Shown here: piece by piece, positions 1-48,345 of the stretch
How the letters are laid out: each line of letters opens with the position of its first letter
Position numbering within the stretch: position 1 is the first letter of the stretch
Source: a virus
Lineage: Duplodnaviria > Caudoviricetes
Virus record (IMG/VR): IMGVR_UViG_3300037782_000051
Coordinates: 1 to 48,345 of that record
Length of the DNA stretch: 48,345 bases
Strand: one strand, 5' to 3'
Notes under the pieces: generated by a model
Database searches by the model: none
The model's input: the letters and a program-made list of their open reading frames with translations, nothing else
What the model was told of the DNA's origin: nothing
Made by a program: the position numbers and the translations under genes

Positions 1-8
1 TCCGATCT
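1..8. other. Probable Illumina adapter remnant (TCCGATCT)
   Basis: Equals the 3' end of the TruSeq adapter (...CTCTTCCGATCT). The match to the window end begins exactly at base 9. Confidence 0.75.
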
Positions 9-134
9 CGCATTGGTTAACAGGAGCCTGCAAAACGGCACTATCCGAGTAGGGGATAAAGTGCAAGTTAAAGGCGAGTTGAGACAAACAAAATACGGCT
101 TACAGATTAAAGCAAAATCCATAAGCCGCAAAGC
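9..134 (+). repeat. 126-bp terminal direct repeat, left copy (circular assembly overlap)
   Basis: Identical to 48220-48345. Confidence 0.95.
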
Positions 135-155
135 ATAGATCACGATTTATTTACC

Positions 156-186
156 GCTGCCGGGCTTACCTGTTCGGCAGCTTTTT
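156..186 (+). terminator. Hairpin plus T-tract (putative intrinsic terminator or processing stem)
   Basis: GCTGCCGGGC...GTTCGGCAGC followed by TTTTT. A similar element lies at 1154-1184. Confidence 0.55.
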
Positions 187-198
187 AAAACCTAAATT

Positions 199-510
199 AT
201 GACTGAGCAAATTATCCGGGAGACTACCCGGCTGCGGGCTGAGCTGCAACACGGCAGCGTTGACACCCGCTTTAAATTACCTGCTATACTTAAAGAGCAA
301 GGTATGGAATCACAGCGCAATATTAAAGAATTTACCGGAGTGCCTGTGGAATACCATCAAGTACTTATCATGGCCATCCGGCGCGGGCTGGCTGTGATTG
401 ACAATGAGCTTACTGCCGAGTACAACGCTGATGCACTTGACTATCAGATTGCGGAGGCAGCAGAGCAGGAATTGAACGCTATTGATTACATTAACAACCA
501 AAAACAATAA
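199..510 (+). CDS. Hypothetical protein (103 aa)
   Basis: ATG after A-rich leader; tightly packed with the next gene. Confidence 0.75.
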   Translation: MTEQIIRETTRLRAELQHGSVDTRFKLPAILKEQGMESQRNIKEFTGVPVEYHQVLIMAIRRGLAVIDNELTAEYNADALDYQIAEAAEQELNAIDYINNQKQ

Positions 511-512
511 CA

Positions 513-1130
513 ATGGAAGGTTTCATGTTGAACAACGACCGGCACACCTACCGGCTGCGCTTAGACGCTAAACAAGGGTGCTTAGTATCCAAAATCAAAA
601 ACCCGAACGACGAATGGGTTGAAGATCAGCGCATGAAGGGCGTAAAGGGTATTCTTATCGATGCCTCTGTCAAGTACAACGAGAATGCTGAGAAGCACTA
701 TCTGTACCTGACGTTCAGCCACGAAGGGGAGACGCTGATGGTGTACGCTCCATTCAACAACGCGGTGTTGGACCTTATCAACCGCTTGTCCGGTCCTGTT
801 GACCCATTCGGCCGGGAATGCACGCTGAAGGTCTGGCCCGTGAAGCTCGCTAATGGCACAACAGCCGGCATTGCCCTGTATGCTGAGGATGAGCGTTGTG
901 AATGGAAGTATGATGTCGCTGCAATAGGGAAGGTGCGACAGGCGAGCCGTGACAAGTGGGCTGAGATGTTCACAAAGTTTGTTGCGCCTAAGGTTGAGGC
1001 TTACAAGGCGATTAACCTTGACCCGCTTGCAACGAACCATCAGCAGCCTACTCCTGCGCAGGCGAACGAGTATCAAGACCCGACTTTACCTACACCGACA
1101 AAAGATTACGACGACGACCTGCCGTTCTAA
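513..1130 (+). CDS. Putative ssDNA-binding or recombination protein
   Basis: Beta-rich N-domain, Q/P-rich linker and acidic DYDDDLPF C-terminus typical of SSB tails; early/replication context. Confidence 0.55.
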   Translation: MEGFMLNNDRHTYRLRLDAKQGCLVSKIKNPNDEWVEDQRMKGVKGILIDASVKYNENAEKHYLYLTFSHEGETLMVYAPFNNAVLDLINRLSGPVDPFGRECTLKVWPVKLANGTTAGIALYAEDERCEWKYDVAAIGKVRQASRDKWAEMFTKFVAPKVEAYKAINLDPLATNHQQPTPAQANEYQDPTLPTPTKDYDDDLPF

Positions 1131-1153
1131 TATTTTGAATTGAGTGTCTAACC

Positions 1154-1184
1154 GCTGCCTGGCGCTGTTGTGCCGGGCAGCTTT
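1154..1184 (+). terminator. Hairpin, sister of 156-186
   Basis: GCTGCCTGGC...GCCGGGCAGC-TTT; the CCGCTGCC...GGCAGCTTT frame is shared with 154-186. Confidence 0.5.
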
Positions 1185-1192
1185 AAAAAGCA

Positions 1193-1531
1193 ATGACAAT
1201 GATAATGACAAAACAAGAAATGTACCATGCAGAGATTGCATCACAGTGCAAAGGGCTTATGTGGGGTTACAATAACGCTATAGGCTTTGCGCCTACTGAG
1301 AGGCTAAAAAACATCATCCGAGGCCAAGTAAAAGGGTATGAGCTTGCTTACAAAGCCCTGAATGTAGGCGATACGCTTACTTGGCTGAATAAGCTAGTTG
1401 GTGATTATGCTGTAATGTACGCGGAAGAAACAGAGCCGTCAAAGCGTGACGTAATTGAGGGTAAGCTTGATGCGCTTCGCCATGTGCGCGATGCGATTGT
1501 GGATGATAAACTCTTGTATAATGAAGAATAA
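1193..1531 (+). CDS. Hypothetical protein
   Basis: Helical ORF in operon context; the start may be one of three nearby ATGs. Confidence 0.7.
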   Translation: MTMIMTKQEMYHAEIASQCKGLMWGYNNAIGFAPTERLKNIIRGQVKGYELAYKALNVGDTLTWLNKLVGDYAVMYAEETEPSKRDVIEGKLDALRHVRDAIVDDKLLYNEE

Positions 1532-1724
1532 AGCCCAGCACTACGTCCCCGAATGGGCAAAAGACGAAGGTGTGCGCCTTGTAGTAGCCCGAATTTACGT
1601 AGGCAGCAAACGCACATCAGCCTACGTACCTATGCCACCTAAGCACTGGCCTGATGGTATGCCTGGGGAGGTGTACAGGAGGGTGCAGGAGATGTACCGC
1701 GAAGATGATGCGAAAGAGTTTTGA
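1521..1724 (+). CDS. Hypothetical protein (MKNKAQHYVPEW...)
   Basis: ATG at 1521 overlaps the end of the upstream gene; same frame as track ORF 1455..1724. Confidence 0.6.
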   Translation: MKNKAQHYVPEWAKDEGVRLVVARIYVGSKRTSAYVPMPPKHWPDGMPGEVYRRVQEMYREDDAKEF

Positions 1725-1751
1725 AATGCAAGGCGATTTTTGTATCTTGCA
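1721..1751 (+). promoter_or_regulatory. Bacteroidota-type promoter upstream of the replication operon
   Basis: TTG at 1721 and TATCTTGCA at 1743. Confidence 0.55.
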
Positions 1752-1780
1752 TCCATAATTAGCATGACACATTACATACG

Positions 1781-1878
1781 GTATTTCTTACAGCGGGTAG
1801 GAGCGCAGTAAGAAATGCTAATTCACCCTAACACGGGTACAATTAGCCTGACAGACTCCTACCTGTCGGGCTTTTTTT
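1781..1878 (+). promoter_or_regulatory. Structured leader or attenuator of the replication gene
   Basis: Hairpin 1 (1781-1818) has loop GGTAGGAG. The terminator hairpin (1846-1871, then T7) has loop ACTCCTAC. The two loops are complementary. Confidence 0.65.
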
Positions 1879-1890
1879 ATTTTCTGAACT

Positions 1891-2748
1891 ATGCAAAACC
1901 ATAGAAGTTACTACGCCATACTTACCGCTAACGTCAGGTATGACAAACGAATATCGTTTAGGCAAAAAGTATTGTTTGCCGAGATTACAGCACTTACACA
2001 TGCGAAAGGGCACTGTTTTGCATCTAACAGCTACTTTGCAAAGCTGTATGATGTGAAGCCAGAAACTATAAGCAGGGACATATCAGCGCTAAAAGAAGCA
2101 GGCTACATTACTATATTTATTGACAAGGAAGCAGGCAATAAACGAAGGATATATGCTGCGACAGCTGCTGAACAATCAACACCTATTGACGAAACAATCA
2201 ATAGGGGTGTTGACGAGGAAATCAATAGCCCTATTGATGATACGCGCAAGTATAATAATACAAGTATTAACAATACAAGTGTGAATAGTGAGAACGCACA
2301 CACACACGAAAATTCTCATCCCCTAAAAGACAACCCTAAAACTCCCCCCATTCCGGCGGCACCCCCCTCTTTTGAGGACGTGGATTACATCGAAGTCGCA
2401 AAACAGATGGCTAACTACTTCGAGAATGATGAGCGTGGCAAAACAGAGTGGGAATGGATGTGCAGCACGAAGCGGGTAAAAGTTAAGCCGTTAGCGATTA
2501 CAAGCCAATGGGCTGCGAAACATCAGGATGCGCCGTACATGCTACAGAATTGGCGCAATCACACTGGCAAGCTCATCAATTGGATAAGAGAGCAGAGCGA
2601 CACAGGCAAGCACACAGGCACTAACCAACCTGCAACAACCTACGAAGCCCCCCGGACAGCCCACCGCACAACAAAGCGCAAAAAGATAAGCAAGGAGGAG
2701 CTGGCAGAAATCCAAAAATTAACGCAAAATGCAAAGTTCAGCAAGTAA
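1891..2748 (+). CDS. Phage replication initiator (N-terminal winged HTH, replisome-organizer type)
   Basis: YYAILTANVRYD...LFAEITALT...GHCFASNSYFAKLY...TISRDISALKEAGYI signature; internal iteron-like repeats; lies upstream of DnaB. Confidence 0.85.
   Translation: MQNHRSYYAILTANVRYDKRISFRQKVLFAEITALTHAKGHCFASNSYFAKLYDVKPETISRDISALKEAGYITIFIDKEAGNKRRIYAATAAEQSTPIDETINRGVDEEINSPIDDTRKYNNTSINNTSVNSENAHTHENSHPLKDNPKTPPIPAAPPSFEDVDYIEVAKQMANYFENDERGKTEWEWMCSTKRVKVKPLAITSQWAAKHQDAPYMLQNWRNHTGKLINWIREQSDTGKHTGTNQPATTYEAPRTAHRTTKRKKISKEELAEIQKLTQNAKFSK
2182..2282 (+). repeat. Putative replication origin: ~24-bp-period iterons plus AT-rich repeats
   Basis: CTATTGACGAAACAATCAATAG / GTGTTGACGAGGAAATCAATAG / CTATTGATGATAC, then AATACAAGT twice. 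Confidence 0.65.
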
Positions 2749-3082
2749 CCTGACTGCCCCTATCTACAACCTGATAGCAGGAGGATGGGCGAACGAAAAG
2801 ACTGTAGCCAGGCTCATTAACCTGAACGATTCAAACGCACTGCGCAAATACCTTGATACGTGCAGGGCGAACCGGGACAGAGGGTTGGTAGAAGCTGAGA
2901 TGTCAGAGCATTATGCAGAGCAGGTGCAAATGTGCAAGCGGTGGCTTGACGAGGCTTACACAGCGTCAGGCGAAGACAGGGACACTACCAGGCAGCGCAT
3001 TGGAGATATGAAAACCTTTGTAGATGACTTCGGCTTAACGGATGCTATGCGGCAAGCATGGATAGAAAAATTCAGAGCATGA
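2729..3082 (+). CDS. Hypothetical protein between initiator and helicase
   Basis: Overlaps both neighbours (ATGA coupling with the helicase). Confidence 0.7.
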   Translation: MQSSASNLTAPIYNLIAGGWANEKTVARLINLNDSNALRKYLDTCRANRDRGLVEAEMSEHYAEQVQMCKRWLDEAYTASGEDRDTTRQRIGDMKTFVDDFGLTDAMRQAWIEKFRA

Positions 3083-4440
3083 CAACAACAGAAAGACAAA
3101 AAGCAATCATAGGCACACTTGCTATCAACCCTTCGGCATATATAGAGATTGCAGAGGTTGTAGCGCCTTACATGTTTGAGGAAGGCGCACTGCAAAAGAT
3201 GGCTAACCTGATATGGGAGAGACAGCGCGAAGGCATACAGTACGATGCTGCGACATTAGAAGCTGTCTGCCCGGCTCACGAGCTGCGGCAGATAGTTGAT
3301 AGTGCAACAAGTGCAGCGATTGCAGCGGAGCACGCTGTGCAGGTGCGCAATACTTACTACTACAGAAAGGACGCTGAGTATCAGCAGGCAATGCAGGCAG
3401 CAATATTAGAGGGCACGGATTACTTCAATGCCCGCTCGCAATATCTGTCAAACATCGAGGCCCTGCACATGGGCATGAGCGCAAAGAGCACAAAGGCTGT
3501 TCGCTTGCAGGCAGTACAGGAGCTTGCAACATTAGCCCTACAGCACCCTAACAGCCTGTCAGGCATCCCTACTCCTTACGCGCACCTAAATGAGTTCACC
3601 GGGGGCTGGCAAAAAGGCGATTATCAAATAGTTGGAGCACGGCCGGGGATGGGCAAAACTACATTTTTGGCTGAGTGCGCAATCGCAGCAGTGCAGGCAG
3701 GGCACCCTACAGCATTTTTCAGTATGGGCGACTTGACAACTGAGGCGCTGTACATGAAGCTTGCTTGCTTGCTTGCAGGGCTACGCATGAAAGACGTCCG
3801 CACAGGCAATATTGACAAAGAGCAGTTTGAACAGTTCTTTCACAAAATAGAACTGTTGTACGACTGGCCGATAGAGGTAATTGATTTGAAGGACTGCGAC
3901 AGCCGGATAGGCGCGATTGCAGATAGGATAAGGATAGGCACCGAAAAAGATGGCTGGCAGTTAGCTGTTATTGACTACGTGCAACAGCTTCGCCCTGATG
4001 ACAGCAGGTTAACAGGCAATCAGGCATACGAGCAAATCAGCCAGCAGGTGCAAAAGAGCGCAAAGTCGAATGACATACCGATCTTAGTTGCATCACAACT
4101 GAGCCGAGGCGTTGAGCAGCGGGGAGGCAGCAAACGGCCGAATATGTCTGATCTGCGAAGCTCAGGCGCTTTCGAGCAGGACGCTGATGGGATTTGCTTT
4201 TTGTACCGCCCCGGCTATTACGGCATTGAAGAAGACGAGCACGGGCAAAGCATTAAGTGGCGCACAGAGGTGTTGTTTGAGAAATACCGGATTGCTGGCG
4301 ATGAGGTTCCGGCAGTGTTCAACCTTGAATGGCGCAATCAGCGGCTAAAGCAAGAGATGGACGACGACGACACCTACCCTGCACAACCAACTAATCTAAT
4401 AACCAAGACGGCAAGCCTGGATGAGGATTTGCCGTTTTAA
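3079..4440 (+). CDS. dnaB: DnaB-like replicative helicase
   Basis: Walker A GARPGMGKTT, Walker B VIDYVQ, ASQLSR and DLRSSGAFEQDAD motifs. Confidence 0.93.
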   Translation: MTTTERQKAIIGTLAINPSAYIEIAEVVAPYMFEEGALQKMANLIWERQREGIQYDAATLEAVCPAHELRQIVDSATSAAIAAEHAVQVRNTYYYRKDAEYQQAMQAAILEGTDYFNARSQYLSNIEALHMGMSAKSTKAVRLQAVQELATLALQHPNSLSGIPTPYAHLNEFTGGWQKGDYQIVGARPGMGKTTFLAECAIAAVQAGHPTAFFSMGDLTTEALYMKLACLLAGLRMKDVRTGNIDKEQFEQFFHKIELLYDWPIEVIDLKDCDSRIGAIADRIRIGTEKDGWQLAVIDYVQQLRPDDSRLTGNQAYEQISQQVQKSAKSNDIPILVASQLSRGVEQRGGSKRPNMSDLRSSGAFEQDADGICFLYRPGYYGIEEDEHGQSIKWRTEVLFEKYRIAGDEVPAVFNLEWRNQRLKQEMDDDDTYPAQPTNLITKTASLDEDLPF

Positions 4441-4450
4441 AACAGGAGCA

Positions 4451-4849
4451 ATGACAGAAGCAAAATTAAAAGCATGGCTTGACAACCCTGCAAGCCGCAA
4501 CACCCTCCGGGGTAAAATCGCGCTGTATCTTCAGCAAGCAGGATATGCTACTACGGAGCAGTTAAGCAGCGCAATGGGCAAAAGTATCAATACTACTGCT
4601 GCCCGATTAACAGAGCTTGAAGCGCAAGGGTGCGTAACACCGATGTATAACGTCTCAGGGTACACCCTTTGGCGGTGGGAGTACGATAGCAAACAATGGG
4701 CTGTTAATGCGCAGCGTAGGGCGAACGAAAAAGCGCTTCGCAAGCTTACCGCGCTGCTTGATGTTAATGAGCTGTCAACACAGTTCAAGGCAGCGGTTAG
4801 GCACGAGATTGCATTGCTTGAATATGTGAACCAAAAACAGGAGCAATGA
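4451..4849 (+). CDS. Winged-helix DNA-binding protein
   Basis: TTEQLSSAMGKSINTTAARLTELEAQGCV HTH-like segment. Confidence 0.65.
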   Translation: MTEAKLKAWLDNPASRNTLRGKIALYLQQAGYATTEQLSSAMGKSINTTAARLTELEAQGCVTPMYNVSGYTLWRWEYDSKQWAVNAQRRANEKALRKLTALLDVNELSTQFKAAVRHEIALLEYVNQKQEQ

Positions 4850-5325
4850 CAGTAATCGGCATAGACCCAGCGTTCAGAAAATCGGGCTTCGCTATCTGTA
4901 TCATCGATGAGGATGGCGAAGCACAAGGCAGGATGTTCAAAAGCTTTTTGGACTTTTTGCGGTGGCTGACAGCGCCAGGTGAAGCTCCCGAACGCGCAAT
5001 AGTAGGCATTGAAAACAGTAACCTGCAAAACGTCACCTTCGACATGAAAGGCACAAAAGGTATGGTAGCCAAAATCAGCCGAAACGTAGGCGCTAATCAG
5101 GCAGCAAGCCAGTACACGGTTGACGCCTGCAAATGGCACTACGGCGATAAGTACGTCTTTGAGGTAAGCCCTAAGGAGAAAGGCGCTAAATGGACACAAG
5201 CGATGTTCAGGGCTGTTGCAAAATCGAATAAGCACACTATCGTTGGTAGGTTCAATCAGGACCAGAGAGACGCTTATCAAATAGCAATTGCAGCAAAGAA
5301 GCTTGCAAAACTTGCTAGATTGTAA
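4846..5325 (+). CDS. RuvC-like Holliday junction resolvase
   Basis: N-terminal VIGIDP, central VGIE and C-terminal DQRDAYQIA acidic motifs. Confidence 0.75.
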   Translation: MTVIGIDPAFRKSGFAICIIDEDGEAQGRMFKSFLDFLRWLTAPGEAPERAIVGIENSNLQNVTFDMKGTKGMVAKISRNVGANQAASQYTVDACKWHYGDKYVFEVSPKEKGAKWTQAMFRAVAKSNKHTIVGRFNQDQRDAYQIAIAAKKLAKLARL

Positions 5326-5343
5326 AATTATAATTACATTGCA
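5311..5343 (+). promoter_or_regulatory. Promoter CTTG-N20-TACATTGCA upstream of the operon containing the cassette array
   Basis: Same motifs and spacing as 10892-10924 and 32051-32083. Confidence 0.65.
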
Positions 5344-5376
5344 TCGTATTAATTAACAACCAAAACAACAATAACA

Positions 5377-5637
5377 ATGAGCATGAACAAATTCAACGAC
5401 CTGAACGAGTGGGAGGACGACTACTACTCCCGCAAGCACCAAAGCCGGACCGTAACAGCCGGTTACCTAGTCTGGCTAATCGGAGCCGTTGCGATTTTAG
5501 CAGCGCTCAGCCTGCTATTTTCGTGCAGCCGGACAACATACCCAACACAGCAGCCTGATCGCGTTGCGTGCGATACGCTTATTGACAGGGCTACAGGCGA
5601 GCGCATACCTGTATATAACTGCGAAACGACATGGTAA
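5377..5637 (+). CDS. Small membrane protein or lipoprotein
   Basis: Hydrophobic stretch ending LLFSC (lipobox-like). Confidence 0.65.
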   Translation: MSMNKFNDLNEWEDDYYSRKHQSRTVTAGYLVWLIGAVAILAALSLLFSCSRTTYPTQQPDRVACDTLIDRATGERIPVYNCETTW

Positions 5638-5711
5638 GAAGCAACCTATCCGCCGCCACAGAAGTACTAATCTGGCTGCTAATCGTAGCCACAATTTACG
5701 CTCTATGGTAG
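5631..5711 (+). CDS. Putative 26-aa membrane peptide (MVRSNLSAATEVLIWLLIVATIYALW)
   Basis: Manual translation; overlaps both neighbours by 7 nt. Confidence 0.4.
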   Translation: MVRSNLSAATEVLIWLLIVATIYALW

Positions 5712-5911
5712 CGCTGCACATCACAGATATACAGACCGAACCAGGCACCGAAATTGTAAAGGGCAGCGAAGCAACTCGCGCCACCTGCTTTTTCGTTGCT
5801 TGGTATTCGGAGAGCAAAAAGACATTATACTTTAACTGCTCGGACCCTAAAAAGCTGCTTCCACCTGATGTGGAGCGCATAGGGTTTAGGAAAACAAAAC
5901 GCAAAAAATGA
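5705..5911 (+). CDS. Hypothetical protein
   Basis: ATG at 5705 within track ORF 5564..5911; ATGA overlap with the next ORF. Confidence 0.55.
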   Translation: MVALHITDIQTEPGTEIVKGSEATRATCFFVAWYSESKKTLYFNCSDPKKLLPPDVERIGFRKTKRKK

Positions 5912-6087
5912 AAGACGAAAAATTTGAAATTCGCCATTTGCGCATGGAGATAAAACGCGAAACAGCCTGCGCTCAGCAAGCGGAGGATTGCGGCAAACAT
6001 GAGCTTGCTAAAGCCTATCGGCAGGGGCTGAAGGGTAAGAAAAAGAGGTTGAAGGAATTGGAGGTTAGACGGGGAGGTTGTGTGTAG
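5908..6087 (+). CDS. 59-aa basic hypothetical protein whose stop lies in the first attC-like half-site
   Basis: Manual translation MKDEKFEIRHLRMEIKRE...KELEVRRGGCV*. Confidence 0.6.
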   Translation: MKDEKFEIRHLRMEIKRETACAQQAEDCGKHELAKAYRQGLKGKKKRLKELEVRRGGCV

Positions 6088-6096
6088 CTGTAGTTA
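6073..6096 (+). repeat. Truncated attC-like site (right arm only)
   Basis: GGAGGTTGTGTGTAGCTGTAGTTA is 23/24 identical to 9469-9492. No left arm is present upstream. Confidence 0.8.
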
Positions 6097-6228
6097 TACC
6101 TAGCGAAACCAATAAATGTTCCGGCTGCTGGAGGATGCGGAAGCAGCTAGAGAAACCAATATCGGGCATCCACATTTATTCATCATCGCCTATTCCTTTT
6201 GGCATGGGGCGCTAAAATCTTATTTAAA

Positions 6229-6438
6229 ATGGAAACGACTTACATCATAATCAACCCAAAAACCAATTCTTACTTTGAGGGTTTTTTTGCTGGAAATACC
6301 AACCAGATTACATGGACAGATGATTATTCTGAAGCTGTACATTATTCCTCTGTAGAAGAAATAGAGAACGCAAACTTCTATGTAAAGGGAGATATTCATA
6401 AAGTTGAACATAAAATTAGCGCCCTAGCTAGGGTATAA
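6229..6438 (+). CDS. Cassette 1 cargo (cassette 6093-6439), hypothetical 69 aa
   Basis: ATG after TTTAAA; the stop TAA lies within the TAAC core. Confidence 0.75.
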   Translation: METTYIIINPKTNSYFEGFFAGNTNQITWTDDYSEAVHYSSVEEIENANFYVKGDIHKVEHKISALARV

Positions 6439-6495
6439 CGTACAAGTACTGGCGCTGTGCCGACTGTAAGGAGGTATAGGCGCTAGTACGTTGGT
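6437..6495 (+). repeat. attC-like hairpin 1 (AAC...GGT)
   Basis: GTACTGGCGC/GCGCTAGTAC stem with apical CCGACTGTAAGGAGG. Confidence 0.8.
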
Positions 6496-6625
6496 GTACG
6501 ACGGCTACCAATAGATAGTCGGCTGAGCGACAGTAGGAGCCAGCTAAAGAAACTCTACTCAGGCATCATCTTGTATCAATAGAATTTATTTCAAAGGGCA
6601 GTGCGCCCTTAAAACTATAATTACA

Positions 6626-6874
6626 ATGAATCCTTTTCAACCCTTTAATTACCCTAATCAAAACGACCAATTAAGAAAGAATCAACATCAACAACCCAGA
6701 ACTAAATTTAAGGACATTCAGGTAGGGGACGTCTTTAAACTAGAATGGTCTGGAGGATATACTTTATTTGAAAAAAAATCTAAATCCACGGCAATTGTAT
6801 TAGAATCAGAAATCAAATCTCCTGTTTTTGAGGTTGGAGATATTGAAAATTTCAATCCTAATTCACTTATTTAG
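6626..6874 (+). CDS. Cassette 2 cargo (cassette 6493-6893), hypothetical 82 aa
   Basis: ATG 133 nt after the GGT core; the TAG abuts the inner repeat GGCGCAC. Confidence 0.75.
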   Translation: MNPFQPFNYPNQNDQLRKNQHQQPRTKFKDIQVGDVFKLEWSGGYTLFEKKSKSTAIVLESEIKSPVFEVGDIENFNPNSLI

Positions 6875-6890
6875 GCGCACGCTGTCGTAC

Positions 6891-6954
6891 ACCGTACAGG
6901 GCTACACGCCGTGCTGCTGGGGACTCGGTTGGGGCATGGTGTGTAGCTGTAGTT
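6891..6954 (+). repeat. attC-like hairpin 2 (ACC...GTT)
   Basis: GCTACACGCCGTGC/GCATGGTGTGTAGC stem. Confidence 0.85.
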
Positions 6955-7083
6955 ATGCACCGGCTTAATTCTAATCATACGGCCCTGCGACAATAGGAGC
7001 TGGGCTTAAGAAATTATAATCGGGCAATATTGCCTTTCATTTCAAGGCTCATTCTTCGGGTGCGCCGCTTAAATCAAATTAAA

Positions 7084-7371
7084 ATGACAACATTAGAGCA
7101 AGTTAAAACAGTGCCTATCAATATTTTGCTTGAAAAAGTATGGCCCTGTGGTTTATGCTTAATGCGAGATTGTATGTGGATTGCTTTCTGGGAAAATGAA
7201 GATGAAGAAACGGCCTATACTCAAGATTCAGATTCTTTTGAAGATTTTATTTACAGGGTGATTGCAGATCAAATTGAAAACGGAGATGTTGACCATGAAG
7301 GTTTTAATCACATATCAATTGACTTTGCTATAGCATCAGTTGAGTACAATGAAGCGGCGGCTGGTGCATAA
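7084..7371 (+). CDS. Cassette 3 cargo (cassette 6952-7372), acidic hypothetical 95 aa
   Basis: ATG at 7084 after an A-rich stretch; the stop lies in the TAAC core. Confidence 0.75.
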   Translation: MTTLEQVKTVPINILLEKVWPCGLCLMRDCMWIAFWENEDEETAYTQDSDSFEDFIYRVIADQIENGDVDHEGFNHISIDFAIASVEYNEAAAGA

Positions 7372-7435
7372 CGTGCAGAGCTACCCGCCGTACAGCTTAG
7401 GCCGAGCGTTGGCGTATGGCGGGTAGCGTGTAGTT
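7370..7435 (+). repeat. attC-like hairpin 3 (AAC...GTT)
   Basis: GCTACCCGCCGTAC/GTATGGCGGGTAGC stem. Confidence 0.85.
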
Positions 7436-7567
7436 ATACCTAGCGAAACCAATAAATGTTCCGGCTGCTGGAGGATGCGGAAGCAGCTAGAGAAACCAAT
7501 ACCGGGCATCCATATTTATTCATCATTGCTTAATCCTTTTGGCAGGTGCGGCATAAATTAATCAGAA

Positions 7568-7876
7568 ATGAAATACCCTGAATCAATAATCAAAAAGCTA
7601 GTAATTGCATTTATTGTCATTCTTATATTCAATGCAATTATTTTTTACAGAATGGGGTATCACCAATCAAAGGTTGACATCGCCCACGAATACCCAATCT
7701 TCAATTTGAAAAATGAAGTCTTCAACGATGTTGAGTTTGAAGATGGAATGATATACTTTATGGGCGGTGTCAGCCATAATCACACAGTATACACCTATGA
7801 ATCTGATACATTAATTTTCTTATTCACATATCACCCAATGTCTGGTGTTTTTCTTGAAAAAGAATTGCCGCACTAG
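7568..7876 (+). CDS. Cassette 4 cargo (cassette 7433-7888), N-terminal membrane-anchored protein
   Basis: KKLVIAFIVILIFNAIIFY hydrophobic segment; leader nearly identical to cassette 1. Confidence 0.75.
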   Translation: MKYPESIIKKLVIAFIVILIFNAIIFYRMGYHQSKVDIAHEYPIFNLKNEVFNDVEFEDGMIYFMGGVSHNHTVYTYESDTLIFLFTYHPMSGVFLEKELPH

Positions 7877-7885
7877 CTAGGGTAT

Positions 7886-7942
7886 AACGGACGAGTACTG
7901 GCGCAGGCCTGAGGTACGAAGGCTTGGCGCTAGTATGTTGGT
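7886..7942 (+). repeat. attC-like hairpin 4 (AAC...GGT)
   Basis: GTACTGGCGC/GCGCTAGTAT stem with apical CCTGAGGTACGAAGG; same family as hairpin 1. Confidence 0.82.
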
Positions 7943-8072
7943 GTGTGCAGTTAAACCCTTAATCATAGGGTGAGCGACAGTAGGAGCGAACAAGAACAAA
8001 CCCACAACGGGTATCACAATAATTCTTTCACAGTCTAATCCTCCGGGAGCGGGCGCTTAAAACTTAATTACG

Positions 8073-8342
8073 ATGAAACAAGAATTGAATTTTATGGATG
8101 TTGATCTCGGTCACTTTGATACCGAATCGAAAACTTTTCACCCTAATATAGATAATGTAAAATCAATTGAAGTGATGGGGGAAAACAATTGCAACAATCC
8201 AGAAATTATGGGGTCTATTGAAATTGTATGTTACGATGAAAAATGGGATTGGCCAATTTTCATGTGGGTTAGAGAAGATAAGATAACACTATCAACAAGT
8301 GTATCGTATAGCAACCGCCGAAAAGTAATTTATCTTTCTTAG
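8073..8342 (+). CDS. Cassette 5 cargo (cassette 7940-8360), hypothetical 89 aa
   Basis: ATG 133 nt after the GGT core. Confidence 0.75.
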   Translation: MKQELNFMDVDLGHFDTESKTFHPNIDNVKSIEVMGENNCNNPEIMGSIEIVCYDEKWDWPIFMWVREDKITLSTSVSYSNRRKVIYLS

Positions 8343-8357
8343 CGACCGATTGCACAC

Positions 8358-8417
8358 ACCGGACGGGGCTACCCGGCGTATGGAGCGCAGCGTAATATGA
8401 TCGGGTAGCATAGTGTT
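8358..8417 (+). repeat. attC-like hairpin 5 (ACC...GTT)
   Basis: GCTACCCGG/TCGGGTAGC stem. Confidence 0.78.
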
Positions 8418-8538
8418 GGGTGCAGGCGTACAAATAATAGTGCGGCGAGTGACGATAGGAACGAGTGACAAGAAACCCTAAACTGGTATTTATTAATTCC
8501 TTTCTTTACTCTTAATCGGGGTAGAGCAGGGAGCGAAG

Positions 8539-8626
8539 AACGGTTGGGTGTATGGTGTGTAGCTGACACCACTAACTTTCGGCTAAAGAACTAATGTTTA
8601 ATCTGCTATACACTATATATTGTGTT
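8539..8626 (+). repeat. Nested longer attC-like hairpin of a different family inside cassette 6
   Basis: AAC...GTGTATGGTGTGTAGC / GCTATACACTATATAT...GTT; all non-Watson-Crick pairs in this stem are G-T. Confidence 0.72.
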
Positions 8627-8648
8627 AGCCACCGTAAATACTAAGATT

Positions 8649-8879
8649 ATGATTTTAGAAACAGGATTCAAACTACCACGAGATAAAGGCGTGATTCGAT
8701 TTGGTGATGTACTTAAAAGTAGTATGACACATGATGTAGTAGTAATGTTCCATCAAGGACAGAAGAAACCTATCGTAAAAGTGATAGATGAAGATATTTG
8801 GTTTGAACTTGAAGAGTTTCTTGACTCATGTGGTTCACGTCTTGAAATTAGCCACAACATTAATTATTATTGTGGCTAA
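8649..8879 (+). CDS. Nested cassette cargo (GTTAGCCAC 8624 ... GTGGCTAAT 8880) within cassette 6 (8415-8950); weakly YopX-like
   Basis: ATG at 8649. IRFGDVL...LEISHNI loosely recalls the YopX C-terminal pattern. Confidence 0.65.
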   Translation: MILETGFKLPRDKGVIRFGDVLKSSMTHDVVVMFHQGQKKPIVKVIDEDIWFELEEFLDSCGSRLEISHNINYYCG

Positions 8880-8921
8880 TACTTATCCATGTTCAACATT
8901 TCATTGAATATAGATATAGTT
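8878..8921 (+). repeat. Degenerate nested attC-like hairpin (AAT...GTT)
   Basis: TATCCATGTTCAA/TTGAATATAGATA imperfect stem. Confidence 0.55.
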
Positions 8922-8947
8922 CTTCCCTCCCTGCGGAGCTTGCACCC

Positions 8948-9003
8948 AACGTACAGGGCTACACGCAGGCGCGAGGCACGAGTGCTTGTGTGTAGCTGTA
9001 GTT
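8948..9003 (+). repeat. attC-like hairpin 6 (AAC...GTT)
   Basis: TACAGG-GCTACACGCAGGC/GCTTGTGTGTAGC-TGTA with apical GCGAGGCACGAGT. Confidence 0.85.
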
Positions 9004-9133
9004 ATGCACCGTTTTAACCAGCAGTAGACGAGCCGTAGTGTGCGAAGGCGGGTGACTAATTAATCGGGTAACAAACAATTATTATTTATTCATTTTTATC
9101 TGGCGGCTTAATCGTCAGCAAAACACAACAATC

Positions 9134-9409
9134 ATGCAAACATCAAAAAGAACTGAAATTCATGTAAACCAGCGAATGATTGAAATTCTATCTAAAGGCG
9201 ATTATATCCCATCGCTAGAGGAAGAATTTCAGATCAATTATACCACACGCGGGGTACTTCGCAATGATACCTTAAAGGTTGTAAAAATTGAAGATGAAAC
9301 ACACACAAGTGAACCAACTCAATTTCTACCTGAGATAGAAACCGTTGTAACAAAAATTCACTGTGAAGTTGTAAAGAACCATCATAAACAAAGATTTTCA
9401 TCATATTGA
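9134..9409 (+). CDS. Cassette 7 cargo (cassette 9001-9431), hypothetical 91 aa
   Basis: ATG 133 nt after the GTT core; bracketed by TGGCGGCT/AGCCGCCA. Confidence 0.75.
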   Translation: MQTSKRTEIHVNQRMIEILSKGDYIPSLEEEFQINYTTRGVLRNDTLKVVKIEDETHTSEPTQFLPEIETVVTKIHCEVVKNHHKQRFSSY

Positions 9410-9428
9410 TAGCCGCCAAATGGTGCAT

Positions 9429-9491
9429 AACGTACAGGGCTACACGCAGCCTGTTCAGCCCTCGCGTTGGAGGTTGCGTGTAGCTGTAGTT
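9429..9491 (+). repeat. attC-like hairpin 7 (AAC...GTT)
   Basis: GCTACACGCAGCCT/AGGTTGCGTGTAGC stem. Confidence 0.85.
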
Positions 9492-9616
9492 AGGTACTGC
9501 GAAACAACTAAATGGTCAAGGCGGCGATAGCAAGCCGGGTGACTATAACAACAGGCATCAAACCAGTATTCATCATTCATTTTCTTCGGGCGACTGCCAG
9601 CGTAAATAATAATCGA

Positions 9617-10252
9617 ATGCAAAACAAATTCTTAAATATTGATTGTATGGACGAGCGGGAAGGGCTGCCGTCTTATCCTGATAATTTCTTTGATCTTGCT
9701 ATTGTAGATCCACCTTATGGGTTAGATATAGGTAATTCTCCTAGAATTGTAACAGATAAGGGTATCAAGGGCAAGTCTTGGGATTCAATGATACCTGATA
9801 GAGAATACTTTGAACAGTTAAATCGGGTATCTAAAAATCAAATTATTTGGGGCTGGAATTATTTTGTCCCATTTTTATCTTCTTGTCAATGCTATATCGT
9901 TTGGTACAAGCATCAACCTGTCAAATCTTTTGCAGATTGTGAAAGTGCTTATACATCGTTCAAAAGACCCGCTGTTGTTTTTGACTTTAGATACTATGGG
10001 AATATTGAAGGCGGGACAAAAGCTAGTTTGAAAATTCATCCTACTCAAAAACCAATAAAGCTGTATCAAAGGACTTTAACGGAATTTGCCAAACCGGGCG
10101 ACCTTATTCTTGATACTCATGTTGGTTCTGCATCATCATTAATCGCTTTTGAAAGTATGGGATTCAATTACCATGCTTTTGAAATTGATGAAGATTATTA
10201 TAAGGCAGCCCTGGAGCGCATGCGGGCGGGCATTCAAACAGCAATTTTTTAG
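9617..10252 (+). CDS. Cassette 8 cargo (cassette 9489-10273): N6-adenine/N4-cytosine DNA methyltransferase, beta-class motif order
   Basis: Catalytic DPPY, then HPTQKP, then SAM-binding ILDTHVGSAS and FEIDEDYY. Confidence 0.9.
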   Translation: MQNKFLNIDCMDEREGLPSYPDNFFDLAIVDPPYGLDIGNSPRIVTDKGIKGKSWDSMIPDREYFEQLNRVSKNQIIWGWNYFVPFLSSCQCYIVWYKHQPVKSFADCESAYTSFKRPAVVFDFRYYGNIEGGTKASLKIHPTQKPIKLYQRTLTEFAKPGDLILDTHVGSASSLIAFESMGFNYHAFEIDEDYYKAALERMRAGIQTAIF

Positions 10253-10270
10253 CTGGCAGTAGTAGTACCT

Positions 10271-10335
10271 AACGGACAAAGCTACACGCTGCCACGCCCA
10301 GCCCTCGGTTCGCCGGTAGCGTGTAGCGTGATGGT
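10271..10335 (+). repeat. attC-like hairpin 8 (AAC...GGT)
   Basis: GCTACACGCTGCC/GGTAGCGTGTAGC stem. Confidence 0.85.
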
Positions 10336-10482
10336 GTGTGATGTGATATTCAAATAACTGAGCTGCGACGATAGGAGCGCGGCTGTATTAATACCCCCGA
10401 GCCTGTGGAGGCCGGGGGAGAATGAACTAAATTTTTTCATGGCCTAACCCTACTCGGGCAGGCAGGCGTAAAATAATTTTAA

Positions 10483-10671
10483 ATGAAAGATCAAAAGAAA
10501 AGTGTTGAAAATAAACCTAAAAGAAAACCTTGGAATTACGGGAAAAGAAAACCCATTGTAGATGAAATGGGGAATAAATGGTGTAATTGCATAGAACCAA
10601 AACTAACTTCTAATTCAGGTGTAGGTGGTCAAGCATATTGTTTAAAATGTCATTCAAATTGGTATCATTAG
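10483..10671 (+). CDS. Cassette 9 cargo (cassette 10333-10690), small basic Zn-ribbon-like protein
   Basis: CNC...CLKCH cysteine pairs. Confidence 0.65.
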   Translation: MKDQKKSVENKPKRKPWNYGKRKPIVDEMGNKWCNCIEPKLTSNSGVGGQAYCLKCHSNWYH

Positions 10672-10687
10672 CCTGCCCATATCACAC

Positions 10688-10743
10688 ACCGGACGGGGCT
10701 ACACGCAGGGCTGAGGTACGAAGCCTTGAGTGTAGCTGTAGTT
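10688..10743 (+). repeat. attC-like hairpin 9 (ACC...GTT)
   Basis: GCTACACGCAGGGC/GCCTTGAGTGTAGC stem with apical CTGAGGTACGAAG. Confidence 0.85.
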
Positions 10744-10891
10744 ACATGGCGTTTTAACCTATAATAGTCAAGCAGCGACAGTAGGAGCGCGGGTGACTTT
10801 TCTACTCAGCTACAAACCCTTTCCAATCCTGTCTATTCCGTGTGCGGCCCTAAACTAAATATACTTTGTGTATAAAATAATTGATATAAAA

Positions 10892-10924
10892 CTTGCGCGT
10901 GTGGTATACTTATTGTATATTGCA
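10892..10924 (+). promoter_or_regulatory. Promoter inside cassette 10 (CTTG-N20-TATATTGCA)
   Basis: Same spacing as 5311 and 32051; followed by an A-rich leader. Confidence 0.65.
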
Positions 10925-10953
10925 GCATCATTAACAACAAAACAATATAAATC

Positions 10954-11184
10954 ATGAAAAAGTACCTAGTAAATACCTTATTGAATATCATTCACGAGGT
11001 ATCTGAAATTGGAGGTGAAGTTGATCGCACAGATTTCATTCGTGCTGATGGAAGCAAAGGATGCGTTTTTGGTAAAGAATGGAAAACCATGCACGCAGAT
11101 AATGAGGAAGATATAAAAAATCACCTCCGAAAGCACAGAGAGTATTATTGCAGGATTAACGGATATAGCACTTTAGAACTTTAA
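10954..11184 (+). CDS. Cassette 10 (10741-11414) cargo gene 1, hypothetical 76 aa
   Basis: ATG after the promoter and A-rich leader. Confidence 0.75.
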   Translation: MKKYLVNTLLNIIHEVSEIGGEVDRTDFIRADGSKGCVFGKEWKTMHADNEEDIKNHLRKHREYYCRINGYSTLEL

Positions 11185-11227
11185 CCCAAGCCCCCGCGAT
11201 AACATCAACGGGGCTAAATCTTTTATT

Positions 11228-11413
11228 GTGGATAAAATCATTTCTATCTACCTCGAAAACCAAACCGAGAAAGCAAATCGGCTTGGTAAACACCGTCAAA
11301 CATTAGTGGCTTGGAAACGCAACCCTTCTCAGGCTAGCTTGCAATTGATCGAAGAAGACCTTAAAGCGCTTCTTCTTCTAATACAAGAATACAAGACCGC
11401 AAATGCCATGTAA
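11228..11413 (+). CDS. Cassette 10 cargo gene 2, HTH-like 61 aa
   Basis: QTEKANRLGKHRQTLVAWKRNP resembles an HTH; GTG start; the stop lies in the TAAC core. Confidence 0.6.
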   Translation: MDKIISIYLENQTEKANRLGKHRQTLVAWKRNPSQASLQLIEEDLKALLLLIQEYKTANAM

Positions 11414-11426
11414 CTACATAACACCC

Positions 11427-11468
11427 GCAACCCCGTATGTAAACGCTTGTAAACGACTACGGGGTTGC
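11427..11468. repeat. Perfect 11-bp inverted repeat closing the array
   Basis: GCAACCCCGTA...TACGGGGTTGC, 12 nt after the last AAC core. Confidence 0.7.
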
Positions 11469-11481
11469 TTAACTTGTAAGC

Positions 11482-12114
11482 ATGAAAAGAAAGCTAATCC
11501 TGCTCGACCCAGGCCACGGCGGCATCCATCCAGACACCTGCGAGTACACCACCGCACCAGATAAGATGGCGTACCACGAAGGTTATTACATGCACCATGA
11601 CGGATGGTTTTATGAGGGCGCATGGAACAGGTTTTTTGCCCTTGAGCTAGGAGCTGCGCTGGCTGCTTCTGGCATCCCCTTCTTGTACACCGTCCCTTTC
11701 ACCCGCTGGCATGAAGATGTAAGCCTTGGCGAGCGCATAAGTTATGCTAATTGGTTTCATCAACTGCATGACGTGCTATATATCAGCATCCATGCCAACG
11801 CGCATGACACCACCGTCCGGGGCTGGCAGGTGCATACCTCACCTGGTGAAACGCGCAGCGATGCGATAGGGCAGCAGTTGTGGGGTGAAGTAGAAAAAGA
11901 GTTCGGCAGTACGATAACGATGCGTTCAGACGTGTCTGACGGTGATGCAGACTTTGAAAACAAGTTCAGGGTGCTCACTCAGACTCGCTGCACTGCCATC
12001 TTAGCAGAAAACTTATTTTTCGATAACACTGAAGATGCGCTGCTGCTGATGGATGCGAATTTCGTGGAGCGTTTGAAGTGGTGTTATTTTCGGGTTTGTA
12101 TGGGGTGGTTTTAA
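11482..12114 (+). CDS. N-acetylmuramoyl-L-alanine amidase (Amidase_3), probable endolysin
   Basis: LDPGHGG, FYEG, ISIHANA and AILAEN zinc-binding/catalytic motifs. Confidence 0.9.
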   Translation: MKRKLILLDPGHGGIHPDTCEYTTAPDKMAYHEGYYMHHDGWFYEGAWNRFFALELGAALAASGIPFLYTVPFTRWHEDVSLGERISYANWFHQLHDVLYISIHANAHDTTVRGWQVHTSPGETRSDAIGQQLWGEVEKEFGSTITMRSDVSDGDADFENKFRVLTQTRCTAILAENLFFDNTEDALLLMDANFVERLKWCYFRVCMGWF

Positions 12115-12152
12115 TTTGTAGTTTTACATCAACAACAACAAAGCAATTGCAA

Positions 12153-12995
12153 ATGAAAACAGTAACATCAATATCAGGCGGAAAAACATCTGCTTATCTT
12201 GCTACTCATTACCCTACTGATTACAACGTTTTCTCTTTGGTTAGAATAGAGGACAAAAGTGCTGCGTTCCCTGATAAGAAAATTAGGCAAATAGTAGAGG
12301 ATAAAATCCAAAAGCAATTTATTGCTACAGCTGAAGATGATACTATCATTTACACAATTCTTGATCTTGAGCAGCATATCGGCAGAAAGATACATTGGGT
12401 ATCAGGCGACACCTTTGACAGCGTTATCGAACAAAAAGGCGGTTATCTTCCTAACAAGATGCAACGTTTTTGCACTTCAGAAATGAAGTTAAAGCCTATT
12501 TTTTATTGGTGGGCAGAAACAATAAGCGAACCAATAAAAATGCAAATTGGCTACCGGGCTAATGAGCAAAGAAGAGCAAACACTATGCTATCTAAGTGCA
12601 ATGAAGACGGATTGCTCGAATATAAAGCAACATTTGAAAAGCACTCAAATGGGAACAATAAATGGGAGCAAATACCATGGCAAAAACCATCATTCCCGCT
12701 TATTGATAACGCTGTTTTTCGTGACCAGATAGAAAACTATTGGACTGGTCAAACCGTCCGTTTTGCTGATTACAATAACTGTGTCGGCTGCTTTCATCGA
12801 AACCCCTTATTTCTTCGTAAGATGTGGGATAAACATCCAGCTAAGATGGATTGGTTTGAATCAAAAGAAACAGGGCCGAAAAACCCAAATTGGAGATCTG
12901 ATATATCTTATTCACAAATTAAGCAGCACCGCCCTCAATTTGAATTAGATTTTTCAGATTTTTCAGATTGCGATTCTGGATACTGCGGAATGTAA
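12153..12995 (+). CDS. PAPS-reductase-like (PP-loop) protein with Cys clusters
   Basis: SISGGKTS PP-loop, RFCTSEMK, IGYRANE, NCVGCF and terminal CDSGYCG. Confidence 0.8.
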   Translation: MKTVTSISGGKTSAYLATHYPTDYNVFSLVRIEDKSAAFPDKKIRQIVEDKIQKQFIATAEDDTIIYTILDLEQHIGRKIHWVSGDTFDSVIEQKGGYLPNKMQRFCTSEMKLKPIFYWWAETISEPIKMQIGYRANEQRRANTMLSKCNEDGLLEYKATFEKHSNGNNKWEQIPWQKPSFPLIDNAVFRDQIENYWTGQTVRFADYNNCVGCFHRNPLFLRKMWDKHPAKMDWFESKETGPKNPNWRSDISYSQIKQHRPQFELDFSDFSDCDSGYCGM

Positions 12996-12998
12996 CAA

Positions 12999-13032
12999 GA
13001 AAGCCCCAAACGCTCTTTTGCGCGGGGCTTTC
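12999..13032. terminator. Hairpin at the convergence of the two genome arms
   Basis: GAAAGCCCC...GGGGCTTTC between convergent genes. Confidence 0.7.
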
Positions 13033-13066
13033 ACCAAAACTGCTGTAACTCTCATACGATGCTAAT

Positions 13067-14224
13067 CTACAAATTAAAATACCATTCTGCAACCCTCCCC
13101 CTATCCGGGCAAAAAAGATACGCCTTACTACTGCGCTGATTGCCGGTAAAATTATGGTCGAAGTGCCATTTATCAGTAGGGCAAAGCGAAGGGCATATCT
13201 CTACCTGCGTCCCCATATACTCATCTCTCCTTTCGTCATATATTGATAGCCTTGCACTTGCGTTCTTATGCAGGTGGCCGACAAAGAAGTAGCGATATTT
13301 CACGCTACTGAAGATTGACGGCATATCGTTCGAGAAAGCCCCGTGCAGGTCGCGTGGCTTGACTTTCTCCCCGTGCGTGAAGCCTATCCCTGTTGCCCCA
13401 AATTTGAAGTATTTACGGCGGTATTGCTTGTTGTTGACTTGTACTACCGGATGCCTGTCAAAAAGCCCCTCTAGATAATCCCCTAGCCGAAGCACAGCGT
13501 CCTCATCGTGATTGCCAGGCACCATTATTACCTGCACAGGCGCAATCTCTGCACAAGCCAGAATGCCCGCTACTACTACGTCCCGCACGTATTTGTACAG
13601 ATTGCCAAAGCTCTCGCTGACCTCCATCGGCGTGCCACGCTTGGTAGTGTTCGTGTCGCTATTAGTATGCAGCAGGTCGTTGCCAATCGGCAAAAGTATC
13701 TGAGCTATCGGCAGGTCCTGCGCTTTGTACAGGTAATAATCCAATGCCTTTTGCCATACCTCTCGGGCTTCATCCAAGCTCCACGAGTCCCCCTTGTAGC
13801 CAAACGCAATCTTTCCGAAGTGGTGATCTGTGAGCATCGGCATAAGGCAGTAACCCTCCTGCAAGCCGTCAGGTATCTCAGTAGGGGGGAATGGCCGTGC
13901 TTGCAAGCTCAATTCCTGCACAAGCTCACTGTAAGCTAGCGCCATGTCCCCTGACTGCTCATATATGCGCCATTCACCGCCATTTGGAGCCTTTGACAGA
14001 CGTTTAAGCCTCATGCCCTCCGTTGGTGTGTCTGTGCTGTTTTGACGGCTGTACACTTCGCTTATGACGTTGCCGTTGCCGTCGAGCGTTTGCTTAGTCA
14101 GCCTAAGCATCCAATCGCCGCCTGCCTCGTCCATTGCATCCACTACGTTGTCTATGCCTATTTTTCGCACAGCATCAATAAGGCGTTGCCATTTTTCTTC
14201 ATCTCCGGTCAGTCTAGGTCGCAT
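13067..14224 (-). CDS. Calcineurin-like metallophosphoesterase
   Basis: TDHHFG, GNDLL, PGNHD, THG and GHLH motifs. Confidence 0.85.
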   Translation of the reverse strand: MRPRLTGDEEKWQRLIDAVRKIGIDNVVDAMDEAGGDWMLRLTKQTLDGNGNVISEVYSRQNSTDTPTEGMRLKRLSKAPNGGEWRIYEQSGDMALAYSELVQELSLQARPFPPTEIPDGLQEGYCLMPMLTDHHFGKIAFGYKGDSWSLDEAREVWQKALDYYLYKAQDLPIAQILLPIGNDLLHTNSDTNTTKRGTPMEVSESFGNLYKYVRDVVVAGILACAEIAPVQVIMVPGNHDEDAVLRLGDYLEGLFDRHPVVQVNNKQYRRKYFKFGATGIGFTHGEKVKPRDLHGAFSNDMPSIFSSVKYRYFFVGHLHKNASARLSIYDERRDEYMGTQVEICPSLCPTDKWHFDHNFTGNQRSSKAYLFCPDRGRVAEWYFNL

Positions 14225-14246
14225 AAAAGAGCGTATTAGGTATTAG

Positions 14247-14284
14247 AAAAAACCCCCTGCCTGCTAGTGCAGATACAGGGGGTT
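14247..14284 (-). terminator. Intrinsic terminator (- strand)
   Basis: AACCCCCTG...CAGGGGG followed by T6 on the - strand. Confidence 0.65.
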
Positions 14285-14308
14285 GTCAGTTATTGTCGTT
14301 GGATTCGC

Positions 14309-14704
14309 TTACAACTTGTAAGCCTTCTCAATCTCCTCAGGCTTTTCGCCCTTGCGGATACGGTCAAGGATGTCCTTTGCTGCTTCAGACTGAGCCGCAG
14401 CCCGGCCCAAGCGGTAGACAGATAGGATGCCGATAGCAGCATCAAGCCAATCGCCTTGCAGCTCGCGTGGCACTGACGTCATTTTCTCAGCCATTGCCTT
14501 GCGGATTTCGTCTTTTTCACGGTCGCCGATACCTGCCTGTTCGCTGCCAATCAGCTTAACGCCCCCAATGCCCTGCTGCCCGGCAAGGACAAGCGGCACA
14601 AGTGCGCCCAAATCAGCGAAATCCACTTTGCCATCTGCTGCGATGGTATAGCCCGCGTTAATGCCCTGCGCGGTGAAGGTTAGAAGTTCTCTAGTCTCTT
14701 TCAT
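14309..14704 (-). CDS. Hypothetical protein (131 aa)
   Basis: Operon packing with the protease gene. Confidence 0.7.
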   Translation of the reverse strand: MKETRELLTFTAQGINAGYTIAADGKVDFADLGALVPLVLAGQQGIGGVKLIGSEQAGIGDREKDEIRKAMAEKMTSVPRELQGDWLDAAIGILSVYRLGRAAAQSEAAKDILDRIRKGEKPEEIEKAYKL

Positions 14705-14708
14705 TGTC

Positions 14709-16289
14709 TTAATTTTTCACTGCCTTGCGCTCGATAGTATTCTGCGCGAAAGTGACAGTATTGATTTGTGAAAATGTCCTCTTTATGTTCGACACTGTCT
14801 TGCGCCGTGGTGCGTCTAGCTGCGAACGCTGCCCGGCAACTTCAGTGATTATTGTCTCAATCTGTACATCGTACCCTGCACGCTTCATCAGCATCTCATA
14901 AAAGTGCCGCACCCAAAACGTCATATCGAGCTTGTCGTCTGTAGCATTTAGCACAAAAGCCCGGTTGGTGAAGAACTCAGCAGTAGCAAGTGTAATCGCC
15001 TCAACAGCATCTTCAGCATACAGCTTGCTATCATAGCGCACTGTTAGCCTAACTTCATCGGTATAAAACTTTCCTGAGCCAAACGGCTTCCACATCACAG
15101 GATAGTTGTCTGATAACTTGACAATGATAGTGCGCTTGTCCTTTTCCGGCTGATCTGGTTCGTCCGGTTCATCTGGTTCGTCATCATTCGGCGTATCGGG
15201 GTTGCCGTTATGTTCATCGCTGTAGCTTTCCGGGTTGACGTCCTTAAGCGCTGTCAGGATATTAACGCCATATCCATACTTTTCATCCCATCCTTGCGGG
15301 CCTAAGCCCACCGCATTAGCACGCAGGCAGTTGCTCACCTGCTTAGCTGTAGCGTTCGATGTAGCCCCTAGAATAGCAGCTATTGCTGCCTGTGTAGGCG
15401 TTGCCATCGAAGTGCCTGACAGTTCAGCGTAACCACCGTTAAGCCATGCGCCGTACACCCGGACGCCTGCCCCTGACATATAGAGCTGTGGCCCGTAGTT
15501 GCTAAAGCCTGCAATAGTGCCTGAGTTGTCAATTGCTCCGATAGCGTGCGCACTTGTCCCGTTTGCCGGAGTGCCGATGAAGTTCTGCCCGTTGTTACCA
15601 GCAGCTGCAAGAACAAGCACGCCAGCATCTTCAGCTTTCTCAATAGCGCTGTTGAATTGCTCATTAACGCTTTGGCTGCCTAGCGAAAAATTAAAGATGA
15701 CAAACCAACCATCATCAATCAGCTTTTTTGCTTCTGCTGTGCCTGTCTCGATGCCTGTAACGATTTGGCTTGTATAGCCATAGCCCTCCTTTCGCAAGAC
15801 TTTGTAGAAGATCAGCTTCAGGTTATCGCCTAAGATAGATGCAGGCCCAAGCTTGTAGTTAAACTCATGCTTGCCTGCAATGCAGGTGCCTACGTGTATG
15901 CCATGCCCATGCTTTGCGCTTGCAGGCTCTCCTGTAAATATTTTATCTTTCTCAGGCCACGCGAAATCCTCAAGGCTCTTATGCCCTGCTTCGCCTTCAG
16001 TATCGAAGACGAACACCGCCACCTTGCGCTTGATACGCTCCTTAATCCACGCCTCGTTCTGAGCCACGCGGTAGTAATCGTACGCCCAATTGCCGTTCGC
16101 GTCAGCGGTGGCAAGGCTTGGTATCATCGGTATCTGCTCGATCGGGTCAAGGAAGACCTTTCCCGGCCCTTGATTCTCCTGAATGAAGCGCTCAATACGC
16201 TTGTACTCATTTGAATACTCATCAGGCACAGGCTGTGCGAAGAGCGTAAAAGTAACTGCTGTTAGTAGCAGTATCAGTAGATTCTTCAT
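14709..16289 (-). CDS. Subtilisin-like S8 serine protease with signal peptide
   Basis: VFVFDT, HGHGIHVG, AAAGN and GTSMATP catalytic motifs; N-terminal MKNLLILLLTAVTFTLFA|Q. Confidence 0.9.
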   Translation of the reverse strand: MKNLLILLLTAVTFTLFAQPVPDEYSNEYKRIERFIQENQGPGKVFLDPIEQIPMIPSLATADANGNWAYDYYRVAQNEAWIKERIKRKVAVFVFDTEGEAGHKSLEDFAWPEKDKIFTGEPASAKHGHGIHVGTCIAGKHEFNYKLGPASILGDNLKLIFYKVLRKEGYGYTSQIVTGIETGTAEAKKLIDDGWFVIFNFSLGSQSVNEQFNSAIEKAEDAGVLVLAAAGNNGQNFIGTPANGTSAHAIGAIDNSGTIAGFSNYGPQLYMSGAGVRVYGAWLNGGYAELSGTSMATPTQAAIAAILGATSNATAKQVSNCLRANAVGLGPQGWDEKYGYGVNILTALKDVNPESYSDEHNGNPDTPNDDEPDEPDEPDQPEKDKRTIIVKLSDNYPVMWKPFGSGKFYTDEVRLTVRYDSKLYAEDAVEAITLATAEFFTNRAFVLNATDDKLDMTFWVRHFYEMLMKRAGYDVQIETIITEVAGQRSQLDAPRRKTVSNIKRTFSQINTVTFAQNTIERKAVKN

Positions 16290-16292
16290 TTG

Positions 16293-16475
16293 TTAGTTTT
16301 TAGGTATTGCTGCAATCGCGCTGAATTTCTTCCAGCGCTTTTCTTTTCGTGCTGCCTGCTGAATGACCTCATGCGTCACCTCTTTTGTGGCAGGGTAGTC
16401 GAACTCAAACTGTACAATCTTGTCACCTCCGAACCAAGTTGCAGGCACTGCGATTGTTGCGATGTAAGTCTGCAT
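16293..16475 (-). CDS. Hypothetical protein (60 aa)
   Basis: TAATG coupling with the holin-like gene. Confidence 0.6.
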   Translation of the reverse strand: MQTYIATIAVPATWFGGDKIVQFEFDYPATKEVTHEVIQQAARKEKRWKKFSAIAAIPKN

Positions 16476-16816
16476 TATTTTCGTTTTTTGAAGATTAAGA
16501 GTCTAATTATTGTCGGTATGTCGTTCTTTTCGATGAACTCCAACACCTTATCCATCAACCTTAGCCCGATGCTGCCGATTAGGAACGCTAGTGCACGTTC
16601 AAAAGCTTCATCAATGCTTAGGTAGTACGCAACAAGCGGCGTGATGTAAGCCGCCGTCACAGCTCCTGCAAGCACGTTCAGCGCGCGGTGCAGTATGCTT
16701 TTCTCTGAGTTGTCTATCAACATATGCACTATTCCTCCTGCCATGCCTGCGACAAAATCCGCAAGCCGAAAACCAAGCCCTTCAAGCGCGTCAAAAAAAT
16801 CGTTCATCCTGTTCAT
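16475..16816 (-). CDS. Putative holin
   Basis: Three hydrophobic segments (AGMAGG..., LAGAVTAAYITPLVA, LAFLIGSIG) and a basic C-terminus; Met1/Met4 may be alternative starts. Confidence 0.65.
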   Translation of the reverse strand: MNRMNDFFDALEGLGFRLADFVAGMAGGIVHMLIDNSEKSILHRALNVLAGAVTAAYITPLVAYYLSIDEAFERALAFLIGSIGLRLMDKVLEFIEKNDIPTIIRLLIFKKRK

Positions 16817-16842
16817 TTTTTCAGGAGGGGGTAGTTAGGTAA

Positions 16843-17424
16843 TCATTTTTCCCACCGGAAGCCTAGTTGCAGCGTTGCGTCCTTCGGTGCAGCGCCGCCA
16901 TAGTCGCCCGGCTCGTTGTTAGCACCGCCCCACCACGGGCCAATCTCCCGGTAGAGGCAGTGCCAAGGTTTGTCGAAGTCGTGTGTCGCGGTGAATGTCC
17001 CACTAGGGGTGTGAATATAGTAATCTACCGTAGGGCGTAGCGTTATGGGGTCATGCCAAAACAGCACGCGCCCTGAAAACTGCTCTCCTGCTTTTACTGT
17101 CGCTATTTTGAAGCCCGGCCCGCCGATCTGCCAGCCGCCCCGCTTGTTGTTCGTGTAGGCGGTAATGGCGAACGTATCAGGCACATCAGTAGGACGCCAA
17201 GCAATTAGCGCTGAGCGTTGATTGTTCAGGCTGAACGCTGCTGTGATGCCTGTCAGCTTCAGCCAATCAGCCCTGTCCTTGTCACCGCCTACGTCATCAG
17301 CCGAGAACCAACACGAGCTGTCAAACATAGCGGTGAAGCTAAACCCTGAGTAGACAAGCGCAGGGAACAGCGAAGCCATCGGGCGAAAAGCCGTGCGCCC
17401 CTTTTTGATGTGGTACGTCTTCAT
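16843..17424 (-). CDS. Hypothetical beta-rich protein
   Basis: Operon packing. Confidence 0.7.
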   Translation of the reverse strand: MKTYHIKKGRTAFRPMASLFPALVYSGFSFTAMFDSSCWFSADDVGGDKDRADWLKLTGITAAFSLNNQRSALIAWRPTDVPDTFAITAYTNNKRGGWQIGGPGFKIATVKAGEQFSGRVLFWHDPITLRPTVDYYIHTPSGTFTATHDFDKPWHCLYREIGPWWGGANNEPGDYGGAAPKDATLQLGFRWEK

Positions 17425-17726
17425 TAACTGTCGCTTGCTGTGCGTTCGCCTGCTTGGTAGTAAGCGTCAATTTTGCCTGCACTGACAGACAGTTCTCTGA
17501 TGTCACCTACAACCTCATAGCCTGCCGGGTAATCTTCATTAGTTTTTTGCCCGAAAAAACCTTCTCGATTGTAGTCTTTGAAAGTCACTGTTGCATCAGT
17601 GCGCACTCGGAAGCCGATAAAGCGCTTATCGTCAAACGAGTCGTCAGTGATTACCTCGTGCGTATGAATGCCCATGCTCGCAAGCTGAGTGGCTAAGGTG
17701 CTGCTTTCGCTGTTTTTGTATGCCAT
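17424..17726 (-). CDS. Hypothetical protein, possibly virion-associated
   Basis: Operon packing; ATG after A-rich leader. Confidence 0.7.
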   Translation of the reverse strand: MAYKNSESSTLATQLASMGIHTHEVITDDSFDDKRFIGFRVRTDATVTFKDYNREGFFGQKTNEDYPAGYEVVGDIRELSVSAGKIDAYYQAGERTASDS

Positions 17727-17735
17727 TGGTTATGT

Positions 17736-17942
17736 TTAATAGCCTTGTTCGGCTAGTTTGAAAATAAAGCAAAATACTATATCTCCTACAATCTGTAAAG
17801 CACAGAATTTAGAAATATTATCAGAGTCTCCGTTAGCCAGATATTTATGAGAGTTCCAACCAAAGCTGTTTACTGTAGCTTGATGGTTCTCTATACCTCT
17901 ATTAAAACTACCTCTCTGTCTTTTATCATTTTGTGTTAGCAT
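17736..17942 (-). CDS. Hypothetical protein (68 aa)
   Basis: Fills the gap between - strand genes. Confidence 0.5.
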   Translation of the reverse strand: MLTQNDKRQRGSFNRGIENHQATVNSFGWNSHKYLANGDSDNISKFCALQIVGDIVFCFIFKLAEQGY

Positions 17943-17963
17943 CTTATTATTATTATTATTTTA

Positions 17964-18857
17964 TTATGCAGGCCCCCCGTCTGTGATTGTCCAATTATAT
18001 GTATTTTCTAGGCTCGTCCGCGCCGCTTCTGCTGCGCCTCCTGCCGTGTACTTGCTATTGCCTCCACTGAAGTTTAGCCCTGTGTTTGGGGCTTGGGCTT
18101 CGTAGTTGATTAGTAGGGCATCGTATCTGGAAGTTGGCAGACTAGTCCCTGTTAAAAAGTTACTAAAGTTTGTGACGCTGGAAATATTTAAGTTTTCAAT
18201 TCCAGGCGCATCAATTAAGCTAGGTAGCAACCCAAGTGCATTATCTATTCTTGTTACATTTGAAAAATCATTATCAAATATAATGCTCGGTATACCTTGA
18301 GAGCTAAAAAAAGAAGCTAAAAAAACATTTGAGCTTGACGTGTCAAATAAAGAAAAATCAAGAGTATAAACAATCCCTGTAGCTTGGAATATTCTTTGAA
18401 AATCTGTAACATTAGATGTTTTTGCGTTAGATTGACTAATTACCTTAGTCAAATTGTTACATCCATAAAAAGCTCTTGCCATAGTGCTCCAGACAATATC
18501 CCCCCAATTTCTAATTTCAATAAGCTTAGATTTGTCTCCACCATTATCAAACTGAATCCTGTTAAAGCCATTCGTAGCCGCCGGGAAAACCCTTAACTCA
18601 TAGATACCTACCCCCGCTGCAATCGTGATCGTAGCTGCATCACTAAGCCCTGTAATGGTTTCTTGCAAGGTACTGCCTGTACTATCCCACACCTCAACAT
18701 CATAGTCGCCAAGCGCACCTGTAAATTGGAATTGGTCGCTGTTACTCACGCCTGCATTAGCAGTATTAACAAGGATGCGGAAATCCACAGAAGATGTAAT
18801 TAATCCTCCTAATACGCTGTTTTTTTTATGCAAACCTAAACCTAATCCTAAGCTCAT
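17964..18857 (-). CDS. BspA/DUF285-like repeat protein (possible adhesin or tail accessory)
   Basis: WGDIVWSTMARAFYGCNNL, TSNVTDF, FDTSS and NISSVTNFSNFL repeats; ends WTITDGG. Confidence 0.7.
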   Translation of the reverse strand: MSLGLGLGLHKKNSVLGGLITSSVDFRILVNTANAGVSNSDQFQFTGALGDYDVEVWDSTGSTLQETITGLSDAATITIAAGVGIYELRVFPAATNGFNRIQFDNGGDKSKLIEIRNWGDIVWSTMARAFYGCNNLTKVISQSNAKTSNVTDFQRIFQATGIVYTLDFSLFDTSSSNVFLASFFSSQGIPSIIFDNDFSNVTRIDNALGLLPSLIDAPGIENLNISSVTNFSNFLTGTSLPTSRYDALLINYEAQAPNTGLNFSGGNSKYTAGGAAEAARTSLENTYNWTITDGGPA

Positions 18858-18859
18858 AA

Positions 18860-21800
18860 TTAAGGCCCTTTTGATATGATAATCCAGTTCCCGTCACCCA
18901 CGTACCTGTAGGTTTCATACCGGAAATTGGTATTTAAAATCCTGCTTACACTTGCTCCTAATACAGTGTACCCGTTGGTGACAAAATCAATCGTGGCTGA
19001 GTTTGTCCCTGCGCTCTCTCCTGCATAGACAGAAAACACATCGCCTATCTGTGCGCCTGCGGGCACTTGTGCTGTTACGCTGCCTGCGCTGGTATTGACG
19101 TGGTTTTCTTCTCCTATGCGGATATTAAATGCAGAGGTGGCGGCAGTGGTGTCTCTTAAAATAACAGAAGACTGTTGTACTGTGTCAAAAGCAGGAAAGC
19201 TATTGCCAATAATCCTTAATTTATTCGGTTGCCCAACTAAGGAAAAATAATCACTGTCGGTATTCATCCCCCTTTCTGGTATTGGTTTTACCGAAAAAAC
19301 AATACCAAAAGAGTATATATTTTCGCAACCTATTAACCTAACGCCGTGCCTATTACTGCTACTTTTATCTACAACCAAAGAAAAGTCATACCCTCCATAA
19401 ATCCCGGTTATAGTGTCACTTTCAACTACGTTATCTGTAGGGTTAATTGTATTAGCGCCACTATTGTTGAAATTGGCTATCATTGCCGCTTGATTTCTGT
19501 ATACCCATCGGTATTTTTCTTTGAATTGAACGCCAGAGCTATCAATTCCCTCTATTTGCATCTCAACTAGAACTGGTGCATATACACTAACACCTCGCCT
19601 TATCCCCATTATTCCTACATCTGAATTGTAAATATTTATTGTGTCGCTACTGTTTATTGAGCTAGTATAATGCGTTTCCTGAAAAGGTGCAATATGTGTT
19701 ATTGCCTGTTCCCCTACTTCCTCCTGTTGGCCAATGTATTCTTTATTTCTCACTCTTATACTGGATGTATATAGAGGATTAAACCCGTCACCAACTGCCA
19801 ATTGTGTTGAATTAAAATTCAATAGAGAACTAGCAGTTCCGTTATTTTGGCAGTCTACTTCGTAATATCTGCCCCATGTTGTAGGTAGAATAACATTTGC
19901 AGAATCAATATAGAACTTGTCTGCAAATAACACTTTTTGATAGTTTGAGCTGTCGGCATAGTCGTTAGGAGTAGTGATAAACCAATGTATTGAGTCTACG
20001 TCATTGGATTTTACAGATATTGTATTTCCTTGTGATATTAGGTTGCAATCTGGACAAGTGTTACCCTCCACTGCTGTAACTGAAAAGAAACCTGCATCAT
20101 TGCCAGGGCTGCTTTCAAACCTTGAAATGGTAAAGTCGTTATCTTTTATAAAGAAATCTGAAAACTGGGAAAAGCTACTGGCATTATTCAAAACTGGCAT
20201 CTTAAATGTGTTGCCGATCATTCGCAGCCTCTTGAATTTAACAGGGTCGTTTGATACATCAAACATGGTAAATTTAAAGGCCGACTTGTTTAAAACACTG
20301 TCTCTCCCATCGTCGCTTATTAATCCTGCATTAATCAATACCGTATCAGCAAGGGAAAAAACATTGTTTAAATAAGTTACTCTCTGCCCTCCTTTTACTT
20401 TCACTAAACTGCTATTTGTGGTATTCTGTAATCCCCAAACGTTTTCTATCGTGTTGTTTTGACATACATACTCAGTTACTCCTGAATAAATAAAATAGGT
20501 TGCTGTTTCCGTGCCGTTACTAATCAAGTTTTTTACAAAATTATTCTCCGCAACAAGCCTAACCCCGCCCCTTGCAAAGTCAATATTTGCACCCGTAATA
20601 ATCATAGGGGCAAGATATTGCGCCGTTGTAGTTATGCTACTGTCATTCTCAAAGCGGTTATTTGAAAACTCGTAAACTGACATTTGATTCCTGAGTGCTT
20701 GACGGATGCTGTCAGGATCAGGGTAAGCTAGACTTACATAGGAATTCCTAATGTTTCTAACTTGATTGTTCTTAAACTCAAGGCTTTTTGCTTGAACACC
20801 CCTTAATTCAAGTAACACGGCAGCTTGATCGTGGTAAATGTTTTCCACCTCTACTTTTTCAATCGTAGAAGCGGGGATATACTCACTAAGTAACGTGTCG
20901 TATCTGATTATATTCGTTACATATCTAATACCTACATTTCCGTAAAGATTACAATTTCTTATAACAATGCTCGATGTTTTTGGTGCTACTGCCGTATTAT
21001 TATTTGCGGTATTGGCACTATATATGTGATAATCTGTATTGTCGGAGACTATTCCGTTTTCGTAGTTTTTTGTTTTAAAAGTAAGATTTTCAAAATGTAT
21101 ATTGTTTGCGTTTGTGTTTTCTTCTGTGACGGAAAAATATCCTCCTGAGTTGTTTGTTAGGCTTCTTGTTAATCTTACTACTGAGCTGTCTCGGTCTACC
21201 CCTATGATCTTAAGCTGTTTGTTACTTGGGAGTCTATATCCTGCCGCTGTTGTTTCCGCAGTGAACCATAAGTTATATGTATCTTTTTGTAGCTCCACTA
21301 GCCCCATTTCAGCCGCATTTGTTAAGCCTCTGAATGTTGCTACACTATCTTCGCTGGGCGTTAGGCTCCATTCCACATAAGCCTTATAAACATCCCAATT
21401 GCCTTGTATAATAGTGCCAACACCCCATATTTGATAAATCCCTGCTATAACTTTTGCACCTGTTGCTGTTACCGTGTCTGCTGTTATAGTTGCTCCCTGA
21501 CTAAACCTGATTTCTGTATTGCTAAAATCAACATTCTGCCCTGAAAAGTCTACATTTTTTCTAATTCGAATAGGCAAGCCATTTGCCGTTGCGCTGTCAA
21601 TAGCTACCAACAAATCAGTGTCAGGTACAAGTATTTCATTTTGATACTGCACCTTCCGTTCCCCCGAAACAGAACTATCATAAGCGTACAAATCCCCGTC
21701 ATTGCCCTGCCGTATCTTCCCCACAGCAGTCAATTCCTTATCCCCAAAGACAACAGGCGACAACTTCTCAAAATTACCACTGCCGTTTACCTTCCAGTGT

Positions 21801-22117
21801 TCATTCGTCGCATTAACATAAATGATCTTCCCAGCTTGCGTTGCTATACCCGTAGTGTCACCGATTACTGAGATAGTATCAATCGCGTTATACCTGTTCC
21901 ACACTGAGCCTGAACCGGAGTAAATATATACTTTCTTTGTGTTCAGGTCAATTGCGAACTCTGAAGCATCAGCAAATGGTGTCGGGTCAAAGCTCGGCCG
22001 CCCTTCAAAATACAGGATGCCACTGCCTTTATTAATCAATCCATCATTACTGCCCTCCTGCTGAGAAAAAGCAATAAAAGGAATTAATGCTAATAGTATA
22101 GTAATTACACGCTTCAT
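18860..22117 (-). CDS. Large beta-helix-like tail spike or receptor-binding protein with signal-peptide-like N-terminus
   Basis: 1085 aa, N/T/S-rich with parallel beta-helix-like turns (IRNCN, FKNNQV, FSNNRF, CQNNTI); MKRVITILLALIPFIAFS|Q. Confidence 0.6.
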   Translation of the reverse strand: MKRVITILLALIPFIAFSQQEGSNDGLINKGSGILYFEGRPSFDPTPFADASEFAIDLNTKKVYIYSGSGSVWNRYNAIDTISVIGDTTGIATQAGKIIYVNATNEHWKVNGSGNFEKLSPVVFGDKELTAVGKIRQGNDGDLYAYDSSVSGERKVQYQNEILVPDTDLLVAIDSATANGLPIRIRKNVDFSGQNVDFSNTEIRFSQGATITADTVTATGAKVIAGIYQIWGVGTIIQGNWDVYKAYVEWSLTPSEDSVATFRGLTNAAEMGLVELQKDTYNLWFTAETTAAGYRLPSNKQLKIIGVDRDSSVVRLTRSLTNNSGGYFSVTEENTNANNIHFENLTFKTKNYENGIVSDNTDYHIYSANTANNNTAVAPKTSSIVIRNCNLYGNVGIRYVTNIIRYDTLLSEYIPASTIEKVEVENIYHDQAAVLLELRGVQAKSLEFKNNQVRNIRNSYVSLAYPDPDSIRQALRNQMSVYEFSNNRFENDSSITTTAQYLAPMIITGANIDFARGGVRLVAENNFVKNLISNGTETATYFIYSGVTEYVCQNNTIENVWGLQNTTNSSLVKVKGGQRVTYLNNVFSLADTVLINAGLISDDGRDSVLNKSAFKFTMFDVSNDPVKFKRLRMIGNTFKMPVLNNASSFSQFSDFFIKDNDFTISRFESSPGNDAGFFSVTAVEGNTCPDCNLISQGNTISVKSNDVDSIHWFITTPNDYADSSNYQKVLFADKFYIDSANVILPTTWGRYYEVDCQNNGTASSLLNFNSTQLAVGDGFNPLYTSSIRVRNKEYIGQQEEVGEQAITHIAPFQETHYTSSINSSDTINIYNSDVGIMGIRRGVSVYAPVLVEMQIEGIDSSGVQFKEKYRWVYRNQAAMIANFNNSGANTINPTDNVVESDTITGIYGGYDFSLVVDKSSSNRHGVRLIGCENIYSFGIVFSVKPIPERGMNTDSDYFSLVGQPNKLRIIGNSFPAFDTVQQSSVILRDTTAATSAFNIRIGEENHVNTSAGSVTAQVPAGAQIGDVFSVYAGESAGTNSATIDFVTNGYTVLGASVSRILNTNFRYETYRYVGDGNWIIISKGP

Positions 22118-22602
22118 ACTGTGCGTTGTTTTATTAGCTTGCCTGAATTAAAATCATTCAAGGCGTATAAATCGTTCACTTGAACACCGCCTATTGCTGC
22201 TGCCGAATCACTATTATAAGCAACTGCAGGGTAAGTAATCATGCTTGTCCCAAACGGATAGCCCTGAGCGTTATTTTGTGATAATTCAAAGACTACGTTC
22301 CCGCCTACTTCGTTGTAGCCTGCTGTAGCAGAACTGTAAGACGTAAATGTAGGCACACGCATCAATATAGACTCAGGCAGCCCGTAAACGTTGTCTGATG
22401 TCGTTGTAAAGTAGTCGCCAGAGTTTGCACCGTCTGTCTGCGCTGATTCAACTGAATCATATTGGCCAACAGGGGTGATGCCCTCAAAAGGGTCTCCCTC
22501 CGCAATAACAGGACCGCCTACTTTTCTATACCTGTTCAACCCTATGCCTAGTCCGATTCTCATTAGTAGCTCGTTTGTGTTATCATTAGGGTTGCCGTAC
22601 AA
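22114..22602 (-). CDS. Hypothetical tail-region protein
   Basis: Overlaps both neighbours; real start is probably the Met at 22563. Confidence 0.6.
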   Translation of the reverse strand: MYGNPNDNTNELLMRIGLGIGLNRYRKVGGPVIAEGDPFEGITPVGQYDSVESAQTDGANSGDYFTTTSDNVYGLPESILMRVPTFTSYSSATAGYNEVGGNVVFELSQNNAQGYPFGTSMITYPAVAYNSDSAAAIGGVQVNDLYALNDFNSGKLIKQRTV

Positions 22603-25088
22603 GTCGTTTCGCTTGATGCTCCGCCGGGGATATTAGCCACAGTCAAAGTCATCGCATCGTTTGTATTGTCAGGGAATAGCGAAATACTTACGCTATCAAA
22701 ATCAGTGTCATCTAGCAGTGCGTCGGTATCATCAATAATCTGTGTGGATACTGTGCCGCCGATATTTTTAGCCGTAAACCCTGCCCGCATGTACTTGTGA
22801 TCGCCCAATTCGACAGCACCATCAGCAACTGTAGCAATACAGCCCACCTCAATACGCCCGACGTATAGGGTGTTATTAGGGATAGAAATAACCGAACTAG
22901 ACCCATCTAGATAGAGCGTAAGCCCGCCCGTCCCTGTTTTTTCCCCCCAAGCAATCAGTCTCGTATATTGTGTTTCTCCTGAGTTAGCAGCCCCGCCGCC
23001 GCCAGCGTGCGCGTATTGGTTACGGATAGAGGCTAAACCGTTTTCACCATGCACATAAGAACCTGTGCCTGTTGCTGCGTTGTTTTGCCCTCCAGCTGCT
23101 ACCGAGGCATTGCCGCTTGCTTGGTTGTTTAATCCAAATGCAGCAGCCCCTATGCCTCTATTCGCATTATCCACCTGCGTGCTTTGGAAGCGCCCCGCTG
23201 CAAAATACCCCTTTGAATTATCGAATAGAAAGCGGTCATCCTCAGCAGCGTTGCCACTGTCATCTAACTGCGAAGAACCAAACACAAAGTCAAGCCCTGA
23301 TGAAGCGCTAACCGTGCGCACTGTGCCGGAGTTGTCCTCCCAAAAGGCTGAGCCGCCGCCTGTTGTTGCATTATGTAAAGTGTCCATAATTCCATCTGAA
23401 CCAACGACCAAGAAATATTTATCACTGCCCGGTGCGCTAGTGTACCGCCCGCCATCCAATTTGAAGTTGTTCGTAGACATTAAAACACTAGCACCGTGCA
23501 ATTCAGGCTGGTCGCTGCTAAGGACAAAAGCCCCCCCATCTGGGTTGTGAAAATAAATACTATCGATAGCATTAGGCTCTTCAATCTCAAACGTTCCGCC
23601 TTGGATTATTCTAACATCGCCCACCGCAAGGCTATCCTTTAGCCAGCCTGTGCCACCTGAAATATTAGAAAGGCTATCGCCTAATGCCCACACTGTCGCC
23701 ACCTGCGTTGTGTCCACCTTGAAATTAGCCTTGTCAGTGCTCATTGTCGTCACAACACCAAACCCGCCTTCAAGGTCTAAGAACTCGCCGTCACCAATCT
23801 GCTGAGCACTACCGACATCGCCGGTAAAACCGATAATGTCAATCTCGTTTGTAGTGCTTAGATCGCCTGTATTTTCAATGAAAATAGTGCCTGTCCCGGT
23901 ATTCTCGGTAATGCCAATCCCTGCCTGAGCTTCAATTGTCACGCCTGTGCTGCCTGATGTATTACTGTTAATCACTGCTGTGCTGCCCGTACCGGCTGCA
24001 ACTGTCAGGCTGCCTTCATTCGTAGCATCCGCGTCCGCGTCGTCAACATCATCAACGTTGTCTGCAAAACCTGCCGGGACGCCTGTCAGGCTGCTCCATG
24101 CGCCATCAAAATCATCGCTTACATCAGTGTCCCATCCTGAGAAGCTGCCTAGTGTTTCAATTGCTGACAAGTCAATACTGAATGCGCTGCCCGGTGCTGC
24201 TACCGTCACGTCTATTTCTTCATTGCCCACATCTAGCGTGCCTGCTGTAGCAACGCCATCCGCTGCACCTTCGCTAACCGCGTTTAGATCGCGTTTTAGG
24301 CTGTCAATTGCTTGCTGTACATCGTTCACATTGAGTGGCAGGTAGCTGTCATTGTACCACACCTCTCCTGCTGTTTGGTCATCAGTGCCCACATTCGGGT
24401 CAGGTGCAGATATAGTGTACTGCCCGTTTGCGTATGTAATATTGATGTTATTGCCTGCAATAATGGTGTCGACCTTGACGCCTAAGCTGTCGTACAGCGC
24501 CGCTATACTGTCTGCCTGTAGCTGATGCAGACTATCAACAGGGATAATAGCAGTGTACACAGTATCACTCTCCATTGTGATACTTAGGCTGTCATTCGCA
24601 AAGTCAACAGCGATAATACTGTCACCGTTCGCCACTGTGCCTAGCAAACTGTCAAGCCTTAGCGCATTGTGCATATCAATAAGCCCTTTTGTGACGTTGC
24701 TCAGTCCTAAGTTGTCAACGCTGCCCGGTGGTACTATGCCGTTTGTAGTCGGCCGGTACACTTGCCCGCTGCCAGTCGGCGCACCTGATGCGCTAACCCG
24801 CGCCTGAACAGTTACATCAGCCTCAAAATTGCTTGCCGTGCTATGAACCGTCAGCACTTCGAAAACATCACCGCTGCCGTCAATAATCTCATCACCGACT
24901 TGGATATTCTTAGTTGTAACACCAAGATTGTAGCGGTCTATGAAGTTGAGAATATCGCCCCGGTAGTTGTCGCCGGTAGTATTAGTAAAGTCATCAAAGG
25001 TGCAAATACCGATGAACTCGGATTTGAGCTGCGCCTGAGCGATGACAGGCAGGATAAACAACAATATGGTAGATAGCCTTACTGCCAT
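22563..25088 (-). CDS. Tail-fibre-like protein with signal-peptide-like N-terminus
   Basis: G/T/S/D-rich, with adhesin-head-like repeats (AAAFGLNNQASGNASVAAGGQNNAATG); MAVRLSTILLFILPVIAQA|Q. Confidence 0.6.
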   Translation of the reverse strand: MAVRLSTILLFILPVIAQAQLKSEFIGICTFDDFTNTTGDNYRGDILNFIDRYNLGVTTKNIQVGDEIIDGSGDVFEVLTVHSTASNFEADVTVQARVSASGAPTGSGQVYRPTTNGIVPPGSVDNLGLSNVTKGLIDMHNALRLDSLLGTVANGDSIIAVDFANDSLSITMESDTVYTAIIPVDSLHQLQADSIAALYDSLGVKVDTIIAGNNINITYANGQYTISAPDPNVGTDDQTAGEVWYNDSYLPLNVNDVQQAIDSLKRDLNAVSEGAADGVATAGTLDVGNEEIDVTVAAPGSAFSIDLSAIETLGSFSGWDTDVSDDFDGAWSSLTGVPAGFADNVDDVDDADADATNEGSLTVAAGTGSTAVINSNTSGSTGVTIEAQAGIGITENTGTGTIFIENTGDLSTTNEIDIIGFTGDVGSAQQIGDGEFLDLEGGFGVVTTMSTDKANFKVDTTQVATVWALGDSLSNISGGTGWLKDSLAVGDVRIIQGGTFEIEEPNAIDSIYFHNPDGGAFVLSSDQPELHGASVLMSTNNFKLDGGRYTSAPGSDKYFLVVGSDGIMDTLHNATTGGGSAFWEDNSGTVRTVSASSGLDFVFGSSQLDDSGNAAEDDRFLFDNSKGYFAAGRFQSTQVDNANRGIGAAAFGLNNQASGNASVAAGGQNNAATGTGSYVHGENGLASIRNQYAHAGGGGAANSGETQYTRLIAWGEKTGTGGLTLYLDGSSSVISIPNNTLYVGRIEVGCIATVADGAVELGDHKYMRAGFTAKNIGGTVSTQIIDDTDALLDDTDFDSVSISLFPDNTNDAMTLTVANIPGGASSETTCTATLMITQTSY

Positions 25089-25615
25089 GACACGAATTTG
25101 ATTAGAATGTCTACTTTGTTGATGTTAGTCAGGTTGTTGAACACAAGGTTTGTCTGCCCCTCTGCTACGCTTTCATTGATTTGTACCCCCTGATCGTTTG
25201 GGTTATGTACAATTTGATTAGTAGCATCAGCACGTTTTACCTGCACAATGCAGCTAATTTCCGTGCTTGCGAGCGTAAACCTTAGCGTTAGTGAGCCTCC
25301 TGAAAAGCTAGTGCTACTACAAGTCAAGCGGAAAGCCTCCGGGAAGCTGCCATCGGCGAAAGCGCAAAGGAAAAGCCCCTGTGAAGGGTTAGTAATGGTC
25401 GGCGCATCTCCCCAATAACTGACAACGCCTACCGGGTCAATATCACCAGGGGCAGGGATGCCGGCCGTAAAGCTGAAGTTAGTGCGCGAAGGCTGCGAAG
25501 CGCCGCCCTCATCGTACCATACGACGCTATCCATCCAGTTATGGAACTGCGTTTCTGTCGGCGTATCGCCGGTATTGAAGTACCCCTTTATTGTCGCTCT
25601 GCTTTCCTGAGCCAT
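25079..25615 (-). CDS. Tail-associated protein
   Basis: Position in the tail module; N-terminal RATIKGYFNTGDTPTETQF motif. Confidence 0.6.
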   Translation of the reverse strand: MAQESRATIKGYFNTGDTPTETQFHNWMDSVVWYDEGGASQPSRTNFSFTAGIPAPGDIDPVGVVSYWGDAPTITNPSQGLFLCAFADGSFPEAFRLTCSSTSFSGGSLTLRFTLASTEISCIVQVKRADATNQIVHNPNDQGVQINESVAEGQTNLVFNNLTNINKVDILIKFVSWQ

Positions 25616-25624
25616 TTTGCTTGT

Positions 25625-27031
25625 TTATTGGACTACAAAGTCCGTTTCGATAATCCAGAACCCTACGCCTTCCTCGGCAGGTGTGCCACCAACCCTGAAC
25701 AGGCTTGACTTCGCAAAAGCCCCGCAATTGGCGCTCTGTGCTTCAATGTACAGGTAATCAGTCCCGGCAGGTAGCTCATACACTACGCCTGCTGCCAGTT
25801 CTGCCTGCGTGTGGGTGCCTAGCAATGTGTCGCCGGAATCAGTAACAGCATACAGCTTAGTCTGCACATTCGGCAGTGCCCGTGCTGTTATCGTATCAGT
25901 GCCATCATCATAGGTGAGTATCCGCGGGAGTAGTAGTTCCCCGCTATCAGCAATAAGGTACTCGTCATCTGCTGCATTATACACTATATCGCCATCGGTG
26001 AGCGTGACCGTATCGTAGGTGCTGCCGTTGTATTGCTGCAAGATCAGCTCTAAGGACGCATTAAGCACTACGATGTAATCATCTTCCTGCAAGTTGCGAA
26101 TAATTCCTGAACTATCCAAATAGGCTGCATTACTGTAGTTCTTATCATTAAGCGTCAACTGCGCTACTGCGTTGTAAGTAGTTACTATGCAATTACCGGG
26201 TTCAACCTCATAGGCAGTAGTACCTACAGGACGCCCGGAGTTGATAACTACCGTATCTGTTGTGAACTCAAAAGTCACATCTGCCAAGTCGCCGAACTGT
26301 TCCCATGCCGGGTCGTTCATATCGAACTCGTCAACGCTGTACGTGCGCCCGTCCCGATAGTTGTATATCTCTACCTCATCATGCAGGCTGATAAGGCGCA
26401 TTGCATCGGTAAGAAACTCAGGCAGGATAACATTGAACCGATACCGCTTAAAGCTTGTCTGCTTAAGCTTTAGGCTCCTGCCGTCCCGCTGCGCCACCTC
26501 TTCGTCATACTCATAGCTCGGCTTGCCGATGTCCGTGCAAAGGTATAGCGTTGATTTGTAGGGTGCCTGATAGCGCACAAAGCCACCGGGCACGCAAAAC
26601 TCTTCTTCCAAATGCCAGTAAGATATTCGGATAAGGTCATCAGTATTTGCAACGCTGCAAAAGTAATCCGAGTACCAGGTATTTGTGCCATCCGATAGCA
26701 CTAAGTAGTGATACCCGTACTCGCTGTACGTTATCTCTATAGTGCCGGGATAGATAATCAGGTCGAAGTCTTCACCGGTAGGTTGCGCCACCTCAAGCCC
26801 TGTATTTTGCAACTGCGCGAGTATATCTGTGCTGTTGCCGTCATAAACCCTGACAATAGAGGCGCTGGTAATTCCTGCCCCTGTCCTGCTGCGCATAATC
26901 TGAAAAGGCAGGATGAAGCCCGCAGGGACAGGGTATTCATATGCCTGCCCGTAAGCGTACCATTTTGCCGCCTGTTGCTTGCTCAGGCTATCATAGAAGG
27001 GCAAAGGCAGTATGTTGCTATTCGGTGTCAT
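25625..27031 (-). CDS. Putative tail tip or baseplate protein
   Basis: Second gene downstream of the tape measure; beta-rich. Confidence 0.55.
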   Translation of the reverse strand: MTPNSNILPLPFYDSLSKQQAAKWYAYGQAYEYPVPAGFILPFQIMRSRTGAGITSASIVRVYDGNSTDILAQLQNTGLEVAQPTGEDFDLIIYPGTIEITYSEYGYHYLVLSDGTNTWYSDYFCSVANTDDLIRISYWHLEEEFCVPGGFVRYQAPYKSTLYLCTDIGKPSYEYDEEVAQRDGRSLKLKQTSFKRYRFNVILPEFLTDAMRLISLHDEVEIYNYRDGRTYSVDEFDMNDPAWEQFGDLADVTFEFTTDTVVINSGRPVGTTAYEVEPGNCIVTTYNAVAQLTLNDKNYSNAAYLDSSGIIRNLQEDDYIVVLNASLELILQQYNGSTYDTVTLTDGDIVYNAADDEYLIADSGELLLPRILTYDDGTDTITARALPNVQTKLYAVTDSGDTLLGTHTQAELAAGVVYELPAGTDYLYIEAQSANCGAFAKSSLFRVGGTPAEEGVGFWIIETDFVVQ

Positions 27032-29228
27032 GCAGCAATGTAATTTTGATGTTCAAGGTCGAAAACCGCACCTCTATTTTTGTCGGCATCCCATCGCCTA
27101 AGCTCGTGCGTACTAGCTTTACCGGGTCAACTTCTCCGCTGCTTGCATAGTCGAGTTCCTGCCGCTTTGTCTTGCGAACGCTTGACGCTGGAGTATCTGC
27201 AAGGTTGACAGTCAATAGCGCAGCAGGCATCCCTGACAAGAAATAGTTTTCGTGCGCATATGGGAAAGATACATACCCGTTTTGCAATCTGAACTGCTCC
27301 CCGCTAAGGGTTTCAATATCCACAAAAGGCGCTCTGAACCCTGCCGGGTCAAGCTCACAGTCAAACAGCACAAAGCCGTCCGGGTTGATCTCATTCGGGT
27401 TGCTATTGATATAGTCCACATCAGTTGTGAACTTGCTTACTGCCCGCTGCTCTACGTTATCACTTTGTGCGTACTTGCTGCGTACTTCAATAGGGTGCCC
27501 CTCAAACGCCCGGCTTGATTTGTCCATGTAAGAGAACTCAAGGCGTGACGGGATCTGTTCTTTCAGGTATTCCCACCTGTTTGTCCTGTACATCCACGCT
27601 TTGCCCGATTGCGGCTCTACTATCGTTGTGAGGTCTGCGCCTACCTCAGCGCTTGCATAGCTGCCGCCGTTCTCGAAAAAACTGATGTGCTCAATGCGCA
27701 GCCGGTTGTTGCTGTCTACGTACCAGTCGCAATTGTACAGGTTCAGCAGCATCTCAAATACATCAGCCATCCGGATTTCTGCCCGTGTTGCTGCCCGGTC
27801 GTATTCGCCAACAATTACGTTAGACTTAGGCGCAATAACAGGGTATTTCTTAGCCCCGCGCACCGGGTTGGTAGTGCCGTAGAAAAAGTCTGAGTATTCC
27901 GGCTCATTATCGAACGTCACATCAGGCGCGAACTGAGCTAACAGCGCATTGATAGCATCGTGCAACTGATAAGCATCGTTGATACCGATTACCTGCCCGT
28001 TGCCGTAGCTGCCAGCCAAGTCGCTAGGATAGTAGAACCATATCGAGAAATACTGCCACTGTGTAGGGCTGATCGGGAAAGGCTTTTCAATGCTGCCTGA
28101 TGGTGCGCTAACGCTTGGCAGTGTGAAGTATTGACCTGAAAGTCCCACCGCGTCCTCAGCGTATTTACCCCACCGCGTAGGCGATGTGCTTGCATCGCTC
28201 GATAGTACGATGTAAGGAATATCTGCCTCCGGTATCACGTATTGATACACCGGGCTGCTAGGGGCGATGTCTTCCTCCGGCAGTAGCTCGCCGGTAACGC
28301 CGTTCAGTACCTCTACCGGGCTAATCAAGCGGCTGTATATCTTCACACGAAAAGGGAAGATGTCAGGCCCGCCAATACCTACCGGGCGAAGCGGCTTGCC
28401 TTTCTCTAAGTCATTGCCCTCAAAGCCCTGACCTGGGAATATGCCCTCGCCAAGCGGCAGCACGTCAGACTGATAGATGTCTATCCCTGTGCTTTCATCC
28501 CTAATGCGCCATCTATTACTAATGCGCTGTAGGCGGTATGCGCCATCCTGTCGGATAAACAGCCCTGCTAGTACCGGGTCACTTTCGTAGGTGCCTGAAA
28601 CGTCAACAGGCATTGTGTCGAAGTACGGCACAATAACAAGGCTACCAATATTGGTAATGCTGAATTTGTAAGTATCAGTAAGCTCTGTCTCTGTATAAGG
28701 CGAACCGCTGCCCACCTGTCGCAATACAGGCACTTCAGAGTTAGTGCCGTTGACGTAGTTGTTAATGAAAGAACTACCCGCAATATACACTTGCAAGATA
28801 GGCTGAACAGTATAGCGCACTGCTGATGTGACAGGCGCAATATCAACTAGGTTATACTCCCTGTTAATGCCATCAAGCACCTTTTTTGTAGGTGCCTCGC
28901 TTGACAGGCTGACGCTCACAAGCCTGTTGTCTGCATCGAATGAGCAGTCTGTTTTCGCAAAACTGCCCCGGAAGAACACACTTTGCGTTGTCTGCCCCGG
29001 ATAGATGACGAATATTGTAAGCGGCACCTTTTCCTCTATATCAAGCCCTGCAATAAGGTCGTACTCCGAGCGTACAAACGTCAGGTTGCCGGACAAGCTC
29101 TCGGTGAAGTGGTTGCCGTCCTGTGCCCGCTCGATGATTTTTGTCAGGTCATCATCATACACAGGGTTAAGGTTCAATGTTTCGCCATTGATTTCTGCAA
29201 CGAATCGGTATTGCGGTTTGCAGCTCAT
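27018..29228 (-). CDS. Putative tail tip protein
   Basis: 736 aa, immediately downstream of the tape measure. Confidence 0.55.
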   Translation of the reverse strand: MSCKPQYRFVAEINGETLNLNPVYDDDLTKIIERAQDGNHFTESLSGNLTFVRSEYDLIAGLDIEEKVPLTIFVIYPGQTTQSVFFRGSFAKTDCSFDADNRLVSVSLSSEAPTKKVLDGINREYNLVDIAPVTSAVRYTVQPILQVYIAGSSFINNYVNGTNSEVPVLRQVGSGSPYTETELTDTYKFSITNIGSLVIVPYFDTMPVDVSGTYESDPVLAGLFIRQDGAYRLQRISNRWRIRDESTGIDIYQSDVLPLGEGIFPGQGFEGNDLEKGKPLRPVGIGGPDIFPFRVKIYSRLISPVEVLNGVTGELLPEEDIAPSSPVYQYVIPEADIPYIVLSSDASTSPTRWGKYAEDAVGLSGQYFTLPSVSAPSGSIEKPFPISPTQWQYFSIWFYYPSDLAGSYGNGQVIGINDAYQLHDAINALLAQFAPDVTFDNEPEYSDFFYGTTNPVRGAKKYPVIAPKSNVIVGEYDRAATRAEIRMADVFEMLLNLYNCDWYVDSNNRLRIEHISFFENGGSYASAEVGADLTTIVEPQSGKAWMYRTNRWEYLKEQIPSRLEFSYMDKSSRAFEGHPIEVRSKYAQSDNVEQRAVSKFTTDVDYINSNPNEINPDGFVLFDCELDPAGFRAPFVDIETLSGEQFRLQNGYVSFPYAHENYFLSGMPAALLTVNLADTPASSVRKTKRQELDYASSGEVDPVKLVRTSLGDGMPTKIEVRFSTLNIKITLLHDTE

Positions 29229-31936
29229 ACGTAGATTGTCCTTTTATTGCCCCGTTTGCGTATCATCCTGCCCTTTGAATCGGTATAGTATTGCTCTGAG
29301 CCGTTCTGCCGGATTGCTGACAGGTGCCCCTCCATGCGCTTGGTGTCGAAATTGATGCTAGGGGACAGGATAGGTATTTGCTGTGCTGCTTGCCCCATGT
29401 AAGAGAACTGCCGCTCAAACTGCTGATTGTTTAGGCTGTCAATAATAGCGGGCAGCACTGACCTGTACCGGCTTGTCGCTTTGCGGTTGATAACCGCCAT
29501 TGCCTCCCCGCGTTCTGCCCGCATCTGTGAGCCGTGCCCGTCTGTACCAATAAAGATGTCGTTACCGCTTTCGTGGCTACCGCCGTAGTCCAAGAACTCC
29601 AAACCGCCATCCCGGAAGATTTTAGCGGCTTGAAAGGCTTTGATTTTAGCCAGCGCAAACGAGCCGAACATAGTGCCCACTGCTGCGATATTGAGCGGGA
29701 AAGGAACGTCTTTGAGTATCTTCGACGCTGCTGTTATCAGGCTGCTTGCCTGCGTTACGGTATCAATAGCAAGCTGTGCCTTTTGCGCCCGTTCGCGCTG
29801 CTTAAGTGCTTCCTGCTGCTGCTGCTCTGCTGCTGCTAATTCATCCTGTCTTGCCTGGATATTCGCCGCCCGTCCTTGTTCGGCTGCTTCAATTTCTGCC
29901 TGTAATGCCCTTTTCGCTGCATCAGTTTCGCGGCTTGCAGCTTGCACTGCCGCATCAGCCGCTTGTATCCTCGCCTGAGTAAGCTCATTCAGTTTGCCTT
30001 TTGCGAAATTAACGCCTTTGTTCAATTCTTCCTGTTCCTTATCGCCAAAGCTAAGCGCTGAGAACAGCCCGCCTTCGCTTACCGCTGTGAAGTCAAATTG
30101 CAGGTCTTCTTCATCTACGATGTCGCCGATTTTCATCGGCTTTATCTCGCCTCGTGCTGCCTCTGCCGACTCATTGACCGCTGCCGCTAGGTCCTGTTCT
30201 GCTTCTTTCAAGTCTTGAACTGCCAGCCTGCGCTCTTTGATTATCTCAATAAGGCGTGTCTTGTTTTTTTCCGACAAGTCAATAGCCTGAATCTCTTGCA
30301 CAATCCTTGTAGCGTCTGCTTCTGCAACAAGCCTGTCTATATCAATTTGCACTGCTGCCTGAGCTTGCAAATTTTTAACTTGTTCTCTGAATGACAACTC
30401 TGATAGCCTCACTGTTTCTTTGAGCAGTCGCGCTTTCTCTGTTAGTGTGGTTTTGTCGTTTGATATAATTCGTTCATTGATCGTTTTTTGGTTGTCAAAC
30501 AAATCAATGAGTATATCCAGATTGATTTCCCGCTCATCAGAAATAAGTTCTCTTCGCGCCTTCGCGTTTTCTTGCACCGTCATTGTGTAGTTGCGGTCAG
30601 CCTCAGCGGCAGCGACAAAAGCATCTACCTGTCTGTCTTTAAGGTCTTCAATTTCCCGCTTTTGTGCCTTTCTTAATGCAATTTCCTGATTGATTACATT
30701 AAGGTTATTACGTGCAATTTGCTGCTCTATTGCTGCTCGCTGCTCAGTCGCCCTGAACAGTTCATCACTTGCTTCTTTTCTCGCTTCAAAGGATAGCGTT
30801 TGATCGTCTACGATGAAGCGCAGCTTTTCTTCATTGGTAATTACTGATTGCAGTGATTTTGTCAGCTCTCTATTGTTGTCGCGGGCTGATTGTATAGCTT
30901 GTGCTAACTTATCAAATTGTGCGGCTGTTTCTTCTACAGCGTCTGCTAATTCCTTTCGCTCTTGAGCATTAAGGCCTGTAAATAATTCACCAATACCGTC
31001 TGCTGCCTCCCTTGCACCTTCATTAATTAGTTGAAGGTCCCTTGTGAATATACCTCGTATGAATTTACCCAACCCCGCAAAGCCTCTTGAAACAGCTTCT
31101 AGCCGTTCGCCTATTTCCGTTACTAATGCAGACCCAAAATCCTTCATTGTTTGTATTGGGTCAGTAAATAAATCTTCAAGGAAGCCCGCAAGGCTGTCAA
31201 CTTTTTGGACTAATAACCCAAACACGCCCTGCAAAACAAAACTTGCCCTACGCAATAGCTTAGCACCGTTTTCGCTTTGCCTGAATGCTTCAAATAAAGT
31301 GCTTACAGCTCCAATAATAAGCGTCAATGCTGCAAGTAGGGGGGTTTTGCTTACGACGTCCATTGCAGCCCCAAAAGCCTTAGTGCCTGAAATGGCATCT
31401 ACGATTGCTTCTTTATAATTACCTACATTTAAAGATGTTTTACCTGTCTCCTCTTGCAGGCGCTTCATCTCTTTATAGATTTCTTTCGTCTTGGTAACAA
31501 GCCCCTCACTCGCTTCTGCCGCCTTGCGCTGCGCCTGTGTCATCTCATTAAGGCGCTGCTTGTTCAGGCTGTATTGCGCAGATAGAGCGTTGTAGCTGCC
31601 CTTTGCCGCATTGGCTGCCTTGATTTCTAGTGTTGCCTGCCGGGTGTTTTTCTTGCGCTCTTCACGCAGCTTGATGAGTTCTTTCTCCTGTTCGCGGTAT
31701 TCTCTGGTAAGCTTCTCTTTTTCCTTAGCAAGCCGGTCGGCTGCTTTGGTGGCTTCTGTAATCTGCTTGCGCCCATCCTCCTGCGCAACATTAGCAGTCT
31801 TGATGCTGTCGGCGTACTTCTTAGCAACCTTTTGCACCTGCTCTATCTGTTGCCCCAAACGGCCTAACTCTTCGATCGCGCGGGTTATTGCACCATCGTC
31901 AACATATATATCTGAAGCCTTAATCGGATTTGCCAT
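29225..31936 (-). CDS. Tail tape measure protein
   Basis: ~900 aa Ala/Glu/Gln-rich coiled coil with hydrophobic patches and GSYNALSAQY...NVGNY motif; downstream of the frameshifted chaperone pair. Confidence 0.88.
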   Translation of the reverse strand: MANPIKASDIYVDDGAITRAIEELGRLGQQIEQVQKVAKKYADSIKTANVAQEDGRKQITEATKAADRLAKEKEKLTREYREQEKELIKLREERKKNTRQATLEIKAANAAKGSYNALSAQYSLNKQRLNEMTQAQRKAAEASEGLVTKTKEIYKEMKRLQEETGKTSLNVGNYKEAIVDAISGTKAFGAAMDVVSKTPLLAALTLIIGAVSTLFEAFRQSENGAKLLRRASFVLQGVFGLLVQKVDSLAGFLEDLFTDPIQTMKDFGSALVTEIGERLEAVSRGFAGLGKFIRGIFTRDLQLINEGAREAADGIGELFTGLNAQERKELADAVEETAAQFDKLAQAIQSARDNNRELTKSLQSVITNEEKLRFIVDDQTLSFEARKEASDELFRATEQRAAIEQQIARNNLNVINQEIALRKAQKREIEDLKDRQVDAFVAAAEADRNYTMTVQENAKARRELISDEREINLDILIDLFDNQKTINERIISNDKTTLTEKARLLKETVRLSELSFREQVKNLQAQAAVQIDIDRLVAEADATRIVQEIQAIDLSEKNKTRLIEIIKERRLAVQDLKEAEQDLAAAVNESAEAARGEIKPMKIGDIVDEEDLQFDFTAVSEGGLFSALSFGDKEQEELNKGVNFAKGKLNELTQARIQAADAAVQAASRETDAAKRALQAEIEAAEQGRAANIQARQDELAAAEQQQQEALKQRERAQKAQLAIDTVTQASSLITAASKILKDVPFPLNIAAVGTMFGSFALAKIKAFQAAKIFRDGGLEFLDYGGSHESGNDIFIGTDGHGSQMRAERGEAMAVINRKATSRYRSVLPAIIDSLNNQQFERQFSYMGQAAQQIPILSPSINFDTKRMEGHLSAIRQNGSEQYYTDSKGRMIRKRGNKRTIYV

Positions 31937-32050
31937 GTTGCCTATTGATAGGGGCAAGCATAGGTGAGTGGTGGCAAGATACGAAAATACACGGAATGAT
32001 GCTGTTAAATGTTAAAATTTGCGTTTCTGTCAAAAATAATTAGGGTTTTA

Positions 32051-32083
32051 CTTGACACAAAGACAAAATAGCAGTAGATTGCA
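32051..32083 (+). promoter_or_regulatory. Promoter CTTG-N20-TAGATTGCA of the inverted three-gene island
   Basis: Same architecture as 5311 and 10892. A divergent TATCTTGC for the tape measure lies at 31974-31981 on the - strand. Confidence 0.65.
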
Positions 32084-32113
32084 GCATAATTAAAAAACAA
32101 AACAATAACAATC

Positions 32114-32587
32114 ATGGAGATCAAAGTAACAAATAGCAAAACATACAAAGGACGCAAAGAGAACTGGACAGAACAAAAAACTCGTTCTTTTCGATTAAAG
32201 TCAGATTTAGTTTGCGTTCACAAATCAGAACGTAAGATCAAGTCTTTTCAGTCTGGAGTAACGACCTGTGTATATGATGAATTTGATTCCAAAGAACAAC
32301 TGGAATCAATGACTTACGAACAAGCAAAAAAACACAATATAACTCGTGACTATACTCATATAGTACGCCCTGATAATAATCCTGATTACGTTTACACAAT
32401 GATTCTTCCTGCTGGGACTTATGTCGAAGAGTATGACAACGAATACCGATTCGAAATGTCTAGCGAAATTAAAATCAAATTAATTGGAACAATGGGTCGG
32501 GTTAGAATTACAGACGAAGAGCTACATCCTTATGAGTGTTCAGTATATGGAGGGAAGTGGATTAATGTATTCACAAAAAAAATATAA
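32114..32587 (+). CDS. Hypothetical protein (moron-like island gene 1)
   Basis: AT-rich ORF opposite to the structural genes, with its own promoter. Confidence 0.75.
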   Translation: MEIKVTNSKTYKGRKENWTEQKTRSFRLKSDLVCVHKSERKIKSFQSGVTTCVYDEFDSKEQLESMTYEQAKKHNITRDYTHIVRPDNNPDYVYTMILPAGTYVEEYDNEYRFEMSSEIKIKLIGTMGRVRITDEELHPYECSVYGGKWINVFTKKI

Positions 32588-32591
32588 TGTA

Positions 32592-32795
32592 ATGACAAAA
32601 GAGCAACTCCAATCAGAAATATCAAGCCGCTTCGCATCTAACAGCGATTTCATCAGCGCATTCAACGCGCTAGGTGGCAGCCTTTCGCTTGATGTAATTA
32701 GCCATCAGCTTGCAGGCCGTAGAGGATTAAGCAAGATGGCTGTATCTGCTTACACATTCTTCTTCAAATTACATGACTTAACAACAGAGCAATGA
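32592..32795 (+). CDS. Small HTH-like protein (island gene 2)
   Basis: ATG at 32592; SNSDFISAF...LSLDVISHQLAGRRGLS pattern. Confidence 0.6.
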   Translation: MTKEQLQSEISSRFASNSDFISAFNALGGSLSLDVISHQLAGRRGLSKMAVSAYTFFFKLHDLTTEQ

Positions 32796-32995
32796 AACCT
32801 ACAAAAAAAGGACAGCGATTTACTACTTCAGTAGTTCAGGGGTTATTCAAGGTCAAATGCTTCTTTGGCAAATCAGGTGTCGAGTATGACACCTACCAAG
32901 AGGCAAAGCGTGCCAACCCGACAGGATTTATTTTGATTCGCCCGGTAGGCTCAGATGGTTCAGTGCAAGCAAACCTCTGCGAGCTTGCCGAATAA
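32792..32995 (+). CDS. Hypothetical protein (island gene 3)
   Basis: ATGA overlap with gene 2. Confidence 0.65.
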   Translation: MKPTKKGQRFTTSVVQGLFKVKCFFGKSGVEYDTYQEAKRANPTGFILIRPVGSDGSVQANLCELAE

Positions 32996-33009
32996 CACTA
33001 TCAACAACA

Positions 33010-33035
33010 AAGCGCCCTGCAAATGTGGGGCGCTT
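33010..33035. terminator. Hairpin between convergent genes
   Basis: AAGCGCCC...GGGCGCTT. Confidence 0.6.
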
Positions 33036-33387
33036 ACTTTTTCCGCTCCTGCGCCTTCGCTTTCTTCTTAACCGCCTCTAAGGTCCTAAAAAACTCAAGC
33101 ACCGTCATGATCTTCGGGTCTTTGGTCACGTGCTGCTGCATCGCAATGCAAACGTCTTCAAAACTTACTACCGTTTTGGCTTCAACGCCGTTCGGCCCCC
33201 AAAACTGTTGCGGTGCTGTAGAGGACAATAGCTGCCCGTCAAGCGTATCAATTTTGCTTTGTTCTATGTCTTTGCCTGTAATCTGCTCAAGCATCAGTAA
33301 CGCCCGCTGTTTGAGCTTCAGGTATTGCTGCTTAATTTTGCCGGATTCCTTTTGTGCCGGGAAATAAAGCTCCATTTCCCCATCCAC
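33034..33387 (-). CDS. Tail assembly chaperone, frameshift extension (gpT-like)
   Basis: Opens in the -1 frame exactly at the A9G run of the upstream ORF. Confidence 0.7.
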   Translation of the reverse strand: MDGEMELYFPAQKESGKIKQQYLKLKQRALLMLEQITGKDIEQSKIDTLDGQLLSSTAPQQFWGPNGVEAKTVVSFEDVCIAMQQHVTKDPKIMTVLEFFRTLEAVKKKAKAQERKK

Positions 33388-33794
33388 TTTTTTTTTACCG
33401 ATTCAATTGCAGCACGAACAACGCCTACAGTCAGCCCTTTTTTGTTCAGCCGCTGTAAGACCTCCCTTGCGCTTGCCTCATCGCTTATGCGCACCTCTTC
33501 GCCGTTAATCGAATGAATAAGCGCTGCAAAAGATAGCATCTCCGGGTTACTGTTCTCGATCACAAACGCCATGCTTTGGCGCATGTTGTCAAGCTCTCTA
33601 AGAGCATTTTCCTGTTGATTATGCTTAATAAACTGCCTTGCACGCAATAAACGGCGGTCTACATCTTCAATCGTGCCCCCTATGCCTGCATCAATAGCAG
33701 CGTACAAATTGAATCGGTGGAAGACGGTAATAGGCATCGTCTCTATGCTGTCATATAGTTTAACGGACTGCCCGTTTATTCTCAGCGTTTGCAT
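33318..33794 (-). CDS. Tail assembly chaperone (gpG-like)
   Basis: Contains GTA AAA AAA AAG (slippery A-AAA-AAG at 33387-33393); upstream of the tape measure. Confidence 0.7.
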   Translation of the reverse strand: MQTLRINGQSVKLYDSIETMPITVFHRFNLYAAIDAGIGGTIEDVDRRLLRARQFIKHNQQENALRELDNMRQSMAFVIENSNPEMLSFAALIHSINGEEVRISDEASAREVLQRLNKKGLTVGVVRAAIESVKKKWMGKWSFISRHKRNPAKLSSNT

Positions 33795-34372
33795 TAAGGG
33801 CAGTTTTGAAAGTAGTTGATAGATAGGTCAACACGCAAAGCACCAAACGGCTTCATTAGGAATTGATGGTCAATCTCCCAATAATCATAATCCTGGTATA
33901 TACCTGGTGCAGTATCAAGGAAGCGGATAGGCTTAATCTGAGCAGTAGAAAACGCCGTCTGCGCAAAGAAGTCAAGCACATCAGATTTTACCCGCTCAAT
34001 AGTGCTGCTCTGCCACTCCGTAGGGTACAAGTCCCGGTAATTGAAGAAGAACACCAATCCAACTTCAGTCTGCACCTGCGAGCGTGCGCGGTGGTAATCG
34101 ATAGTGTCGGTGCCCCCGGTGTCTAGGTAGCTGTGGTTCTTCAGGTGCGCATCAGGAAGCAGGTTCACGTATTCTTTGCCGCTTACCTGTACTGCCGGGA
34201 AGCGTAGCTCTCTGCCGTCACCATCGCGCTTTACCCTGCGCTCAGCTATCAGGTAGGCGTTCGTCAGCCAGTCAAAGTGCGCTAACAGCTTTGTGCGCAG
34301 CTCAATAGCTACGTTCTCGAATAGCTTAGGCGTCTGAGGGATATACGCCGGATGGTTCGCGGGCCTGCTCAT
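33794..34372 (-). CDS. Putative tail-completion or terminator protein
   Basis: Position between the neck gene and the chaperones. Confidence 0.5.
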   Translation of the reverse strand: MSRPANHPAYIPQTPKLFENVAIELRTKLLAHFDWLTNAYLIAERRVKRDGDGRELRFPAVQVSGKEYVNLLPDAHLKNHSYLDTGGTDTIDYHRARSQVQTEVGLVFFFNYRDLYPTEWQSSTIERVKSDVLDFFAQTAFSTAQIKPIRFLDTAPGIYQDYDYWEIDHQFLMKPFGALRVDLSINYFQNCP

Positions 34373-34812
34373 GATAGGATGAATTTTCTAAAGTCGTTCT
34401 GTAGCTTAGGGAGCAAAAAACGGTTCAGCACCGTCAGGCTGTCATCAGATAAGCCTAATATTTGCGGGCTGTACTTGCGCACCAGATCTGGTGTTTTCGG
34501 GTCATTCGCTACCAGCTTAAATTCTGTTGCTTGCCACTGCACGCCTACCGAGCGGTGAAAAGCGCCGGTGTCCCGAAGCGTTACCCGATTAGTAGGCTGC
34601 CCGGTCTGGCTTTTGATTGCCTTAGTGAATGCAGTGTAAGGTGGGGTAATAGCTGCCCCATCTGCCCGTTCGCCTTTGTTGAACATTTGCTCATCGGTGT
34701 TCAGGCGCTCGATGGTCGGCTGCTCGGTCTTCGCAACGACAATAACCCGCTTGGCTGCATCGCGCTGCCACTGCTGTAGAGACTTGGTGATATTGTCGAG
34801 GGATTTAATCAT
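34369..34812 (-). CDS. Putative neck or virion morphogenesis protein
   Basis: VTLRDTGAFHRS and ILGLS motifs typical of phage morphogenesis proteins. Confidence 0.6.
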   Translation of the reverse strand: MIKSLDNITKSLQQWQRDAAKRVIVVAKTEQPTIERLNTDEQMFNKGERADGAAITPPYTAFTKAIKSQTGQPTNRVTLRDTGAFHRSVGVQWQATEFKLVANDPKTPDLVRKYSPQILGLSDDSLTVLNRFLLPKLQNDFRKFILS

Positions 34813-34878
34813 TAGTGCAATATACTGGTTTTTGAAGTTTTATGCTTAGTTTTGGTGTGAACGAAAAAAACAATTACA

Positions 34879-35253
34879 ATGGAGTTATTAGATGTAAACC
34901 TAAAACGTCTTAAAGCTAATTATGCGAGATTTTACAAAAACAAACGCATAATTTTTTGGGGGGAACCAATAGAAATTGTAGAATCACTTGACTTTGTAAA
35001 TAATACTTTAGTATCTTTTAGAGTCAAAAAATTATACAAAGACGGTCACGCAGAGATAGATAAAAATATTATTGGCAGTTCTTTTTCCTTTAGCATGGCG
35101 CTAAGTTATTGTTTTGCCGAAACGGTTGCTTTTTATATTGACGGGAAATGCGAATTAACTTCAGTTGATCTTAGGAGAAGATCCAAAAATGGCAGTTTTG
35201 TAAGAAATGTTCACTTTTCAGTTAAGGAATATACAGGACCTCATATTGATTAG
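34879..35253 (+). CDS. Solo AT-rich hypothetical gene inserted antisense in the head-tail module
   Basis: ATG after AAAAAAACAATTACA; TAGTTTTG promoter-like motif at 34847. Confidence 0.7.
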   Translation: MELLDVNLKRLKANYARFYKNKRIIFWGEPIEIVESLDFVNNTLVSFRVKKLYKDGHAEIDKNIIGSSFSFSMALSYCFAETVAFYIDGKCELTSVDLRRRSKNGSFVRNVHFSVKEYTGPHID

Positions 35254-35262
35254 CTCTTTTTA

Positions 35263-36384
35263 CTAAACCGCCGTATACTTAACCCCCCTCCTTCTACACG
35301 GCAAACAATGCTTATCCAACTGCCCGGTATCAAGGCTAACGCTTTGCCGGGCTTTTTCTATCTTATGCAGCAATCCCATCGGGCGCGGGCCTGAGCTATC
35401 GCCGTGCAGCTCAAAATTAATCTGCTGTCGGTCTACAATCGCCTGATTGCGGTTAATGCGAGCGTTCGGGTTGTATGCCATCTCACCGAGCAATACAGCC
35501 GCTACGTGCAAGCTAATCAGCGTTTTGAACAACTCCTTTTGTTCTAACAGGAAAGTGGTATAGTCGCACTGCACATTCAGGCGCAAATTTAGCCCGAAAT
35601 TGGTATCATAGTTGTACGACATACGGCTGATGTCCCACAGTTCAGTCTTAGGTGCATCAACCTCAAAGGGAGAGACAAGCACCATTTTTGCACCGGGGAT
35701 TTGCTGAGATACCGCTGAGCGCTCGAAATAGTCGTACATGCTGTTAATGCTCTGCCCGGTAAGGTCGTTCTGATGATAGACAAGGTAGTGCGCACCGTAG
35801 CCCTCTACCGTCCAATTCACCGTTACCCACTGCACGCTGCCTGCCCCGGTGTACGTCACCTCTTGGCTGTCAACAACTGCCTTTTTATCGGAGCTGTACA
35901 GGTAGATGGTTAGCGTTTGGTTTTCAGTCAATTGGATGCCAATTTGCTCCACCGTCAGGCGAAGGTCGCGGCTGCGCTTTGGTACTAATTCAATGCCGAC
36001 AAGCTGCCCCCGGTCGATGTCTGTATGTACGTCACCGGCTGCTGTCTGCCATATCTGCCTGCGCTCTAACAGGTTCTTAGCTGAGCGTGTCGGTAGCTTG
36101 AAGTCAAGCCAATCATTTACAGCATTGATAATGCCGGCTTCTGTCTTCTCCTGTAGCCAATCGGTGAAAGCGTCTGCTTTTTCCTGATCAGTATCGCCAA
36201 TCAGGTCAAGGTCTGGGCCAATACTCAGCAGGTTGTCGAACGTCAACAGCGGGTGCACATCGTTGTAGTACATGCCGCTAGTGGTGCTTGTCAGGCTTTG
36301 CAGTTGCAGCCCGTCAGCATCGCGGTTCTGCCGCCAGCCGATAAGCCCGATAAGCCCTGTTTTGAGTTCGCTTGCTGAATACAT
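35263..36384 (-). CDS. Putative head-completion or structural protein
   Basis: 373 aa downstream of the capsid gene. Confidence 0.55.
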   Translation of the reverse strand: MYSASELKTGLIGLIGWRQNRDADGLQLQSLTSTTSGMYYNDVHPLLTFDNLLSIGPDLDLIGDTDQEKADAFTDWLQEKTEAGIINAVNDWLDFKLPTRSAKNLLERRQIWQTAAGDVHTDIDRGQLVGIELVPKRSRDLRLTVEQIGIQLTENQTLTIYLYSSDKKAVVDSQEVTYTGAGSVQWVTVNWTVEGYGAHYLVYHQNDLTGQSINSMYDYFERSAVSQQIPGAKMVLVSPFEVDAPKTELWDISRMSYNYDTNFGLNLRLNVQCDYTTFLLEQKELFKTLISLHVAAVLLGEMAYNPNARINRNQAIVDRQQINFELHGDSSGPRPMGLLHKIEKARQSVSLDTGQLDKHCLPCRRRGVKYTAV

Positions 36385-36452
36385 AGCGCTGTATTTGAAA
36401 ATGCAGCCCCACTAGGAGGCTGCACGAGATGAAACCAAATTGAAAAAACCAA

Positions 36453-36911
36453 TTACGGGGTTTGAGCAACCGTACTAATGCTGGGCCGGATGGTAGTCAC
36501 TTGCGTACTTGAAGGCGCTACAGCAAGCACCCGCATCTTACCACCGTTCAGGTTGCCGGAATAGACAACGCTGGTGTCAGTCGTATTGGTAAGCGTGTGC
36601 AAGGTTGCATATTCGGTGCCTGCGCGGTTGAGCGCTGCTTGTACGTAGAGGGTGTAATTGCCTGTGCCTGATTCTACAGACGTACTAAGCTGCACATCGT
36701 AGTCAATTGCAATGCCGAAAGTACCGAGAGAAAAAATAGCAGTATCAACGCTGCCTGATGTCTCAAGGGTATCCTGCGTGGCATTGATGTTGGTAACTGG
36801 CGCAAACTGCGCACCAACAGGCTCAGGATTGTTGACTGGCGCTGGCGGTTCCTCCGTGCAACCAAATGCAATGAAGGCGACAAGCGCTATGATAATGGTA
36901 TGGAATTTCAT
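36453..36911 (-). CDS. Lipoprotein-like protein downstream of the capsid gene
   Basis: MKFHTIIIALVAFIAFG|C lipobox, Pro-rich linker and beta-rich domain. Confidence 0.65.
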   Translation of the reverse strand: MKFHTIIIALVAFIAFGCTEEPPAPVNNPEPVGAQFAPVTNINATQDTLETSGSVDTAIFSLGTFGIAIDYDVQLSTSVESGTGNYTLYVQAALNRAGTEYATLHTLTNTTDTSVVYSGNLNGGKMRVLAVAPSSTQVTTIRPSISTVAQTP

Positions 36912-37012
36912 GGTATAGAAATTTTTGAAGGTTGAAAAGGCTAGGCGGCAGCTCATTTGCTACCCACCTAGCGGAACACTCACCTATGATCGCCCTTTCG
37001 GGTTCACATTAT

Positions 37013-38059
37013 TTAGCTCGTTGCGATGTCGAACTTGATGATCGGCGTCGGGATGGTCGTTGCATCGCTGTTGTAGGGCGTCAGGAACGCGATGTCAATA
37101 GCGAAGTCGAACGCCTGCTCATAAGTCCGGGTCAGTCCTGTAGTGCCAGAGTGCAGGGAGCTTGCATCTACTGCTTTTTCGTAGTAGTAGCTGCCGAATG
37201 TCAGGTCAAGGCCCGGCACAAGCACAGTGCCCCACTCATGCCCATCTGCAAGGGTAGTGCCTGCAAGTGAATCCGGCTCAACGCGGGTAACAATACCGAG
37301 CTGCCCGTCTGCTACCGCAAATCCAGTGGCACGCTTACCGTCAGCATTGCTGATGCCGTTGGTGAAGTGCATGTTCTTGTTCATGAATTGCAGCGTGCGG
37401 TCCTGCTGATTGAACTCGCCAAAGCCATCCATGCGCTTCAGGATCGCGTGAAAGCCTGGGTTGCCGATCACGTCCATCGTCATACCGTAGTAGTCGTTGG
37501 ACATCATCATCGGGTCAAGGTCGGAAAGGATGTAGCTCTCCTTGAGGCTCGGTGCAGTCTCGCTGACTACGTTGCCGGAGAATACATGCCCGCCGGTCAC
37601 ATCGCCGATCACCTGCGTTTTCTGCGCTTCTAACTGAGTGACTGCCAGCCCTTCAAGCGTTGACATCATCTTGACAATCATCGCCTCGAACTTCTTGTTG
37701 AAGTCCTGCTGATAGGTCACATCGTTGTTGAAGTGCTGCTGCGGGTACATCTTGAAACCATACGCCAAGGTGGTGAAGGTCAGGGTGTACAGCGCACTGG
37801 TGTTCTCATCAGCAGGGATAACCAAAGGGCGTGTGCTGCGGATGGTCACGTCTTTGTACTGAATAGCTGGGAGCTTGACGGTATTACCGAAGCTTCGCCG
37901 TACCTTTTCGATTAGGTCTGCAGTCAACCAGCTTGAGGGCGCATCCCCTTGGCGCTTGAAGGTGTCAAATGCACCTGCGCGGGTTACGCGAAACTCGTTC
38001 TTGTCAAATTCTGGCGCTTGTGCACGGAACTCTAACGCCAGCGTGTTCACTAAACTCAT
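37013..38059 (-). CDS. Major capsid protein
   Basis: 348 aa directly downstream of the scaffold-like gene. The N-terminus recalls Bacteroides siphovirus capsid proteins (from memory, unverified). Confidence 0.75.
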   Translation of the reverse strand: MSLVNTLALEFRAQAPEFDKNEFRVTRAGAFDTFKRQGDAPSSWLTADLIEKVRRSFGNTVKLPAIQYKDVTIRSTRPLVIPADENTSALYTLTFTTLAYGFKMYPQQHFNNDVTYQQDFNKKFEAMIVKMMSTLEGLAVTQLEAQKTQVIGDVTGGHVFSGNVVSETAPSLKESYILSDLDPMMMSNDYYGMTMDVIGNPGFHAILKRMDGFGEFNQQDRTLQFMNKNMHFTNGISNADGKRATGFAVADGQLGIVTRVEPDSLAGTTLADGHEWGTVLVPGLDLTFGSYYYEKAVDASSLHSGTTGLTRTYEQAFDFAIDIAFLTPYNSDATTIPTPIIKFDIATS

Positions 38060-38082
38060 GGTTTAAGTTTTTGTGGCTTGGC

Positions 38083-38098
38083 GCTGGCTCGTTCGCAC
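38083..38098 (-). promoter_or_regulatory. 16-nt motif GTGCGAACGAGCCAGC upstream of the capsid gene
   Basis: Identical copy at 42150-42165. Confidence 0.7.
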
Positions 38099-38120
38099 CA
38101 AAAAGATTACTGAAAATTGT

Positions 38121-39089
38121 TTACTTCAAAGGCAACTCCGAGACGTTCATCTCCCTGTATGCCTGTTGCATCTTTGTGTGATATTCATCACTGTCTGCTG
38201 CAATGCCTTGCTTCATCAGGGATTCCCGGATGAGCTGTGTGGCTTCGCTTTTGGTGCGCGGGTTGCCGCTGATGGCTACACTTTTGCCTTGGCTTGCGCC
38301 TGTTGGCTTAGTGCCGCCACCGCCTTTGCTACCCTCGTTCAGGACGTCCTTGATTTCATTCAAAAACAATTCCTGCGGCTTGAACGGTTCCTGTAGGTTC
38401 TTCGGATTGGTGACGATATTCCCTTGCTCGTCACGGAAGATAGGAATGCGCTGGCCGTCTCTTTCCATCCAATCGCGCTTGTACTGTGACAGCACTTTCT
38501 CTTTGGCTGTTCGGATGTACGTCTCGCGGATGGATTCAGGTATCTCAGCTTTGAACTGAACGCCTTGCAAGGCACTGTCGATGTGCTTTTCAAACTCAAA
38601 CCGGTCGAGCTTATCGCGCTCTTGCTCTAGCTGTGTTTTGTACTCATTTTCCTTTTCCTGCACCTGGTTTTTCAGGGCTTCGAGCTGCTGGTCACGGTCT
38701 TTGATCTGCTGCTCTAGCTTTTCAATACGACCGGAGAGCAGCCCGGACTTATCGCCGTCCTTTAGCTGGTCCTCAAGCAATTTCTTTTCTGCTTGAAGTT
38801 TTGATAGGCTGCCTTCGATTTCTGACGCTTTACCGGCTTGCTCTTTTGCTTCAGTAAGCGTCTGCTTAAGCAGTTCCCATGATTTTACCTCACGGGGCTT
38901 GTCTTTGCCGAAAACCTCCTTAATGTCAGCATCCAGCCTGTCCCACATCTCGCGGGTCTTCGTTGCTATCGCTTCATTGACAGCGCTCTGCTCTGAGTTG
39001 GCTGATAGCTTTTCAAGGGCCTGCAATTGCTCATCTGTCAGGCTCTGTAGTGCGGTTTGCTCTTTGATGATGTCTCTCGTAAGTGGCAT
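38121..39089 (-). CDS. Capsid scaffolding protein
   Basis: K/E/Q-rich coiled coil with a GGGGTKP linker near the C-terminus; upstream of the capsid gene. Confidence 0.7.
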   Translation of the reverse strand: MPLTRDIIKEQTALQSLTDEQLQALEKLSANSEQSAVNEAIATKTREMWDRLDADIKEVFGKDKPREVKSWELLKQTLTEAKEQAGKASEIEGSLSKLQAEKKLLEDQLKDGDKSGLLSGRIEKLEQQIKDRDQQLEALKNQVQEKENEYKTQLEQERDKLDRFEFEKHIDSALQGVQFKAEIPESIRETYIRTAKEKVLSQYKRDWMERDGQRIPIFRDEQGNIVTNPKNLQEPFKPQELFLNEIKDVLNEGSKGGGGTKPTGASQGKSVAISGNPRTKSEATQLIRESLMKQGIAADSDEYHTKMQQAYREMNVSELPLK

Positions 39090-39104
39090 TGGTTTTGGTT
39101 TTGG

Positions 39105-39593
39105 TTATGCTTTGCGCTCAGCGCCAAAAATATTCATCTCTTCAAGTGGCTTGATACCTTTCGGCAGGTGCAGCACCTTATGGATTACATACCCTTGCGC
39201 TACGTGGTAGGTGGCAAAGGTCGTCCAGCTTTTTGCATCGAACTTCTGCACTCGCGGCTTGCTGTCTTTCTTCGGTGGCCGCCCATCGTTGTAGGTAGGC
39301 ACCTCAATCAAGGCGTGCACGAATTTCTCTTCGCCCTTTGGTACTTCGTAATTGATCTGGCTCAGGTCCGCTTCGTGCGCATCTACCTTGTTGCTCAGCA
39401 GGTCCTCAAGCAAGGTGTCGTCATCGCCGAACGGCAACGGCTCATCCTGCGCCCGGAGTGCTTCAATGTCCTTTTCTACTGTTGCAGGCTTGACGCTGTA
39501 TTCATCGCACACGTGGGCAATGATGTCTTCGTCTGCCATGCCTGTCAATAGCAGCTCGTCAACCCTATTAAAACGTTCATCTCGTTTACTCAT
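39105..39593 (-). CDS. Hypothetical head-module protein
   Basis: Lies between portal and scaffold. Confidence 0.7.
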   Translation of the reverse strand: MSKRDERFNRVDELLLTGMADEDIIAHVCDEYSVKPATVEKDIEALRAQDEPLPFGDDDTLLEDLLSNKVDAHEADLSQINYEVPKGEEKFVHALIEVPTYNDGRPPKKDSKPRVQKFDAKSWTTFATYHVAQGYVIHKVLHLPKGIKPLEEMNIFGAERKA

Positions 39594-41346
39594 TAGTTAT
39601 GGTTTGCGCCGGAGCATCACCGGCAGGTTGTATAATATATCCCCGTAGCACATCAGCAATCCGCTGTATTTTCACCTGATAGTCCAGTTCCTCACCGAAC
39701 TGCAACAGGCTTGTATTTTCGCGCTCAAAGCGAGCTATCAAGGTGCTGAAGTTCATTTTCAGCATGTAGTCCTCATATTCAATCTCCCCTGCTTGATACA
39801 TCGCCTGCACCTGCGTTTTGTCAAGGTGCCGGAACGGGTCAAGGTCTGACATTATGCGCACCCGTTGCAGCTCGTTCGGGTTATTCTTGTAGCGTACTTC
39901 GTAGTATTCAGACTGCAACATACCTAGCACCTTGTCATCAACGCCCGCTGTCTTCGCCTGTTGGTACATCTCAAGCAGCTCAGCAGGTTCGTGCAGGTAG
40001 AACTCTGTCCCGTAGTTGATGTGCGCACTGACAAAAGCAGCACCATAACGAAGCCTGCAAATTGTCTCATCCACCCACTGCTGCGCCAGTTCAAACTGCC
40101 GCTTCAGGTTGCGTAATACCTGCGCTTTGCTTTCAAAGGAGGCAATAACCTGCTTTTCGTTCACCGCTTGGTCCTTGCTCATCTCACCACCTGTGCCTGT
40201 GACTGCTTGGAATATCTCAAGCGCATAGGCCCGCCGCTTTTCGCGCACGTAGTCCAAACTGTTGCGGTCGACACTGACAATACCTACCGGGTCACGAAGG
40301 TCGGCTTTGTCGTTCTCTAGGCCCGGAGGGGTTACCTCAACAAAGGAGCCTGCGCCGTTGATGCGCCGCTTAGAGCAAATCGGGCAGCGCTGTATGCCGT
40401 GCCCGTGCCCCCTGCTGCCTGAACGGCTTAGCACATAGGTGCTATCTGAGTCCCTGCGCAAAAAACCGCTGTCGCAATATACGAAACCATCACGGCTGTT
40501 GTCCGGTGCGCTGTAGTCGCAGTCCTGAGCGAAGCCCCAATAGATGGGATAAGCGCCGTACAGGTCCAAGTGGCGTTCAGATATAGCAAAGAACAGATAC
40601 CAGTCCAAGTCGCCGAGCTGCTTAGTGATCGGGTTTTGCTTAACGCCTTGCTGCCTGAAGTTGATGGCATCAGACATAAAGAACCGCGCCGGGCAGTAAT
40701 CAAGCCCATGCGCTGCCTGTCGCTTCAGCTCTCCTAGCTCCTTATCAGTGTAATCATACACCTGCACTGCCTCGTCATCAATAACAGCTAGTTCGTCATC
40801 TTCCTGCTCAAAGATGATGTAGTCGAATGTCACGCCATCCTCTTCAAGCTCGTAGTCGATAACACTGTCAATGCTTAGCCAATACCAGTACGCATCAGTG
40901 CTGTCTTCCGGCATGTCAACGACAAGAATAGAGTTAGGCATTGACCGCAGCGCCTGCATCCCTTTTGTTCGCCATTTGCGCTGCTGCTTTAGCACCTCAT
41001 CTCTGTACTTGTCCCAATCCTGCGCCGCTTCCGGCGTGGTAAATTCATAGTTGAAAACGGCGTTTTTGCCGTCGAAAATCTTTTCGAGTGCTGAATAAAT
41101 CTGCTCGGTAAGCTCTACTGTCTTACCGGGGAACCGGAACAACGAACAAAACACCTCATATTTCTGCTCAGGTATCAGGTCGCGTACCCAATTCAGAAAC
41201 TCAGTGGTGTACTGCTCAGCGTGGCGTTGGCTTAGTGATACATCAGTATGAAAGCGCACGCGCTGCTCATGACTTATTGCATCCGCAATCATCGTCCTGC
41301 TGCGCTTTGCTTCCAGTAGTTGTTGTATCTCGTTTTTTTGCAGCAC
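39586..41346 (-). CDS. Portal protein
   Basis: 586 aa, helical, downstream of the terminase and upstream of scaffold and capsid; GTG start. Confidence 0.7.
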   Translation of the reverse strand: MLQKNEIQQLLEAKRSRTMIADAISHEQRVRFHTDVSLSQRHAEQYTTEFLNWVRDLIPEQKYEVFCSLFRFPGKTVELTEQIYSALEKIFDGKNAVFNYEFTTPEAAQDWDKYRDEVLKQQRKWRTKGMQALRSMPNSILVVDMPEDSTDAYWYWLSIDSVIDYELEEDGVTFDYIIFEQEDDELAVIDDEAVQVYDYTDKELGELKRQAAHGLDYCPARFFMSDAINFRQQGVKQNPITKQLGDLDWYLFFAISERHLDLYGAYPIYWGFAQDCDYSAPDNSRDGFVYCDSGFLRRDSDSTYVLSRSGSRGHGHGIQRCPICSKRRINGAGSFVEVTPPGLENDKADLRDPVGIVSVDRNSLDYVREKRRAYALEIFQAVTGTGGEMSKDQAVNEKQVIASFESKAQVLRNLKRQFELAQQWVDETICRLRYGAAFVSAHINYGTEFYLHEPAELLEMYQQAKTAGVDDKVLGMLQSEYYEVRYKNNPNELQRVRIMSDLDPFRHLDKTQVQAMYQAGEIEYEDYMLKMNFSTLIARFERENTSLLQFGEELDYQVKIQRIADVLRGYIIQPAGDAPAQTITNE

Positions 41347-41482
41347 TTGCTGTTTGCTTTTTGCTTGTCCCTTTTTGCTTTTTCCACCCGTGGCCCATGC
41401 CTAGAATCCGCTTGGCATGTTCTGCCTCAAATTCGTAGGGCTTACCGGACTGCGGGTGGATTAATATTGTCGTTTCTTCCAT
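41267..41482 (-). CDS. Small basic hypothetical protein
   Basis: ATG immediately after the stop of the upstream gene; overlaps the portal start. Confidence 0.5.
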   Translation of the reverse strand: MEETTILIHPQSGKPYEFEAEHAKRILGMGHGWKKQKGTSKKQTASAAKKRDTTTTGSKAQQDDDCGCNKS

Positions 41483-41483
41483 C

Positions 41484-42128
41484 TTACGATGTTGCGAGTT
41501 TGTCAAGCGGGTTGAAGTCCGTAGGCGTCACCACGTAGAACTCGTCCAGAATGTTTGGCAGTACCTCAAAGCGGAATGCGTTGGCATCGCGCTCATCAAA
41601 ACCACCAAAACGCTTCTGCCCGAGGAAGAAAGTCTTTTCAGCTACCGGGATGGGATAGAACTCTGTCGGGTTGCTGTTGTCATCAGCAAGCCCGCCAATC
41701 TGCCCGTATTCGTTAATAAGGTAAACACCGAAGATCTCGCACTCATAAGCGCGGATCTCCTTTGCGATACTCTGCGGCAGCTCGTAGAAGTTGCCCTCGA
41801 ACAGGTCAAGGTTTGCGCCTTTCACCGCCTGCTTGCCACCGAGGGAATCATTGCCACCACCTACCAGGCGCGGTTCACCGGGCGTGTTGGTAACACCTTC
41901 AGTGAACGGGGTCTGCACTGCCTTAGTGCCGTCAGAGGCAGAAAGCAGCGGTGACCACGATGCAATCACATTCGGGTTCGCGGATGCGATTGTGAATTTG
42001 TTTTTGGTGGTGCCTGTGGAGTAGACTCGTTGAAAAATCATCTTCTGAATCTGACCAAAATCCTCCAAGCAGGTAGGAAGGGTAATGTCACCGGGAGCTG
42101 AGCCGGGAGGGCAAGAACATAATGCCAT
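41484..42128 (-). CDS. Major structural protein, probably tail tube
   Basis: 214 aa, beta-rich, MALCSCP...CLEDFGQIQKMIFQR. Shares an upstream 16-nt motif with the capsid gene. No other tail-tube candidate is evident. Confidence 0.6.
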   Translation of the reverse strand: MALCSCPPGSAPGDITLPTCLEDFGQIQKMIFQRVYSTGTTKNKFTIASANPNVIASWSPLLSASDGTKAVQTPFTEGVTNTPGEPRLVGGGNDSLGGKQAVKGANLDLFEGNFYELPQSIAKEIRAYECEIFGVYLINEYGQIGGLADDNSNPTEFYPIPVAEKTFFLGQKRFGGFDERDANAFRFEVLPNILDEFYVVTPTDFNPLDKLATS

Positions 42129-42149
42129 TGCTGTATGGTTTATGATCGT

Positions 42150-42165
42150 GCTGGCTCGTTCGCAC
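42150..42165 (-). promoter_or_regulatory. 16-nt motif GTGCGAACGAGCCAGC upstream of the probable tail tube gene
   Basis: Identical to 38083-38098. Confidence 0.7.
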
Positions 42166-42222
42166 GGGATTAACAAATAGTTGCAACAAAAATAGTATAA
42201 AAATTTGGAAATGTCAAACACT

Positions 42223-42250
42223 AAAAAACCCCTACCGGACAGGCAGGGGT
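42223..42250 (-). terminator. Intrinsic terminator after terL
   Basis: ACCCCTGCC...GGTAGGGG followed by T6 on the - strand. Confidence 0.65.
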
Positions 42251-42293
42251 GAAAAGTAGCATAAGTATGAAAAAAACATCGGGGTGAAGATAG

Positions 42294-43535
42294 TTATTTT
42301 TTGCGTTTGTTGTATTTCAGGCTTAACCGCTGGCTGGCATAGCGCGCCGCGTCACAGGCATGATTGTACTCATCTACCGGGATGCTTGCTTTCTTATCAT
42401 TCCAGACGTAGTTGTTAAGCTCTTTAATTAGGTTGGTACTGCTTGGTGTTACAATCATTTTGTAGTCCTGCATATCTCTGATGCCATCTATCACACTTCC
42501 TGGGTACTTAAGGGCCTTGCTGACATTCAACCGCGCCTTAGCCATTGCAGCCACCGTCCGTTTCTCGTTAGTATCACAGACAATGAGGTCCCGCTGGCTC
42601 TTGATAGCCCCCCGGACTGATTCTATCAGTTGATCTACCGATAGCTCGTTAGCATACAGGCACTCATCAAGGTATAGTATTTTGCGCTTATTGTCTATTG
42701 CCACGCGCACCAGGGCTGTCGGGTCTGGGCTGTAGCCGAAGTCAAGGCCGTAACAGTGCGGCAGGCTTTCGTCAAAGGCTCCTGTTGTCCAGTTGGTGAA
42801 GACTACGCCTTCTGCTCTTTCCAGCCAGCCACCTAAGATAAGATTGCGGTATTTGTCGGGGTTGTCCCGCTTGATGCGATCTACCTGAGATAAGAACGAC
42901 TTGTCAAGGTGCTGTAAGTTGTCAAGGTAGGTGGTATGAATGTGGATAACGTCAGGGTGGTTGCTTACCGGGATTTGCTGCCCGTCTATTTCGATGAAAC
43001 TAAGGTGATTTTCAAACCAGCGCTTGTATATCCAATGCTCTTTCGTGGTAGGGTTCAGAATGAGTATTACGCTGTTCTTTGCGTTGCTTGTCCTGATGGA
43101 TAAGTCTATCTTATCAAAGCTCGCTTCATCCACCATCTCTTCTGCCTCATCAATTACAAAGGTGCTTACCCCTTGTATAGATTTGAGCTTTGCTGTCTGG
43201 TTGCCGGAACTTGTTTTGATGCCCCGAAAAAGAATGTCGGAGCCGGTAACAGTGCAAGTAATGTCTTTTGTCTTGACATCAAAGAAGTCAAGGCCGCCGA
43301 GCAGCTCTATCTTTTCGGTAAATTCAGGGATAATACTTATCTCTGCTGATGCCATCGTGTAGCGGGTGTATAATACGCGCTTACCTGGTGCGCCCCAAAT
43401 ATCCCGGCAAATGAAAGCAGAGACAGCAAAAGACTTACCGGAGCCTCTACCGCCGGTAATGATAATATAGCGCTTGCCGTGTGATTGGTCGAAAAGCGGT
43501 TTGTACTTCTTTGGTATTTTGATTGGTTTGCTCAA
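42294..43535 (-). CDS. terL: Terminase large subunit (PBSX-like)
   Basis: Walker A TGGRGSGKS, Walker B FVIDEAEE, LNP, nuclease GLDFG and NHACDAARY. Confidence 0.95.
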   Translation of the reverse strand: MSKPIKIPKKYKPLFDQSHGKRYIIITGGRGSGKSFAVSAFICRDIWGAPGKRVLYTRYTMASAEISIIPEFTEKIELLGGLDFFDVKTKDITCTVTGSDILFRGIKTSSGNQTAKLKSIQGVSTFVIDEAEEMVDEASFDKIDLSIRTSNAKNSVILILNPTTKEHWIYKRWFENHLSFIEIDGQQIPVSNHPDVIHIHTTYLDNLQHLDKSFLSQVDRIKRDNPDKYRNLILGGWLERAEGVVFTNWTTGAFDESLPHCYGLDFGYSPDPTALVRVAIDNKRKILYLDECLYANELSVDQLIESVRGAIKSQRDLIVCDTNEKRTVAAMAKARLNVSKALKYPGSVIDGIRDMQDYKMIVTPSSTNLIKELNNYVWNDKKASIPVDEYNHACDAARYASQRLSLKYNKRKK

Positions 43536-43897
43536 TCACCGATGATGATTTGTGGGGGCGCGGGTGGCTGTTTCTGTTTGTTGTGCTCTTCGTAGTAGCC
43601 AAATCGCTTAGCTAAGTTCTCCGCTGCCTTAATCCTGTCTGCGCCTTTTTGATTTTCGTCATCTTTCATCATTCGAAAGAACTCAGTGAGTTCATCGGCA
43701 GTAATTTCAAGGCGCTCTTTGCGGTCAGATTGCAACTCTTTGATAAAATTCTGAACATTAGGTTTTCTAAGGTTTTCTGATGCGCTAACTGTAGCTGTCT
43801 TTTCACTATAGCCCGCCCTAATAGCCGCCTGTGTGCCATTGAAGTCAACGACATATTCCCTGCAAAATGCCTCCTGTTTTTTGGTTAGCTTGTTCAT
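43532..43897 (-). CDS. terS: Terminase small subunit
   Basis: LTKKQEAFCREYVVDFNGTQAAIRAGYSEKTA signature. Confidence 0.93.
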   Translation of the reverse strand: MNKLTKKQEAFCREYVVDFNGTQAAIRAGYSEKTATVSASENLRKPNVQNFIKELQSDRKERLEITADELTEFFRMMKDDENQKGADRIKAAENLAKRFGYYEEHNKQKQPPAPPQIIIGD

Positions 43898-43943
43898 CAC
43901 TTCCAAAGATACGTAAAATTAAAACACCATGCTTGTGTTGCTA

Positions 43944-44087
43944 TCACAAGCCTTCTTTTTGCTCGACATACGCAATCAGCACATCAAGCGCCTGCCCGAT
44001 GTAGCTAGGGTTTGGCATAGGGTGCGTACCGCCTCTGCGCCAGACCTGGTAGTCTTTTATTACTTGGAGTGCTGTTTGGATGCTCAT
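43944..44087 (-). CDS. 47-aa hypothetical protein (MSIQTALQVIKDYQVWRRGG...)
   Basis: Manual translation; ATGA coupling with the upstream ORF. Confidence 0.55.
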   Translation of the reverse strand: MSIQTALQVIKDYQVWRRGGTHPMPNPSYIGQALDVLIAYVEQKEGL

Positions 44088-44308
44088 GCGAAGCGTTTAA
44101 GGATGTTCTCGAATTGTTTTTTGTAGCCTTGATTAACCTGTTTTGAGTATTTCTCGTTAATCAATTCGATGTACTTATGCATATACCACTCCCACCACGC
44201 TGATTCACGTCTTGCTTGATACCTGCCGGGATCTGATTCTAACCCCTTCGCAAAATCAATCTGCGCTTTTGCTTCAGCGTCTGCCTTTGCTTTTTCCATG
44301 TTGCTCAT
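44084..44308 (-). CDS. Hypothetical protein
   Basis: ATG at 44308 after an A-rich leader. Confidence 0.6.
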   Translation of the reverse strand: MSNMEKAKADAEAKAQIDFAKGLESDPGRYQARRESAWWEWYMHKYIELINEKYSKQVNQGYKKQFENILKRFA

Positions 44309-44411
44309 ATTGCTTTCTTTTTCAAAACGCGAAGGTGGCACGCCCTTCGCTGCATAATCCCAAATTCAACCAGAATGAATGAATATCCCTGCCGTGCCTC
44401 AGGAGTTAGTC

Positions 44412-44771
44412 TTAGATCGGCTTCACCTGCTCTTTCATAAAGCTTTGTTGAACGCCGTTGCTGAACTTAACATCAATAAGCCCGTAAGAGCTGATGCGTT
44501 TGACGATGCCGGCGCCTTTCGGAGTGCTTACTACGTCATCAACGTTGATCGTCTGATTAATCTTCTTCAGGCGCTTGCGGGCATTATCCCGCTTCTGCTT
44601 GCGCTTTACCGGGTCCGGCTCGTTGTCCTGCTCTCTTATCCATTTTCGCGCACGCTGAAGGGCTGTCACCTTGTCGAGGCTCGTTGTTGCTGTCCGGTAC
44701 AGTTCTTTGCGGTAGTGCGTCACTACGCCGTACCATTCGCCGTTTGGCGCTTCGATTGCTGTTGGTTTCAT
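44412..44771 (-). CDS. Basic hypothetical protein with SH3-like C-terminus
   Basis: INVDDVVSTPKGAGIVKRI...VKF pattern. Confidence 0.65.
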   Translation of the reverse strand: MKPTAIEAPNGEWYGVVTHYRKELYRTATTSLDKVTALQRARKWIREQDNEPDPVKRKQKRDNARKRLKKINQTINVDDVVSTPKGAGIVKRISSYGLIDVKFSNGVQQSFMKEQVKPI

Positions 44772-44774
44772 TGC

Positions 44775-45056
44775 TTATCTGATTTGATGGTGAATGAATA
44801 ACTCTCCATTCGCATTTCTGTACAGTATTCGATTCCACCCACCTTTTTCGTAGATTGAAATAGAATACTCAATACCTGGCTCCCCATTAGGGTAGGTTAT
44901 CCAATAATCGCCTATTTTAAGGTCATTTGTGCCATCCTGAAAGTTGTACAAATTAGGGTTTTTAGCTTTTACTTCATCAATGCCTGTTTGCTTGCCGACA
45001 AGCATACCTATGCCAAAAACAATAGAAGCGCCAATTACTAGTACGATGTATTTCAT
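44775..45056 (-). CDS. N-terminal membrane-anchored protein
   Basis: MKYIVLVIGASIVFGIGMLVG; ATGA coupling. Confidence 0.65.
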   Translation of the reverse strand: MKYIVLVIGASIVFGIGMLVGKQTGIDEVKAKNPNLYNFQDGTNDLKIGDYWITYPNGEPGIEYSISIYEKGGWNRILYRNANGELFIHHQIR

Positions 45057-45418
45057 ATCAATACAATTAGAGTTAACAATATAGAAAACACGCCAGCCAC
45101 AATCAGCAGCACCATCAGCATCCCGTGCGCTGCGATAATAATGTACAGCCACAGCCGAGCGAAGAAACCGAGCGCGAACCACTCTGTAGCGCCGCTACCT
45201 TTGTACCTGCGTTGCTTTAGCTTGTACTTGCGGTGCAGGGCTGTTTCCAGCTTCTTAGCGTTCAGCACACGAAAGTAGGCTACTGGGTATTCGGTGCTGC
45301 CTTTTATGCTGCTGTTAATCTGCTGCCACCGCTTTCGAGGGTTAGCTGCGATGCCAATTTTAACAAGGCGCTTATTTGAAGTAGTGCGCCCTATGTAAAT
45401 ATACCGGGTGTCAATCAT
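45053..45418 (-). CDS. GIY-YIG/T5orf172-domain protein with C-terminal membrane anchor
   Basis: YIYIG...VKIGIAANPRKRW...LETALHRKY...EWF, followed by a long hydrophobic tail. Confidence 0.75.
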   Translation of the reverse strand: MIDTRYIYIGRTTSNKRLVKIGIAANPRKRWQQINSSIKGSTEYPVAYFRVLNAKKLETALHRKYKLKQRRYKGSGATEWFALGFFARLWLYIIIAAHGMLMVLLIVAGVFSILLTLIVLI

Positions 45419-45573
45419 GAGCGTTGTATCATCGTTATGAATGCTGCTAAGCAACCTGCAAGGCCCGCGAAGCCGTACAGCGAAGGATAGCCAAAACGTG
45501 CTGCTCCTACTGCACAAGCGAACGCAAGCCCTGCAAATAGGTAAGTGAATGTAGTTAAGATTTTGTTACCCAT
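45415..45573 (-). CDS. 52-aa two-TM protein (MGNKILTTFTYLFAGLAF...)
   Basis: Manual translation; overlaps both neighbours. Confidence 0.55.
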   Translation of the reverse strand: MGNKILTTFTYLFAGLAFACAVGAARFGYPSLYGFAGLAGCLAAFITMIQRS

Positions 45574-47218
45574 TTTGGATTGCTTTTTTCAGTTCATTCA
45601 GCTTTTCAAGCCGCTTGGTTTTGTTGCTGTCATCCGGCAAAACCTGCTTTGCGACATCAAGCAGCTCAAGTGCAATTTCATCATCCCCTGCTGCAAAGGC
45701 TTGCCCTGCCCTACTTAGGTAAGACCTGAACGCTGCACCTGATTGCTTGCGTTTCGGTTGCGTTTCGCCTGTTTCGCTATCTGTTGCGTTTGTTGCGCCT
45801 TCTGTTGCGCCTGTTGCACTATCATCATTCTGAGGGGAAGCAGAGTAGGTGCTTGCCTGATAGGTGTCAACACTGCTCATTGTACTTGCTGAGCTACTGT
45901 ACTGCTGCCTTGCTTGCTGTGCTTCTTGCCTCATTCTGATTTGTGCCGCTTCATTTTCTTGTTGCGCCCGCTGTTGCGCCTGTTGCGCCTGTTGCGCCCT
46001 TTGTTGCGCTTTTTGCATTGCTGTCTGATGCGCGACTAAACCTACCTGAGCATTGACAGTAGGGTGGGATGCAACAAGGTATTCAGCAATAGCAGCATTG
46101 TAAGCGCTTGAGGATTTTCCGACAGACTTCGCAACTCTTACCATTCGCTTGCTGCCTTCTTCTTTGAAGTACGCGGGCACCTGTGCAACCATCGTTACAA
46201 AGTAAGTGTAGATACTGCCTACCATATCGCCGAACACATCTGTAATACCTGGCTTGTCAGGGAAGAACGTCTCCATTGTATCATCGCTGTGGACGATGTG
46301 AAAAGCGACAAGCCAAGAGCAGAAGAAGCCGCCAACAACCAAGATGAAGTCGAGTAAGTAGTAGGTCCAGCGCTCGGCAGTGTAGAGCGTGTTTTCTGCC
46401 CATATTTGCGTATCTAGTTCCTTTTTGATATGCTGCCATTTCGGGTTGTTCCGCTCCTGATATAGCTTTTCCTGCATTGCAGCAAGGATTTTTGCCTTGC
46501 TATCTTTTCCAGCTTTAATAACTGCTTTTGCTTCCTTTGCTGCTGCTGCTTCTATGTCATAAGCTTTTTTCTCTGCCGCCTTAATCTCAAGTGAATACTC
46601 TGCTCTAATCCAGTCTTTGTTAGCGTAATCCCGCTGTTCTGCGGGACTACCTTGCTTAATAGCAGTTTCTACCGTTCTGCGTGCGAGCTGCTCAGCGTCT
46701 GCTTTTATTTGCGCGGCTTCTCGTTCTGAGCGCTCAATCGCTTTGTCTGCCTCTGCCTTATATGTAGATTCAATTCGTGCGAGCGCCTGCGTTTTGTCTT
46801 CCTCGAATGACTGTATCTTTTCGAGCGCATCTGATTCTGCCTGCTTGCCTACAACAGTACTCTCGCCAGTCAGGTAAGTAGCACCACCAGAGAAGAAAAA
46901 CCGGCCTGCCATAAGGGCAAACAGTATCAGCGTTGCAAAACCGCCTTTTTTGTAGATCTTCCAAAAGCCGCCCTGTTCTATTGCCTGTGCCAATGCAGCA
47001 ACAGAATTTTCGTACAGCGCATTATCAATGAGGTAGGTAATTACAAGCGCTGCGCCTACGACAAGCACAGACTCCCAAACAGGCGGCAGCATAATGCTGC
47101 CGCCTAATGCGCTTTCGCATACCCGGTAGGCCATCCATGCCGTTGTTACCATTAAGCCAAAGAACAAGCCTTTAGCGAGAGTGTGGATTTTGAATATGAT
47201 TTTTGCTATATATCCCAT
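45566..47218 (-). CDS. Multi-pass membrane protein with long coiled coils (550 aa)
   Basis: Three N-terminal hydrophobic segments, an A/E/K coiled coil, a further TM segment, then Q/A repeats and an S/T linker. Confidence 0.75.
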   Translation of the reverse strand: MGYIAKIIFKIHTLAKGLFFGLMVTTAWMAYRVCESALGGSIMLPPVWESVLVVGAALVITYLIDNALYENSVAALAQAIEQGGFWKIYKKGGFATLILFALMAGRFFFSGGATYLTGESTVVGKQAESDALEKIQSFEEDKTQALARIESTYKAEADKAIERSEREAAQIKADAEQLARRTVETAIKQGSPAEQRDYANKDWIRAEYSLEIKAAEKKAYDIEAAAAKEAKAVIKAGKDSKAKILAAMQEKLYQERNNPKWQHIKKELDTQIWAENTLYTAERWTYYLLDFILVVGGFFCSWLVAFHIVHSDDTMETFFPDKPGITDVFGDMVGSIYTYFVTMVAQVPAYFKEEGSKRMVRVAKSVGKSSSAYNAAIAEYLVASHPTVNAQVGLVAHQTAMQKAQQRAQQAQQAQQRAQQENEAAQIRMRQEAQQARQQYSSSASTMSSVDTYQASTYSASPQNDDSATGATEGATNATDSETGETQPKRKQSGAAFRSYLSRAGQAFAAGDDEIALELLDVAKQVLPDDSNKTKRLEKLNELKKAIQNG

Positions 47219-47439
47219 TCCGTTGTTATTGTTTTTTCGATAGTGCTTCTTTTTTCGTCTTCTTCGTCCTCTGCTGCTGCCTCTGCAAAACGCTCAGACA
47301 TCTGCATCCGGTAGTTCGCCCTAGCTATGTCAGCTTGTATCCCTGCTATGTGTGCCTGAAACACGACATACAACACCCATCCGTTGCAGGCAACAGCGGA
47401 CACAATAGCAAGCAGTGTGTGATTATCGTTTGCCCACAT
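47206..47439 (-). CDS. Small membrane-anchored protein
   Basis: ATG at 47439; hydrophobic N-terminal half and acidic tail. Confidence 0.55.
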   Translation of the reverse strand: MWANDNHTLLAIVSAVACNGWVLYVVFQAHIAGIQADIARANYRMQMSERFAEAAAEDEEDEKRSTIEKTITTEWDI

Positions 47440-47587
47440 GGTTCTCTTTTTGTCGCTTCTCAATGTACTCCCTTACAGCCACCTCCACCACATCGCGGAT
47501 GAGCATGTTTGTCTGCGCAGCGTGCACCTTAATAAGCTTGTGCGCTTCGCTGCTGATTGCAATTGTGCTGAGTTGTATTTTTTCCAT
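47423..47587 (-). CDS. Ribbon-helix-helix-like regulator (54 aa)
   Basis: Manual translation MEKIQLSTIAISSEAHKLIKVHAAQTNMLIRDVVEVAVREYIEKRQKENHVGKR; first gene after a promoter motif. Confidence 0.65.
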   Translation of the reverse strand: MEKIQLSTIAISSEAHKLIKVHAAQTNMLIRDVVEVAVREYIEKRQKENHVGKR

Positions 47588-47589
47588 GC

Positions 47590-47660
47590 GTGCAATATAG
47601 GTACAATTTTGTTATTTTACAACTTAACAGAAAGACCGTTTAAAATCCCTATATTGCAGC
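47590..47660. promoter_or_regulatory. Divergent promoter pair at the junction of the two genome arms
   Basis: TATATTGCA on the - strand (47591-47599) and on the + strand (47650-47658). Confidence 0.65.
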
Positions 47661-47732
47661 ACCATACCAAGAGAATCATTGTGATTGTTTGTTGTTAATA
47701 CTCTGCCCGGTAGCACTCCTGCCGGGTTTTTT
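47661..47732 (+). ncRNA. Candidate small RNA (~70 nt)
   Basis: Promoter motif, ORF-less U/G-rich segment, then hairpin CCCGGTAG/CTGCCGGG plus T6. Confidence 0.45.
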
Positions 47733-47803
47733 ATTTGCATTTTATGTGAATTATATTTTGTTTTTATAATTTACTTTTATACTTTTGTATTAACAACAAC
47801 GCA

Positions 47804-48345
47804 ATGACAATGGAAATACAGGACTTTAAGATTGACACGCATACCGCCTTAATGACGCTTATCGTTGAGGATGGCGAGGGCTATGCAAACACTGTGGAGT
47901 TTATGCAGTGGCTTGCTAAGTGGGGCTATGCAAAATCATTTATCGGCTTTTGCGATATGCTTGTGCCGTATAACGGGCGTGCAATCACTTACAGAAACTT
48001 GCTCAATCACTACGGGCACGATCAGCTTATGGATTGGGTGCAGCATTGGGTACATGAATCTGCCGACGTAGAATGGCACATTCAAGAACAGCAGCATGAG
48101 CAAGTGCATTACGCTGAGGTGCTCAGCGCTGAGGATAAAAAATATAGGCTTGGCCGGATGAAGGCAATGCGGGAAGCAATATTGTGGACGCTTAGGTTGA
48201 GGGATGGCAAGCAGTGCACCGCATTGGTTAACAGGAGCCTGCAAAACGGCACTATCCGAGTAGGGGATAAAGTGCAAGTTAAAGGCGAGTTGAGACAAAC
48301 AAAATACGGCTTACAGATTAAAGCAAAATCCATAAGCCGCAAAGC
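47804..48345 (+). CDS. 181-aa protein with C-terminal OB-fold-like segment; spans the circular join and ends at 138
   Basis: Manual translation MTMEIQDFKID...IRVGDKVQVKGELRQTKYGLQIKAKSISRKA*. A-rich leader before the ATG. Absent from the ORF track because it crosses the window end. Confidence 0.75.
   Translation, partial: MTMEIQDFKIDTHTALMTLIVEDGEGYANTVEFMQWLAKWGYAKSFIGFCDMLVPYNGRAITYRNLLNHYGHDQLMDWVQHWVHESADVEWHIQEQQHEQVHYAEVLSAEDKKYRLGRMKAMREAILWTLRLRDGKQCTALVNRSLQNGTIRVGDKVQVKGELRQTKYGLQIKAKSISRK
48220..48345 (+). repeat. 126-bp terminal direct repeat, right copy
   Basis: Identical to 9-134. The ORF starting at 47804 continues in frame to TAG at 136-138. Confidence 0.95.

Follow-up and report, generated by a model that had tools for sequence, protein, structure and literature searches.

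The 48,345-nt IMG/VR record IMGVR_UViG_3300037782_000051 (completeness rating 100%), the whole of which was analysed and is here called the window, carries an array of ten units and nine hairpins (Table 1), and this array is real in both its units and its hairpins. It is probably a phage-borne array of the integron type, with a fixed docking site on the right and with antisense genes, shuffled by a XerD-like tyrosine recombinase of the host, and I infer that this enzyme would serve the array in trans. An earlier note on this DNA had described an integron-like platform for shuffling genes, which holds in that changes at core boundaries are found in relatives, but it implied a polarity in which a gene is followed by its own attC; the order is the opposite one, with every hairpin going with the unit to its right.

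Units and hairpins of the array

The positions of the ten units and nine hairpins were verified on the sequence, and so were the lengths (56-66 nt) and the ends of the hairpins, which start with AAC or ACC and end with GTT or GGT. As the earlier note had it, the units are AT-rich, with a GC content of 0.37-0.40 versus about 0.46-0.51 in 1-kb bins of the left flank, and stop codons fall inside the TAAC core, as is the case in three of the ten units. The cargo does not consist of orphan genes throughout: unit 8 encodes a DNA methyltransferase, and unit 10 holds two genes. PADLOC named this methyltransferase and the PAPS-like gene only, and an Rfam search gave one match at chance level and nothing more. 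That the open reading frames (ORFs) include no recombinase, HUH protein or reverse transcriptase (RT) was borne out by profile searches: PF00589 (tyrosine recombinase, threshold E <= 1), PF00239 (serine recombinase) and PF00078 (RT) have no match in this 100%-complete genome, and no recombinase or HUH protein scores above the cut-off in 62 ORFs with Pfam or in 52 ORFs with PHROGs.

Table 1. Positions of the array features and of a related gene in the window.
Feature	Position	Strand	Remarks
array	6073..11468 region	(+) units	ten units, nine hairpins, fixed site at right end
left array end	6073..6092	+	lone right arm of a hairpin; far end of array, eroded
unit 1	6093..6439	+	ORF 6229-6438, stop in TAAC; frame 6093-6178
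hairpin J1	6437..6495	+	attC-like; belongs to unit 2
unit 2	6493..6893	+	GGT/ACC cores; 10-bp terminal repeat; ORF 6626-6874
hairpin J2	6891..6954	+	
unit 3	6952..7372	+	10-bp terminal repeat; ORF 7084-7371, stop in TAAC
hairpin J3	7370..7435	+	
unit 4	7433..7888	+	frame type of unit 1; ORF 7568-7876
hairpin J4	7886..7942	+	
unit 5	7940..8360	+	GGT/ACC cores; ORF 8073-8342
hairpin J5	8358..8417	+	type also before unit-6 frames in L013, L032, L034, L042
unit 6	8415..8950	+	ORF 8649-8879; additional hairpin in 3' arm
hairpin J6	8948..9003	+	
unit 7	9001..9431	+	ORF 9134-9409
hairpin J7	9429..9491	+	
unit 8	9489..10273	+	N6/N4 DNA methyltransferase, ORF 9617-10252
hairpin J8	10271..10335	+	
unit 9	10333..10690	+	GGT/ACC cores; ORF 10483-10671
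hairpin J9	10688..10743	+	
unit 10	10741..11414	+	ORFs 10954-11184 and 11228-11413; adjoins fixed site
fixed attI-like site	11412..11454	-	core, 5-nt spacer, L-like box, two TGTAAAC copies
TGTAAAC copies in fixed site	11438-11444, 11448-11454		
PAPS-reductase-like gene	12153..12995	+	frameless in the window phage

Folded as DNA, the top strands of the nine hairpins reach -9.7 to -18.0 kcal/mol (z = -1.0 to -4.1, 200 shuffles per hairpin), and the top (+) strand folds better than the bottom strand in all nine. The + strand has 36% G in the hairpins, as in the recombining bottom strands of attC sites, for which the accessible part of PMC5027507 gives a size range of about 57-141 bp. In 46 hairpins of the family 94.9% of the cells are paired, versus 85.4% in shuffled sequences (0/500), and pairing drops to 24-44% with slid partners. 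At E <= 1 the hairpin model finds in the window only the nine sites, which are its own training members, and their reverse strands.

The hairpins are not bulged in the manner that had been claimed, as the bases left unpaired make up a central spacer, asymmetric with 7 versus 4-5 nt, and not single bulges; among 61 junctions the spacer lengths are 7/5 (30), 7/4 (24), 6/4 (4), 6/5 (2) and 5/4 (1). The L stem is 96.7% paired over 12 columns with no bulge, and bulges, absent from its first 8-10 bp, appear only nearer the tip. From the R box consensus RYYYAAC/GTTRRRY the triplet alone is kept, and three of the ten window units have ACC/GGT cores. According to the accessible part of PMC5027507, attC sites have a 7-bp paired core, extrahelical bases near the L box and 5-6 nt of unpaired spacer per arm, whereas the phage hairpins pair over 10 bp of unit-specific sequence, commonly have ACC cores, lack extrahelical bases in the L stem and mostly have spacers of 7/4-5.

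Nine sites of 56-66 nt with no integrase nearby make up an attC cluster of the CALIN kind, and the array could simply be a CALIN that depends on IntI, with a canonical host integron integrase at work on it. The AAC/GTT cores, the length and the strand bias fit this, IntI1 recombined five of six phage attC sites tested (PMC9892861, accessible part), and one genome, G002, has one TIGR02249 match over the cut-off. However, the unbulged L stem, the spacers and the ACC triplet in 16 of 61 left cores speak against it, and TIGR02249 over the cut-off is absent in the other four of five genomes. The G002 integrase is truncated and sits on a contig of 3.2 kb that has no hairpin match, and it was set aside; my guess is that this contig is misbinned. 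Service by a canonical integron integrase is thus quite improbable.

A fixed site and the shuffling of units

The right end of the array (11412-11454) is no tenth hairpin but a distinct, fixed site. In relatives of the phage both flanks are kept and the unit content differs, and their comparison shows that units were gained, lost and reordered precisely at the cores, for which the earlier note had proposed to look. The right-hand ends join the fixed site exactly between AAC or ACC and TA in 19 of 19 loci, which include several near-duplicates and represent 10 different last-unit ends (10-mers). The exact junction is additionally present in L143 and in two joints from sequencing run X2. Left junctions are of seven different kinds among 13 rows, and none is at a core. 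No circle was seen in contigs from sequencing runs, and none of the joints goes back among the 15 of 49 listed, but contig joints carry no information on circles. The comparisons of relatives show that the array has been shuffled, and they point to an attI-like role of the fixed site, at the array head where cassettes would enter. Because this conserved site is present, the term CALIN undersells the array.

Alternatively, the repeats may be regulatory modules for termination, processing or translation, which are shuffled by homologous recombination, like the PeSLs of T4-type phages. As far as the accessible part of PMC2839356 describes them, PeSLs are repeated stem-loops that surround small accessory genes in a variable part of the phage genome, and they shuffle modules and form mini-circles. 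The hairpins and frames (see below) of the array are 60-95% alike and could recombine, and its left end breaks at varied places. However, the joints are exact in all 19 loci even though the fixed site and the unit ends share just 2-3 bases, every unit has retained paired ends of its own, and in host chromosomes canonical cassettes are delimited by related hairpins. PeSLs, in that description, are promoter-terminator motifs that are exchanged mutually, whereas the phage array has paired unit ends, non-homologous exact joints and host counterparts, and I hold the shuffling of regulatory modules to be improbable.

Another source of the enzyme is hinted at by L013, in which an ORF start that is 89% identical to a 393-aa tyrosine recombinase has the fixed site 9 nt upstream of it, site and ORF being divergent in a layout typical of intI and attI. 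The working enzyme could then be a phage-type integrase of this family, P0001, from a helper phage or prophage, with the anatomy of the array unchanged. The 35-aa ORF start in L013 matches no Pfam family and nothing in 301 genomes. Yet a P0001-type neighbour is seen in one of the 19 loci, and the family is rare (four clusters) and was not found in 201 genomes of the order or in viral contigs, whereas the arrays are common in metagenomes. Its domains, SAM_5 and Phage_integrase, fit prophage integration, and a P0001 enzyme is unlikely to be the one at work.

Polarity of the units and their frames

Hairpins that are at least 90% identical make up 23% of 71 pairs that share the right-hand unit, none of 46 that share the left-hand unit and 3% of 1705 others. 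ACC/GGT cores travel with the unit, and all four core pairings occur among the 61 junctions. Counting against the assignment of hairpins to right-hand units, left and right neighbours share the 7-nt spacer to much the same extent (0.46 and 0.49, respectively). In six of seven host genomes examined, the gene next to the GTT side lies on the opposite strand and has its end at the hairpin. Since the hairpin travels with the right-hand unit and the genes of host arrays lie on the other strand, the cargo genes are antisense to the array, all 11 cargo ORFs being opposite to the inferred array polarity.

Every unit is bounded by a 10-bp terminal inverted repeat of its own and contains a conserved 5' frame, with an inner stem around the gene. 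The repeat pairs at 10 of 10 positions in eight of the ten window units and in 34 of 55 family units, the ends of which were partly picked by repeat score; in unit 1 it is 8 bp with one slip. Frames were compared in 52 units, after removal of three wrongly parsed ones. Among frame pairs that are at least 75% identical, 49 of 63 hold unrelated cargo, and even frames that are 85-95% identical enclose unrelated genes. The frames of units 1 and 4 are 95% identical over 110 nt around unrelated cargo, the unit 6 type occurs in seven copies with seven different cargos, and the unit 9 frame recurs in L001 and L013 (85-93% identical) with other cargo. RNAalifold gave no consensus structure for the frame, so its hairpin was counted sequence by sequence, and 26 of 26 distinct tips are closed by Watson-Crick pairs, of four pair types. 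Frame-pattern matches were dismissed as chance in seven of seven loci in viral contigs and in six of eight in genome contigs. Annotated phages gave matches mainly to the methyltransferase, among the 20 of 41 records listed.

The units could also be retron-like RNAs, in which the repeat, the G at frame position 11 (G11) and the 5' hairpin prime a host RT, yielding single-stranded cassette DNA. Their layout resembles the a1/a2 repeats of retrons, G11 is at least 90% conserved, the units fold under RNA parameters too, and RT is present in three of three genomes of the host family. However, a retron has its RT gene next to the RNA, whereas the phage lacks RT, no Rfam match goes beyond chance, G11 faces a T with which it can pair, and in host cassettes the terminal repeat occurs but the frame does not. 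I consider retron-like priming highly improbable.

The PAPS-reductase-like gene is cassette cargo in relatives (about 82% nucleotide identity), framed in L036 and L037 and a minimal cassette in L046. It is possible, though doubtful, that frames are devices for making cassettes: a folded frame would bring the start and the stop of a gene next to each other, so that one exchange within the inner stem could capture a free gene of the phage or replace one gene by another, with docking of the product by a host recombinase that depends neither on the additional domain of IntI nor on bulged bases. If true, phages would be cassette factories with a second, IntI-independent integron chemistry, and this gene, free, framed or in a minimal cassette, would be a capture caught in different states. 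The origin of integron cassettes is described as largely unknown in the accessible part of PMC5371416. As near-identical frames surround unrelated genes, with swap points just inside the stem, they offer defined substrates for a test of cassette origin, and cassette construction, a long-open question, may become testable with phage frames.

Host arrays and the candidate enzyme

Related hairpins were found in Saprospirales chromosomes, where they bound canonical cassettes and some lie behind a XerD-like recombinase. The proposed search of Bacteroidota genomes for hairpins and a co-occurring recombinase succeeded for the former and in part for the latter: the recombinase is present in 69 of 151 genomes of the family, and of its 15 loci with enough sequence five continue with a hairpin and a unit with an 8-10 bp terminal repeat, and ten have no hairpin at the recombinase. 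Host hairpins score well below phage ones (28-41 versus 37-70 bits), and the strand and position control shows a weak enrichment (6 in 20.8 kb versus 3, and 4 and 3 in 42.5 kb). An attI-like pattern, defined post hoc, is seen in hosts in 5 of 30 cases versus 1 and 1.1 expected. In the candidate enzymes the TIGR02249 match covers only about 1-181 and 237-315 and leaves out the middle, and their alignment, which is poor in that stretch, agrees that the additional domain is missing. The prophage record G003 has an integrase of its own about 11 kb from its array, which was taken as the prophage integrase.

In the mechanism that I propose, the + strand folds and the host XerD-like enzyme is predicted to act on the folded single-stranded hairpins. 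Once a unit is excised as a circle, its own two ends of 10 bp would pair as a long R box, beside the unpaired spacer (7 versus 4-5 nt) and the unbulged L stem. The enzyme would cut after AA in AAC (after AC in ACC units), and the circle would be inserted at the double-stranded site 11412-11454, so that new units would enter beside the amidase, and older units would be eroded at the left end. Cargo genes would be expressed by read-through from the phage + strand operon. The frame, with terminal repeat, purine-tipped hairpin and inner stem, may hold both gene ends close to each other and be the unit within which genes are exchanged, which is the least certain step.

In common with integrons, with attC as described in the accessible part of PMC5027507, are folded hairpins with an AAC core, an unpaired central spacer and a variable tip, one strand that is more stable, a crossover that fits a cut after AA, and a simple fixed site at the array head. 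Complete integrons have intI beside the array and co-oriented genes with a promoter near attI, whereas the phage array has no integrase in cis and its cargo is antisense. The candidate host enzyme lacks the additional insertion in the catalytic domain of integron integrases and, unlike in the integron layout, is co-oriented with its array; frame and inner stem go beyond integron cassettes. The phage CALINs of PMC9892861 (17 in its supplement list), which include that of a Polaribacter (Bacteroidota) phage, are likewise integrase-less attC-like clusters with methyltransferase cargo, but its accessible part describes none with ten units, an attI-like site, demonstrated shuffling, inverted polarity or reusable frames. 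Insertion-less members of the integron-like simple tyrosine recombinases are linked neither to cassette arrays nor to Bacteroidota in the accessible part of PMC8138268. A literature search, with most subscription papers outside its scope, returned no paper on phage arrays that are inverted, on frames that are reused or on cassette arrays in Saprospiraceae. The array points to a Bacteroidota integron-type system with an enzyme missed by IntI-domain searches, and to phages with a retained docking site, which borrow the enzyme to vary their accessory genes, including methyltransferases.

One genome with the XerD-like recombinase and related hairpins, G150, is linked to the phage group by CRISPR: 17 of its 151 spacers match the group at 75% or more, with none in 148 kb of controls. 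Matches to the window phage itself reach only 79-83%, and a spacer matches the frame of unit 5 at 28 of 35 positions; the best match to the phage group, 35 of 37, is also on a frame.

Cassette exchange at exact cores

The phage contig, rated 100% complete and carrying terminase, portal, DnaB and amidase genes, holds an array that works like an integron, although it is not a complete one and the bulges, spacer and core of its hairpins differ from those of attC sites. All ten units and all nine hairpins of the earlier note were recovered at their coordinates, and its claim that the genome lacks a recombinase held, as neither a tyrosine recombinase nor a resolvase or reverse transcriptase was matched in the complete contig. 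In all nine hairpins the + strand gives the better fold. The hairpins covary within the family: in 46 members, 94.9% of cells are paired, against 24-44% in slid controls; 0 of 500 shuffles reach this value, a test inflated by the relatedness of the sequences.

Pattern scans gave real loci in viral contigs (1) and genome contigs (2), besides 28 metagenome loci and 3 further viral loci. Many relatives are close: they share the left ORF and the amidase, with different units in between. The exchange at exact cassette boundaries that the earlier note proposed to look for in related phages is seen at the right end, where the core of the last unit is joined straight to TA and the conserved fixed, attI-like site in 19/19 loci (10 different last-unit 10-mers, some near-duplicate loci, anchor one base off in 4), but not at the left end, where 13 rows show 7 different breakpoints, none at a core. 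One locus (L143) has a single truncated unit at the fixed site, and in contigs of sequencing run X2 unit-1-type and unit-7-type ends are joined to it. The array follows the amidase in L047 and L049, and also occurs in an unrelated prophage of a genome bin of Phaeodactylibacter, a genus of Saprospirales. I conclude that the array is real and is shuffled at exact cores; its enzyme and the function of its frame I infer.

CALINs in phages have been published before, 17 among 10,705 genomes (PMC9892861), and PMC8618304 names Bacteroidota among integron carriers without giving detail. A literature search for inverted phage arrays or reusable frames found no report.

Reusable frames around unrelated cargo

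Units start with GTT or GGT and end with AAC or ACC. In eight of the ten window units the two ends are complementary over exactly 10 bp; in units 1 and 4 the pairing covers 8 bp and includes a slip. The 55 distinct family units, whose ends were partly picked by the repeat score itself, include 34 with a terminal repeat of 10/10 and 43 with at least 9/10, as opposed to 6% of cross pairs. The repeat is followed by the conserved frame, the sequence model of which matches all ten window units (members of its training set) and none of 21 host-chromosome loci. The frame hairpin tip (+34 to +39), which combines a purine internal loop and a loop of four bases, is closed by a Watson-Crick pair in 26/26 distinct cases; automatic folding of the frame yielded no consensus. 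A 7-9 bp word at about +101 to +124 pairs with bases at or just past the stop codon in 8/10 window units, forming an inner stem around the gene (best stem over 52 units, mean 8.7 bp, vs 6.3 for cross pairs). In the predicted folds, both stems together close the entire unit.

Sixty-three frame pairs share 75% identity or more across 110 nt, and in 49 of these the cargo has no blastp link. The unit-6 frame type occurs in 7 copies with 7 cargos, the unit-1 type in 7 with 5 and the unit-9 type in 3 with 3; the unit-8 type carries a methyltransferase in 5/5. On both sides, likeness ends a short way inside the inner stem; inner-stem variants have both arms altered together. One gene without a frame in the window (Table), PAPS-reductase-like, is framed in L036/L060 and L037/L058 by two different terminal repeats, with likeness limited to the ORF, and its homologue in L046 is a minimal cassette.

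The second variable slot (Table) holds this frameless PAPS-reductase-like gene in the window, is empty in the X2 contigs, and elsewhere contains a free two-gene module (L143) or a cassette array (L047/L049 and L055-L057). Modules of two genes behind a promoter-like, AT-rich leader are found both within frames (unit 10, L056) and free. In several unit-6 frames a GTT-like start lies immediately within the inner stem, as though a cassette were nested within the frame. GA-flanked tips whose purine loop has three or four bases recur in junction and frame hairpins alike, on the + strand only. Elsewhere in the window, the split of phrog_8914 is possibly a frameshift.

Coordinates of features in the phage contig (window) and in related loci
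Feature	Location	Strand	Remarks
Unit-1 frame type, 3' arm	window 6414-6439		stop codons in all three frames; could terminate any inserted ORF
GA-flanked hairpin tips (examples)	window 8385-8392, 10712-10722	+	
Additional hairpin, 3' arm of unit-6 frames	window 8880-8925		
Two-gene modules	window 10860-11413 and 32400-33000		
Second variable slot	window 12115-13040		bounded by amidase and terminator-like hairpin
Gene without frame in window	window 12153-12995		
Subtilase-family protease gene	window 14709-16289		
Match to L056 cassette cargo	window 32598-32781		
Structural-protein family phrog_8914	window 33034-33794		over two overlapping ORFs
Start of integrase family P0001	L013:3542-3648		rare 393-aa tyrosine integrases; 9 nt from fixed site
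Tyrosine recombinase and transposase-like pair, G115	L093:3183-5109 and 8253-10179		adjoins cassette hairpins in host array
Host array	L089-L090 (G112:C4:912000-933000)		same cassettes repeated four times
Canonical integron integrase, cut short	L104 (G002:C485)		3.2-kb contig; no hairpin match
CRISPR array	G150:C146:69187-79500 (L148, L146)		154 repeats

Polarity and candidate recombinase

Hairpins are at least 90% identical in 23% of 71 junction pairs with a common right unit, in 0/46 with a common left unit and in 3% of 1705 other pairs; the 7-nt spacer does not discriminate between the two kinds of sharing. In 6/7 host genomes, the chromosomal gene that flanks the hairpin on its GTT side lies on the opposite strand and has its end at the hairpin; the seventh has a recombinase-transposase pair there. 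Because hairpin identity tracks the right unit and these host genes lie on the opposite strand, the integron direction is right to left; the cargo is antisense and the + strand is the 'bottom' one. Of the core, the middle base moves with the unit, whereas the adjoining spacer does not, in agreement with cleavage of AAC between its second A and the C, as described for attC (PMC5027507).

Within the family to which G002 belongs, 15 of 151 genomes carry related hairpins and 69 carry a XerD-like tyrosine recombinase. In G058, G152 and G002, arrays lie directly behind this co-oriented enzyme, its catalytic motifs intact. Against the integron integrase model it aligned only on both sides of about positions 182-236; the IntI additional domain is regarded as defining (PMC8352920), and is reported to be incompletely conserved in the integron-like subgroup (PMC8138268). 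At 5 of the 15 recombinase loci with at least 400 nt downstream, a hairpin and a unit whose terminal repeat is 8-10 bp long are present, with a junction 20-183 nt from the recombinase stop. The excess over controls is modest: six hairpins lie where and on the strand expected, vs 3, 4 and 3. An attI-like pattern, defined post hoc, occurs in 5/30 vs about 1. From these observations I infer that a host XerD-like enzyme probably serves the array. However, the fixed site of L013 precedes a phage-type integrase, which speaks against the host enzyme.

The L013 contig is binned as Balneolaceae, yet resembles this phage group. In G115 the recombinase-transposase-like pair is present as several identical copies, and some cassettes of the L089-L090 array, by eye, may be bacterial toxin-antitoxin pairs.

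CRISPR spacers against the phage group

The sole match of the frame model in 150 other genomes is a CRISPR spacer in G150, a genome that carries the XerD-like enzyme and four related hairpins. Of its 151 spacers, 17 have matches of at least 75% in this phage group, and none matched 148 kb of controls; matches to the window itself are at 79-83%. Two spacers hit cassette frames, the best one at 35/37 in L053 and another at 28/35 at window 7973, which makes the common frame a CRISPR target shared across phages. The portal protein of the window has relatives in 2/301 family genomes.

Follow-up and report, generated by a model that had tools for sequence, protein, structure and literature searches.

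Integron-like gene cassettes in a phage genome share a G·T pair at position 11 of their complementary ends

The circular 48-kb phage genome that forms our window (the whole stretch of DNA analysed, 48,345 nucleotides) contains a row of ten small cassette genes, c1 to c10, each bracketed by complementary ends (Table 1). This raises the question of whether the paired ends mark mobile cassettes for a recombinase, close the transcripts of the genes they flank, or are the remains of an array that no longer moves. We consider it probable that these are mobile integron-type cassettes whose ends pair in a single-stranded circle of the + strand, and that an integron-like recombinase of the host reads the G·T which each arm has at position 11.

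Table 1. Coordinates of the cassette units and associated features within the window
Feature	Coordinates	Strand	Stem	Head start	ORF	Tail end	Remarks
J0	6073..6092	+					truncated site at the left, older array end, retaining just 3' arm and spacer
c1	6093..6439	+		6093	6229-6438 (69 aa)	6439	head is the R box, G11 at 6103; leader ~135 nt; tail
c2 mobile unit	6440..6893	+	J1 6440-6492	6493	6626-6874	6893	GGT-type head; tail
Leader hairpin P3 (example, c2)	6521..6545	+					GA-rich cap
c3 unit	6894..7372	+	J2 6894-6951	6952	7084-7371	7372	
c4 unit	7373..7888	+	J3 7373-7432	7433	7568-7876	7888	frame as c1, ORF differs
c5 unit	7889..8360	+	J4 7889-7939	7940	8073-8342	8360	GGT-type head
c6 unit	8361..8950	+	J5 8361-8414	8415	8649-8879	8950	
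c7 unit	8951..9431	+	J6 8951-9000	9001	9134-9409	9431	
c8 unit	9432..10273	+	J7 9432-9488	9489	9617-10252	10273	DNA methyltransferase
Second wobble (example)	9451..9471	+					G at 11 of J7 L arm and T partner on 3' arm
Helix P2 (example, c8)	9593..10260	+					brackets c8 ORF; 9593-9601 pairs with 10252-10260
c9 unit	10274..10690	+	J8 10274-10332	10333	10483-10671	10690	GGT-type head
c10 unit	10691..11414	+	J9 10691-10740	10741	10954-11184	11414	tail stops at insertion point
attI-like insertion point	11412..11432	+					backbone restarts directly after AAC of last cassette

A first-pass annotation had described the two ends of a cassette as pairing over ten Watson-Crick positions, followed by a G·T at position 11. 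Eight of the ten cassettes (c2, c3 and c5 to c10) do exactly this, with one to three further pairs beyond the wobble. The other two, c1 and c4, had been given a one-base bulge instead; a bulge can indeed be drawn, but read in register their ends form eight pairs, a T·G at position 9, a mismatch at position 10 and again a G·T at position 11, which brings the wobble to all ten cassettes of the window. The expected enrichment also appeared in a larger set of 39 phage cassettes, comprising these 10 and 29 from related contigs (4 of 43 parsed cassettes were left out, one as a false start and three that ran across a missed junction): G·T occupied position 11 in 38 of them, and a Watson-Crick pair in none.

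The covariation of a cassette's own ends likewise exceeded chance. Among 17 distinct heads, 113 of 119 cells at positions 4 to 10 were paired, whereas permuting the tails 20,000 times gave 50.6 on average and 86 at most, and the ends of neighbouring cassettes, which face each other across one junction, paired at just 2 to 6 of 7 positions. We conclude that the 10-bp covariation is the appearance of a cassette's own R'/R'' ends. Its length, which the annotation had set against about 7 bp for canonical attC, turned out to be unexceptional, as 33 cassettes from true IntI arrays also pair over 10 to 11 bp; by the account in PMC8352920, own-end pairing at attC reaches past the boxes. Given that the IntI arrays pair this far and yet have G·T at position 11 in 0 of 33 cassettes, ten base pairs are ordinary, and it is the wobble that marks the family. 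The core reads GTT/AAC in 7 of the 10 window cassettes, while in 3 a GGT head is compensated by an ACC tail, as it is in 10 of 39 overall.

R''/R' and L''/L' inverted repeats of the classical attC type are present and are predicted to fold as a hairpin. The hairpin between cassettes bears a G·T of its own at L-arm position 11 (22 of 24 cases, with the G present at 9 of 9 window junctions), and since this is a second G·T at the same position, the site is two-fold symmetric. By predicted pairing, the L arm of most of the 52 cores has no bulge over its first 8 positions and has the G·T at 11 instead. The + strand is the better folder in 49 of 52 cores, by a mean of 2.2 kcal/mol, and is more stable in 9 of 9 modelled circles; closed GNA triloops are found in 29 of 52 cores on the + strand and in 5 on the − strand (shuffles 11.6, maximum 24). 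The earlier proposal of a mark on the folded top strand is therefore supported in that the + strand folds better, although this strand equals the ordinary bottom strand of attC. As reported in PMC5027507, attC sites also have one strand that folds better, by about 2 kcal/mol.

Over 58 junctions, the stem was associated with the head downstream of it (z 6.0 to 7.9, 0 of 5000) and showed no association with the upstream tail (p 0.22 to 0.58). A stem thus moves together with the cassette downstream of it, and we rejected the idea that it belongs to the upstream one. Some stems look chimeric, and homologous exchange therefore also acts on the array. At the right end of the array, four different cassette tails join the identical backbone base in seven loci, two further tails do so in more contigs, and the common insertion point is exact at 11414/11415. 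The array has an attI-type insertion point at one end.

It is also conceivable that the array was copied once from an integron-like locus of a host, after which site-specific recombination ceased. A relic of this kind would fit the phage genome, in which we found no recombinase (no PF00589 match), as well as the left array end, truncated in differing ways across six related contigs, and the payload of c6, where nested and decayed cassette parts surround the ORF. We nevertheless regard a relic as very unlikely, given that at least six different tails meet one backbone base in relatives, that end pairing is almost intact across 39 cassettes, and that the payloads are phage-type genes, one of them common to the backbone.

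A strict gapped pattern had no hits in viral contigs or in 401 Bacteroidota genomes, a DnaB query had no match in viral contigs, and all loci found with a leader pattern (11) or a genome-contig pattern (2) were chance matches, while a search with a stem 17-mer gave one true locus and two chance ones. When the array was compared with cultured phages by BLAST, the best 20 of 55 records matched the methyltransferase only. Model R1 matched 12 of 151 Bacteroidota genomes. Equivalent sites in Bacteroidota chromosomes adjoin a tyrosine recombinase of about 280 aa that is without the IntI-specific insertion, a feature described as defining for an integron integrase (PMC8138268), and the host arrays stop about 85 nt short of this divergent gene. 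The recombinase scores 225 bits with NF040815 (cut-off 220) and 203 bits with TIGR02249 (cut-off 265).

Beside the short recombinase, 27 of 39 host cassettes have G·T at position 11, compared with 0 of 33 in IntI arrays; the other 12 have T·T (5), A-T (4), C·T (2) or G·G (1), and mini-cassettes of 36 nt without an ORF have A-T. Next to other tyrosine recombinases, most of them longer, 29 loci yielded only 4 called cassettes, one of which has G·T. The recombinases adjoining G·T arrays fell into two groups in a quick tree and not into a single exclusive clade. In 34 of 39 host cassettes the folding strand lies opposite the genes, so it is the phage ORFs that are flipped. The phage array thus shares both the G·T at 11 and the hairpin geometry with G·T-marked integron-like arrays of Bacteroidota. 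Because no recombinase was detected in the phage, the link between enzyme and site is drawn through other genomes. A literature search, with subscription journals outside its coverage, found no published description or name for the wobble mark or for this family of arrays.

How might such a site work? The own ends of a cassette would pair in a predicted single-stranded + circle and so supply one of the two arms of a symmetric hairpin site; we infer that the fixed G·T at 11 of both arms is read by an enzyme, as a shape mark for an integron-like tyrosine recombinase. The wobble would then do what extrahelical bases do for IntI. The recombinase is likely supplied in trans by a Bacteroidota host, strand exchange probably takes place at the AAC triplet, and inversion of the ORFs may let the rightward replication-to-lysis operon of the phage transcribe the array. 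Alternatively, the same cassette system could read G11 and T(−11) individually, each by its base identity, or the wobble might do no more than bias the folding strand, its geometry going unrecognised. In the host arrays T(−11) is steadier than the whole pair (38 of 39 versus 27 of 39), position 11 can also be T·T or C·T, and an excess of G:T mispairs is reported as a general bias of attC bottom strands (1.24 per bottom strand, versus 0.39 on top; PMC5027507). We give these variants only a small chance, since G-C or A-T would keep one of the two bases and stabilise the arm, yet none of the 39 phage cassettes has a Watson-Crick pair there, and since position 11 is marked alike in two arms of unlike sequence.

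Every ORF is also bracketed by a leader of about 130 nt and by a second helix, P2, which spans the ORF from the ribosome-binding region to the stop codon and covaries (374 versus 260, maximum 330 of 20,000). No match to the Bacteroidota sigma-70 promoter consensus was apparent in the leaders on visual inspection. One hairpin within the leader is conserved. These elements, and the position of the ORFs on the folding strand, which equals the mRNA strand in 39 of 39 phage cassettes, would suit a function in RNA: P1 and P2 would close the gene transcripts, whether to stabilise them, to guide RNase processing or to allow priming or splicing at a G·U, and homologous recombination between the repeats would shuffle the array. 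Such a function is improbable, given that host arrays have their genes on one strand and the wobble on the other and that cassette boundaries are exact at AAC. Moreover, Rfam gave nothing over 5300–12200 but one chance snoRNA match (E 0.63), no reverse transcriptase was found among 56 ORFs scanned with PHROGs or 30 scanned with Pfam, and the leaders are overall no more structured than shuffles (mean z −0.57). Because of this score, and because just 15 of 33 favoured the + strand, we rejected the view that the leader forms a large structured RNA. Interpretations as a retron, a group I/II intron or a ribozyme likewise found no support in the scanned ORFs or in the Rfam search of 5300–12200.

Returning to mobile DNA cassettes, as many as six unrelated ORFs share a single frame, and relatives have, as a cassette, a gene that belongs to the backbone of this phage. 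A tentative, rather doubtful extension of the cassette reading is that the leader-plus-trailer frames are cassette factories, in which backbone genes become cassettes moved by a host recombinase that is without the IntI domain and reads two symmetric G·T pairs. In the excised single strand, P1 and P2 would fold and so bring the payload ends together, and a new ORF could be swapped in precisely, from ribosome-binding region through stop codon. As one frame holds six unrelated ORFs and a backbone gene serves relatives as a cassette, the cassette-making step becomes open to study, which bears on the open question of where gene cassettes originate. The system also suggests a second integron chemistry, in which the recombinase is without a domain considered essential for integrons, and strand and site are likely marked by a wobble pair and not by flipped-out bases.

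Among known systems, rAID-1 of Bacteroidales, as outlined in bioRxiv 10.1101/471110, likewise has gene arrays in Bacteroidota, with a XerD-like recombinase of the tyrosine type and intergenic repeats that resemble those of integrons. As described there, its recombinase lies 5' of co-directional genes, whereas here the arrangement is divergent; membership in rAID-1 is defined by a recombinase more than 44% identical to BF9343_RS08045 together with the rAID-1 intergenic motif. Phage CALINs (Qi et al. 2023, PMC9892861) resemble our phage in being integrase-less arrays in virulent phages with methyltransferase cargo. In the portions of that paper used here they are treated as IntI-type attC, with no word of a wobble mark, a reversed polarity or a different recombinase. 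In one such phage, Polaribacter phage P12002L, model R1 finds two sites at E<1e-4 and two weaker ones, on the gene strand; compared with our phage, it has shorter leaders and less regular ends, with a bulge or T·T.

Classical integrons (IntI, attI; class 1 and sedentary chromosomal) share with the phage array the GTT...AAC core, the complementary own ends of each cassette and the one insertion point at one array end. They differ in having an IntI integrase, with its insertion, beside the array; the phage has no PF00589 match, and the recombinase tied to phage-type sites is without that insertion. Classical attC has an invariant AAC/GTT triplet, spacers of 4 to 5 nt and extrahelical L-arm bases that set strand choice, whereas the phage sites tolerate GGT/ACC cores, have 7-nt spacers and, by predicted pairing, an L arm without a bulge in its first 8 pairs. 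Classical attC lies 3' of its gene with the folding strand opposite, while in the phage the orientation of the ORFs is reversed and each stem is linked to the downstream cassette. Finally, both arms of the phage site have a fixed G·T at position 11, a pair that none of the 33 IntI-array cassettes has.

Both ends of each cassette had been proposed in the first-pass annotation to pair through ten Watson-Crick pairs, a G·T wobble at position 11 (counted inward from each end) and one to three further pairs, and eight of the window's ten cassettes (c1 to c10) carry this arrangement. It set c1 and c4 apart; both do lie outside the ten-pair pattern, yet in register each still sets a G in the head (+11) against a T in the tail (-11). 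A stem pattern that leaves out position 11 led to related arrays in contigs of viruses and metagenomes, giving 43 distinct cassettes including the window's ten, or 39 once four mis-parsed ones were dropped. The wobble was enriched in this larger set as predicted: position 11 was G·T in 38 cassettes, T·T in one and a Watson-Crick pair in 0 of 39. Outside the window, 28 of 29 cassettes had G·T at 11 and 18 had ten perfect pairs. The head-finding profile included G11, while T at -11 played no part. The suggested covariation also held at positions 4-10, where 113 of 119 cells pair (permutation mean 50.6, maximum 86), cells that are not independent events since the contigs are close kin. We conclude that the end pairing, with its wobble, is real.

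The sequence between cassettes has a regular order: AAC, then a spacer of 7 nt whose first base is an invariant G, an arm that mostly opens with GCTA, a cap that varies, the partner of that arm, another spacer of 4-5 nt, and finally GTT or GGT. The L arm formed here carries a second G·T, likewise at position 11, in 22 of 24 aligned junctions (Watson-Crick in 0 of 24), with G there in 9/9 window junctions; an automatic bulge-free register gives G·T in 30/52. The circle-form site, in which head and tail pair beside the upstream stem, is therefore two-fold symmetric, as might be expected for two recombinase protomers. Folding favours the + strand in 49/52 cores and in 9/9 modelled circles. Closed GNA triloops, which are especially stable in DNA, occur in 29/52 cores on the + strand; the opposite strand gives 5 and shuffled sequence 11.6.

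Stem type is tied to the downstream head (z 6.0-7.9, 0/5000 shuffles, 58 junctions) and shows no link to the upstream tail (p 0.22-0.58, 58 junctions). At the array right end, four different tails meet one identical backbone base in 7 loci, and two further tails reach that base in contigs from run X2, whose backbone contains a 5-nt spacer plus a box resembling an L arm. The mobile unit therefore starts at the G that follows an AAC and extends as far as the next AAC. The position 11414/11415 forms an attI-like entry point, which would make c10 the newest cassette. A strong backbone hairpin past this point looks like a decayed site of the family but may instead be a terminator or processing signal.

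The window is a complete phage genome, with a 124-base overlap shared by its ends and genes for terminase, portal, tail, DnaB and endolysin. Among the 15 matches listed, its portal protein is 40-43% identical to proteins of Bacteroides, Parabacteroides, Alistipes, Elizabethkingia and Croceibacter phages and of one further phage. The array has the replication genes on one side and the endolysin gene on the other, all on the same strand. We found no tyrosine recombinase in the window among 56 ORFs (PHROGs), among 30 ORFs (Pfam) or by a six-frame PF00589 search.

The ORF starts 126-137 nt past the head in 27/39 cassettes and stops at most 22 nt from the tail in 24/39. A second helix, P2, brackets it by pairing the leader end with the stop-codon sequence (score 374, permutation mean 260, maximum 330, 17 frames, a frame being leader plus trailer). 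The leader also holds a conserved hairpin, its apical pair Watson-Crick in 36/38 matched leaders (40 examined), and is otherwise no more structured than shuffles. Within the window the leader profile matches the ten cassettes only; in host loci it had no significant match. Frames are reused: that of c1/c4 carries 6 unrelated payloads among 7 members, that of c10 carries 4 in 4, and two further frames carry 2 in 2 each. The backbone PAPS-reductase-like gene matches cassette payloads of L017 and L046 at 87-88% identity; the sequences on either side are unrelated. The c6 frame recurs in contig L001 with a different gene, enclosed by a 16-bp P2 whose ends read AAC/GTT, as though this helix were an R arm in its own right, the kind formed by cassette ends. 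The c10 payload brings along a promoter-like region of its own, which resembles the one before ORF 5377 and probably matches a Bacteroidota consensus. Leaders of L125 (Polaribacter phage P12002L) bear the same GA-rich cap as the window's leader hairpin, P3.

Features of the window and of compared loci (L numbers)
Sequence	Positions	Feature
Window	6060-6080	Short GTTAGACGGG motif, at times doubled, at array left end (also L001, L019, L020, L021, L039); varied truncations of first cassette follow
Window	8540-8925	c6 payload; nested decayed parts (half stem, inverted pair, AT-rich hairpin)
Window	8622-8651 with 8853-8882	c6 inverted pair enclosing ORF 8649-8879
Window	10870-10953; 5310-5376	Promoter-like regions (c10 payload; before ORF 5377)
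Window	11415-11480	Strong hairpin before endolysin gene
Window	12153-12995	PAPS-reductase-like gene
Window; L001	12115-13040; 300-900	Second variable slot, after endolysin: PAPS-reductase-like gene in window, different ORF in L001; common flanks; no cassette ends seen around it
L125	29150-39250	Two arrays sharing one attI-like terminal sequence
L061; L066	4940-5030; 8255-8340	Additional attI-like copies with start of recombinase upstream region, apart from any intact recombinase gene
L062	6162-9641	Host locus with these sites; reverse transcriptase and beta-lactamase-family genes
L084; L085; L091	3506-3541; 10904-10939; 808-843 (oriented)	Repeated 36-nt ORF-less mini-cassettes, A-T at 11

The junction covariance model matched 12 of 151 genomes of Bacteroidota, the phylum of the Cyclobacteriaceae genome G002; the two weakest matches look like chance. 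Several host arrays stop about 85 nt from a divergent ~280-aa tyrosine recombinase that passes NF040815 (225 bits, cut-off 220), falls below the TIGR02249 cut-off (203 versus 265 bits) and lacks the IntI insertion, which PMC8138268 calls essential for integron function. At 15 loci beside this short recombinase, placed in the set partly once sites had been seen in them, a cassette finder that ignored position 11 gave 39 cassette calls: 27 G·T, 5 T·T, 4 A-T, 2 C·T and 1 G·G. Three of the A-T rows begin at 36-nt ORF-less mini-cassettes. Such mini-cassettes adjoin near-perfect 88-nt palindromic stems. Genes carried by other host arrays include restriction and HEPN-domain genes.

As a control we took 33 cassettes from three true IntI arrays, in genomes also holding the short recombinase. 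Their ends pair over 10-11 bp too, so the long pairing, earlier thought special relative to canonical attC, is ordinary. G·T at 11, however, occurs in 0/33, compared with 27/39 beside the short recombinase, and the wobble is therefore family-specific. In a quick tree four IntIs form their own branch, and the recombinases beside G·T arrays split into two groups. Host-array ORFs are antisense to the folding strand in 34/39 cassettes, whereas phage ORFs lie on it in 39/39; the phage ORFs are therefore the inverted ones. The proposed top-strand folding was thus right about the + strand, but it corresponds to the bottom strand of attC.

The most likely course is that the + strand folds once single-stranded and that a short-family recombinase from the host would bind both arms and exchange strands at AAC, releasing or inserting a circle whose head and tail are paired. 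The two wobbles would choose strand and register, replacing the extrahelical bases that PMC5027507 describes for IntI sites. Because that paper also reports G:T mispairs to be generally commoner on bottom strands, the wobbles may instead have a passive role.

Phage CALINs have already been published (PMC9892861), and P12002L has sites of the window's type, on its own gene strand. In the literature searched, with subscription journals outside its coverage, we found no description of the fixed wobble or the recombinase-site pairing. The comparison drew on sections of PMC8352920, PMC5027507, PMC8138268, PMC8618304, PMC9892861, 10.1101/471110 and 10.1101/2022.02.06.479319. The array is a variant of the integron principle and not a member of the classical integrons.

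Follow-up and report, generated by a model that had tools for sequence, protein, structure and literature searches.

Mirror-orientation integron-like cassettes in a Bacteroidota-type phage reuse one backbone for unrelated genes

Two gene cassettes in a phage genome, C1 and C4, share nearly identical leaders and the same tail and carry unrelated genes. We consider it probable, though well short of certain, that they are mirror integron-like cassettes with a reused backbone, in which a host tyrosine recombinase shuffles whole units and short-homology recombination loads new genes. The window, meaning the whole analysed stretch of 48,345 nucleotides, is a complete 48-kb phage genome with a 126-nt terminal overlap and genes for terminase, DnaB helicase and amidase. 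The phage is of Bacteroidota type, and Bacteroidota account for every named host shown among 75 cultured phages with a related portal. Saprospiraceae are its likely host, because the same cassette elements occur on another phage-like contig, unrelated to this phage, in a Phaeodactylibacter MAG. Neither a tyrosine recombinase (no PF00589 match) nor a reverse transcriptase (no PF00078 match) was found in the phage by Pfam scans of 56 ORFs and six-frame family searches, and a search for viral relatives of DnaB, the C4 protein and the ORF at 32792 returned none. Elsewhere in the window, short tandem repeats occupy 45760-46017 within a 550-aa ORF of no family, and a subtilase (Peptidase_S8) gene at 14709-16289 lies near a holin-like gene.

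The cassette array and the features discussed with it are located as follows.

6070..11414, + strand: array of ten mirror-orientation cassettes (C1 to C10), whose 5' arms start at 6093, 6493, 6952, 7433, 7940, 8415, 9001, 9489, 10333 and 10741
6070..6092, + strand: attC-like hairpin of C1, right half only
6093..6204, + strand: C1 leader, comprising outer arm (6093-6104), A/T spacer, P2 and pyrimidine-rich tract
6123-6148, + strand: P2 hairpin of C1, with a purine-rich loop
6207..6213, + strand: 5' arm of the C1 inner clamp, pairing with 6418-6424
6229..6438, + strand: C1 cargo, 69 aa, reading across the clamp to a stop within the backbone tail
6418..6439, + strand: C1 3' arms (inner 6418-6424, outer 6427-6439), with stops in three frames
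6437..6495, + strand: GTACTGGCGC-type attC-like hairpin, belonging to the downstream unit C2
7370..7435, + strand: attC-like hairpin of C4, with a putative crossover between 7371 and 7372
7433..7544, + strand: C4 leader, with P2 at 7463-7488
7546..7553, + strand: 5' arm of the C4 inner clamp, pairing with 7866-7873
7568..7876, + strand: C4 cargo, 102 aa, with a hydrophobic N-terminal segment
7866..7888, + strand: C4 3' arms (inner 7866-7873, outer 7876-7888)
7886..7942, + strand: GTACTGGCGC-type attC-like hairpin, belonging to the downstream unit C5
8576..8879, + strand: short-leader mirror cassette, apparently nested in the internal landing site of C6
11414..11480, - strand: constant right flank, putatively attI-like, whose same base is abutted by four backbone types
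12153..12995, + strand: free-standing PAPS-reductase-like gene outside the array, followed by a terminator-like hairpin
33009..33034, + strand: terminator-like hairpin with the C1-type inner arms in swapped order

Each unit opens with a 13-nt outer arm (GTT/GGT), followed by an A/T spacer, the P2 hairpin, a pyrimidine-rich tract, a GC-rich inner arm and the ORF; the complements of the inner and then the outer arm close it, ending in AAC or ACC, and hairpins of 56-66 nt stand between the units of the array. Three of the ten window units have ACC/GGT cores. Across 24 complete units from the window and its relatives, with three arms read with one bulge each, the 312 outer-arm positions comprise 276 Watson-Crick, 24 G.T, 1 A.C and 11 other pairs, and position 11 is G in 25/25 leaders. 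The first and last 13 nt of each unit pair with each other and not with those of neighbouring units (p<1e-4), a value that, like the other p-values given here for array units, overstates independence because the units are kin to one another. Relatives differ in how far the left end of their array is cut back.

The initial annotation had reported that the 112-nt leaders at 6093-6204 and 7433-7544 differ at only five positions, and our comparison bears this out (107/112 identical); the next most similar of the 45 leader pairs in the array reaches 67% identity. C1 and C4 also share, as described there, the same 15-nt tail, each followed by a GTACTGGCGC-type hairpin. Their cargo is indeed unrelated: the 69-aa and 102-aa proteins give no BLASTP alignment at E<=100, which speaks against diverged paralogues. 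Besides itself, the C4 protein has one homologue (83%, with the same C-terminal residues) on a 40.9-kb contig, and none was found for the C1 protein. The leader has no BLASTN match among cultured phages, and tblastn gave no match to the C1 protein. Atlas matches for both cargo proteins were all below 0.9, and the predicted fold of the C1 cargo, which we treat as a lead only, may resemble small phage proteins. That the duplicate leader is an assembly artefact seems hardly credible to us. Contigs of run X1, a possible source of the window, do end at the repeat, no piece covers the whole stretch, and these contigs alone leave the order of the two leader copies unfixed. However, the 73 nt shared by both copies form a node at depth 15.6, whereas its neighbours lie at 8.2-10.1, and this double depth implies that two leader copies exist; the five differences sit in separate contigs, and other studies contain the same backbone with other cargo.

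Two levels of modularity within a reusable scaffold had been proposed from the window alone, and the relatives agree. On inspection, 9/37 metagenome loci, 1/4 genome loci and three viral contigs were kept as true elements; the remaining 28/37 metagenome and 3/4 genome loci were chance matches. Complete units with a C1/C4-type leader and tail are C1, C4, L027c, L105b and L108e, and they hold five unrelated ORFs. When L006a (leader only) and L020a (tail only) are included, the seven cargo proteins show no mutual BLASTP hits at E<0.01. Four more runs, drawn from three studies, contain leader and tail sequence but lack 6220-6411, their joints running from 6208 to 6417 or 6418. Backbones of other types are reused as well: the C3-type backbone holds three unrelated ORFs, the leaders of C9 and L043a are 86% identical while their ORFs and clamps differ, and the C8-type backbone carries N6/N4 methyltransferases or a Mom-like gene. 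An empty chassis, which the initial annotation had suggested looking for, was not seen among the units examined.

Related phages are present in run X2 at very high depth, with many variants of the array. Mosaic methyltransferase alleles, their ends common and their middles exchanged, occur at 9617-10252 of the window and in L006, L025 and L032. C6-type units (8415-8950; L105 1598-2523; L108 ~9061-9427) act as docking cassettes, with a long clamp around a constant internal site, at which the inserts differ across the window, L105 and L108, two of them having features of short-leader cassettes. Multi-gene cargo (10741-11414; L013, L035, L108 and L029 6061-6882) combines promoter-like DNA and a variable ORF with a separator hairpin and a small ORF, the last of which does not vary among C10-type units.

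The inner repeats of C1 and C4 differ, as had been stated, but calling them unrelated overstated the case: the arms can be aligned, and that of L108e is intermediate. Nor are cargo and clamp exchanged together as a rule, as had been supposed, since one clamp is common to four of the five complete C1/C4-type units. The C4 clamp is therefore a related variant or a replacement, and the clamp usually stays with its backbone, the unit at 7433 being the exception; a joint change of clamp and cargo is seen in that unit and in two pairs, C9 versus L043a and L020b versus L029a. Inner arms pair better with their own partners than with permuted ones (n=24, p<1e-4), the clamp being weak in C5 and C10 and missing in L043b. 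Because the extended arm of Polaribacter phage P12002L ends at the ORF boundaries, we suggest that the clamp forms the far end of an extended R-box stem. A 9-mer of one C1-type inner arm has just two occurrences, at 6205 and at 33026. In L020, a terminator-like hairpin of the 33009-33034 type replaces the leader and joins the cassette. The 32000-33045 region is a moron-like + strand island in the structural region, with a promoter-like leader, small ORFs and a terminator, and in L020 the terminator of this island leads into the cassette array.

Within the leader, P2 shows covariation, with 82.8% of positions paired versus 66.6% when shuffled and at most 47.8% in slid controls. Its support rests on these covariation counts, because RNAalifold returned no consensus structure for the MAFFT leader alignment and just 8/25 P2 folds reach z<=-2. 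The P2 loop motif also tops the attC-like hairpins of hosts and of P12002L. The C-rich tract contains 174 C and 77 G, a rut/boxB-like role being one reading considered for it, and an antisense ORF within the leader is not conserved.

The initial annotation had counted the GTACTGGCGC hairpins after C1 and C4 as part of their scaffold. At 24 junctions, the ends of the hairpin vary with the arm downstream (correlation r=0.41, p=2e-4) but show no correlation with the upstream arm (r=-0.06, p=0.80), and a GTACTGGCGC hairpin follows C1/C4-type tails in only 2/6 cases, both within the window. Since their ends track the downstream units, these hairpins are instead a property of C2 and C5. Terminal units stop at AAC without an intact hairpin. 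The + strand is the better fold in 9/9 full window hairpins, and 131/204 (64%) of the unpaired hairpin bases are purines; G.T pairs and purine skew are marks of the attC bottom strand (PMC5027507). Pairing extends to 95.7% of aligned hairpin cells, and the AAC-GTT pairing is kept, with the outer A-T and C-G pairs present in 20/20 aligned hairpins and a unit-dependent middle base. The RYYYAAC / GTTRRRY consensus fits just 2/10 window units (C6 and C8), and an extra base on the arm opposite AAC occurs in 5/20 aligned hairpins, most bulges lying on the AAC arm instead. In the phage, the nine full hairpins are clustered without an adjacent integrase.

A covariance model of the phage hairpins has matches in 7/150 Saprospiraceae genomes, one of them the phage-like contig. 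Seven host loci come from the other six genomes; among the matches listed, the ORFs beside these hairpins are encoded on the opposite strand, and none of the hairpins is followed by a long leader. The phage cassettes are therefore mirror images of host cassettes: their genes sit on the strand that acts as the attC bottom strand. Hairpin patterns, strict or loose, gave nothing real in viral contigs (two chance loci), and the strict pattern gave nothing real in genomes. In L022 (30-958, oriented), a mirror cassette has as its immediate neighbour a two-gene cassette in canonical orientation, which shares the 13-bp arms and the wobble at position 11; L060 (1-1150) contains an apparently gene-less cassette with 12-bp complementary ends beside a canonical intI.

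Units of the C10, C8, C7 and C6 types adjoin the right flank at one base (7 records), and a loose contig end from run X8 suggests that a C1-type unit may meet it too. The meeting of four backbone types at a single flank base points to site-specific shuffling of whole cassettes, with probable insertion at AA|C, and is the best evidence for it; as a pattern in the sequences, this whole-cassette tier appears well supported. The flank is constant, contains short direct repeats and may resemble attI1. No recombinase tied to the cassette sites was found in the phage or among the host candidates examined, and no excision circle was seen. Canonical IntI occurs in 3/301 host-family genomes (E<=1e-60); that of genome G001 was not used, as its 3-kb contig is unlinked to an array and looks foreign. 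A shorter Xer/IntI-like recombinase, present in 8/301 genomes (E<1e-65), adjoins related hairpins in L065 and L067. This candidate has a hairpin matching the model at 1/30 loci and is accompanied by a transposase-like ORF, putatively of IS91 type. In L073 (G112:C1 5214096-5223638), the recombinase and transposase-like unit stands in four tandem copies with a 2406-nt period; units of this kind have a conserved end, directly next to which attC-like hairpins lie in L065, L067 and L079.

Cargo junctions were compared in 20 single-ORF units with a clamp, leaving out multi-gene, clampless and incomplete units, L104, L105a/c and L108. The start codon lies 11-17 nt from the inner arm in 19/20 units, a distance that would match the length of the A-rich initiation region in Bacteroidota (PMC6847099), and the stop codon lies between 4 nt before the 3' arm and the inside of the tail in 20/20. 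In nine of the 17 non-redundant ORFs the reading frame continues into the backbone before it meets a stop, and TAG makes up 6/7 stops at the arm versus 5/48 in other window genes (p=1e-4). Cargo junctions thus cling to the ORF ends, and units with unrelated ORFs have the initiation region in common, up to or beyond the ATG. The initial annotation had placed the breakpoint just before the inner repeat. Identity at the 5' side does end before the clamp in C4, but it ends after the clamp in C1 versus L105b, at the ATG in C3 and L006a and a few bases into the ORF in L027c and L108e; a single exact breakpoint thus gives way to a spread of ~35 nt that begins just ahead of the clamp and reaches slightly beyond the start codon.

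A search for cargo homologues outside cassettes had also been suggested, and it succeeded: the PAPS-reductase-like gene stands free in the window, and its orthologue (245/280 aa) is cargo in L108. DNA homology between the free and the loaded gene covers 12151-12989 only, from 2 nt before the ATG to the last sense codons, and the loaded orthologue is exceptional in that its stop lies ~16 nt before the arm. Flavobacterium phage 2A has a short-leader mirror cassette with a 63% identical homologue of the RNA-ligase-like cargo of L027a, and an ordinary operon of phage lillamy9-1 includes a relative of the C8 methyltransferase. It is likely that ordinary phage genes get loaded into integron-like cassettes.

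CALINs have already been published in phage genomes, including that of P12002L (PMC9892861, Qi et al. 2023). Our array resembles them in its tandem single-gene units between attC-like hairpins, its lack of an integrase and its methyltransferase cargo, and resembles P12002L also in mirror polarity and in a leader hairpin with the same loop motif; it differs from the phage CALINs in its ~110-nt leader, separate inner stem and backbones recurring with unrelated ORFs. The portions of PMC9892861 consulted give no account of mirror polarity, leaders or backbone reuse. They do report that P12002L_attC1, which is of mirror type, was the sole failure with IntI1 among six phage sites; its oligonucleotide matches the gene-sense strand. 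The P12002L sites were read by eye, a generic attC scan having missed them. Canonical attC cassettes (PMC5027507, PMC5371416) likewise have an AAC/GTT-type core, an imperfect hairpin with an unpaired central spacer, G.T pairs and purines that favour one strand, and self-complementary cassette ends. Unlike them, the phage units encode their genes on the bottom strand and have a long conserved leader, arms of 13 bp that include a fixed wobble, ACC/GGT cores in 3/10 and bulges mostly on the AAC arm. Canonical polarity, with the ORF on the top strand and attC at its 3' side, does not hold, the phage ORFs lying on the folded strand. We set these cassettes apart from canonical members because three defining features fail, though they would work like integron cassettes. 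The short-leader cassettes of Flavobacterium phages 2A and 6H share the mirror polarity and, in 2A, the RNA-ligase-like gene, but have long hairpins and a ~40-nt leader, and in phage 2A no P2 and no separate inner clamp were seen. In the group IIC-attC intron model, terminator hairpins and the bottom strand of attC are linked to how cassettes are created (PMC7923331), whereas here there is no intron or reverse transcriptase, and the terminator-like arms seem to have been separated and placed in swapped order on either side of the ORF. Further comparison sources were PMC8618304 and bioRxiv 10.1101/2024.07.02.601686. Mirror cassettes with a reusable leader and clamp were not described in the titles or abstract openings of the integron and cassette papers listed, a scope that leaves aside subscription papers and bioRxiv supplements.

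In the explanation that we favour for C1 and C4, the sense strand would fold as single-stranded DNA and be cut at AA|C, and a candidate host tyrosine recombinase would excise and insert whole cassettes at this point. The inner clamp may lengthen the R-box stem of the excised circle and loop the ORF out. New cargo would be loaded at short homologies offered by inner arms, A-rich initiation regions and start/stop contexts, with one joint in an A-rich initiation region or at a start codon and the other in a stop region, and selection would keep products with an intact ORF and intact arms, the tail supplying the stop. We infer this loading tier from the junctions, and prefer short-homology recombination with selection to a second site-specific enzyme because the 5' junctions spread over ~35 nt. 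Against it, flanking DNA is nearly absent from the cargo, which is tighter than random capture suggests. Dedicated loading, in which an enzyme recognises the folded backbone and inserts a translation unit (mRNA or ssDNA) into the inner-stem loop as a cassette factory, is conceivable if rather doubtful. It would account for cargo that is almost exactly an initiation region plus an ORF, with 9/17 ORFs stopping in the backbone, for the covariation of P2 and, across unrelated phages, of the clamp arms, and for free and loaded genes whose homology is confined to the ORF. However, their flanks could have diverged anyway at 82% identity, the L108 stop lies ~16 nt before the arm, and the 5' junctions scatter over ~35 nt; the lack of an empty backbone among examined units and of a detected reverse transcriptase in the phage also counts against it, and cDNA from a mirror cassette mRNA would be the non-recombinogenic strand.

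Phage homologous recombination does act on these arrays, as the mismatched outer arms of L006a and the varied left-end deletions indicate. That it alone shuffles the units, the hairpins and leaders being expression signals and homology patches, would agree with the lack of a detected integrase in the phage and with the mosaic methyltransferase alleles and hairpin loops. We judge it unlikely, since differing units join the right flank at one base with few bases in common, the 13-nt ends of a unit pair with each other and not with those of neighbours, and host arrays use related hairpins. Retron ncRNAs carry a branching G after the 5' arm and have a linked reverse transcriptase. A retron- or intron-like RNA, in which the outer arms would be a1/a2, the leader msr and the cargo an insert in the msd loop, and which a host reverse transcriptase would copy, is very improbable here. 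The predicted three-way layout resembles retron RNA, and the wobble pairs all favour the sense strand, but an attC bottom strand would give the same strand bias; no conserved G was found after the outer arm, the PF00078 search that found no reverse transcriptase weighs here too, and no relevant Rfam match, including domain V, appeared at E<=5.

These data suggest that phages of Bacteroidota operate the cassette system of their hosts in mirror form. Placing the recombinogenic strand on the lagging-strand template raises excision (PMC5371416). If replication and transcription are codirectional in the phage, mirror polarity would put the recombinogenic strand on that template while the genes remain in the phage operon. 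The origin of integron cassettes has long been debated, and intermediates of the process seldom come to light. One backbone with many unrelated ORFs, a gene that occurs free and as cargo in the same group of phages, and few-base junctions make cassette creation testable in a defined system, and if dedicated loading were true, these phages would be factories that turn ordinary genes into integron-type cassettes.

Follow-up and report, generated by a model that had tools for sequence, protein, structure and literature searches.

Most cassette genes of this phage are enclosed by an inner inverted repeat that, on balance, is probably the gene-side edge of a DNA frame (the shell) reused by related phages around unrelated genes; the frame would fold as single-stranded DNA and be moved by an integron-like recombinase of the host. 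The window, that is, the whole stretch of 48,345 nucleotides analysed, is a complete phage of ~48 kb. It had no match among cultured phages, and a single bin indicates that the phage host is likely of the Saprospiraceae type. Ten integron-like cassettes lie between a 59-aa ORF and an endolysin (amidase) gene. Our own scans revealed nine full hairpin sites and no integrase in the window, and no PF00589 match was obtained in the phage. Each unit starts with an att hairpin, followed by a terminal arm and a leader of ~90 nt that contains one hairpin; the cargo comes next, between two inner arms, and a second terminal arm closes the unit. The features are listed below with their strand.

6064..11414 (+): the array of 10 cassettes, from the 59-aa ORF to the endolysin gene
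6064..6092 (+): first att hairpin, a deleted remnant
6093..6439 (+): c1 (shell family A), with a terminal arm at each end; tip of the leader hairpin 6130-6141; inner arms 6207-6215 and 6416-6424; ORF 6229-6438, which continues through the right inner arm
6440..6492 (+): att hairpin after c1
6493..6893 (+): c2; inner arms 6601-6607 and 6874-6880; ORF 6626-6874
6952..7372 (+): c3; inner arms 7063-7070 and 7352-7359; ORF 7084-7371
7433..7888 (+): c4 (family A); inner arms 7546-7553 and 7866-7873; ORF 7568-7876
7940..8360 (+): c5; imperfect inner arms 8050-8057 and 8341-8348; ORF 8073-8342
8415..8950 (+): c6 (family B); inner arms 8526-8541 and 8919-8934
8622-8632 and 8872-8882 (+): arms of a simple cassette nested in c6, ORF 8649-8879
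about 8881-8918: decayed, host-oriented att-like hairpin in c6
9001..9431 (+): c7; inner arms 9101-9108 and 9411-9418; ORF 9134-9409
9489..10273 (+): c8; inner arms 9593-9601 and 10252-10260; ORF 9617-10252, a DNA methyltransferase (PF01555)
10333..10690 (+): c9; inner arms 10461-10467 and 10671-10677; ORF 10483-10671
10741..11414 (+): c10; weak inner arms 10843-10849 and 11395-11401; cargo of ORF 10954-11184, hairpin 11189-11215 and ORF 11228-11413 (+), with a promoter-like region also in the cargo
6894-6951, 7373-7432, 7889-7939, 8361-8414, 8951-9000, 9432-9488, 10274-10332 and 10691-10740 (+): other att hairpins
11412..11468 (+): constant phage side of the array, starting directly after AAC; candidate landing site
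12153..12995 (+): PAPS-reductase-like gene, outside the array

The left end of the array is broken in relatives too. The AAC before the constant side ends six different last cassettes, it is the array end in all nine records that keep the site, and the constant side holds a conserved hairpin (11427-11437 with 11458-11468). Most matches of the viral pattern scans were due to chance: the first scan gave one true array among 104 loci, the second two phages among 14 loci, the third one already-known locus among 11, and two later ones nothing new. A genome scan gave one true locus among 17. No candidate recombinase was common to both phages, the second contig having been searched except for its last 342 nt. 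With 17 cassettes from relatives added to the 10 of the window, and one duplicate dropped, the set of full cassettes comprised 27.

The sequence-only reading had proposed that an inner repeat clamps each cargo ORF, and the seven arm pairs that it listed are all exact reverse complements in place; for c9, position 10461 marks a second, overlapping copy of the left arm. Pairings between arms of different cassettes did not match as well, so the claim stands. When own and foreign pairings of c1-c9 were given windows of equal size, the mean duplex energy was -19.4 kcal/mol for own arms vs -11.0 (sd 3.0) for cross pairings, and runs of at least 7 occurred in 8/9 own vs 5/72 cross pairings. By energy the true pairing ranked first of 362,880 permutations, its total Watson-Crick run was reached by 2 of the 362,880, and in the 27 full cassettes none of 100,000 permutations matched it; these p-values are optimistic because the cassettes are related. 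Own pairing topped every other-family pairing in only 16/27 cassettes with DNA parameters and 11/27 with RNA parameters. A perfect run of at least 6 bp, with its left arm at +95 to +130, was present in 23 of the 27; the other four lacked a 6-bp inner stem at the usual place.

The strongest inner stem belongs to c6, which the earlier list had omitted: it is also the longest, with 15/16 pairs (8526-8541 with 8919-8934). The weak cases are c5 and c10, both imperfect as had been said; c5 has one G-A mismatch and is no better than shuffles, and c10 has a 5-bp run plus a mismatch (cassette end 11414). A frequent overlap of the right arm with the TAG stop was borne out in part: the stop lies at the arm edge in 13 of 32 cassettes, whereas 11 read into the shell and eight stop upstream, one of these being a miscalled ORF.

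Folding with DNA and RNA parameters indicated that the strand is able to fold with the terminal and inner stems closing on the gene. The inner-stem probability was at least 0.9 in 6/10 window cassettes with DNA parameters and at least 0.78 in 7/10 with RNA parameters, and low in c2, c5, and c10. The inner stem covaries, and both stems remain paired while their sequences change. Of the multi-way junction that had been suggested, the terminal stem, one leader hairpin, and the inner stem are supported by covariation; a many-branched junction is not. The leader hairpin is the sole covarying leader helix: further leader hairpins and a pseudoknot, picked by eye, did not covary, RNAalifold gave no consensus on ten leaders, and the c8 hairpin plus leader folded no better than shuffles (z -0.96).

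The shells recur around different cargo. Four family-A shells with a leader identity of 87-95% hold cargo without protein similarity to one another, the cargo proteins of four family-B shells are mutually dissimilar, and the c9 shell is common to a different phage (L149). Contigs from other studies are homologous to the window only as far as the inner arms in five cases: at 7069/7352, with 216 other letters between, and at 7077/7353, 7544/7869, 8544/8914, and 10472/10670, where the filler sequence was not seen. The c3 protein has a 74% homologue that diverges where the shell starts; the last seven residues of the c3 protein fall on the shell end, and the homologue has other residues there. A close homologue of the window PAPS-reductase-like gene sits inside a shell in the relative L123, and the free and shelled copies have the coding sequence alone in common. 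The same DNA frame around different genes in related phages suggests that the frame is likely a reusable, folded, single-stranded carrier. The sequence-only reading had offered gene capture or translation control: a role in capture or exchange fits the change of cargo at the inner-stem edge, and translation control finds little support.

Units end and join directly after AAC/ACC, and shells are mosaics of terminal-arm, hairpin, and mid-leader segments. This mosaicism would also suit cargo shuffling between co-infecting phages by ordinary homologous or microhomology recombination at conserved shell boxes, the stems staying matched because mismatched units cannot excise and reinsert; so would two hybrids with mismatched terminal arms (L123b, L164c) and one contig in which the shell order c3-c4 is kept with other cargo. 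We consider such an origin very unlikely. Terminal arms are alike around different but paired inner stems in c1/c4, c9/L149a, c5/L123c, and c3/c7, and swapping the inner arm alone would need a crossover within 0-3 nt in the first three pairs; moreover, recombination of this kind moves existing cassettes and leaves a free gene's gain of a shell unexplained.

The inner stem could instead be a scar with no present function. It would then stem either from an older att-like site that once received cargo between its arms, or from fold-back copying during replication, in which one arm serves as the template for the other and the repeat becomes perfect. The family-B arms speak for this, as in c6, where they carry AAC at the end and GTT at the start; a decayed att-like hairpin and nested simple cassettes lie between them. 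The stem also varies much faster than the leader (in c1 vs c4 the leader is 95% alike, and the inner stem is changed at three pairs yet fully paired), and it is decayed or lost in c5, c10, L122a, L123d, and L149b. A scar is nevertheless decidedly unlikely: the stem is held at one position in 23/27 cassettes, non-B cores have neither AAC/GTT ends nor hairpin remnants, and the core mismatches are mostly G-A, as expected if stacking on one strand was selected. The latter comprised five G-A, one A-C, and no G-T in 120 cells with registers chosen for pairing, a choice that inflates the 113/120 figure and makes it of no use as a test.

All nine window att sites have 8-14 unbroken pairs after a spacer of 6-7 unpaired nt after the left core and 3-5 before the right core. 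In these nine sites, the extrahelical L-box base is absent, extra unpaired bases lie in the spacer beside the core, and a G follows the core. The hairpins are more stable on the gene strand (the + strand in the window) in 27/27, with 37 G-T vs 6 A-C on that strand, and the terminal stem has 22 G-T vs 2 A-C, with G-T at position 11 in 26/27. In host att sites, the opposite strand was the more stable in 6/7, which is the usual polarity. The att hairpins of the phage match sites of the host family, but on the other strand; the cassette genes are therefore inverted, it is the sense strand that folds, and the crossover is predicted at AA|C on that strand. Cores are complementary within 25/27 cassettes but at 13/27 junctions (one row corrected by hand), and ACC/GGT replaces AAC/GTT in three of the 10 window cassettes. 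The link between a hairpin and its downstream unit was weak overall (Mantel r 0.18 vs 0.14 upstream). The phage-polarity att pattern occurred in one of 401 family genomes, and that match was the phage contig; the host-polarity pattern showed no enrichment over control, several matches being clear hairpins nonetheless.

Strand asymmetry cannot separate DNA from RNA, because the sense strand is also the mRNA, and the inner stem folds as well with RNA as with DNA parameters. The stems may thus act in the mRNA, where pairing of the region before the start codon with the stop region would control how each gene is translated, stabilized, or processed; the leader hairpin would be the binding site of a regulator or help transcripts to pass the att hairpins. 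The transcribed strand is indeed the folding strand, RNA parameters support the inner stem in the seven window cassettes noted above, the leader varies little in length (the start codon follows after 128-136 nt in 7/9), and three simple cassettes have no leader. Several observations make this reading unlikely. In single-gene cassettes, 11-25 nt separate the arm from the start codon. Cargo of two genes still has the stem, as does cargo with a promoter-like region of its own ~100 nt further in (L123a, 8 bp; L158b, 7 bp). No Rfam family and no additional covarying helix was found, the cargo change at the arm edges is left unexplained, and the hairpin tip matches att-site tips that are antisense in hosts. 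Translation control is hence less likely than a slot for cargo in a shell that is reused and probably consists of single-stranded DNA.

The leader hairpin tip has the motif that also forms the tip of three att sites of hosts when these are read on the folding strand. In 61 host-family genomes the motif was not enriched over its reversed control (43 vs 42 matches), and of the 14 tip-motif loci inspected, 12 proved to be something other than att sites. In DNA, GNA loops and tandem G-A pairs are stable; our literature search found no paper on this stability. The leader model had no match at host attI loci, so that an attI-like leader survives as no more than a loose resemblance; the only match of the model in 150 family genomes was the phage contig. 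A structured RNA with the ORF in a loop (a group I/II intron or other Rfam family) was rejected as well: at the gathering score Rfam had no match in the window, L123, L149, or L183, below threshold it gave two chance matches (E 0.5-10), and there is no multi-helix covarying core. The leaders have no promoter consensus: TANNTTTG, the Bacteroidota -7 box, is absent from the + strand of all leaders, and no sigma-70 site recurring at one leader position was found; they may still hold a phage-specific promoter.

A recombinase of ~491 aa is encoded in 5/11 genomes of the host genus; in all five it is followed by a constant site and then by variable DNA after G|TT. It matches the IntI model outside positions 181-238, the IntI I2 insertion that it lacks, and scores below the IntI cut-off; its phage relatives are distant only. 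One IntI above the cut-off was present, on a 3-kb contig of G001. IntI uses the I2 helix on single-stranded sites (PMC7790495). The absence of this helix counts against the host-genus recombinase as the likely candidate for moving the units. The chromosomal integron-like platform of the genus Phaeodactylibacter (L173-L176, L183) resembles the phage in att geometry, in the stem-start motif on the folding strand, and in terminal stems of 9-14 bp. In its cassettes, unlike those of the phage, the gene is opposite to the folding strand, and in the two examined the start codon is 24-29 nt from the core and there is no GC-rich inner stem.

According to the shell model, the unit would be single-stranded above all as an excised circle, in which the terminal and inner stems would stack into one discontinuous duplex of ~25 bp extending the att site, leaving the gene as a loop outside. 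New genes would enter, or gene-plus-inner-stem modules swap, at the stem ends. A patch-less tyrosine recombinase of the host would cut AA|C on the sense strand and insert units at the phage landing site. Against this, excision would require R-box pairing, over which the terminal stem is predicted to prevail as long as the unit is in the array. A further step, which we regard as possible but rather doubtful, is that shells are dedicated gene-capture vectors: pre-built folded carriers of single-stranded DNA whose inner stem loads free genes and, in family B, ordinary host cassettes too. The products would be cassettes in inverted orientation that the phage can express and that serve a host integrase without the IntI insertion. 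Among these sequences there was no empty shell, no excised circle, and no intermediate of capture.

How integron-type cassettes first acquire their genes is an open question, and a folded carrier would offer a handle on it. Here many unrelated genes share one frame whose boundaries are sharp, and a single gene occurs both free and framed, so that the substrates of an assay can be defined. By way of a host system that standard integron tools may overlook, a phage lacking a recombinase may gather accessory genes, among them genes for DNA modification. If shells are capture vectors, they make a route of cassette formation visible and testable.

Several known systems are similar in part. IS200/IS605-type single-strand transposons have an HUH transposase gene in or near the element; the absence of such a gene among the 58 window ORFs (Pfam and PHROGs scan) speaks against a transposon of this type, unless its enzyme acts in trans. 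The PeSL regulatory cassettes of T4-type phages are repeated non-coding units between small swappable genes, as here, with a promoter in every unit. The window units differ in having att hairpins, paired ends, and a defined joint, and in leaders without a promoter consensus. In the literature covered, most subscription journals lying outside it, we found no description of such a shell. Virulent phages, Polaribacter phage P12002L among them, carry clusters of attC sites without an integrase (CALINs; Qi et al., 2023, PMC9892861). These clusters share with the window a phage-borne array, no integrase of their own, methyltransferase cargo, and a Bacteroidota host; the main-text parts consulted mention neither an inner stem nor a leader, and neither reuse of shells nor a uniform inversion of genes, and describe sites found with canonical attC models (PMC9892861), whereas the window sites came from our own scans. 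In the portions consulted of Bouvier et al. (2009, PMC2727003), attC sites are hairpins between genes with one strand favoured, a crossover at AA|C, and a G after AAC, and cassette ends are complementary over 9-11 nt, compared with 12-14 here. The phage lacks the combination of a neighbouring IntI with the I2 insertion and an attI. Its genes lie on the folding strand and not opposite to it, a leader of ~90 nt and a second stem are added, the inner hairpin stem has no bulged base, the spacer is longer on the cut side, and an ACC/GGT core variant occurs. The site type is a non-canonical Bacteroidota type.

The window carries a complete phage of about 48 kb with a terminal direct repeat, and terminase, portal, tail, DnaB and amidase genes were found in it. 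A tyrosine recombinase was not found in scans of 58 ORFs and of 18 ORFs, or in a search for that family. The features considered were:

6064-6092: left end of the array, broken in every relative; the hairpin start is often duplicated in short copies (L121, L157, L160, L162, L164)
6093-11414: array of ten units (c1 to c10) parted by nine hairpins, flanked by a 59-aa ORF and the amidase gene
11427-11468: hairpin ahead of the amidase gene, conserved on the array's constant side; the related contig L157 shows a compensatory change; candidate landing site or regulator
14709-16289, minus strand: subtilase-family protease gene, near the holin
45566-47218, minus strand: glutamine-rich repeat protein of 550 aa, without a family match

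In L165, which lacks an array, the same left-flank ORF ends with AAC near the array's left end.

Each unit consists of an att hairpin, a terminal arm, a leader of about 90 nt, an inner left arm, the cargo, an inner right arm, 0-3 nt and the second terminal arm. The left terminal arm (12-14 nt) begins with GTTA, GTTG or GGTG and the right one ends in TAAC, CAAC or CACC; the inner left arm usually ends in GC, followed by 0-2 bulged bases and TAAA. Across 28 leaders (about 20 effective), no helix showed covariation apart from the terminal stem and a single hairpin in the leader. The single pair beneath the four-base loop of this hairpin is formed in all 28 leaders, by four pair types. A conserved GGC ahead of the inner arm can pair with the foot of the right arm, so that the terminal and inner stems can be viewed as a single long helix from which the leader branches off. 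At position 11 of the terminal stem, 26 of 27 cassettes have a G-T pair, while neighbouring pairs vary freely. In a small control, two simple cassettes of hosts and one of another phage had terminal stems of 9-14 bp and a start codon at +24 to +40, and lacked a GC-rich inner stem.

The sequence-only reading had proposed that a second, inner inverted repeat clamps each cargo ORF, and had named equally frequent matches in shuffled or cross-cassette pairings as its refuting outcome. All seven claimed arm pairs were exact, and in duplex energy none of 362,880 permutations surpassed own-cassette pairing. Guided by DNA patterns and by the flanking ORF, we located 17 distinct full cassettes in related contigs, giving 27 with the window's ten; none of 100,000 permutations of this set reached the true pairing. 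Kinship among the cassettes makes the p-values of both permutation tests optimistic. A perfect run of at least 6 bp occurred at one position in 23 of the 27, the longest stem being that of c6. The repeat thus stands, but not for each ORF: c5, c10 and two cassettes of relatives (L123d, L149b) are exceptions. In one shell family (L123:10489-11201; L121:205-1065), the two inner arms carry an identical hexamer and could pair via two adjacent G-A mismatches.

Cargo sits in a slot of a reusable frame, or shell, and the boundary of this slot is the inner stem. Cargo proteins showed no mutual similarity among four family-A shells or among four family-B shells. In contigs of other studies, likeness to the window breaks off where the inner arms lie (7069/7352, with 216 different letters filling the gap; 7077/7353; 7544/7869; 8544/8914; 10472/10670), and the protein of c3 diverges from a 74% homologue at the right arm. 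The stop codon lies at the arm edge or deeper in the shell in 24 of 32 cassettes. For a PAPS-reductase-like gene, the free copy of the window and the shelled copy of L123 have only the coding sequence in common; that plain homologous recombination shuffled the cargo seems to us very improbable. Identical terminal arms enclose different, still paired inner stems in c1/c4, c9/L149a, c5/L123c and c3/c7, and the parent phages of c9 and L149a have little else in common. We think it rather unlikely that the inner stem is a functionless scar. Family-B arms end in AAC and start with GTT. Between them lie nested simple cassettes together with an att-like hairpin that is decayed and host-oriented, which would fit the insertion of a host-type cassette into the loop of the stem.

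Promoter-ORF-hairpin modules with swapped ORFs occurred both in shells and free in phage genomes (window 10870-11215; L122:5680-6010; L123, L158, L159, L164). Some cargo resembles, by eye, acetyltransferase-type DNA-modification proteins (L123:11797-12256; L121:1774-2304), beside methyltransferase and PAPS-reductase-like cargo.

Cores were complementary within 25 of 27 cassettes versus 13 of 27 junctions (one row corrected by hand), and six different last cassettes adjoin the constant phage side directly after AAC. Among eight pairs of near-identical hairpins, the downstream unit was common to six and the upstream unit to one, the overall correlation being weak. Together these results place the joint, on the gene strand, at AA|C or directly behind it. 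For integrons, Bouvier et al. (PMC2727003) put the attC cut in the bottom strand, between C and A, with a G following AAC in most sites and bulged bases serving as landmarks; Escudero et al. (PMC7790495) link these bases to the I2 helix. The gene strand folded better in all 27 att hairpins. Seven host-family att sites have the phage geometry on the strand opposite the one with the host-type pattern, and this was the more stable strand in six (gene direction read directly in L183 and L175). By this comparison, the strand recombined in a host would be the one that carries the genes in the phage. Simple cassettes of an unrelated phage (L125:4990-8500), without leader or inner stem, have att hairpins likewise inverted relative to their genes; such inversion may be common in phages of that kind.

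A second phage was found in a Phaeodactylibacter bin. Five of 11 genomes of this genus encode a tyrosine recombinase of about 491 aa without the IntI insertion; behind it come a constant site and, after G|TT, variable DNA. In this integron-like platform (L183:874-3210; L173-L176) the recombinase points the same way as the attI-like site, which contains a hairpin, and the variable cassettes. Among family genomes, which are samples and often incomplete, the leader matched only on the phage contig (150 genomes) and a phage-polarity att site occurred in one of 401. The Phaeodactylibacter bin also includes a 3-kb contig (L172, G001:C485), possibly misbinned, with a canonical IntI above cut-off; no array was evident on reading this contig.

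Since the gene strand is both the mRNA and the likely recombining strand, wobble bias cannot decide between DNA and RNA, and energy models predict an inner stem with either. We consider it unlikely, if less so than a scar, that the inner stem acts in mRNA. We counted for DNA that the inner stem is kept regardless of gene number and internal promoters, that three host att sites, in their folding strand, have the same tip as the leader hairpin (this motif was not enriched over the control, 43 versus 42 matches, with self-complementary ends in 41 of 43), and that short G-A-flanked loops close 11 of 27 att hairpins. Such loops are stable in DNA. Against DNA, competition of the terminal stem with att R-box pairing is predicted within the array. 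Beyond the architecture, covariation, boundaries, polarity and shell reuse, which the data show, the unit would fold as single-stranded DNA, a host enzyme would excise and insert it, and genes would be loaded at the inner stem; we hold this combination with moderate confidence, as somewhat probable. Loot et al. report that excision drops with cassette length where sites must fold together (PMC5371416); speculatively, the inner-stem clamp might offset this loss.

Phage attC clusters with methyltransferases have already been described (PMC9892861), and the literature searched yielded no account of the shell. Although the bulged bases, gene polarity and neighbouring IntI of integron cassettes have no counterpart in the phage array, it would work like an integron cassette array. 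The observation is real, and the unit is an integron-type cassette of a new form.

Follow-up and report, generated by a model that had tools for sequence, protein, structure and literature searches.

The window, as we call the whole stretch of 48,345 nucleotides analysed here, carries on its + strand an array of ten units lying ahead of an amidase gene, nine of which open with a hairpin that is followed by a gene. The array is preceded by a lead half-site (6073–6093) that has the right hairpin arm only and is read as the truncated front of unit 1, an old array end; 20 of its 21 letters are the same as in the right hairpin arm at 9469–9489, and it is deleted or different in the sister phages L133 and L270. 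Unit 1 (6093–6438) holds a 69-aa ORF (6229–6438) that takes its stop codon from the core (TAA). Unit 2 (6439–6892) consists of a hairpin (6439–6493), a leader and an 82-aa ORF (6626–6874), unit 3 (6893–7371) has a hairpin (6893–6952) and a 95-aa ORF (7084–7371), and unit 4 (7372–7887) has a hairpin (7372–7433) and a 102-aa ORF (7568–7876); units 1 and 4 belong to one end family and have 130 nt in common at 92%. Unit 5 (7888–8359; hairpin 7888–7940, 89-aa ORF 8073–8342) has relatives in L282/L284 and in runs X2 and X3. Unit 6 (8360–8949; hairpin 8360–8415) is composite, with a shell, which L133 shares around a different inner gene, and an inner cassette (about 8541–8879) that has GTT at 8624, a 76-aa ORF (8649–8879) and a right junction AA|T. 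Unit 7 (8950–9430) has a hairpin (8950–9001) and a 91-aa ORF (9134–9409). Unit 8 (9431–10272; hairpin 9431–9489) carries a DNA methyltransferase gene (9617–10252; N6_N4_Mtase, E=5e-14; PHROG 67, E=2e-35), and in sister L270 the same hairpin and unit ends occur with a different unit upstream. Unit 9 (10273–10689; hairpin 10273–10333, 62-aa ORF 10483–10671) and unit 10 (10690–11413; hairpin 10690–10741, 76-aa ORF 10954–11184) complete the array, which ends at a terminal docking (attI-like) site (11412–11460, extent approximate; crossover at 11413|11414).

An important characteristic of this array is the existence of two core classes. The left cores of the nine hairpin sites are AAC at 6437, 7370, 7886, 8948, 9429 and 10271 and ACC at 6891, 8358 and 10688, and the right cores are GTT at 6952, 7433, 8415, 9001, 9489 and 10741 and GGT at 6493, 7940 and 10333; a lead GTT at 6093 and the AAC that closes the tenth unit at 11412–11414 are to be added. 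As the first-pass annotation had recognized, units 2, 5 and 9 start with GGT and end with ACC, the other seven units are of the GTT/AAC class, and six of the nine hairpins are mismatched hybrids, AAC...GGT at 6437, 7886 and 10271 and ACC...GTT at 6891, 8358 and 10688. GGT starts are thus paired with ACC ends in all three units, for which the chance is 1/120, and the triplet that is invariant in classical integrons is replaced in three of ten units. The two ends of a unit are complementary to each other at a mean of 10.4 of 12 positions, versus 5.6 for other ends in the array, and a walker in which any middle base was allowed recovered all ten units in order. The base preceding the core G is T at 4/4 GGT sites and A at 15/17 GTT sites, and this base therefore travels with the downstream unit. 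In another study (run X2), one contig covers 7886–8418 with AAC...GGT, unit 5 and ACC...GTT; the contigs of run X1, which is possibly the window's own source and so not independent, have no alternative letters at the cores. A search of viral loci for the ACC-end pattern gave 31 matches, none with an upstream GGT start, and no further GGT arrays there.

The core variants had been thought to expose a crossover at the right core (coding-strand G|TT or G|GT). The covariation of GGT with ACC, however, fits a cut at either core, and the sister phages put it at the left core. The identity of L133 with the window begins exactly at 8360 and that of L275 exactly at 10690, in both cases on the final C of ACC, and AAC ends lie ahead of these points. 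Contigs from other studies have different ends joined at 8360 (X2, X3 and X8), 7372 (X2) and 8950 (X6), in a search at 85% likeness that concerns related phages, not this genome, and in which several sides are shorter than 30 letters. Judging from these comparisons, the coding strand is cut at A[A/C]|C, which reads G|TT or G|GT in minus-strand terms, and the cut position is that of classical integrons, where A and C of the core are separated; the comparison leaves a one-base doubt about a cut before or after the C, and unit 6, with its AA|T junction, speaks for the former.

With breakpoints at the left core in the sisters, every hairpin is assigned to the gene that follows it. A circle of unit 2 is accordingly expected to carry 6439–6493, not 6893–6952; no free cassette circle was seen in the sequences compared. 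Across 21 junctions (9 from the window and 12 from 8 sister loci), which are related and not independent, hairpin similarity tracks the downstream start (rho 0.36, Mantel p 0.0012), whereas it does not track the upstream end (rho -0.15, Mantel p 0.95). A classical attC lies behind its gene, and it is the non-coding strand that folds and is cut. Here, by contrast, the hairpin is linked to the gene downstream of it, and folding is better for the coding strand in 9/9 circle forms, 19/21 sister hairpins and 94/97 sites of recombinase-linked arrays; in attC sites, the cut strand is reported to be the better-folding one (PMC5027507). The asymmetry of folding is also what would speak for a single-stranded substrate with replicative resolution, as in classical integrons. 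There is also counter-evidence: units 1 and 4 share an upstream end and have the same hairpin family behind both, which alone favours upstream ownership, and some junction pairs with the same downstream unit have unrelated hairpins. In L270, one unit combines two end families as a chimera, indicating that homologous recombination also shuffles these arrays.

Four different unit ends adjoin one site at 11412 (in the window, L132, L133 and L270), and the array therefore has a single docking site at one end, as in classical integrons. The gene of the enzyme probably lies elsewhere: the genome, whose record is rated 100% complete, has no PF00589 match and thus no intI at the array, and no recombinase was found among its 58 ORFs (PHROGs, Pfam) or in two partial sisters. 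In L009, a hairpin of the window's family occurs in an array ending beside a 285-aa tyrosine recombinase, and among 56 non-redundant recombinase loci there are 37 in which the best cassette end lies 50–54 nt before the gene. These recombinase-linked arrays, in Bacteroidota phages, have cassette ends built as in the window (10 pairs and a wobble at position 11) and the same hairpin-first polarity. The enzymes beside the look-alike arrays, on which alone this point was checked, are Xer-like and without the IntI insertion: profile A1 aligns with 2a3v (IntI4) at 8–180/7–180 and 202–274/245–317 and is about 43 residues shorter between, and the array-linked recombinase scores 165.8 bits against TIGR02249 (cut-off 265). 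L139 was left out of the recombinase alignment for a stop inside its frame. The linked arrays contain no GGT unit among 111 cassettes; the window's docking site ranks only 352nd of 1558 AAC positions with a profile of 46 of their docking sequences and has only CTAC in common with it. Because of these two differences, the array-linked enzyme stays a candidate for this array, and the acting enzyme is most likely a member of the small Xer-like family seen beside such arrays, of a subtype other than any pinned down here.

We have searched also for a host array with its enzyme, in genomes of the family of G001 (L131 is labelled Saprospiraceae), and did not find one in the genomes searched. The array DNA gave only six weak matches in 301 genomes of that family, the site pattern occurred in 0/401 genomes of this host search, and a loose pattern in 401 genomes of the order was overall no better than the control. 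Recombinase homologues with 35–44% identity are present in 47/201 genomes of the host search, and no convincing first cassette was found near them at the 34 loci examined (1.5 kb flanks). An Rfam scan of 5500–11500 gave one chance match (E=0.55). The left-arm pattern (30/64 parts) was found at at least 11 viral and at least 120 genome loci, with the second arm only in L009 among the matches listed; a loose hairpin pattern in viral contigs (16/64 parts) gave at least 120 loci, none convincing by eye, and a metagenome pattern gave real sites in 7 of 23 loci. A DnaB query for sister phages found none, and an unanchored cassette finder was rejected because its output was too noisy.

Comparison allows the unit borders, the hairpin ownership, the downstream docking site, the two core classes and the movement of GGT units to be read directly from the sequences. 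On this basis, the ten units are probably mobile cassettes, each consisting of a hairpin and the gene after it, with A[A/C]|C as the point of exchange. The enzyme is likely an integron-like tyrosine recombinase acting in trans, which would cut the folded coding strand and need identity only at the C. The free cassette would be a circle, in which the unit's own ends (10 pairs, a G-T wobble and further pairs) would close the hairpin with a perfect GTT/AAC or GGT/ACC duplex. The circle would enter at the downstream docking site, and for this reason the genes would point towards that site, in mirror image to classical integrons. The middle base takes no part in the exchange, and a GGT unit among GTT units therefore leaves a mismatch beside the cut in both flanking sites. 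The earlier recombination-hybrid reading holds for the hybrid sites, the middle base moving with its own unit, the integron-like chemistry and the need for a recombinase that accepts GGT/ACC, and fails in its choice of core.

The alternative that survives best, although unlikely, is an ordinary CALIN under a classical host IntI, with the genes just inverted inside the cassettes. The cut position and the one-base homology are as for IntI, the genome has no recombinase, the docking motif is unlike that of the Xer-linked arrays, and in L279 a cassette with classical gene orientation adjoins a phage-type one. Paired GGT is tolerated by IntI1 (PMC2811028), and IntI1 recombined one attC of a Polaribacter phage (PMC9892861). 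The build of the sites speaks against this alternative, as do the enzymes without the IntI insertion that are linked to arrays of the window's build. Next to the cores, the spacers measure 6–7 nt on the cut side and 3–5 nt on the opposite side, and the bulges sit on the arm that is cut. The attC build is unlike this and has extrahelical bases near L'' (PMC5027507), and complete integrons are reported to be very rare in Bacteroidetes (PMC9024848).

We consider it very improbable that no site-specific enzyme acts, and that homologous recombination between similar leaders and hairpins has shuffled the units, the inverted repeats serving RNA structure or termination. Such recombination would agree with a genome free of recombinase, with the chimeric unit and mosaic hairpins in sisters, and with the stretch common to units 1 and 4; it does not account for breakpoints on one same base between unrelated ends without upstream homology, for a fixed terminal site that takes different ends, or for the constant spacing between the same build and a tyrosine recombinase gene in the linked loci. 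Slightly less probable still, and already largely refuted, is the classical polarity implied by the first-pass annotation, with the crossover at coding-strand G|TT or G|GT and the hairpin owned by the preceding gene. The core covariation fits it equally and the end and hairpin family of units 1 and 4 favour it, whereas the Mantel test, the start of sister identity at the C of the left core, the better folding of the coding strand and the lack of a hairpin after the last unit, with four ends meeting at the terminal site, are all against it. The least credible reading is that GGT is mis-registered, the real core being a GTT 3 nt ahead and the ACC ends being ends 3 nt shorter: such a GTT directly precedes GGT at 3/4 GGT sites and at 6437 could pair with AAC, but the 10271 site lacks it and has standard 7/5 spacing, with the GGT register the arms stay offset by 2–3 nt as at all other sites, units 5 and 9 can be aligned to the GTT unit 6 without loss of register, as substitution variants, ACC pairs with GGT at a probability of 0.93–1.0 in the circle forms, and X3 contains a matched ACC-hairpin-GGT site.

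Returning to the mobile-cassette reading, we note that GTT, which had been called essentially invariant for IntI, is indeed conserved in nature, in all integrons characterised by the time of PMC2811028; the same study reports that IntI1 accepts T2->G2 if both arms change. GGT use alone is therefore no mark of a different enzyme, and the surprising part is the mismatch in the hybrid sites, not GGT itself. For IntI1, a mismatch at core position 2 costs about 370-fold (PMC2811028), and by analogy the mismatched hybrids may be slow to excise. The mismatch would slow excision, not block it, because GGT units have many neighbours; an absolute lock was rejected, since GGT units are found with at least three different neighbours per side. 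A more speculative possibility, which we hold as doubtful, is that the triplet is a compatibility code in a non-IntI system: a GGT circle would enter perfectly paired and then mismatch both flanks, locking itself and its neighbours, with runs of one class staying excisable. If true, this ratchet would explain both an array two-thirds mismatched and a GTT that never drifts in classical integrons, which depend on excision.

Three known systems can be compared. Like classical integrons (IntI1/VchIntIA, attI, attC), the phage array has single-gene cassettes between hairpins, hybrid cores, one end docking site and an A/C cut in a three-base core on the better-folding strand; the one-base homology and the exchangeability of core position 2 when paired have been demonstrated in the laboratory for IntI1 (PMC2811028). 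Unlike them, it has a hairpin that precedes the gene and is formed by the coding strand, genes directed towards the docking site, spacers and bulges of another geometry, unit ends that complement each other over about 10–12 nt, a natural GGT/ACC class in 3/10 units, and linked recombinases without the IntI insertion. Phage CALINs (Qi et al. 2023, PMC9892861) are also integrase-less phage cassette arrays, one of them in Bacteroidota (Polaribacter), with DNA methyltransferase genes. They were, however, found by attC models and gave G|TTRRRY junctions when assayed with IntI1, and the accessible text of that report mentions no core variant, reversed hairpin ownership or Xer-like enzyme. The integron-like Xer-related subgroup of Smyshlyaev et al. 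(bioRxiv 10.1101/542381) comprises the closest relatives of IntI, which lack the helical insertion as do the array-linked enzymes, but is tied, in the accessible text, to IS91 and IS3 elements rather than to cassette arrays. Our literature search, which lay outside most subscription journals, gave no description of a reversed-polarity system or a natural GGT core; this is likely an integron-like system moving a second core that is foreign to classical integrons in nature.

Frumerie et al. raised the question of why GTT is kept in every integron though IntI1 can do without it. The present phage group is a natural experiment on this question, in which a second core class is moving in the population and most sites are mismatched beside the cut: either the recombinase ignores the mismatch, which would suggest a different grip on the folded DNA, or cassettes become fixed by the mismatch. 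The two classes serve also as a genetic marker, by which, together with the sister phages, both the crossover and a mirror-image polarity can be mapped in a cassette system of Bacteroidota phages.

The array of cassette units is a real feature of this phage genome, and its interpretation in the first-pass annotation was partly right, with coordinates and core classes (GTT/AAC or GGT/ACC) that were correct throughout. The array comprises ten units rather than nine and runs from a half hairpin at 6073–6093 to an AAC at 11412–11414 without a standard hairpin. The three GGT starts in the window coincide with the three ACC ends (chance 1/120), and a unit's own ends are complementary at 10.4 of 12 positions, versus 5.6 of 12 against the ends of other units. 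Every unit carries a small ORF on the + strand, of which only that of unit 8 has an annotation (DNA methyltransferase); in three units the core's own TAA serves as the stop codon (6436–6438, 7369–7371 and 8877–8879). A second GC-rich inverted repeat, about 110–130 nt inside the outer GTT, brackets the ORF in each unit (e.g., about 7545–7555 with 7865–7873, 9101–9108 with 9411–9418, and 9594–9602 with 10254–10262), and the leaders carry a conserved motif (families D12–D14); the inner repeat and this motif may be a trace of cassette formation.

The covariation of GGT with ACC had been taken to expose a crossover at the right core, but either core fits it equally well; it limits the cut to a position 3' of the middle base in A[A/C]C and 5' of the middle base in G[T/G]T. 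Sister phages place the border at the left core. In the sister locus L133, the fifth hairpin of the window and the unit-6 shell come immediately after a unit of the family of units 1 and 4, and identity with the window begins at 8360, the C of ACC; the match of L275 begins at 10690, likewise the C of ACC. In L270, another end lies upstream of the hairpin and ends of unit 8, and the methylase unit of this locus abuts the terminal site directly. Across 21 junctions, two other candidates having been set aside for lack of a readable right core, hairpin similarity tracks the downstream start (rho 0.36, Mantel p 0.0012) versus rho -0.15 (p 0.95) for the upstream end; the mean hairpin score is 0.36 for same-downstream pairs (20), 0.16 for same-upstream pairs (21) and 0.21 for unrelated pairs (151). 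Contig joints from other studies' sequencing runs, which come from related phages rather than the window's phage and were matched at 85% likeness with some sides short, fall on the same base as the sister-locus breakpoints: contigs of run X2 join 6438 to 8360, other ends precede 8360 in X3 and X8, and ACC-type ends precede 7372 in X2 and 8950 in X6. Contrary to ownership of the hairpin by the downstream unit, units 1 and 4 share both an end and the family of the following hairpin, and hairpins are visibly mosaic. The unit is therefore C-hairpin-G[T/G]T-leader-gene-A[A/C], and on the minus strand its border becomes G|TT or G|GT; the integron-like chemistry proposed at first is therefore retained, with its location moved to the left core.

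The shell of unit 6 holds an inner cassette at AA|T (window 8415–8949; L133 1598–2523), which ends in AA before the T of the shell and whose genes differ between the two phages; on sequence comparison, this junction favours a cut before the third core base. A chimeric unit at 2227–2595 of L270, with its start from one end family and its end from another, points to homologous recombination between leaders. The coding strand is predicted to fold better than its complement in 9/9 circle forms, in 19/21 sister hairpins and at 94/97 sites of viral arrays lying beside a tyrosine recombinase gene. For attC sites, the accessible part of one study describes the recombined strand as the better-folding one (PMC5027507), and the predicted folds are consistent with cutting of the coding strand.

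According to the accessible part of a study of IntI1, identity is needed at the first core base only and a paired change of T2 to G2 is accepted; when the middle position was non-complementary, in a test with a T-T mismatch, recombination of attC x attI1 fell from 2.2e-3 to 6e-6 (PMC2811028). Apart from unit 7, no single unit would be excised from the array without involving the docking site or one or more mismatched sites. The predicted pairing probability of the C-G at the cut is at most 0.08 at the six mismatched sites in the array form, versus 0.59–0.91 at the three matched array sites and 0.93–0.99 in circle forms; when the middle base is repaired in silico, the pairing is only partly recovered, so the flanks contribute too. 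A partial lock is possible, and an absolute lock is argued against by the many neighbours of GGT units.

The GGT class recurs in sister loci L282/L284 (one whole unit and one ACC remnant) and in runs X2, X3 and X6, with several different neighbours per side; in X3, two units of the GGT family stand in tandem, with a matched ACC-hairpin-GGT site. Judging from their sequences, GGT units are substitution variants of the unit-6 family, and GGT as a shifted register was rejected. Since both ends are arms of one hairpin in the circle, templated correction is a plausible way for them to change together.

Four different unit ends abut the terminal docking site (in the window, L132, L133 and L270). An inverted repeat after the terminal AAC (11424–11464), conserved in the three sister loci, may act as a terminator or belong to the docking site. 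In L282, from about 2237 (contig FYBJ01001853.1), there is a second variant of this site, elsewhere in the genome and not before the amidase gene, and in X2 unit ends occur at a variant resembling it.

The array works in an integron-like manner, but differs from a classical integron in enzyme and polarity, and in that its core is not invariant. Phage CALINs, including one in a Polaribacter phage, have been published (PMC9892861, accessible part), and complete integrons are described as rare in Bacteroidetes (PMC9024848, accessible part); our literature search found no account of a system with the hairpin in front of the gene or of GGT as a natural core.

The virus record, rated 100% complete at 48,345 bases, codes for terminase, portal, capsid, tape measure, DnaB and amidase; a subtilase-family protease and a PAPS-reductase-like protein are encoded at 14709–16289 and 12078–12995. 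The host is probably a member of Bacteroidota, because 74 of 75 annotated phage records matched by the portal are named for such hosts and a 52% identical piece occurs in one of the 301 genomes searched from the family to which genome G001 belongs.

In the viral locus L009, which has a hairpin of the window's family, the last array unit ends just before the gene for a 285-aa tyrosine recombinase. A profile from an alignment of six such recombinases retrieved 80 viral loci, or 56 once 13 duplicates and 11 loci whose flanks were short had been removed, and the best cassette end lies 50–54 nt 5' of the recombinase gene in 37 of the 56. Walking along the arrays gave cassettes in 47 of 54 loci, with 113 calls, 111 of them GTT/AAC and two mis-walks judged by eye (L323). 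No GGT/ACC cassette was found in the 54 loci walked (111 accepted cassettes), while the same walk recovered each of the window's three GGT units; the shares, 3/10 and 0/111, differ at Fisher p 4e-4 with related units counted separately. Nor was the class found among viral loci matching the ACC-end pattern outside this phage group. In 90 distinct end pairs, positions 1–3 are invariant and positions 5–9 show all pair types, although the walker itself selects for complementarity. Very short units of 92–113 nt, less than a typical gene would need, occur in the recombinase-linked arrays of L322, L325, L333, L357, L383 and L394, often adjoining the docking site. In L279 (529–1457, stored strand), a phage-type cassette is directly adjoined by a cassette of the same array whose two genes have the classical orientation, so gene direction inside a unit is free. 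The array-linked recombinases lack about 43 residues that IntI4 has, an insertion described as IntI-specific (bioRxiv 10.1101/542381, accessible part). The docking profile of these enzymes does not match the terminal site of the window (rank 352/1558), and no tyrosine recombinase was found in the window genome; therefore, the array-linked enzymes are not assigned to its array, and the recombinase for this phage group must act in trans.

What the first reader, a model, noticed from the sequence alone, without database searches (positions are those of the whole stretch)
6493..10788. Constant-length (~130 nt) cassette leader with a positionally fixed mini-hairpin
Seen: core-to-ATG distances are 136, 133, 132, 135, 133, 133 and 128 nt (c1-5, c7, c8), and 150 nt in c9, which has an extra hairpin, despite divergent sequence. 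The motif GCGAC(A/G)(G/A)TAGGAGC starts 32-35 nt after the core in c2 (6527), c3 (6987), c5 (7974), c9 (10365) and c10 (10775). A compensatory variant, GTGACGATAGGAAC, occurs in c6 (8449). Canonical cassettes usually have very short 5' regions. Inference: the leader is a structured functional module such as a protein-binding site, ssDNA priming signal or ncRNA.
Basis: partly seen in the sequence, partly recalled or inferred. Interest (0 to 1): 0.75.

Follow-up and report, generated by a model that had tools for sequence, protein, structure and literature searches.

The report
Reusable folded frame for phage cassettes
In this phage of Bacteroidota, each swappable gene sits in a reusable frame whose ~130-base leader is complementary to the DNA just after the gene and carries a small conserved hairpin; the frame likely folds as single-stranded DNA to move genes, and the same frame holds unrelated genes joined at one spot, which may help show how new gene cassettes are made.

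Summary
Observation confirmed and extended. The window is a complete Bacteroidota siphophage with ten integron-like cassettes and no detected recombinase. The leader is the 5' half of a reusable cassette frame. The reported motif is one version of a 12-nt cap (A·G mismatch, one Watson-Crick pair, NNTR loop) present in all ten leaders at about +37; its closing pair is Watson-Crick in 19 of 19 aligned leaders, with four pair types. The leader's 3' end pairs with the cassette's own trailer across the gene (cognate -22.6 versus -13.4 kcal/mol, 0 of 100,000 permutations). In related phages, one frame type carries unrelated genes joined at the tip of that helix. The recombination-site hairpin moves with the downstream gene and folds on the sense strand, the reverse of integrons. 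Best reading (0.5): a single-stranded-DNA scaffold for cassette movement and gene loading; an RNA role is not excluded. Energy models support the mini-hairpin only weakly. This scan already noted the wider Bacteroidota cassette system, including extended end pairing, on other DNA. I found no note or paper on this fixed-length arm.

The parts
6093..11414 (+). Array of ten integron-like cassettes (c1-c10), all genes on +
6093..6228 (+). c1 leader: end arm 6093-6102, 12-nt cap 6130-6141, clamp arm 6206-6215 (partner 6416-6425)
6440..6492 (+). att-like hairpin heading c2. The others are 6894-6951, 7373-7432, 7889-7939, 8361-8414, 8951-9000, 9432-9488, 10274-10332 and 10691-10740
6493..6625 (+). 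c2 leader: cap 6528-6539, clamp arm 6601-6607 (partner 6874-6880), end arm partner 6884-6893
6952..7083 (+). c3 leader: cap 6988-6999, clamp arm 7063-7070 (partner 7352-7359)
7433..7567 (+). c4 leader (c1 type, 92% identical): cap 7470-7481, clamp arm 7545-7553 (partner 7866-7874), with three compensatory double changes relative to c1
7940..8072 (+). c5 leader: cap 7975-7986; weak, imperfect clamp 8050-8060 with 8339-8348
8415..8541 (+). c6 leader: cap 8450-8461, 16-bp clamp arm 8526-8541 (partner 8919-8934) whose tip is itself an att-like site
8542..8879 (+). Short-leader cassette nested in c6: hairpin 8542-8623, core 8624, ATG 8649 (25 nt later), end 8872-8879 complementary to its start. It is followed by a hairpin fixed in the c6 frame (8880-8918)
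   Evidence: sequence; different inner genes in L007, L023, L025
9001..9133 (+). c7 leader: cap 9035-9046, clamp arm 9101-9108 (partner 9411-9418)
9489..9616 (+). c8 leader: cap variant 9522-9533, clamp arm 9593-9601 (partner 10252-10260); payload is a DNA methyltransferase (9617-10252)
10333..10482 (+). c9 leader with an extra hairpin: cap 10366-10377, clamp arm 10456-10463 (partner 10671-10678)
10741..10849 (+). c10 leader: cap 10776-10787, weak clamp 10843-10849 with 11395-11401; payload has a promoter-like stretch, a variable ORF and a small conserved ORF
11415..11441 (+). Fixed right flank (likely docking site), joined directly after the last cassette's AAC/ACC
   Evidence: 8 different cassette ends join this flank at the same point in 12 loci

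Best explanation
The leader is the 5' half of a reusable cassette frame: its 3' end is complementary to the cassette's own trailer, it carries a covarying GA-capped mini-hairpin at a fixed place, and the frame likely folds on the sense strand of single-stranded DNA to bring the cassette's two ends together for excision and re-insertion by a recombinase that is likely supplied by the host. Shown: the mobile unit is hairpin + core + leader + gene + trailer. The first 10 nt after the core match the cassette's own end; a second helix (the clamp, about 9 bp) encloses the gene; one frame type carries unrelated genes whose borders fall at the clamp tip. Predicted: in the excised circle the clamp, the end arm and the att-like hairpin stack into one rod, and a ~95-nt leader arm with the mini-hairpin loops out of it. 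Inferred: the mini-hairpin is a folding nucleus or a protein docking site, the fixed length keeps it at a set distance from the crossover, and new genes are loaded at the clamp tip.
For: End arms match 10/10 in 20 of 27 complete units and at least 7/10 in all 27 (the core was chosen as the best match, but the R1 profile starts at the same base in all of them). Clamp: cognate duplex -22.6 versus -13.4±4.2 kcal/mol, best partner in 9 of 17 leader types, 0 of 100,000 permutations. Of 55 segment pairs only clamp/trailer (z 10.0) and the mini-hairpin arms (z 4.5) pair cognately. c1 and c4 differ by three compensatory double changes in the clamp. Mini-hairpin: 83% of cells paired versus 45% in shuffles, covariation score 0.83 versus 0.20, slid controls at most 0.21; the closing pair is Watson-Crick in 19 of 19 with four types; position +37.5±1.4. 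Gene exchange: shared sequence stops at the clamp tip in c1/L007 (+124, last 23 nt), c8/L035 (+118, last 26) and the L023 pair (+114, last 22); the c1 type holds 4 ORFs with no blastp hit among them. A public-run contig joins 7069 to 7352 with 216 other letters between. Strand and linkage: att hairpins fold better on + in 24 of 25, with G·T pairs 68 versus 10; the hairpin's 3' end is linked to the downstream core (p<0.0001), not the upstream end (p 0.25). The same cap lies at the centre of 6 of 25 att hairpins. In other phage cassettes it lies after a 20-30 bp end clamp (L046, L048, L051, L052) or in the trailer (L047, L050), so it belongs to the cassette fold and is not tied to a start codon. 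Payload-free frames are predicted to close the clamp in 15 of 17 (DNA) and 17 of 17 (RNA).
Against: The folding strand is also the mRNA strand, so no result separates DNA from RNA. The clamp's strand bias is weak (12 of 17). The clamp is weak or absent in c5, c10 and L023_3932. In the later-found locus L054 it was best or tied in 2 of 4 units and failed in 1. Standard energy models support the mini-hairpin poorly: mean z -1.0 (RNA) and -0.4 (DNA); outer pair probability above 0.5 in only 5-7 of 17; RNAalifold found no consensus on the MAFFT alignment. The leader types are related (55% mean identity), so permutation values overstate independence. No recombinase was found in the phage, the host is unknown, and no excised circle was observed. 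Short-leader cassettes of the same system exist (nested in c6), so the long arm is not needed for mobility as such.
Confidence: 0.5

Rival explanations
1. The leader works in the mRNA: the cap is a protein-binding operator or antitermination site, and the clamp pairs the 5' and 3' untranslated ends to control processing, stability or translation of each gene in one long early transcript.
For: All structures favour the sense strand. Tandem G·A pairs and ANYA-like loops occur in RNA operators (recalled). The +77..+100 stretch is pyrimidine-rich (T 0.48, G 0.07). Untranslated stretches lower downstream expression in class 1 integrons (PMC11511950, passages), so a remedy would be useful.
Against: The same cap also occurs at att-hairpin tips and in trailers. 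The loop's third base is always T, so it is not GNRA. No Rfam family matches. An RNA role does not by itself explain why the clamp continues the recombination-site arm.
Confidence: 0.2
2. The arm is a single-strand priming signal, like phage G4 ori or RSF1010 ssiA, that lets primase make the second strand of an excised circle or of the exposed strand during replication.
For: The size (~100 nt) is similar to such signals (recalled). Mini-hairpins occur at G4 ori and ssiA and bind SSB poorly (PMC13037366, passages). A CT or GT dinucleotide lies at the hairpin's 3' foot in 16 of 17 types (read by eye). Landmarks are spaced 30-33 nt apart.
Against: The cap does not match the GCGNNAGC/GCGNAGC consensus. 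The foot triplet varies (CTG, GTG, CTA, CTT). Integron-type insertion uses the single strand and is resolved by replication (PMC8946536, passages), so priming is not needed.
Confidence: 0.1
3. The leader is an inherited relic of one ancestral cassette; its length is constant because indels are rare, and its pairings are kept by template-switch correction of quasi-palindromes, not by selection.
For: The full leader was found only in this phage clade. The array's left border cuts into leaders at varied places in relatives. Template switching can perfect inverted repeats (recalled).
Against: 17 types average 55% identity yet keep the cap at +37.5±1.4 and the invariant non-paired A, T and G. The att hairpins beside them vary from 39 to 117 nt, so indels do occur there.
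Confidence: 0.1
4. The leader is a cassette-borne promoter module, like the 101-bp qacE segment fused to several integron genes.
For: Long cassette 5' regions often carry promoters (PMC8876359, passages). Position-fixed boxes exist at about +70 and +85.
Against: The Bacteroidota -7 motif TAnnTTTG (recalled) is absent from the + strand of 22 of 22 leaders, while it occurs in 2 payloads after the clamp. A promoter does not explain the pairing with the trailer.
Confidence: 0.05
5. The frame is a retron-like template: the end arms act as a1/a2, the G at +11 as the branching G, the cap as the RT-binding stem and the clamp as the msd stem with the gene in its loop, copied by a host reverse transcriptase.
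For: The layout resembles a retron (recalled). G follows the 5' arm in 10 of 10 window leaders and 4 of 5 L054 leaders.
Against: No RT in the phage. The G can be read as a G·T extension of the end arm. The copied strand would be antisense and lack the att hairpin, whereas the sense strand is the one that folds.
Confidence: 0.05

Closest known systems
Integron cassettes and CALINs, including the phage CALINs of Qi et al. 2023 (PMC9892861; Polaribacter phage P12002L)
   Same: Single genes bounded by palindromic sites, each cassette's ends complementary, array order and content shuffled, a fixed docking flank, no integrase in the phage. P12002L has sites of similar layout and the same cap in a leader and at a hairpin tip.
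   Different: The hairpin lies 5' of the gene and moves with it; the sense strand folds; 8 of 30 cores read GGT; the 5' spacer is 2-3 nt longer than the 3' one in 26 of 30 junctions. A second helix encloses the gene and a ~95-nt arm of fixed length is inserted between the two helices.
qacE 101-bp pseudo-cassette and other long cassette 5' UTRs (cmlA, qnrVC1; PMC8876359)
   Same: One ~100-nt leader found in front of unrelated cassette genes.
   Different: Those act as promoters or attenuators. Here no Bacteroidota -7 motif was found, there are 17 diverged covarying types, and the leader pairs with the trailer.
DNA mini-hairpins at phage G4 ori, RSF1010 ssiA and N4 promoters (PMC13037366)
   Same: Small GA-rich hairpin caps in a likely single-stranded context.
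   Different: The cap is an A·G mismatch plus one Watson-Crick pair plus an NNTR loop, not GCGN(N)AGC; no priming or promoter function is shown.
Elements that integrate as folded single-stranded DNA through Xer (CTX phage; PMC3442271, abstract start only)
   Same: A folded single strand would present a paired arm of 10-11 bp next to the crossover, without an element-encoded recombinase.
   Different: Arrayed, exchangeable cassettes with variable arms; the recombinase here is unidentified.

Membership tests
Integron cassette array / CALIN | Genes separated by palindromic sites, with each cassette's start complementary to its own end | tested here: met
Integron cassette array / CALIN | Invariant AAC/GTT core triplets | tested here: not met
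   8 of 30 junctions have GGT cores; triplets are complementary in array form in only 20 of 30
Integron cassette array / CALIN | attC at the 3' end of its gene, with the antisense (bottom) strand as the folded substrate | tested here: not met
   hairpin linked to the downstream core; sense strand folds better in 24 of 25
Integron cassette array / CALIN | Canonical unpaired central spacer and extrahelical bases | tested here: inconclusive
   2-3 nt spacer asymmetry in 26 of 30; no attC covariance model was run
Integron (complete) | IntI tyrosine recombinase beside the array | tested here: not met
   PF00589: 0 matches in the genome, controls 14 of 14
Integron cassette array / CALIN | Sites recombined by a tyrosine recombinase as single-stranded DNA | not testable with these tools
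   needs a recombination assay
Single-strand initiation signal (G4 ori, ssiA) | GCGN(N)AGC-type mini-hairpin | tested here: not met
   cap sequences
Single-strand initiation signal (G4 ori, ssiA) | Fixed primase triplet at the 3' foot of the hairpin | tested here: inconclusive
   CTG, GTG, CTA or CTT in 16 of 17 types, none in c5
Single-strand initiation signal (G4 ori, ssiA) | Primes complementary-strand synthesis | not testable with these tools
   needs a priming assay
Cassette-borne promoter module | Host promoter motif inside the leader | tested here: not met
   exact TAnnTTTG in 0 of 22 leaders on +, 1 of 22 on -; other sigma factors not tested
Known structured RNA (Rfam 15) | Match to a curated family | tested here: not met
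   0 at gathering score; one chance hit, E 0.52, in a coding region
Retron ncRNA | Terminal inverted repeats with a G after the 5' arm | tested here: met
Retron ncRNA | Cognate reverse transcriptase gene | tested here: not met
   PF00078: 0 matches; host not known

The most novel reading that the evidence does not exclude
The frame is a cassette-making device: an empty ~200-nt folded element (trailer + att hairpin + leader) whose paired ends accept a new gene at the clamp tip, from about 11-25 nt before the start codon to the stop codon, with the fixed-length arm and GA cap recruiting the enzyme that does the loading. It would be a natural series of one frame with many unrelated genes, with nucleotide-level junctions, in which the making of gene cassettes can be tested directly.
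Probability: 0.25. Interest if true: 0.87.

Novelty: new variant of a known kind. Interest (0 to 1): 0.63.

Why it matters
How new gene cassettes are created is stated to be unknown (Cury et al. 2016, PMC4889954, passage). Here one frame type carries up to four unrelated genes with borders at the tip of a helix that joins leader and trailer, and one frame type carries a whole second cassette at that tip. This names a place and a structure to mutate. It also shows a phage using a fast gene-shuffling array with no detected recombinase of its own; payloads include DNA methyltransferases. The cap is shared with cassettes of unrelated Bacteroidota phages, so it is a candidate binding site for the system's enzyme.

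Tried and rejected
Rfam: nothing. Further helices inside the leader: none passed correction (one anchor, in c8, was mis-picked). Host arrays: the genome contigs pattern gave 13 single hits, none with a cassette context in the printed flanks. In 301 genomes of the family of G001 there were 18 matches with about as many control matches; the 10 read were not hairpins. The leader profile matched 0 of 151 genomes, with only 23 candidates scored per genome and no positive control. The cap pattern matched 0 of 132 genomes of the order of G004. The host stays unknown and these blanks do not show absence. Viral scans: searches found nothing; one search gave 28 hits in GC-rich contigs, none matching the leader profile. 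Named phages share only methyltransferase coding sequence or chance words with the array. No tyrosine recombinase, RT or Y1 transposase family in the genome. The sigma-70 scan shows no common position in the leaders. No RNA holder was listed, and the laid runs were contigs, so expression and circles could not be examined. The Atlas look-up of the small c10 ORF gave only unnamed or partly HTH clusters. Five partial units without a core were dropped (32 to 27). Of the 7 hits, 5 were read; L049 is the same contig as L007 and L053 was not read. Paper searches that found no description of this leader: (open-access library only; supplements not opened, so the attC lists of PMC9892861 were not seen).


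Full report
Context. The window is a complete 48-kb phage record with terminase, portal, tail, DnaB and amidase genes. Its portal is 39-43% identical to those of the 20 listed of 75 matching phages, mostly of Bacteroides, Parabacteroides, Croceibacter and Flavobacterium, so the host is likely in Bacteroidota. No tyrosine recombinase, reverse transcriptase or Y1 transposase family was detected. Between 6093 and 11414 lie ten small cassettes separated by 50-60-nt hairpins.

Distances, motif positions and the c6 compensatory change are as reported. In relatives, 19 of 32 complete or near-complete units have an ORF of at least 50 aa starting at +100 to +160. Of these 19, 15 start at +126 to +136, c9 at +150, and three at +105 or +110 from an in-frame ATG inside the leader. 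The hairpins beside them range from 39 to 117 nt. The other 13 units carry nested or longer payload heads.

The cassettes are mobile. Two viral loci, 15 metagenome loci and a later locus, L054, are close relatives with different arrays at the same place. Each cassette's first 10 nt match the reverse complement of its own last 10 nt (10/10 in 8 of 10 window cassettes, 8/10 in c1 and c4; 4-8 of 10 against the upstream neighbour's end). Across loci this is 10/10 in 20 of 27 units. The hairpin's 3' end is linked to the downstream core and not to the upstream end, and eight different cassette ends join one fixed right flank directly after AAC/ACC in 12 loci. The hairpins fold better on the sense strand (24 of 25; G·T pairs 68 versus 10). 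So the unit is hairpin, core, leader, gene, trailer. In integrons the site lies at the gene's 3' end and the bottom strand recombines (PMC8946536 and PMC11511950, passages). The crossover in the AAC/ACC triplet and the docking role of the right flank are inferred.

The mini-hairpin is real and more general than the reported motif. The 27 units fall into 17 leader types at 80% identity (mean 55% between types). Anchoring on an A-N-NNTR-N-G pattern that imposes no pairing gave one site per leader at +37.5±1.4; c8 had to be anchored by hand. On 19 in-register segments (c8 left out, two L054 types added), the closing pair is Watson-Crick in 19 of 19 (CG 11, GC 5, AT 2, TA 1) and so is the next stem pair; the covariation score is 0.83 against 0.20 in shuffles and at most 0.21 in slid controls. 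A, T and G of the cap are invariant. Against this: RNAalifold found nothing on the plain MAFFT alignment, single-sequence z-scores are weak, and the outer pair has probability above 0.5 in only 5-7 of 17 folded frames. I attribute part of that to G·A pairs being poorly modelled (inference). The types are related, so the shuffles overstate significance.

The cap is a shared part of Bacteroidota phage cassettes. A GA-stem-loop-GA lies at the centre of 6 of 25 att hairpins here. Polaribacter phage P12002L, whose CALIN was described by Qi et al. 2023 (PMC9892861; part 2 of the text and passages), has the c6-like cap at a hairpin tip and in a leader. All 5 viral hits that I read lie in cassette rows: three in leaders, two in trailers. 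In L046, L048, L051 and L052 the cassette ends pair for 20-30 bp almost without a break and the cap follows.

The main new feature is the clamp. The leader's last GC-rich block pairs with the sequence just after the stop codon of the same cassette: -22.6 kcal/mol against -13.4±4.2 for foreign trailers, best partner in 9 of 17 types, 0 of 100,000 permutations; mean 9.4 bp against 6.2. It is the top of 55 segment pairs (z 10.0), followed only by the mini-hairpin arms. c1 and c4 share 92% of their leader but differ by three compensatory double changes in this helix. It is weak in c5, c10 and L023_3932. In L054, found after the model was set, the cap closed correctly in 4 of 4 anchored units, and the clamp was best or tied in 2 of 4, third-ranked class in one and absent in one; only two of the five L054 units are new types. 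On the 3' side the clamp partner lies 0-6 nt from the end arm (c5 excepted), so the long leader amounts to a ~95-nt arm inserted between two helices that are nearly continuous in the other phages. Folding the payload-free frame predicts one rod of clamp, end arm and att hairpin (clamp closed in 15 of 17 with DNA and 17 of 17 with RNA parameters).

Genes are exchanged at the clamp tip. Shared sequence between same-type frames ends at the tip on both sides in c1/L007, c8/L035 and the L023 pair. The c1 type carries four ORFs with no blastp hit among them; the c6 type three; the c10 type four first ORFs; the c8 type two related methyltransferases and one unrelated protein. In the c6 type the tip is itself an att-like site holding a short-leader cassette (core to ATG 25 nt), so short leaders also work in this system. 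Public-run contigs show further exchanges, such as 7069 joined to 7352 with 216 other letters between. Some swaps could come from ordinary recombination between similar frames (c4 may be one). Unrelated genes inside identical clamp arms need a joining event at the tip (inference).

How it likely works. When the sense strand is exposed, the frame folds, a recombinase from the host acts at the att site, and the unit leaves as a single-stranded circle whose own ends form a perfect arm extended by the clamp; it re-enters at the right flank. The arm with its cap is likely a folding or protein-docking accessory at a fixed distance from the crossover (0.5). Because the folded strand is also the mRNA strand, an RNA role remains (0.2), then priming (0.1), relic (0.1), promoter (0.05) and retron-like template (0.05). 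The Bacteroidota -7 motif (recalled) is missing from 22 of 22 leaders on + but present in two payloads. Mini-hairpins at G4 ori and ssiA (PMC13037366, passages) are the nearest biochemical analogy, but the cap does not match their consensus. A Xer-like recombinase for this system is claimed in earlier AI notes of this scan; I did not test it.

Novelty. Phage CALINs are published, long cassette leaders are known (PMC8876359, passages), and this scan noted the wider system many times (209 notes hold the search words), including extended end pairing. I found no note and no paper on a fixed-length leader arm with a covarying cap and gene exchange at a clamp tip. The full leader was found only in this phage clade. 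It works like an integron cassette but fails several defining features, so I file it as a new variant of a known kind. Interest 0.63, because it gives a testable handle on cassette creation, which PMC4889954 calls unknown (passage). PMC8618304 was seen as passages only; PMC3442271 as an abstract start only.

Noticed in passing
window 8542-8918: A complete short-leader cassette is nested at the clamp tip of c6, followed by a hairpin fixed in the frame; relatives carry other inner genes (L007, L023, L025, L054).
   Followed up: partly
window 6050-6092; L006, L007, L021, L028, L030, L054: The array's left border is not fixed: the upstream gene joins the first cassette at different points (inside the att hairpin or the leader's mini-hairpin), as if old cassettes erode from the left while new ones enter at the right.
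   Followed up: partly
window 12153-12995; L023:1890-2897; L054:5847-6856: The PAPS-reductase-like gene lies outside the array in the window, without a frame, but is a cassette payload in two relatives.
   Followed up: no
window 10850-11413: c10-type frames keep a promoter-like stretch and a small ORF with weak HTH-like Atlas neighbours while the ORF between them changes in every relative: a second exchange point inside the payload.
   Followed up: partly
window 11427-11468: A conserved hairpin lies 12 nt right of the docking point, just before the amidase gene; in L023 the flank carries the same 9-mer as the att-hairpin arm.
   Followed up: no
window 9512-9616: An in-frame ATG in the c8 leader could add 35 residues to the methyltransferase; it is not in frame in the L035 copy by my count.
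   Followed up: no
window 1-121 and 48225-48345: The record ends repeat about 120 nt of its start, consistent with a circular assembly although it is classed as linear.
   Followed up: no
window 14709-16289 and 17964-18857 (- strand): A subtilase-family protease and a weak DUF285 match lie in the late region.
   Followed up: no
L046 (NC_028924) 29248-32126 and 37305-39480; L047-L052: Rows of methyltransferase cassettes with the same site layout on the sense strand and long end clamps; the first unit of L023 resembles the leader of P12002L gp38.
   Followed up: partly
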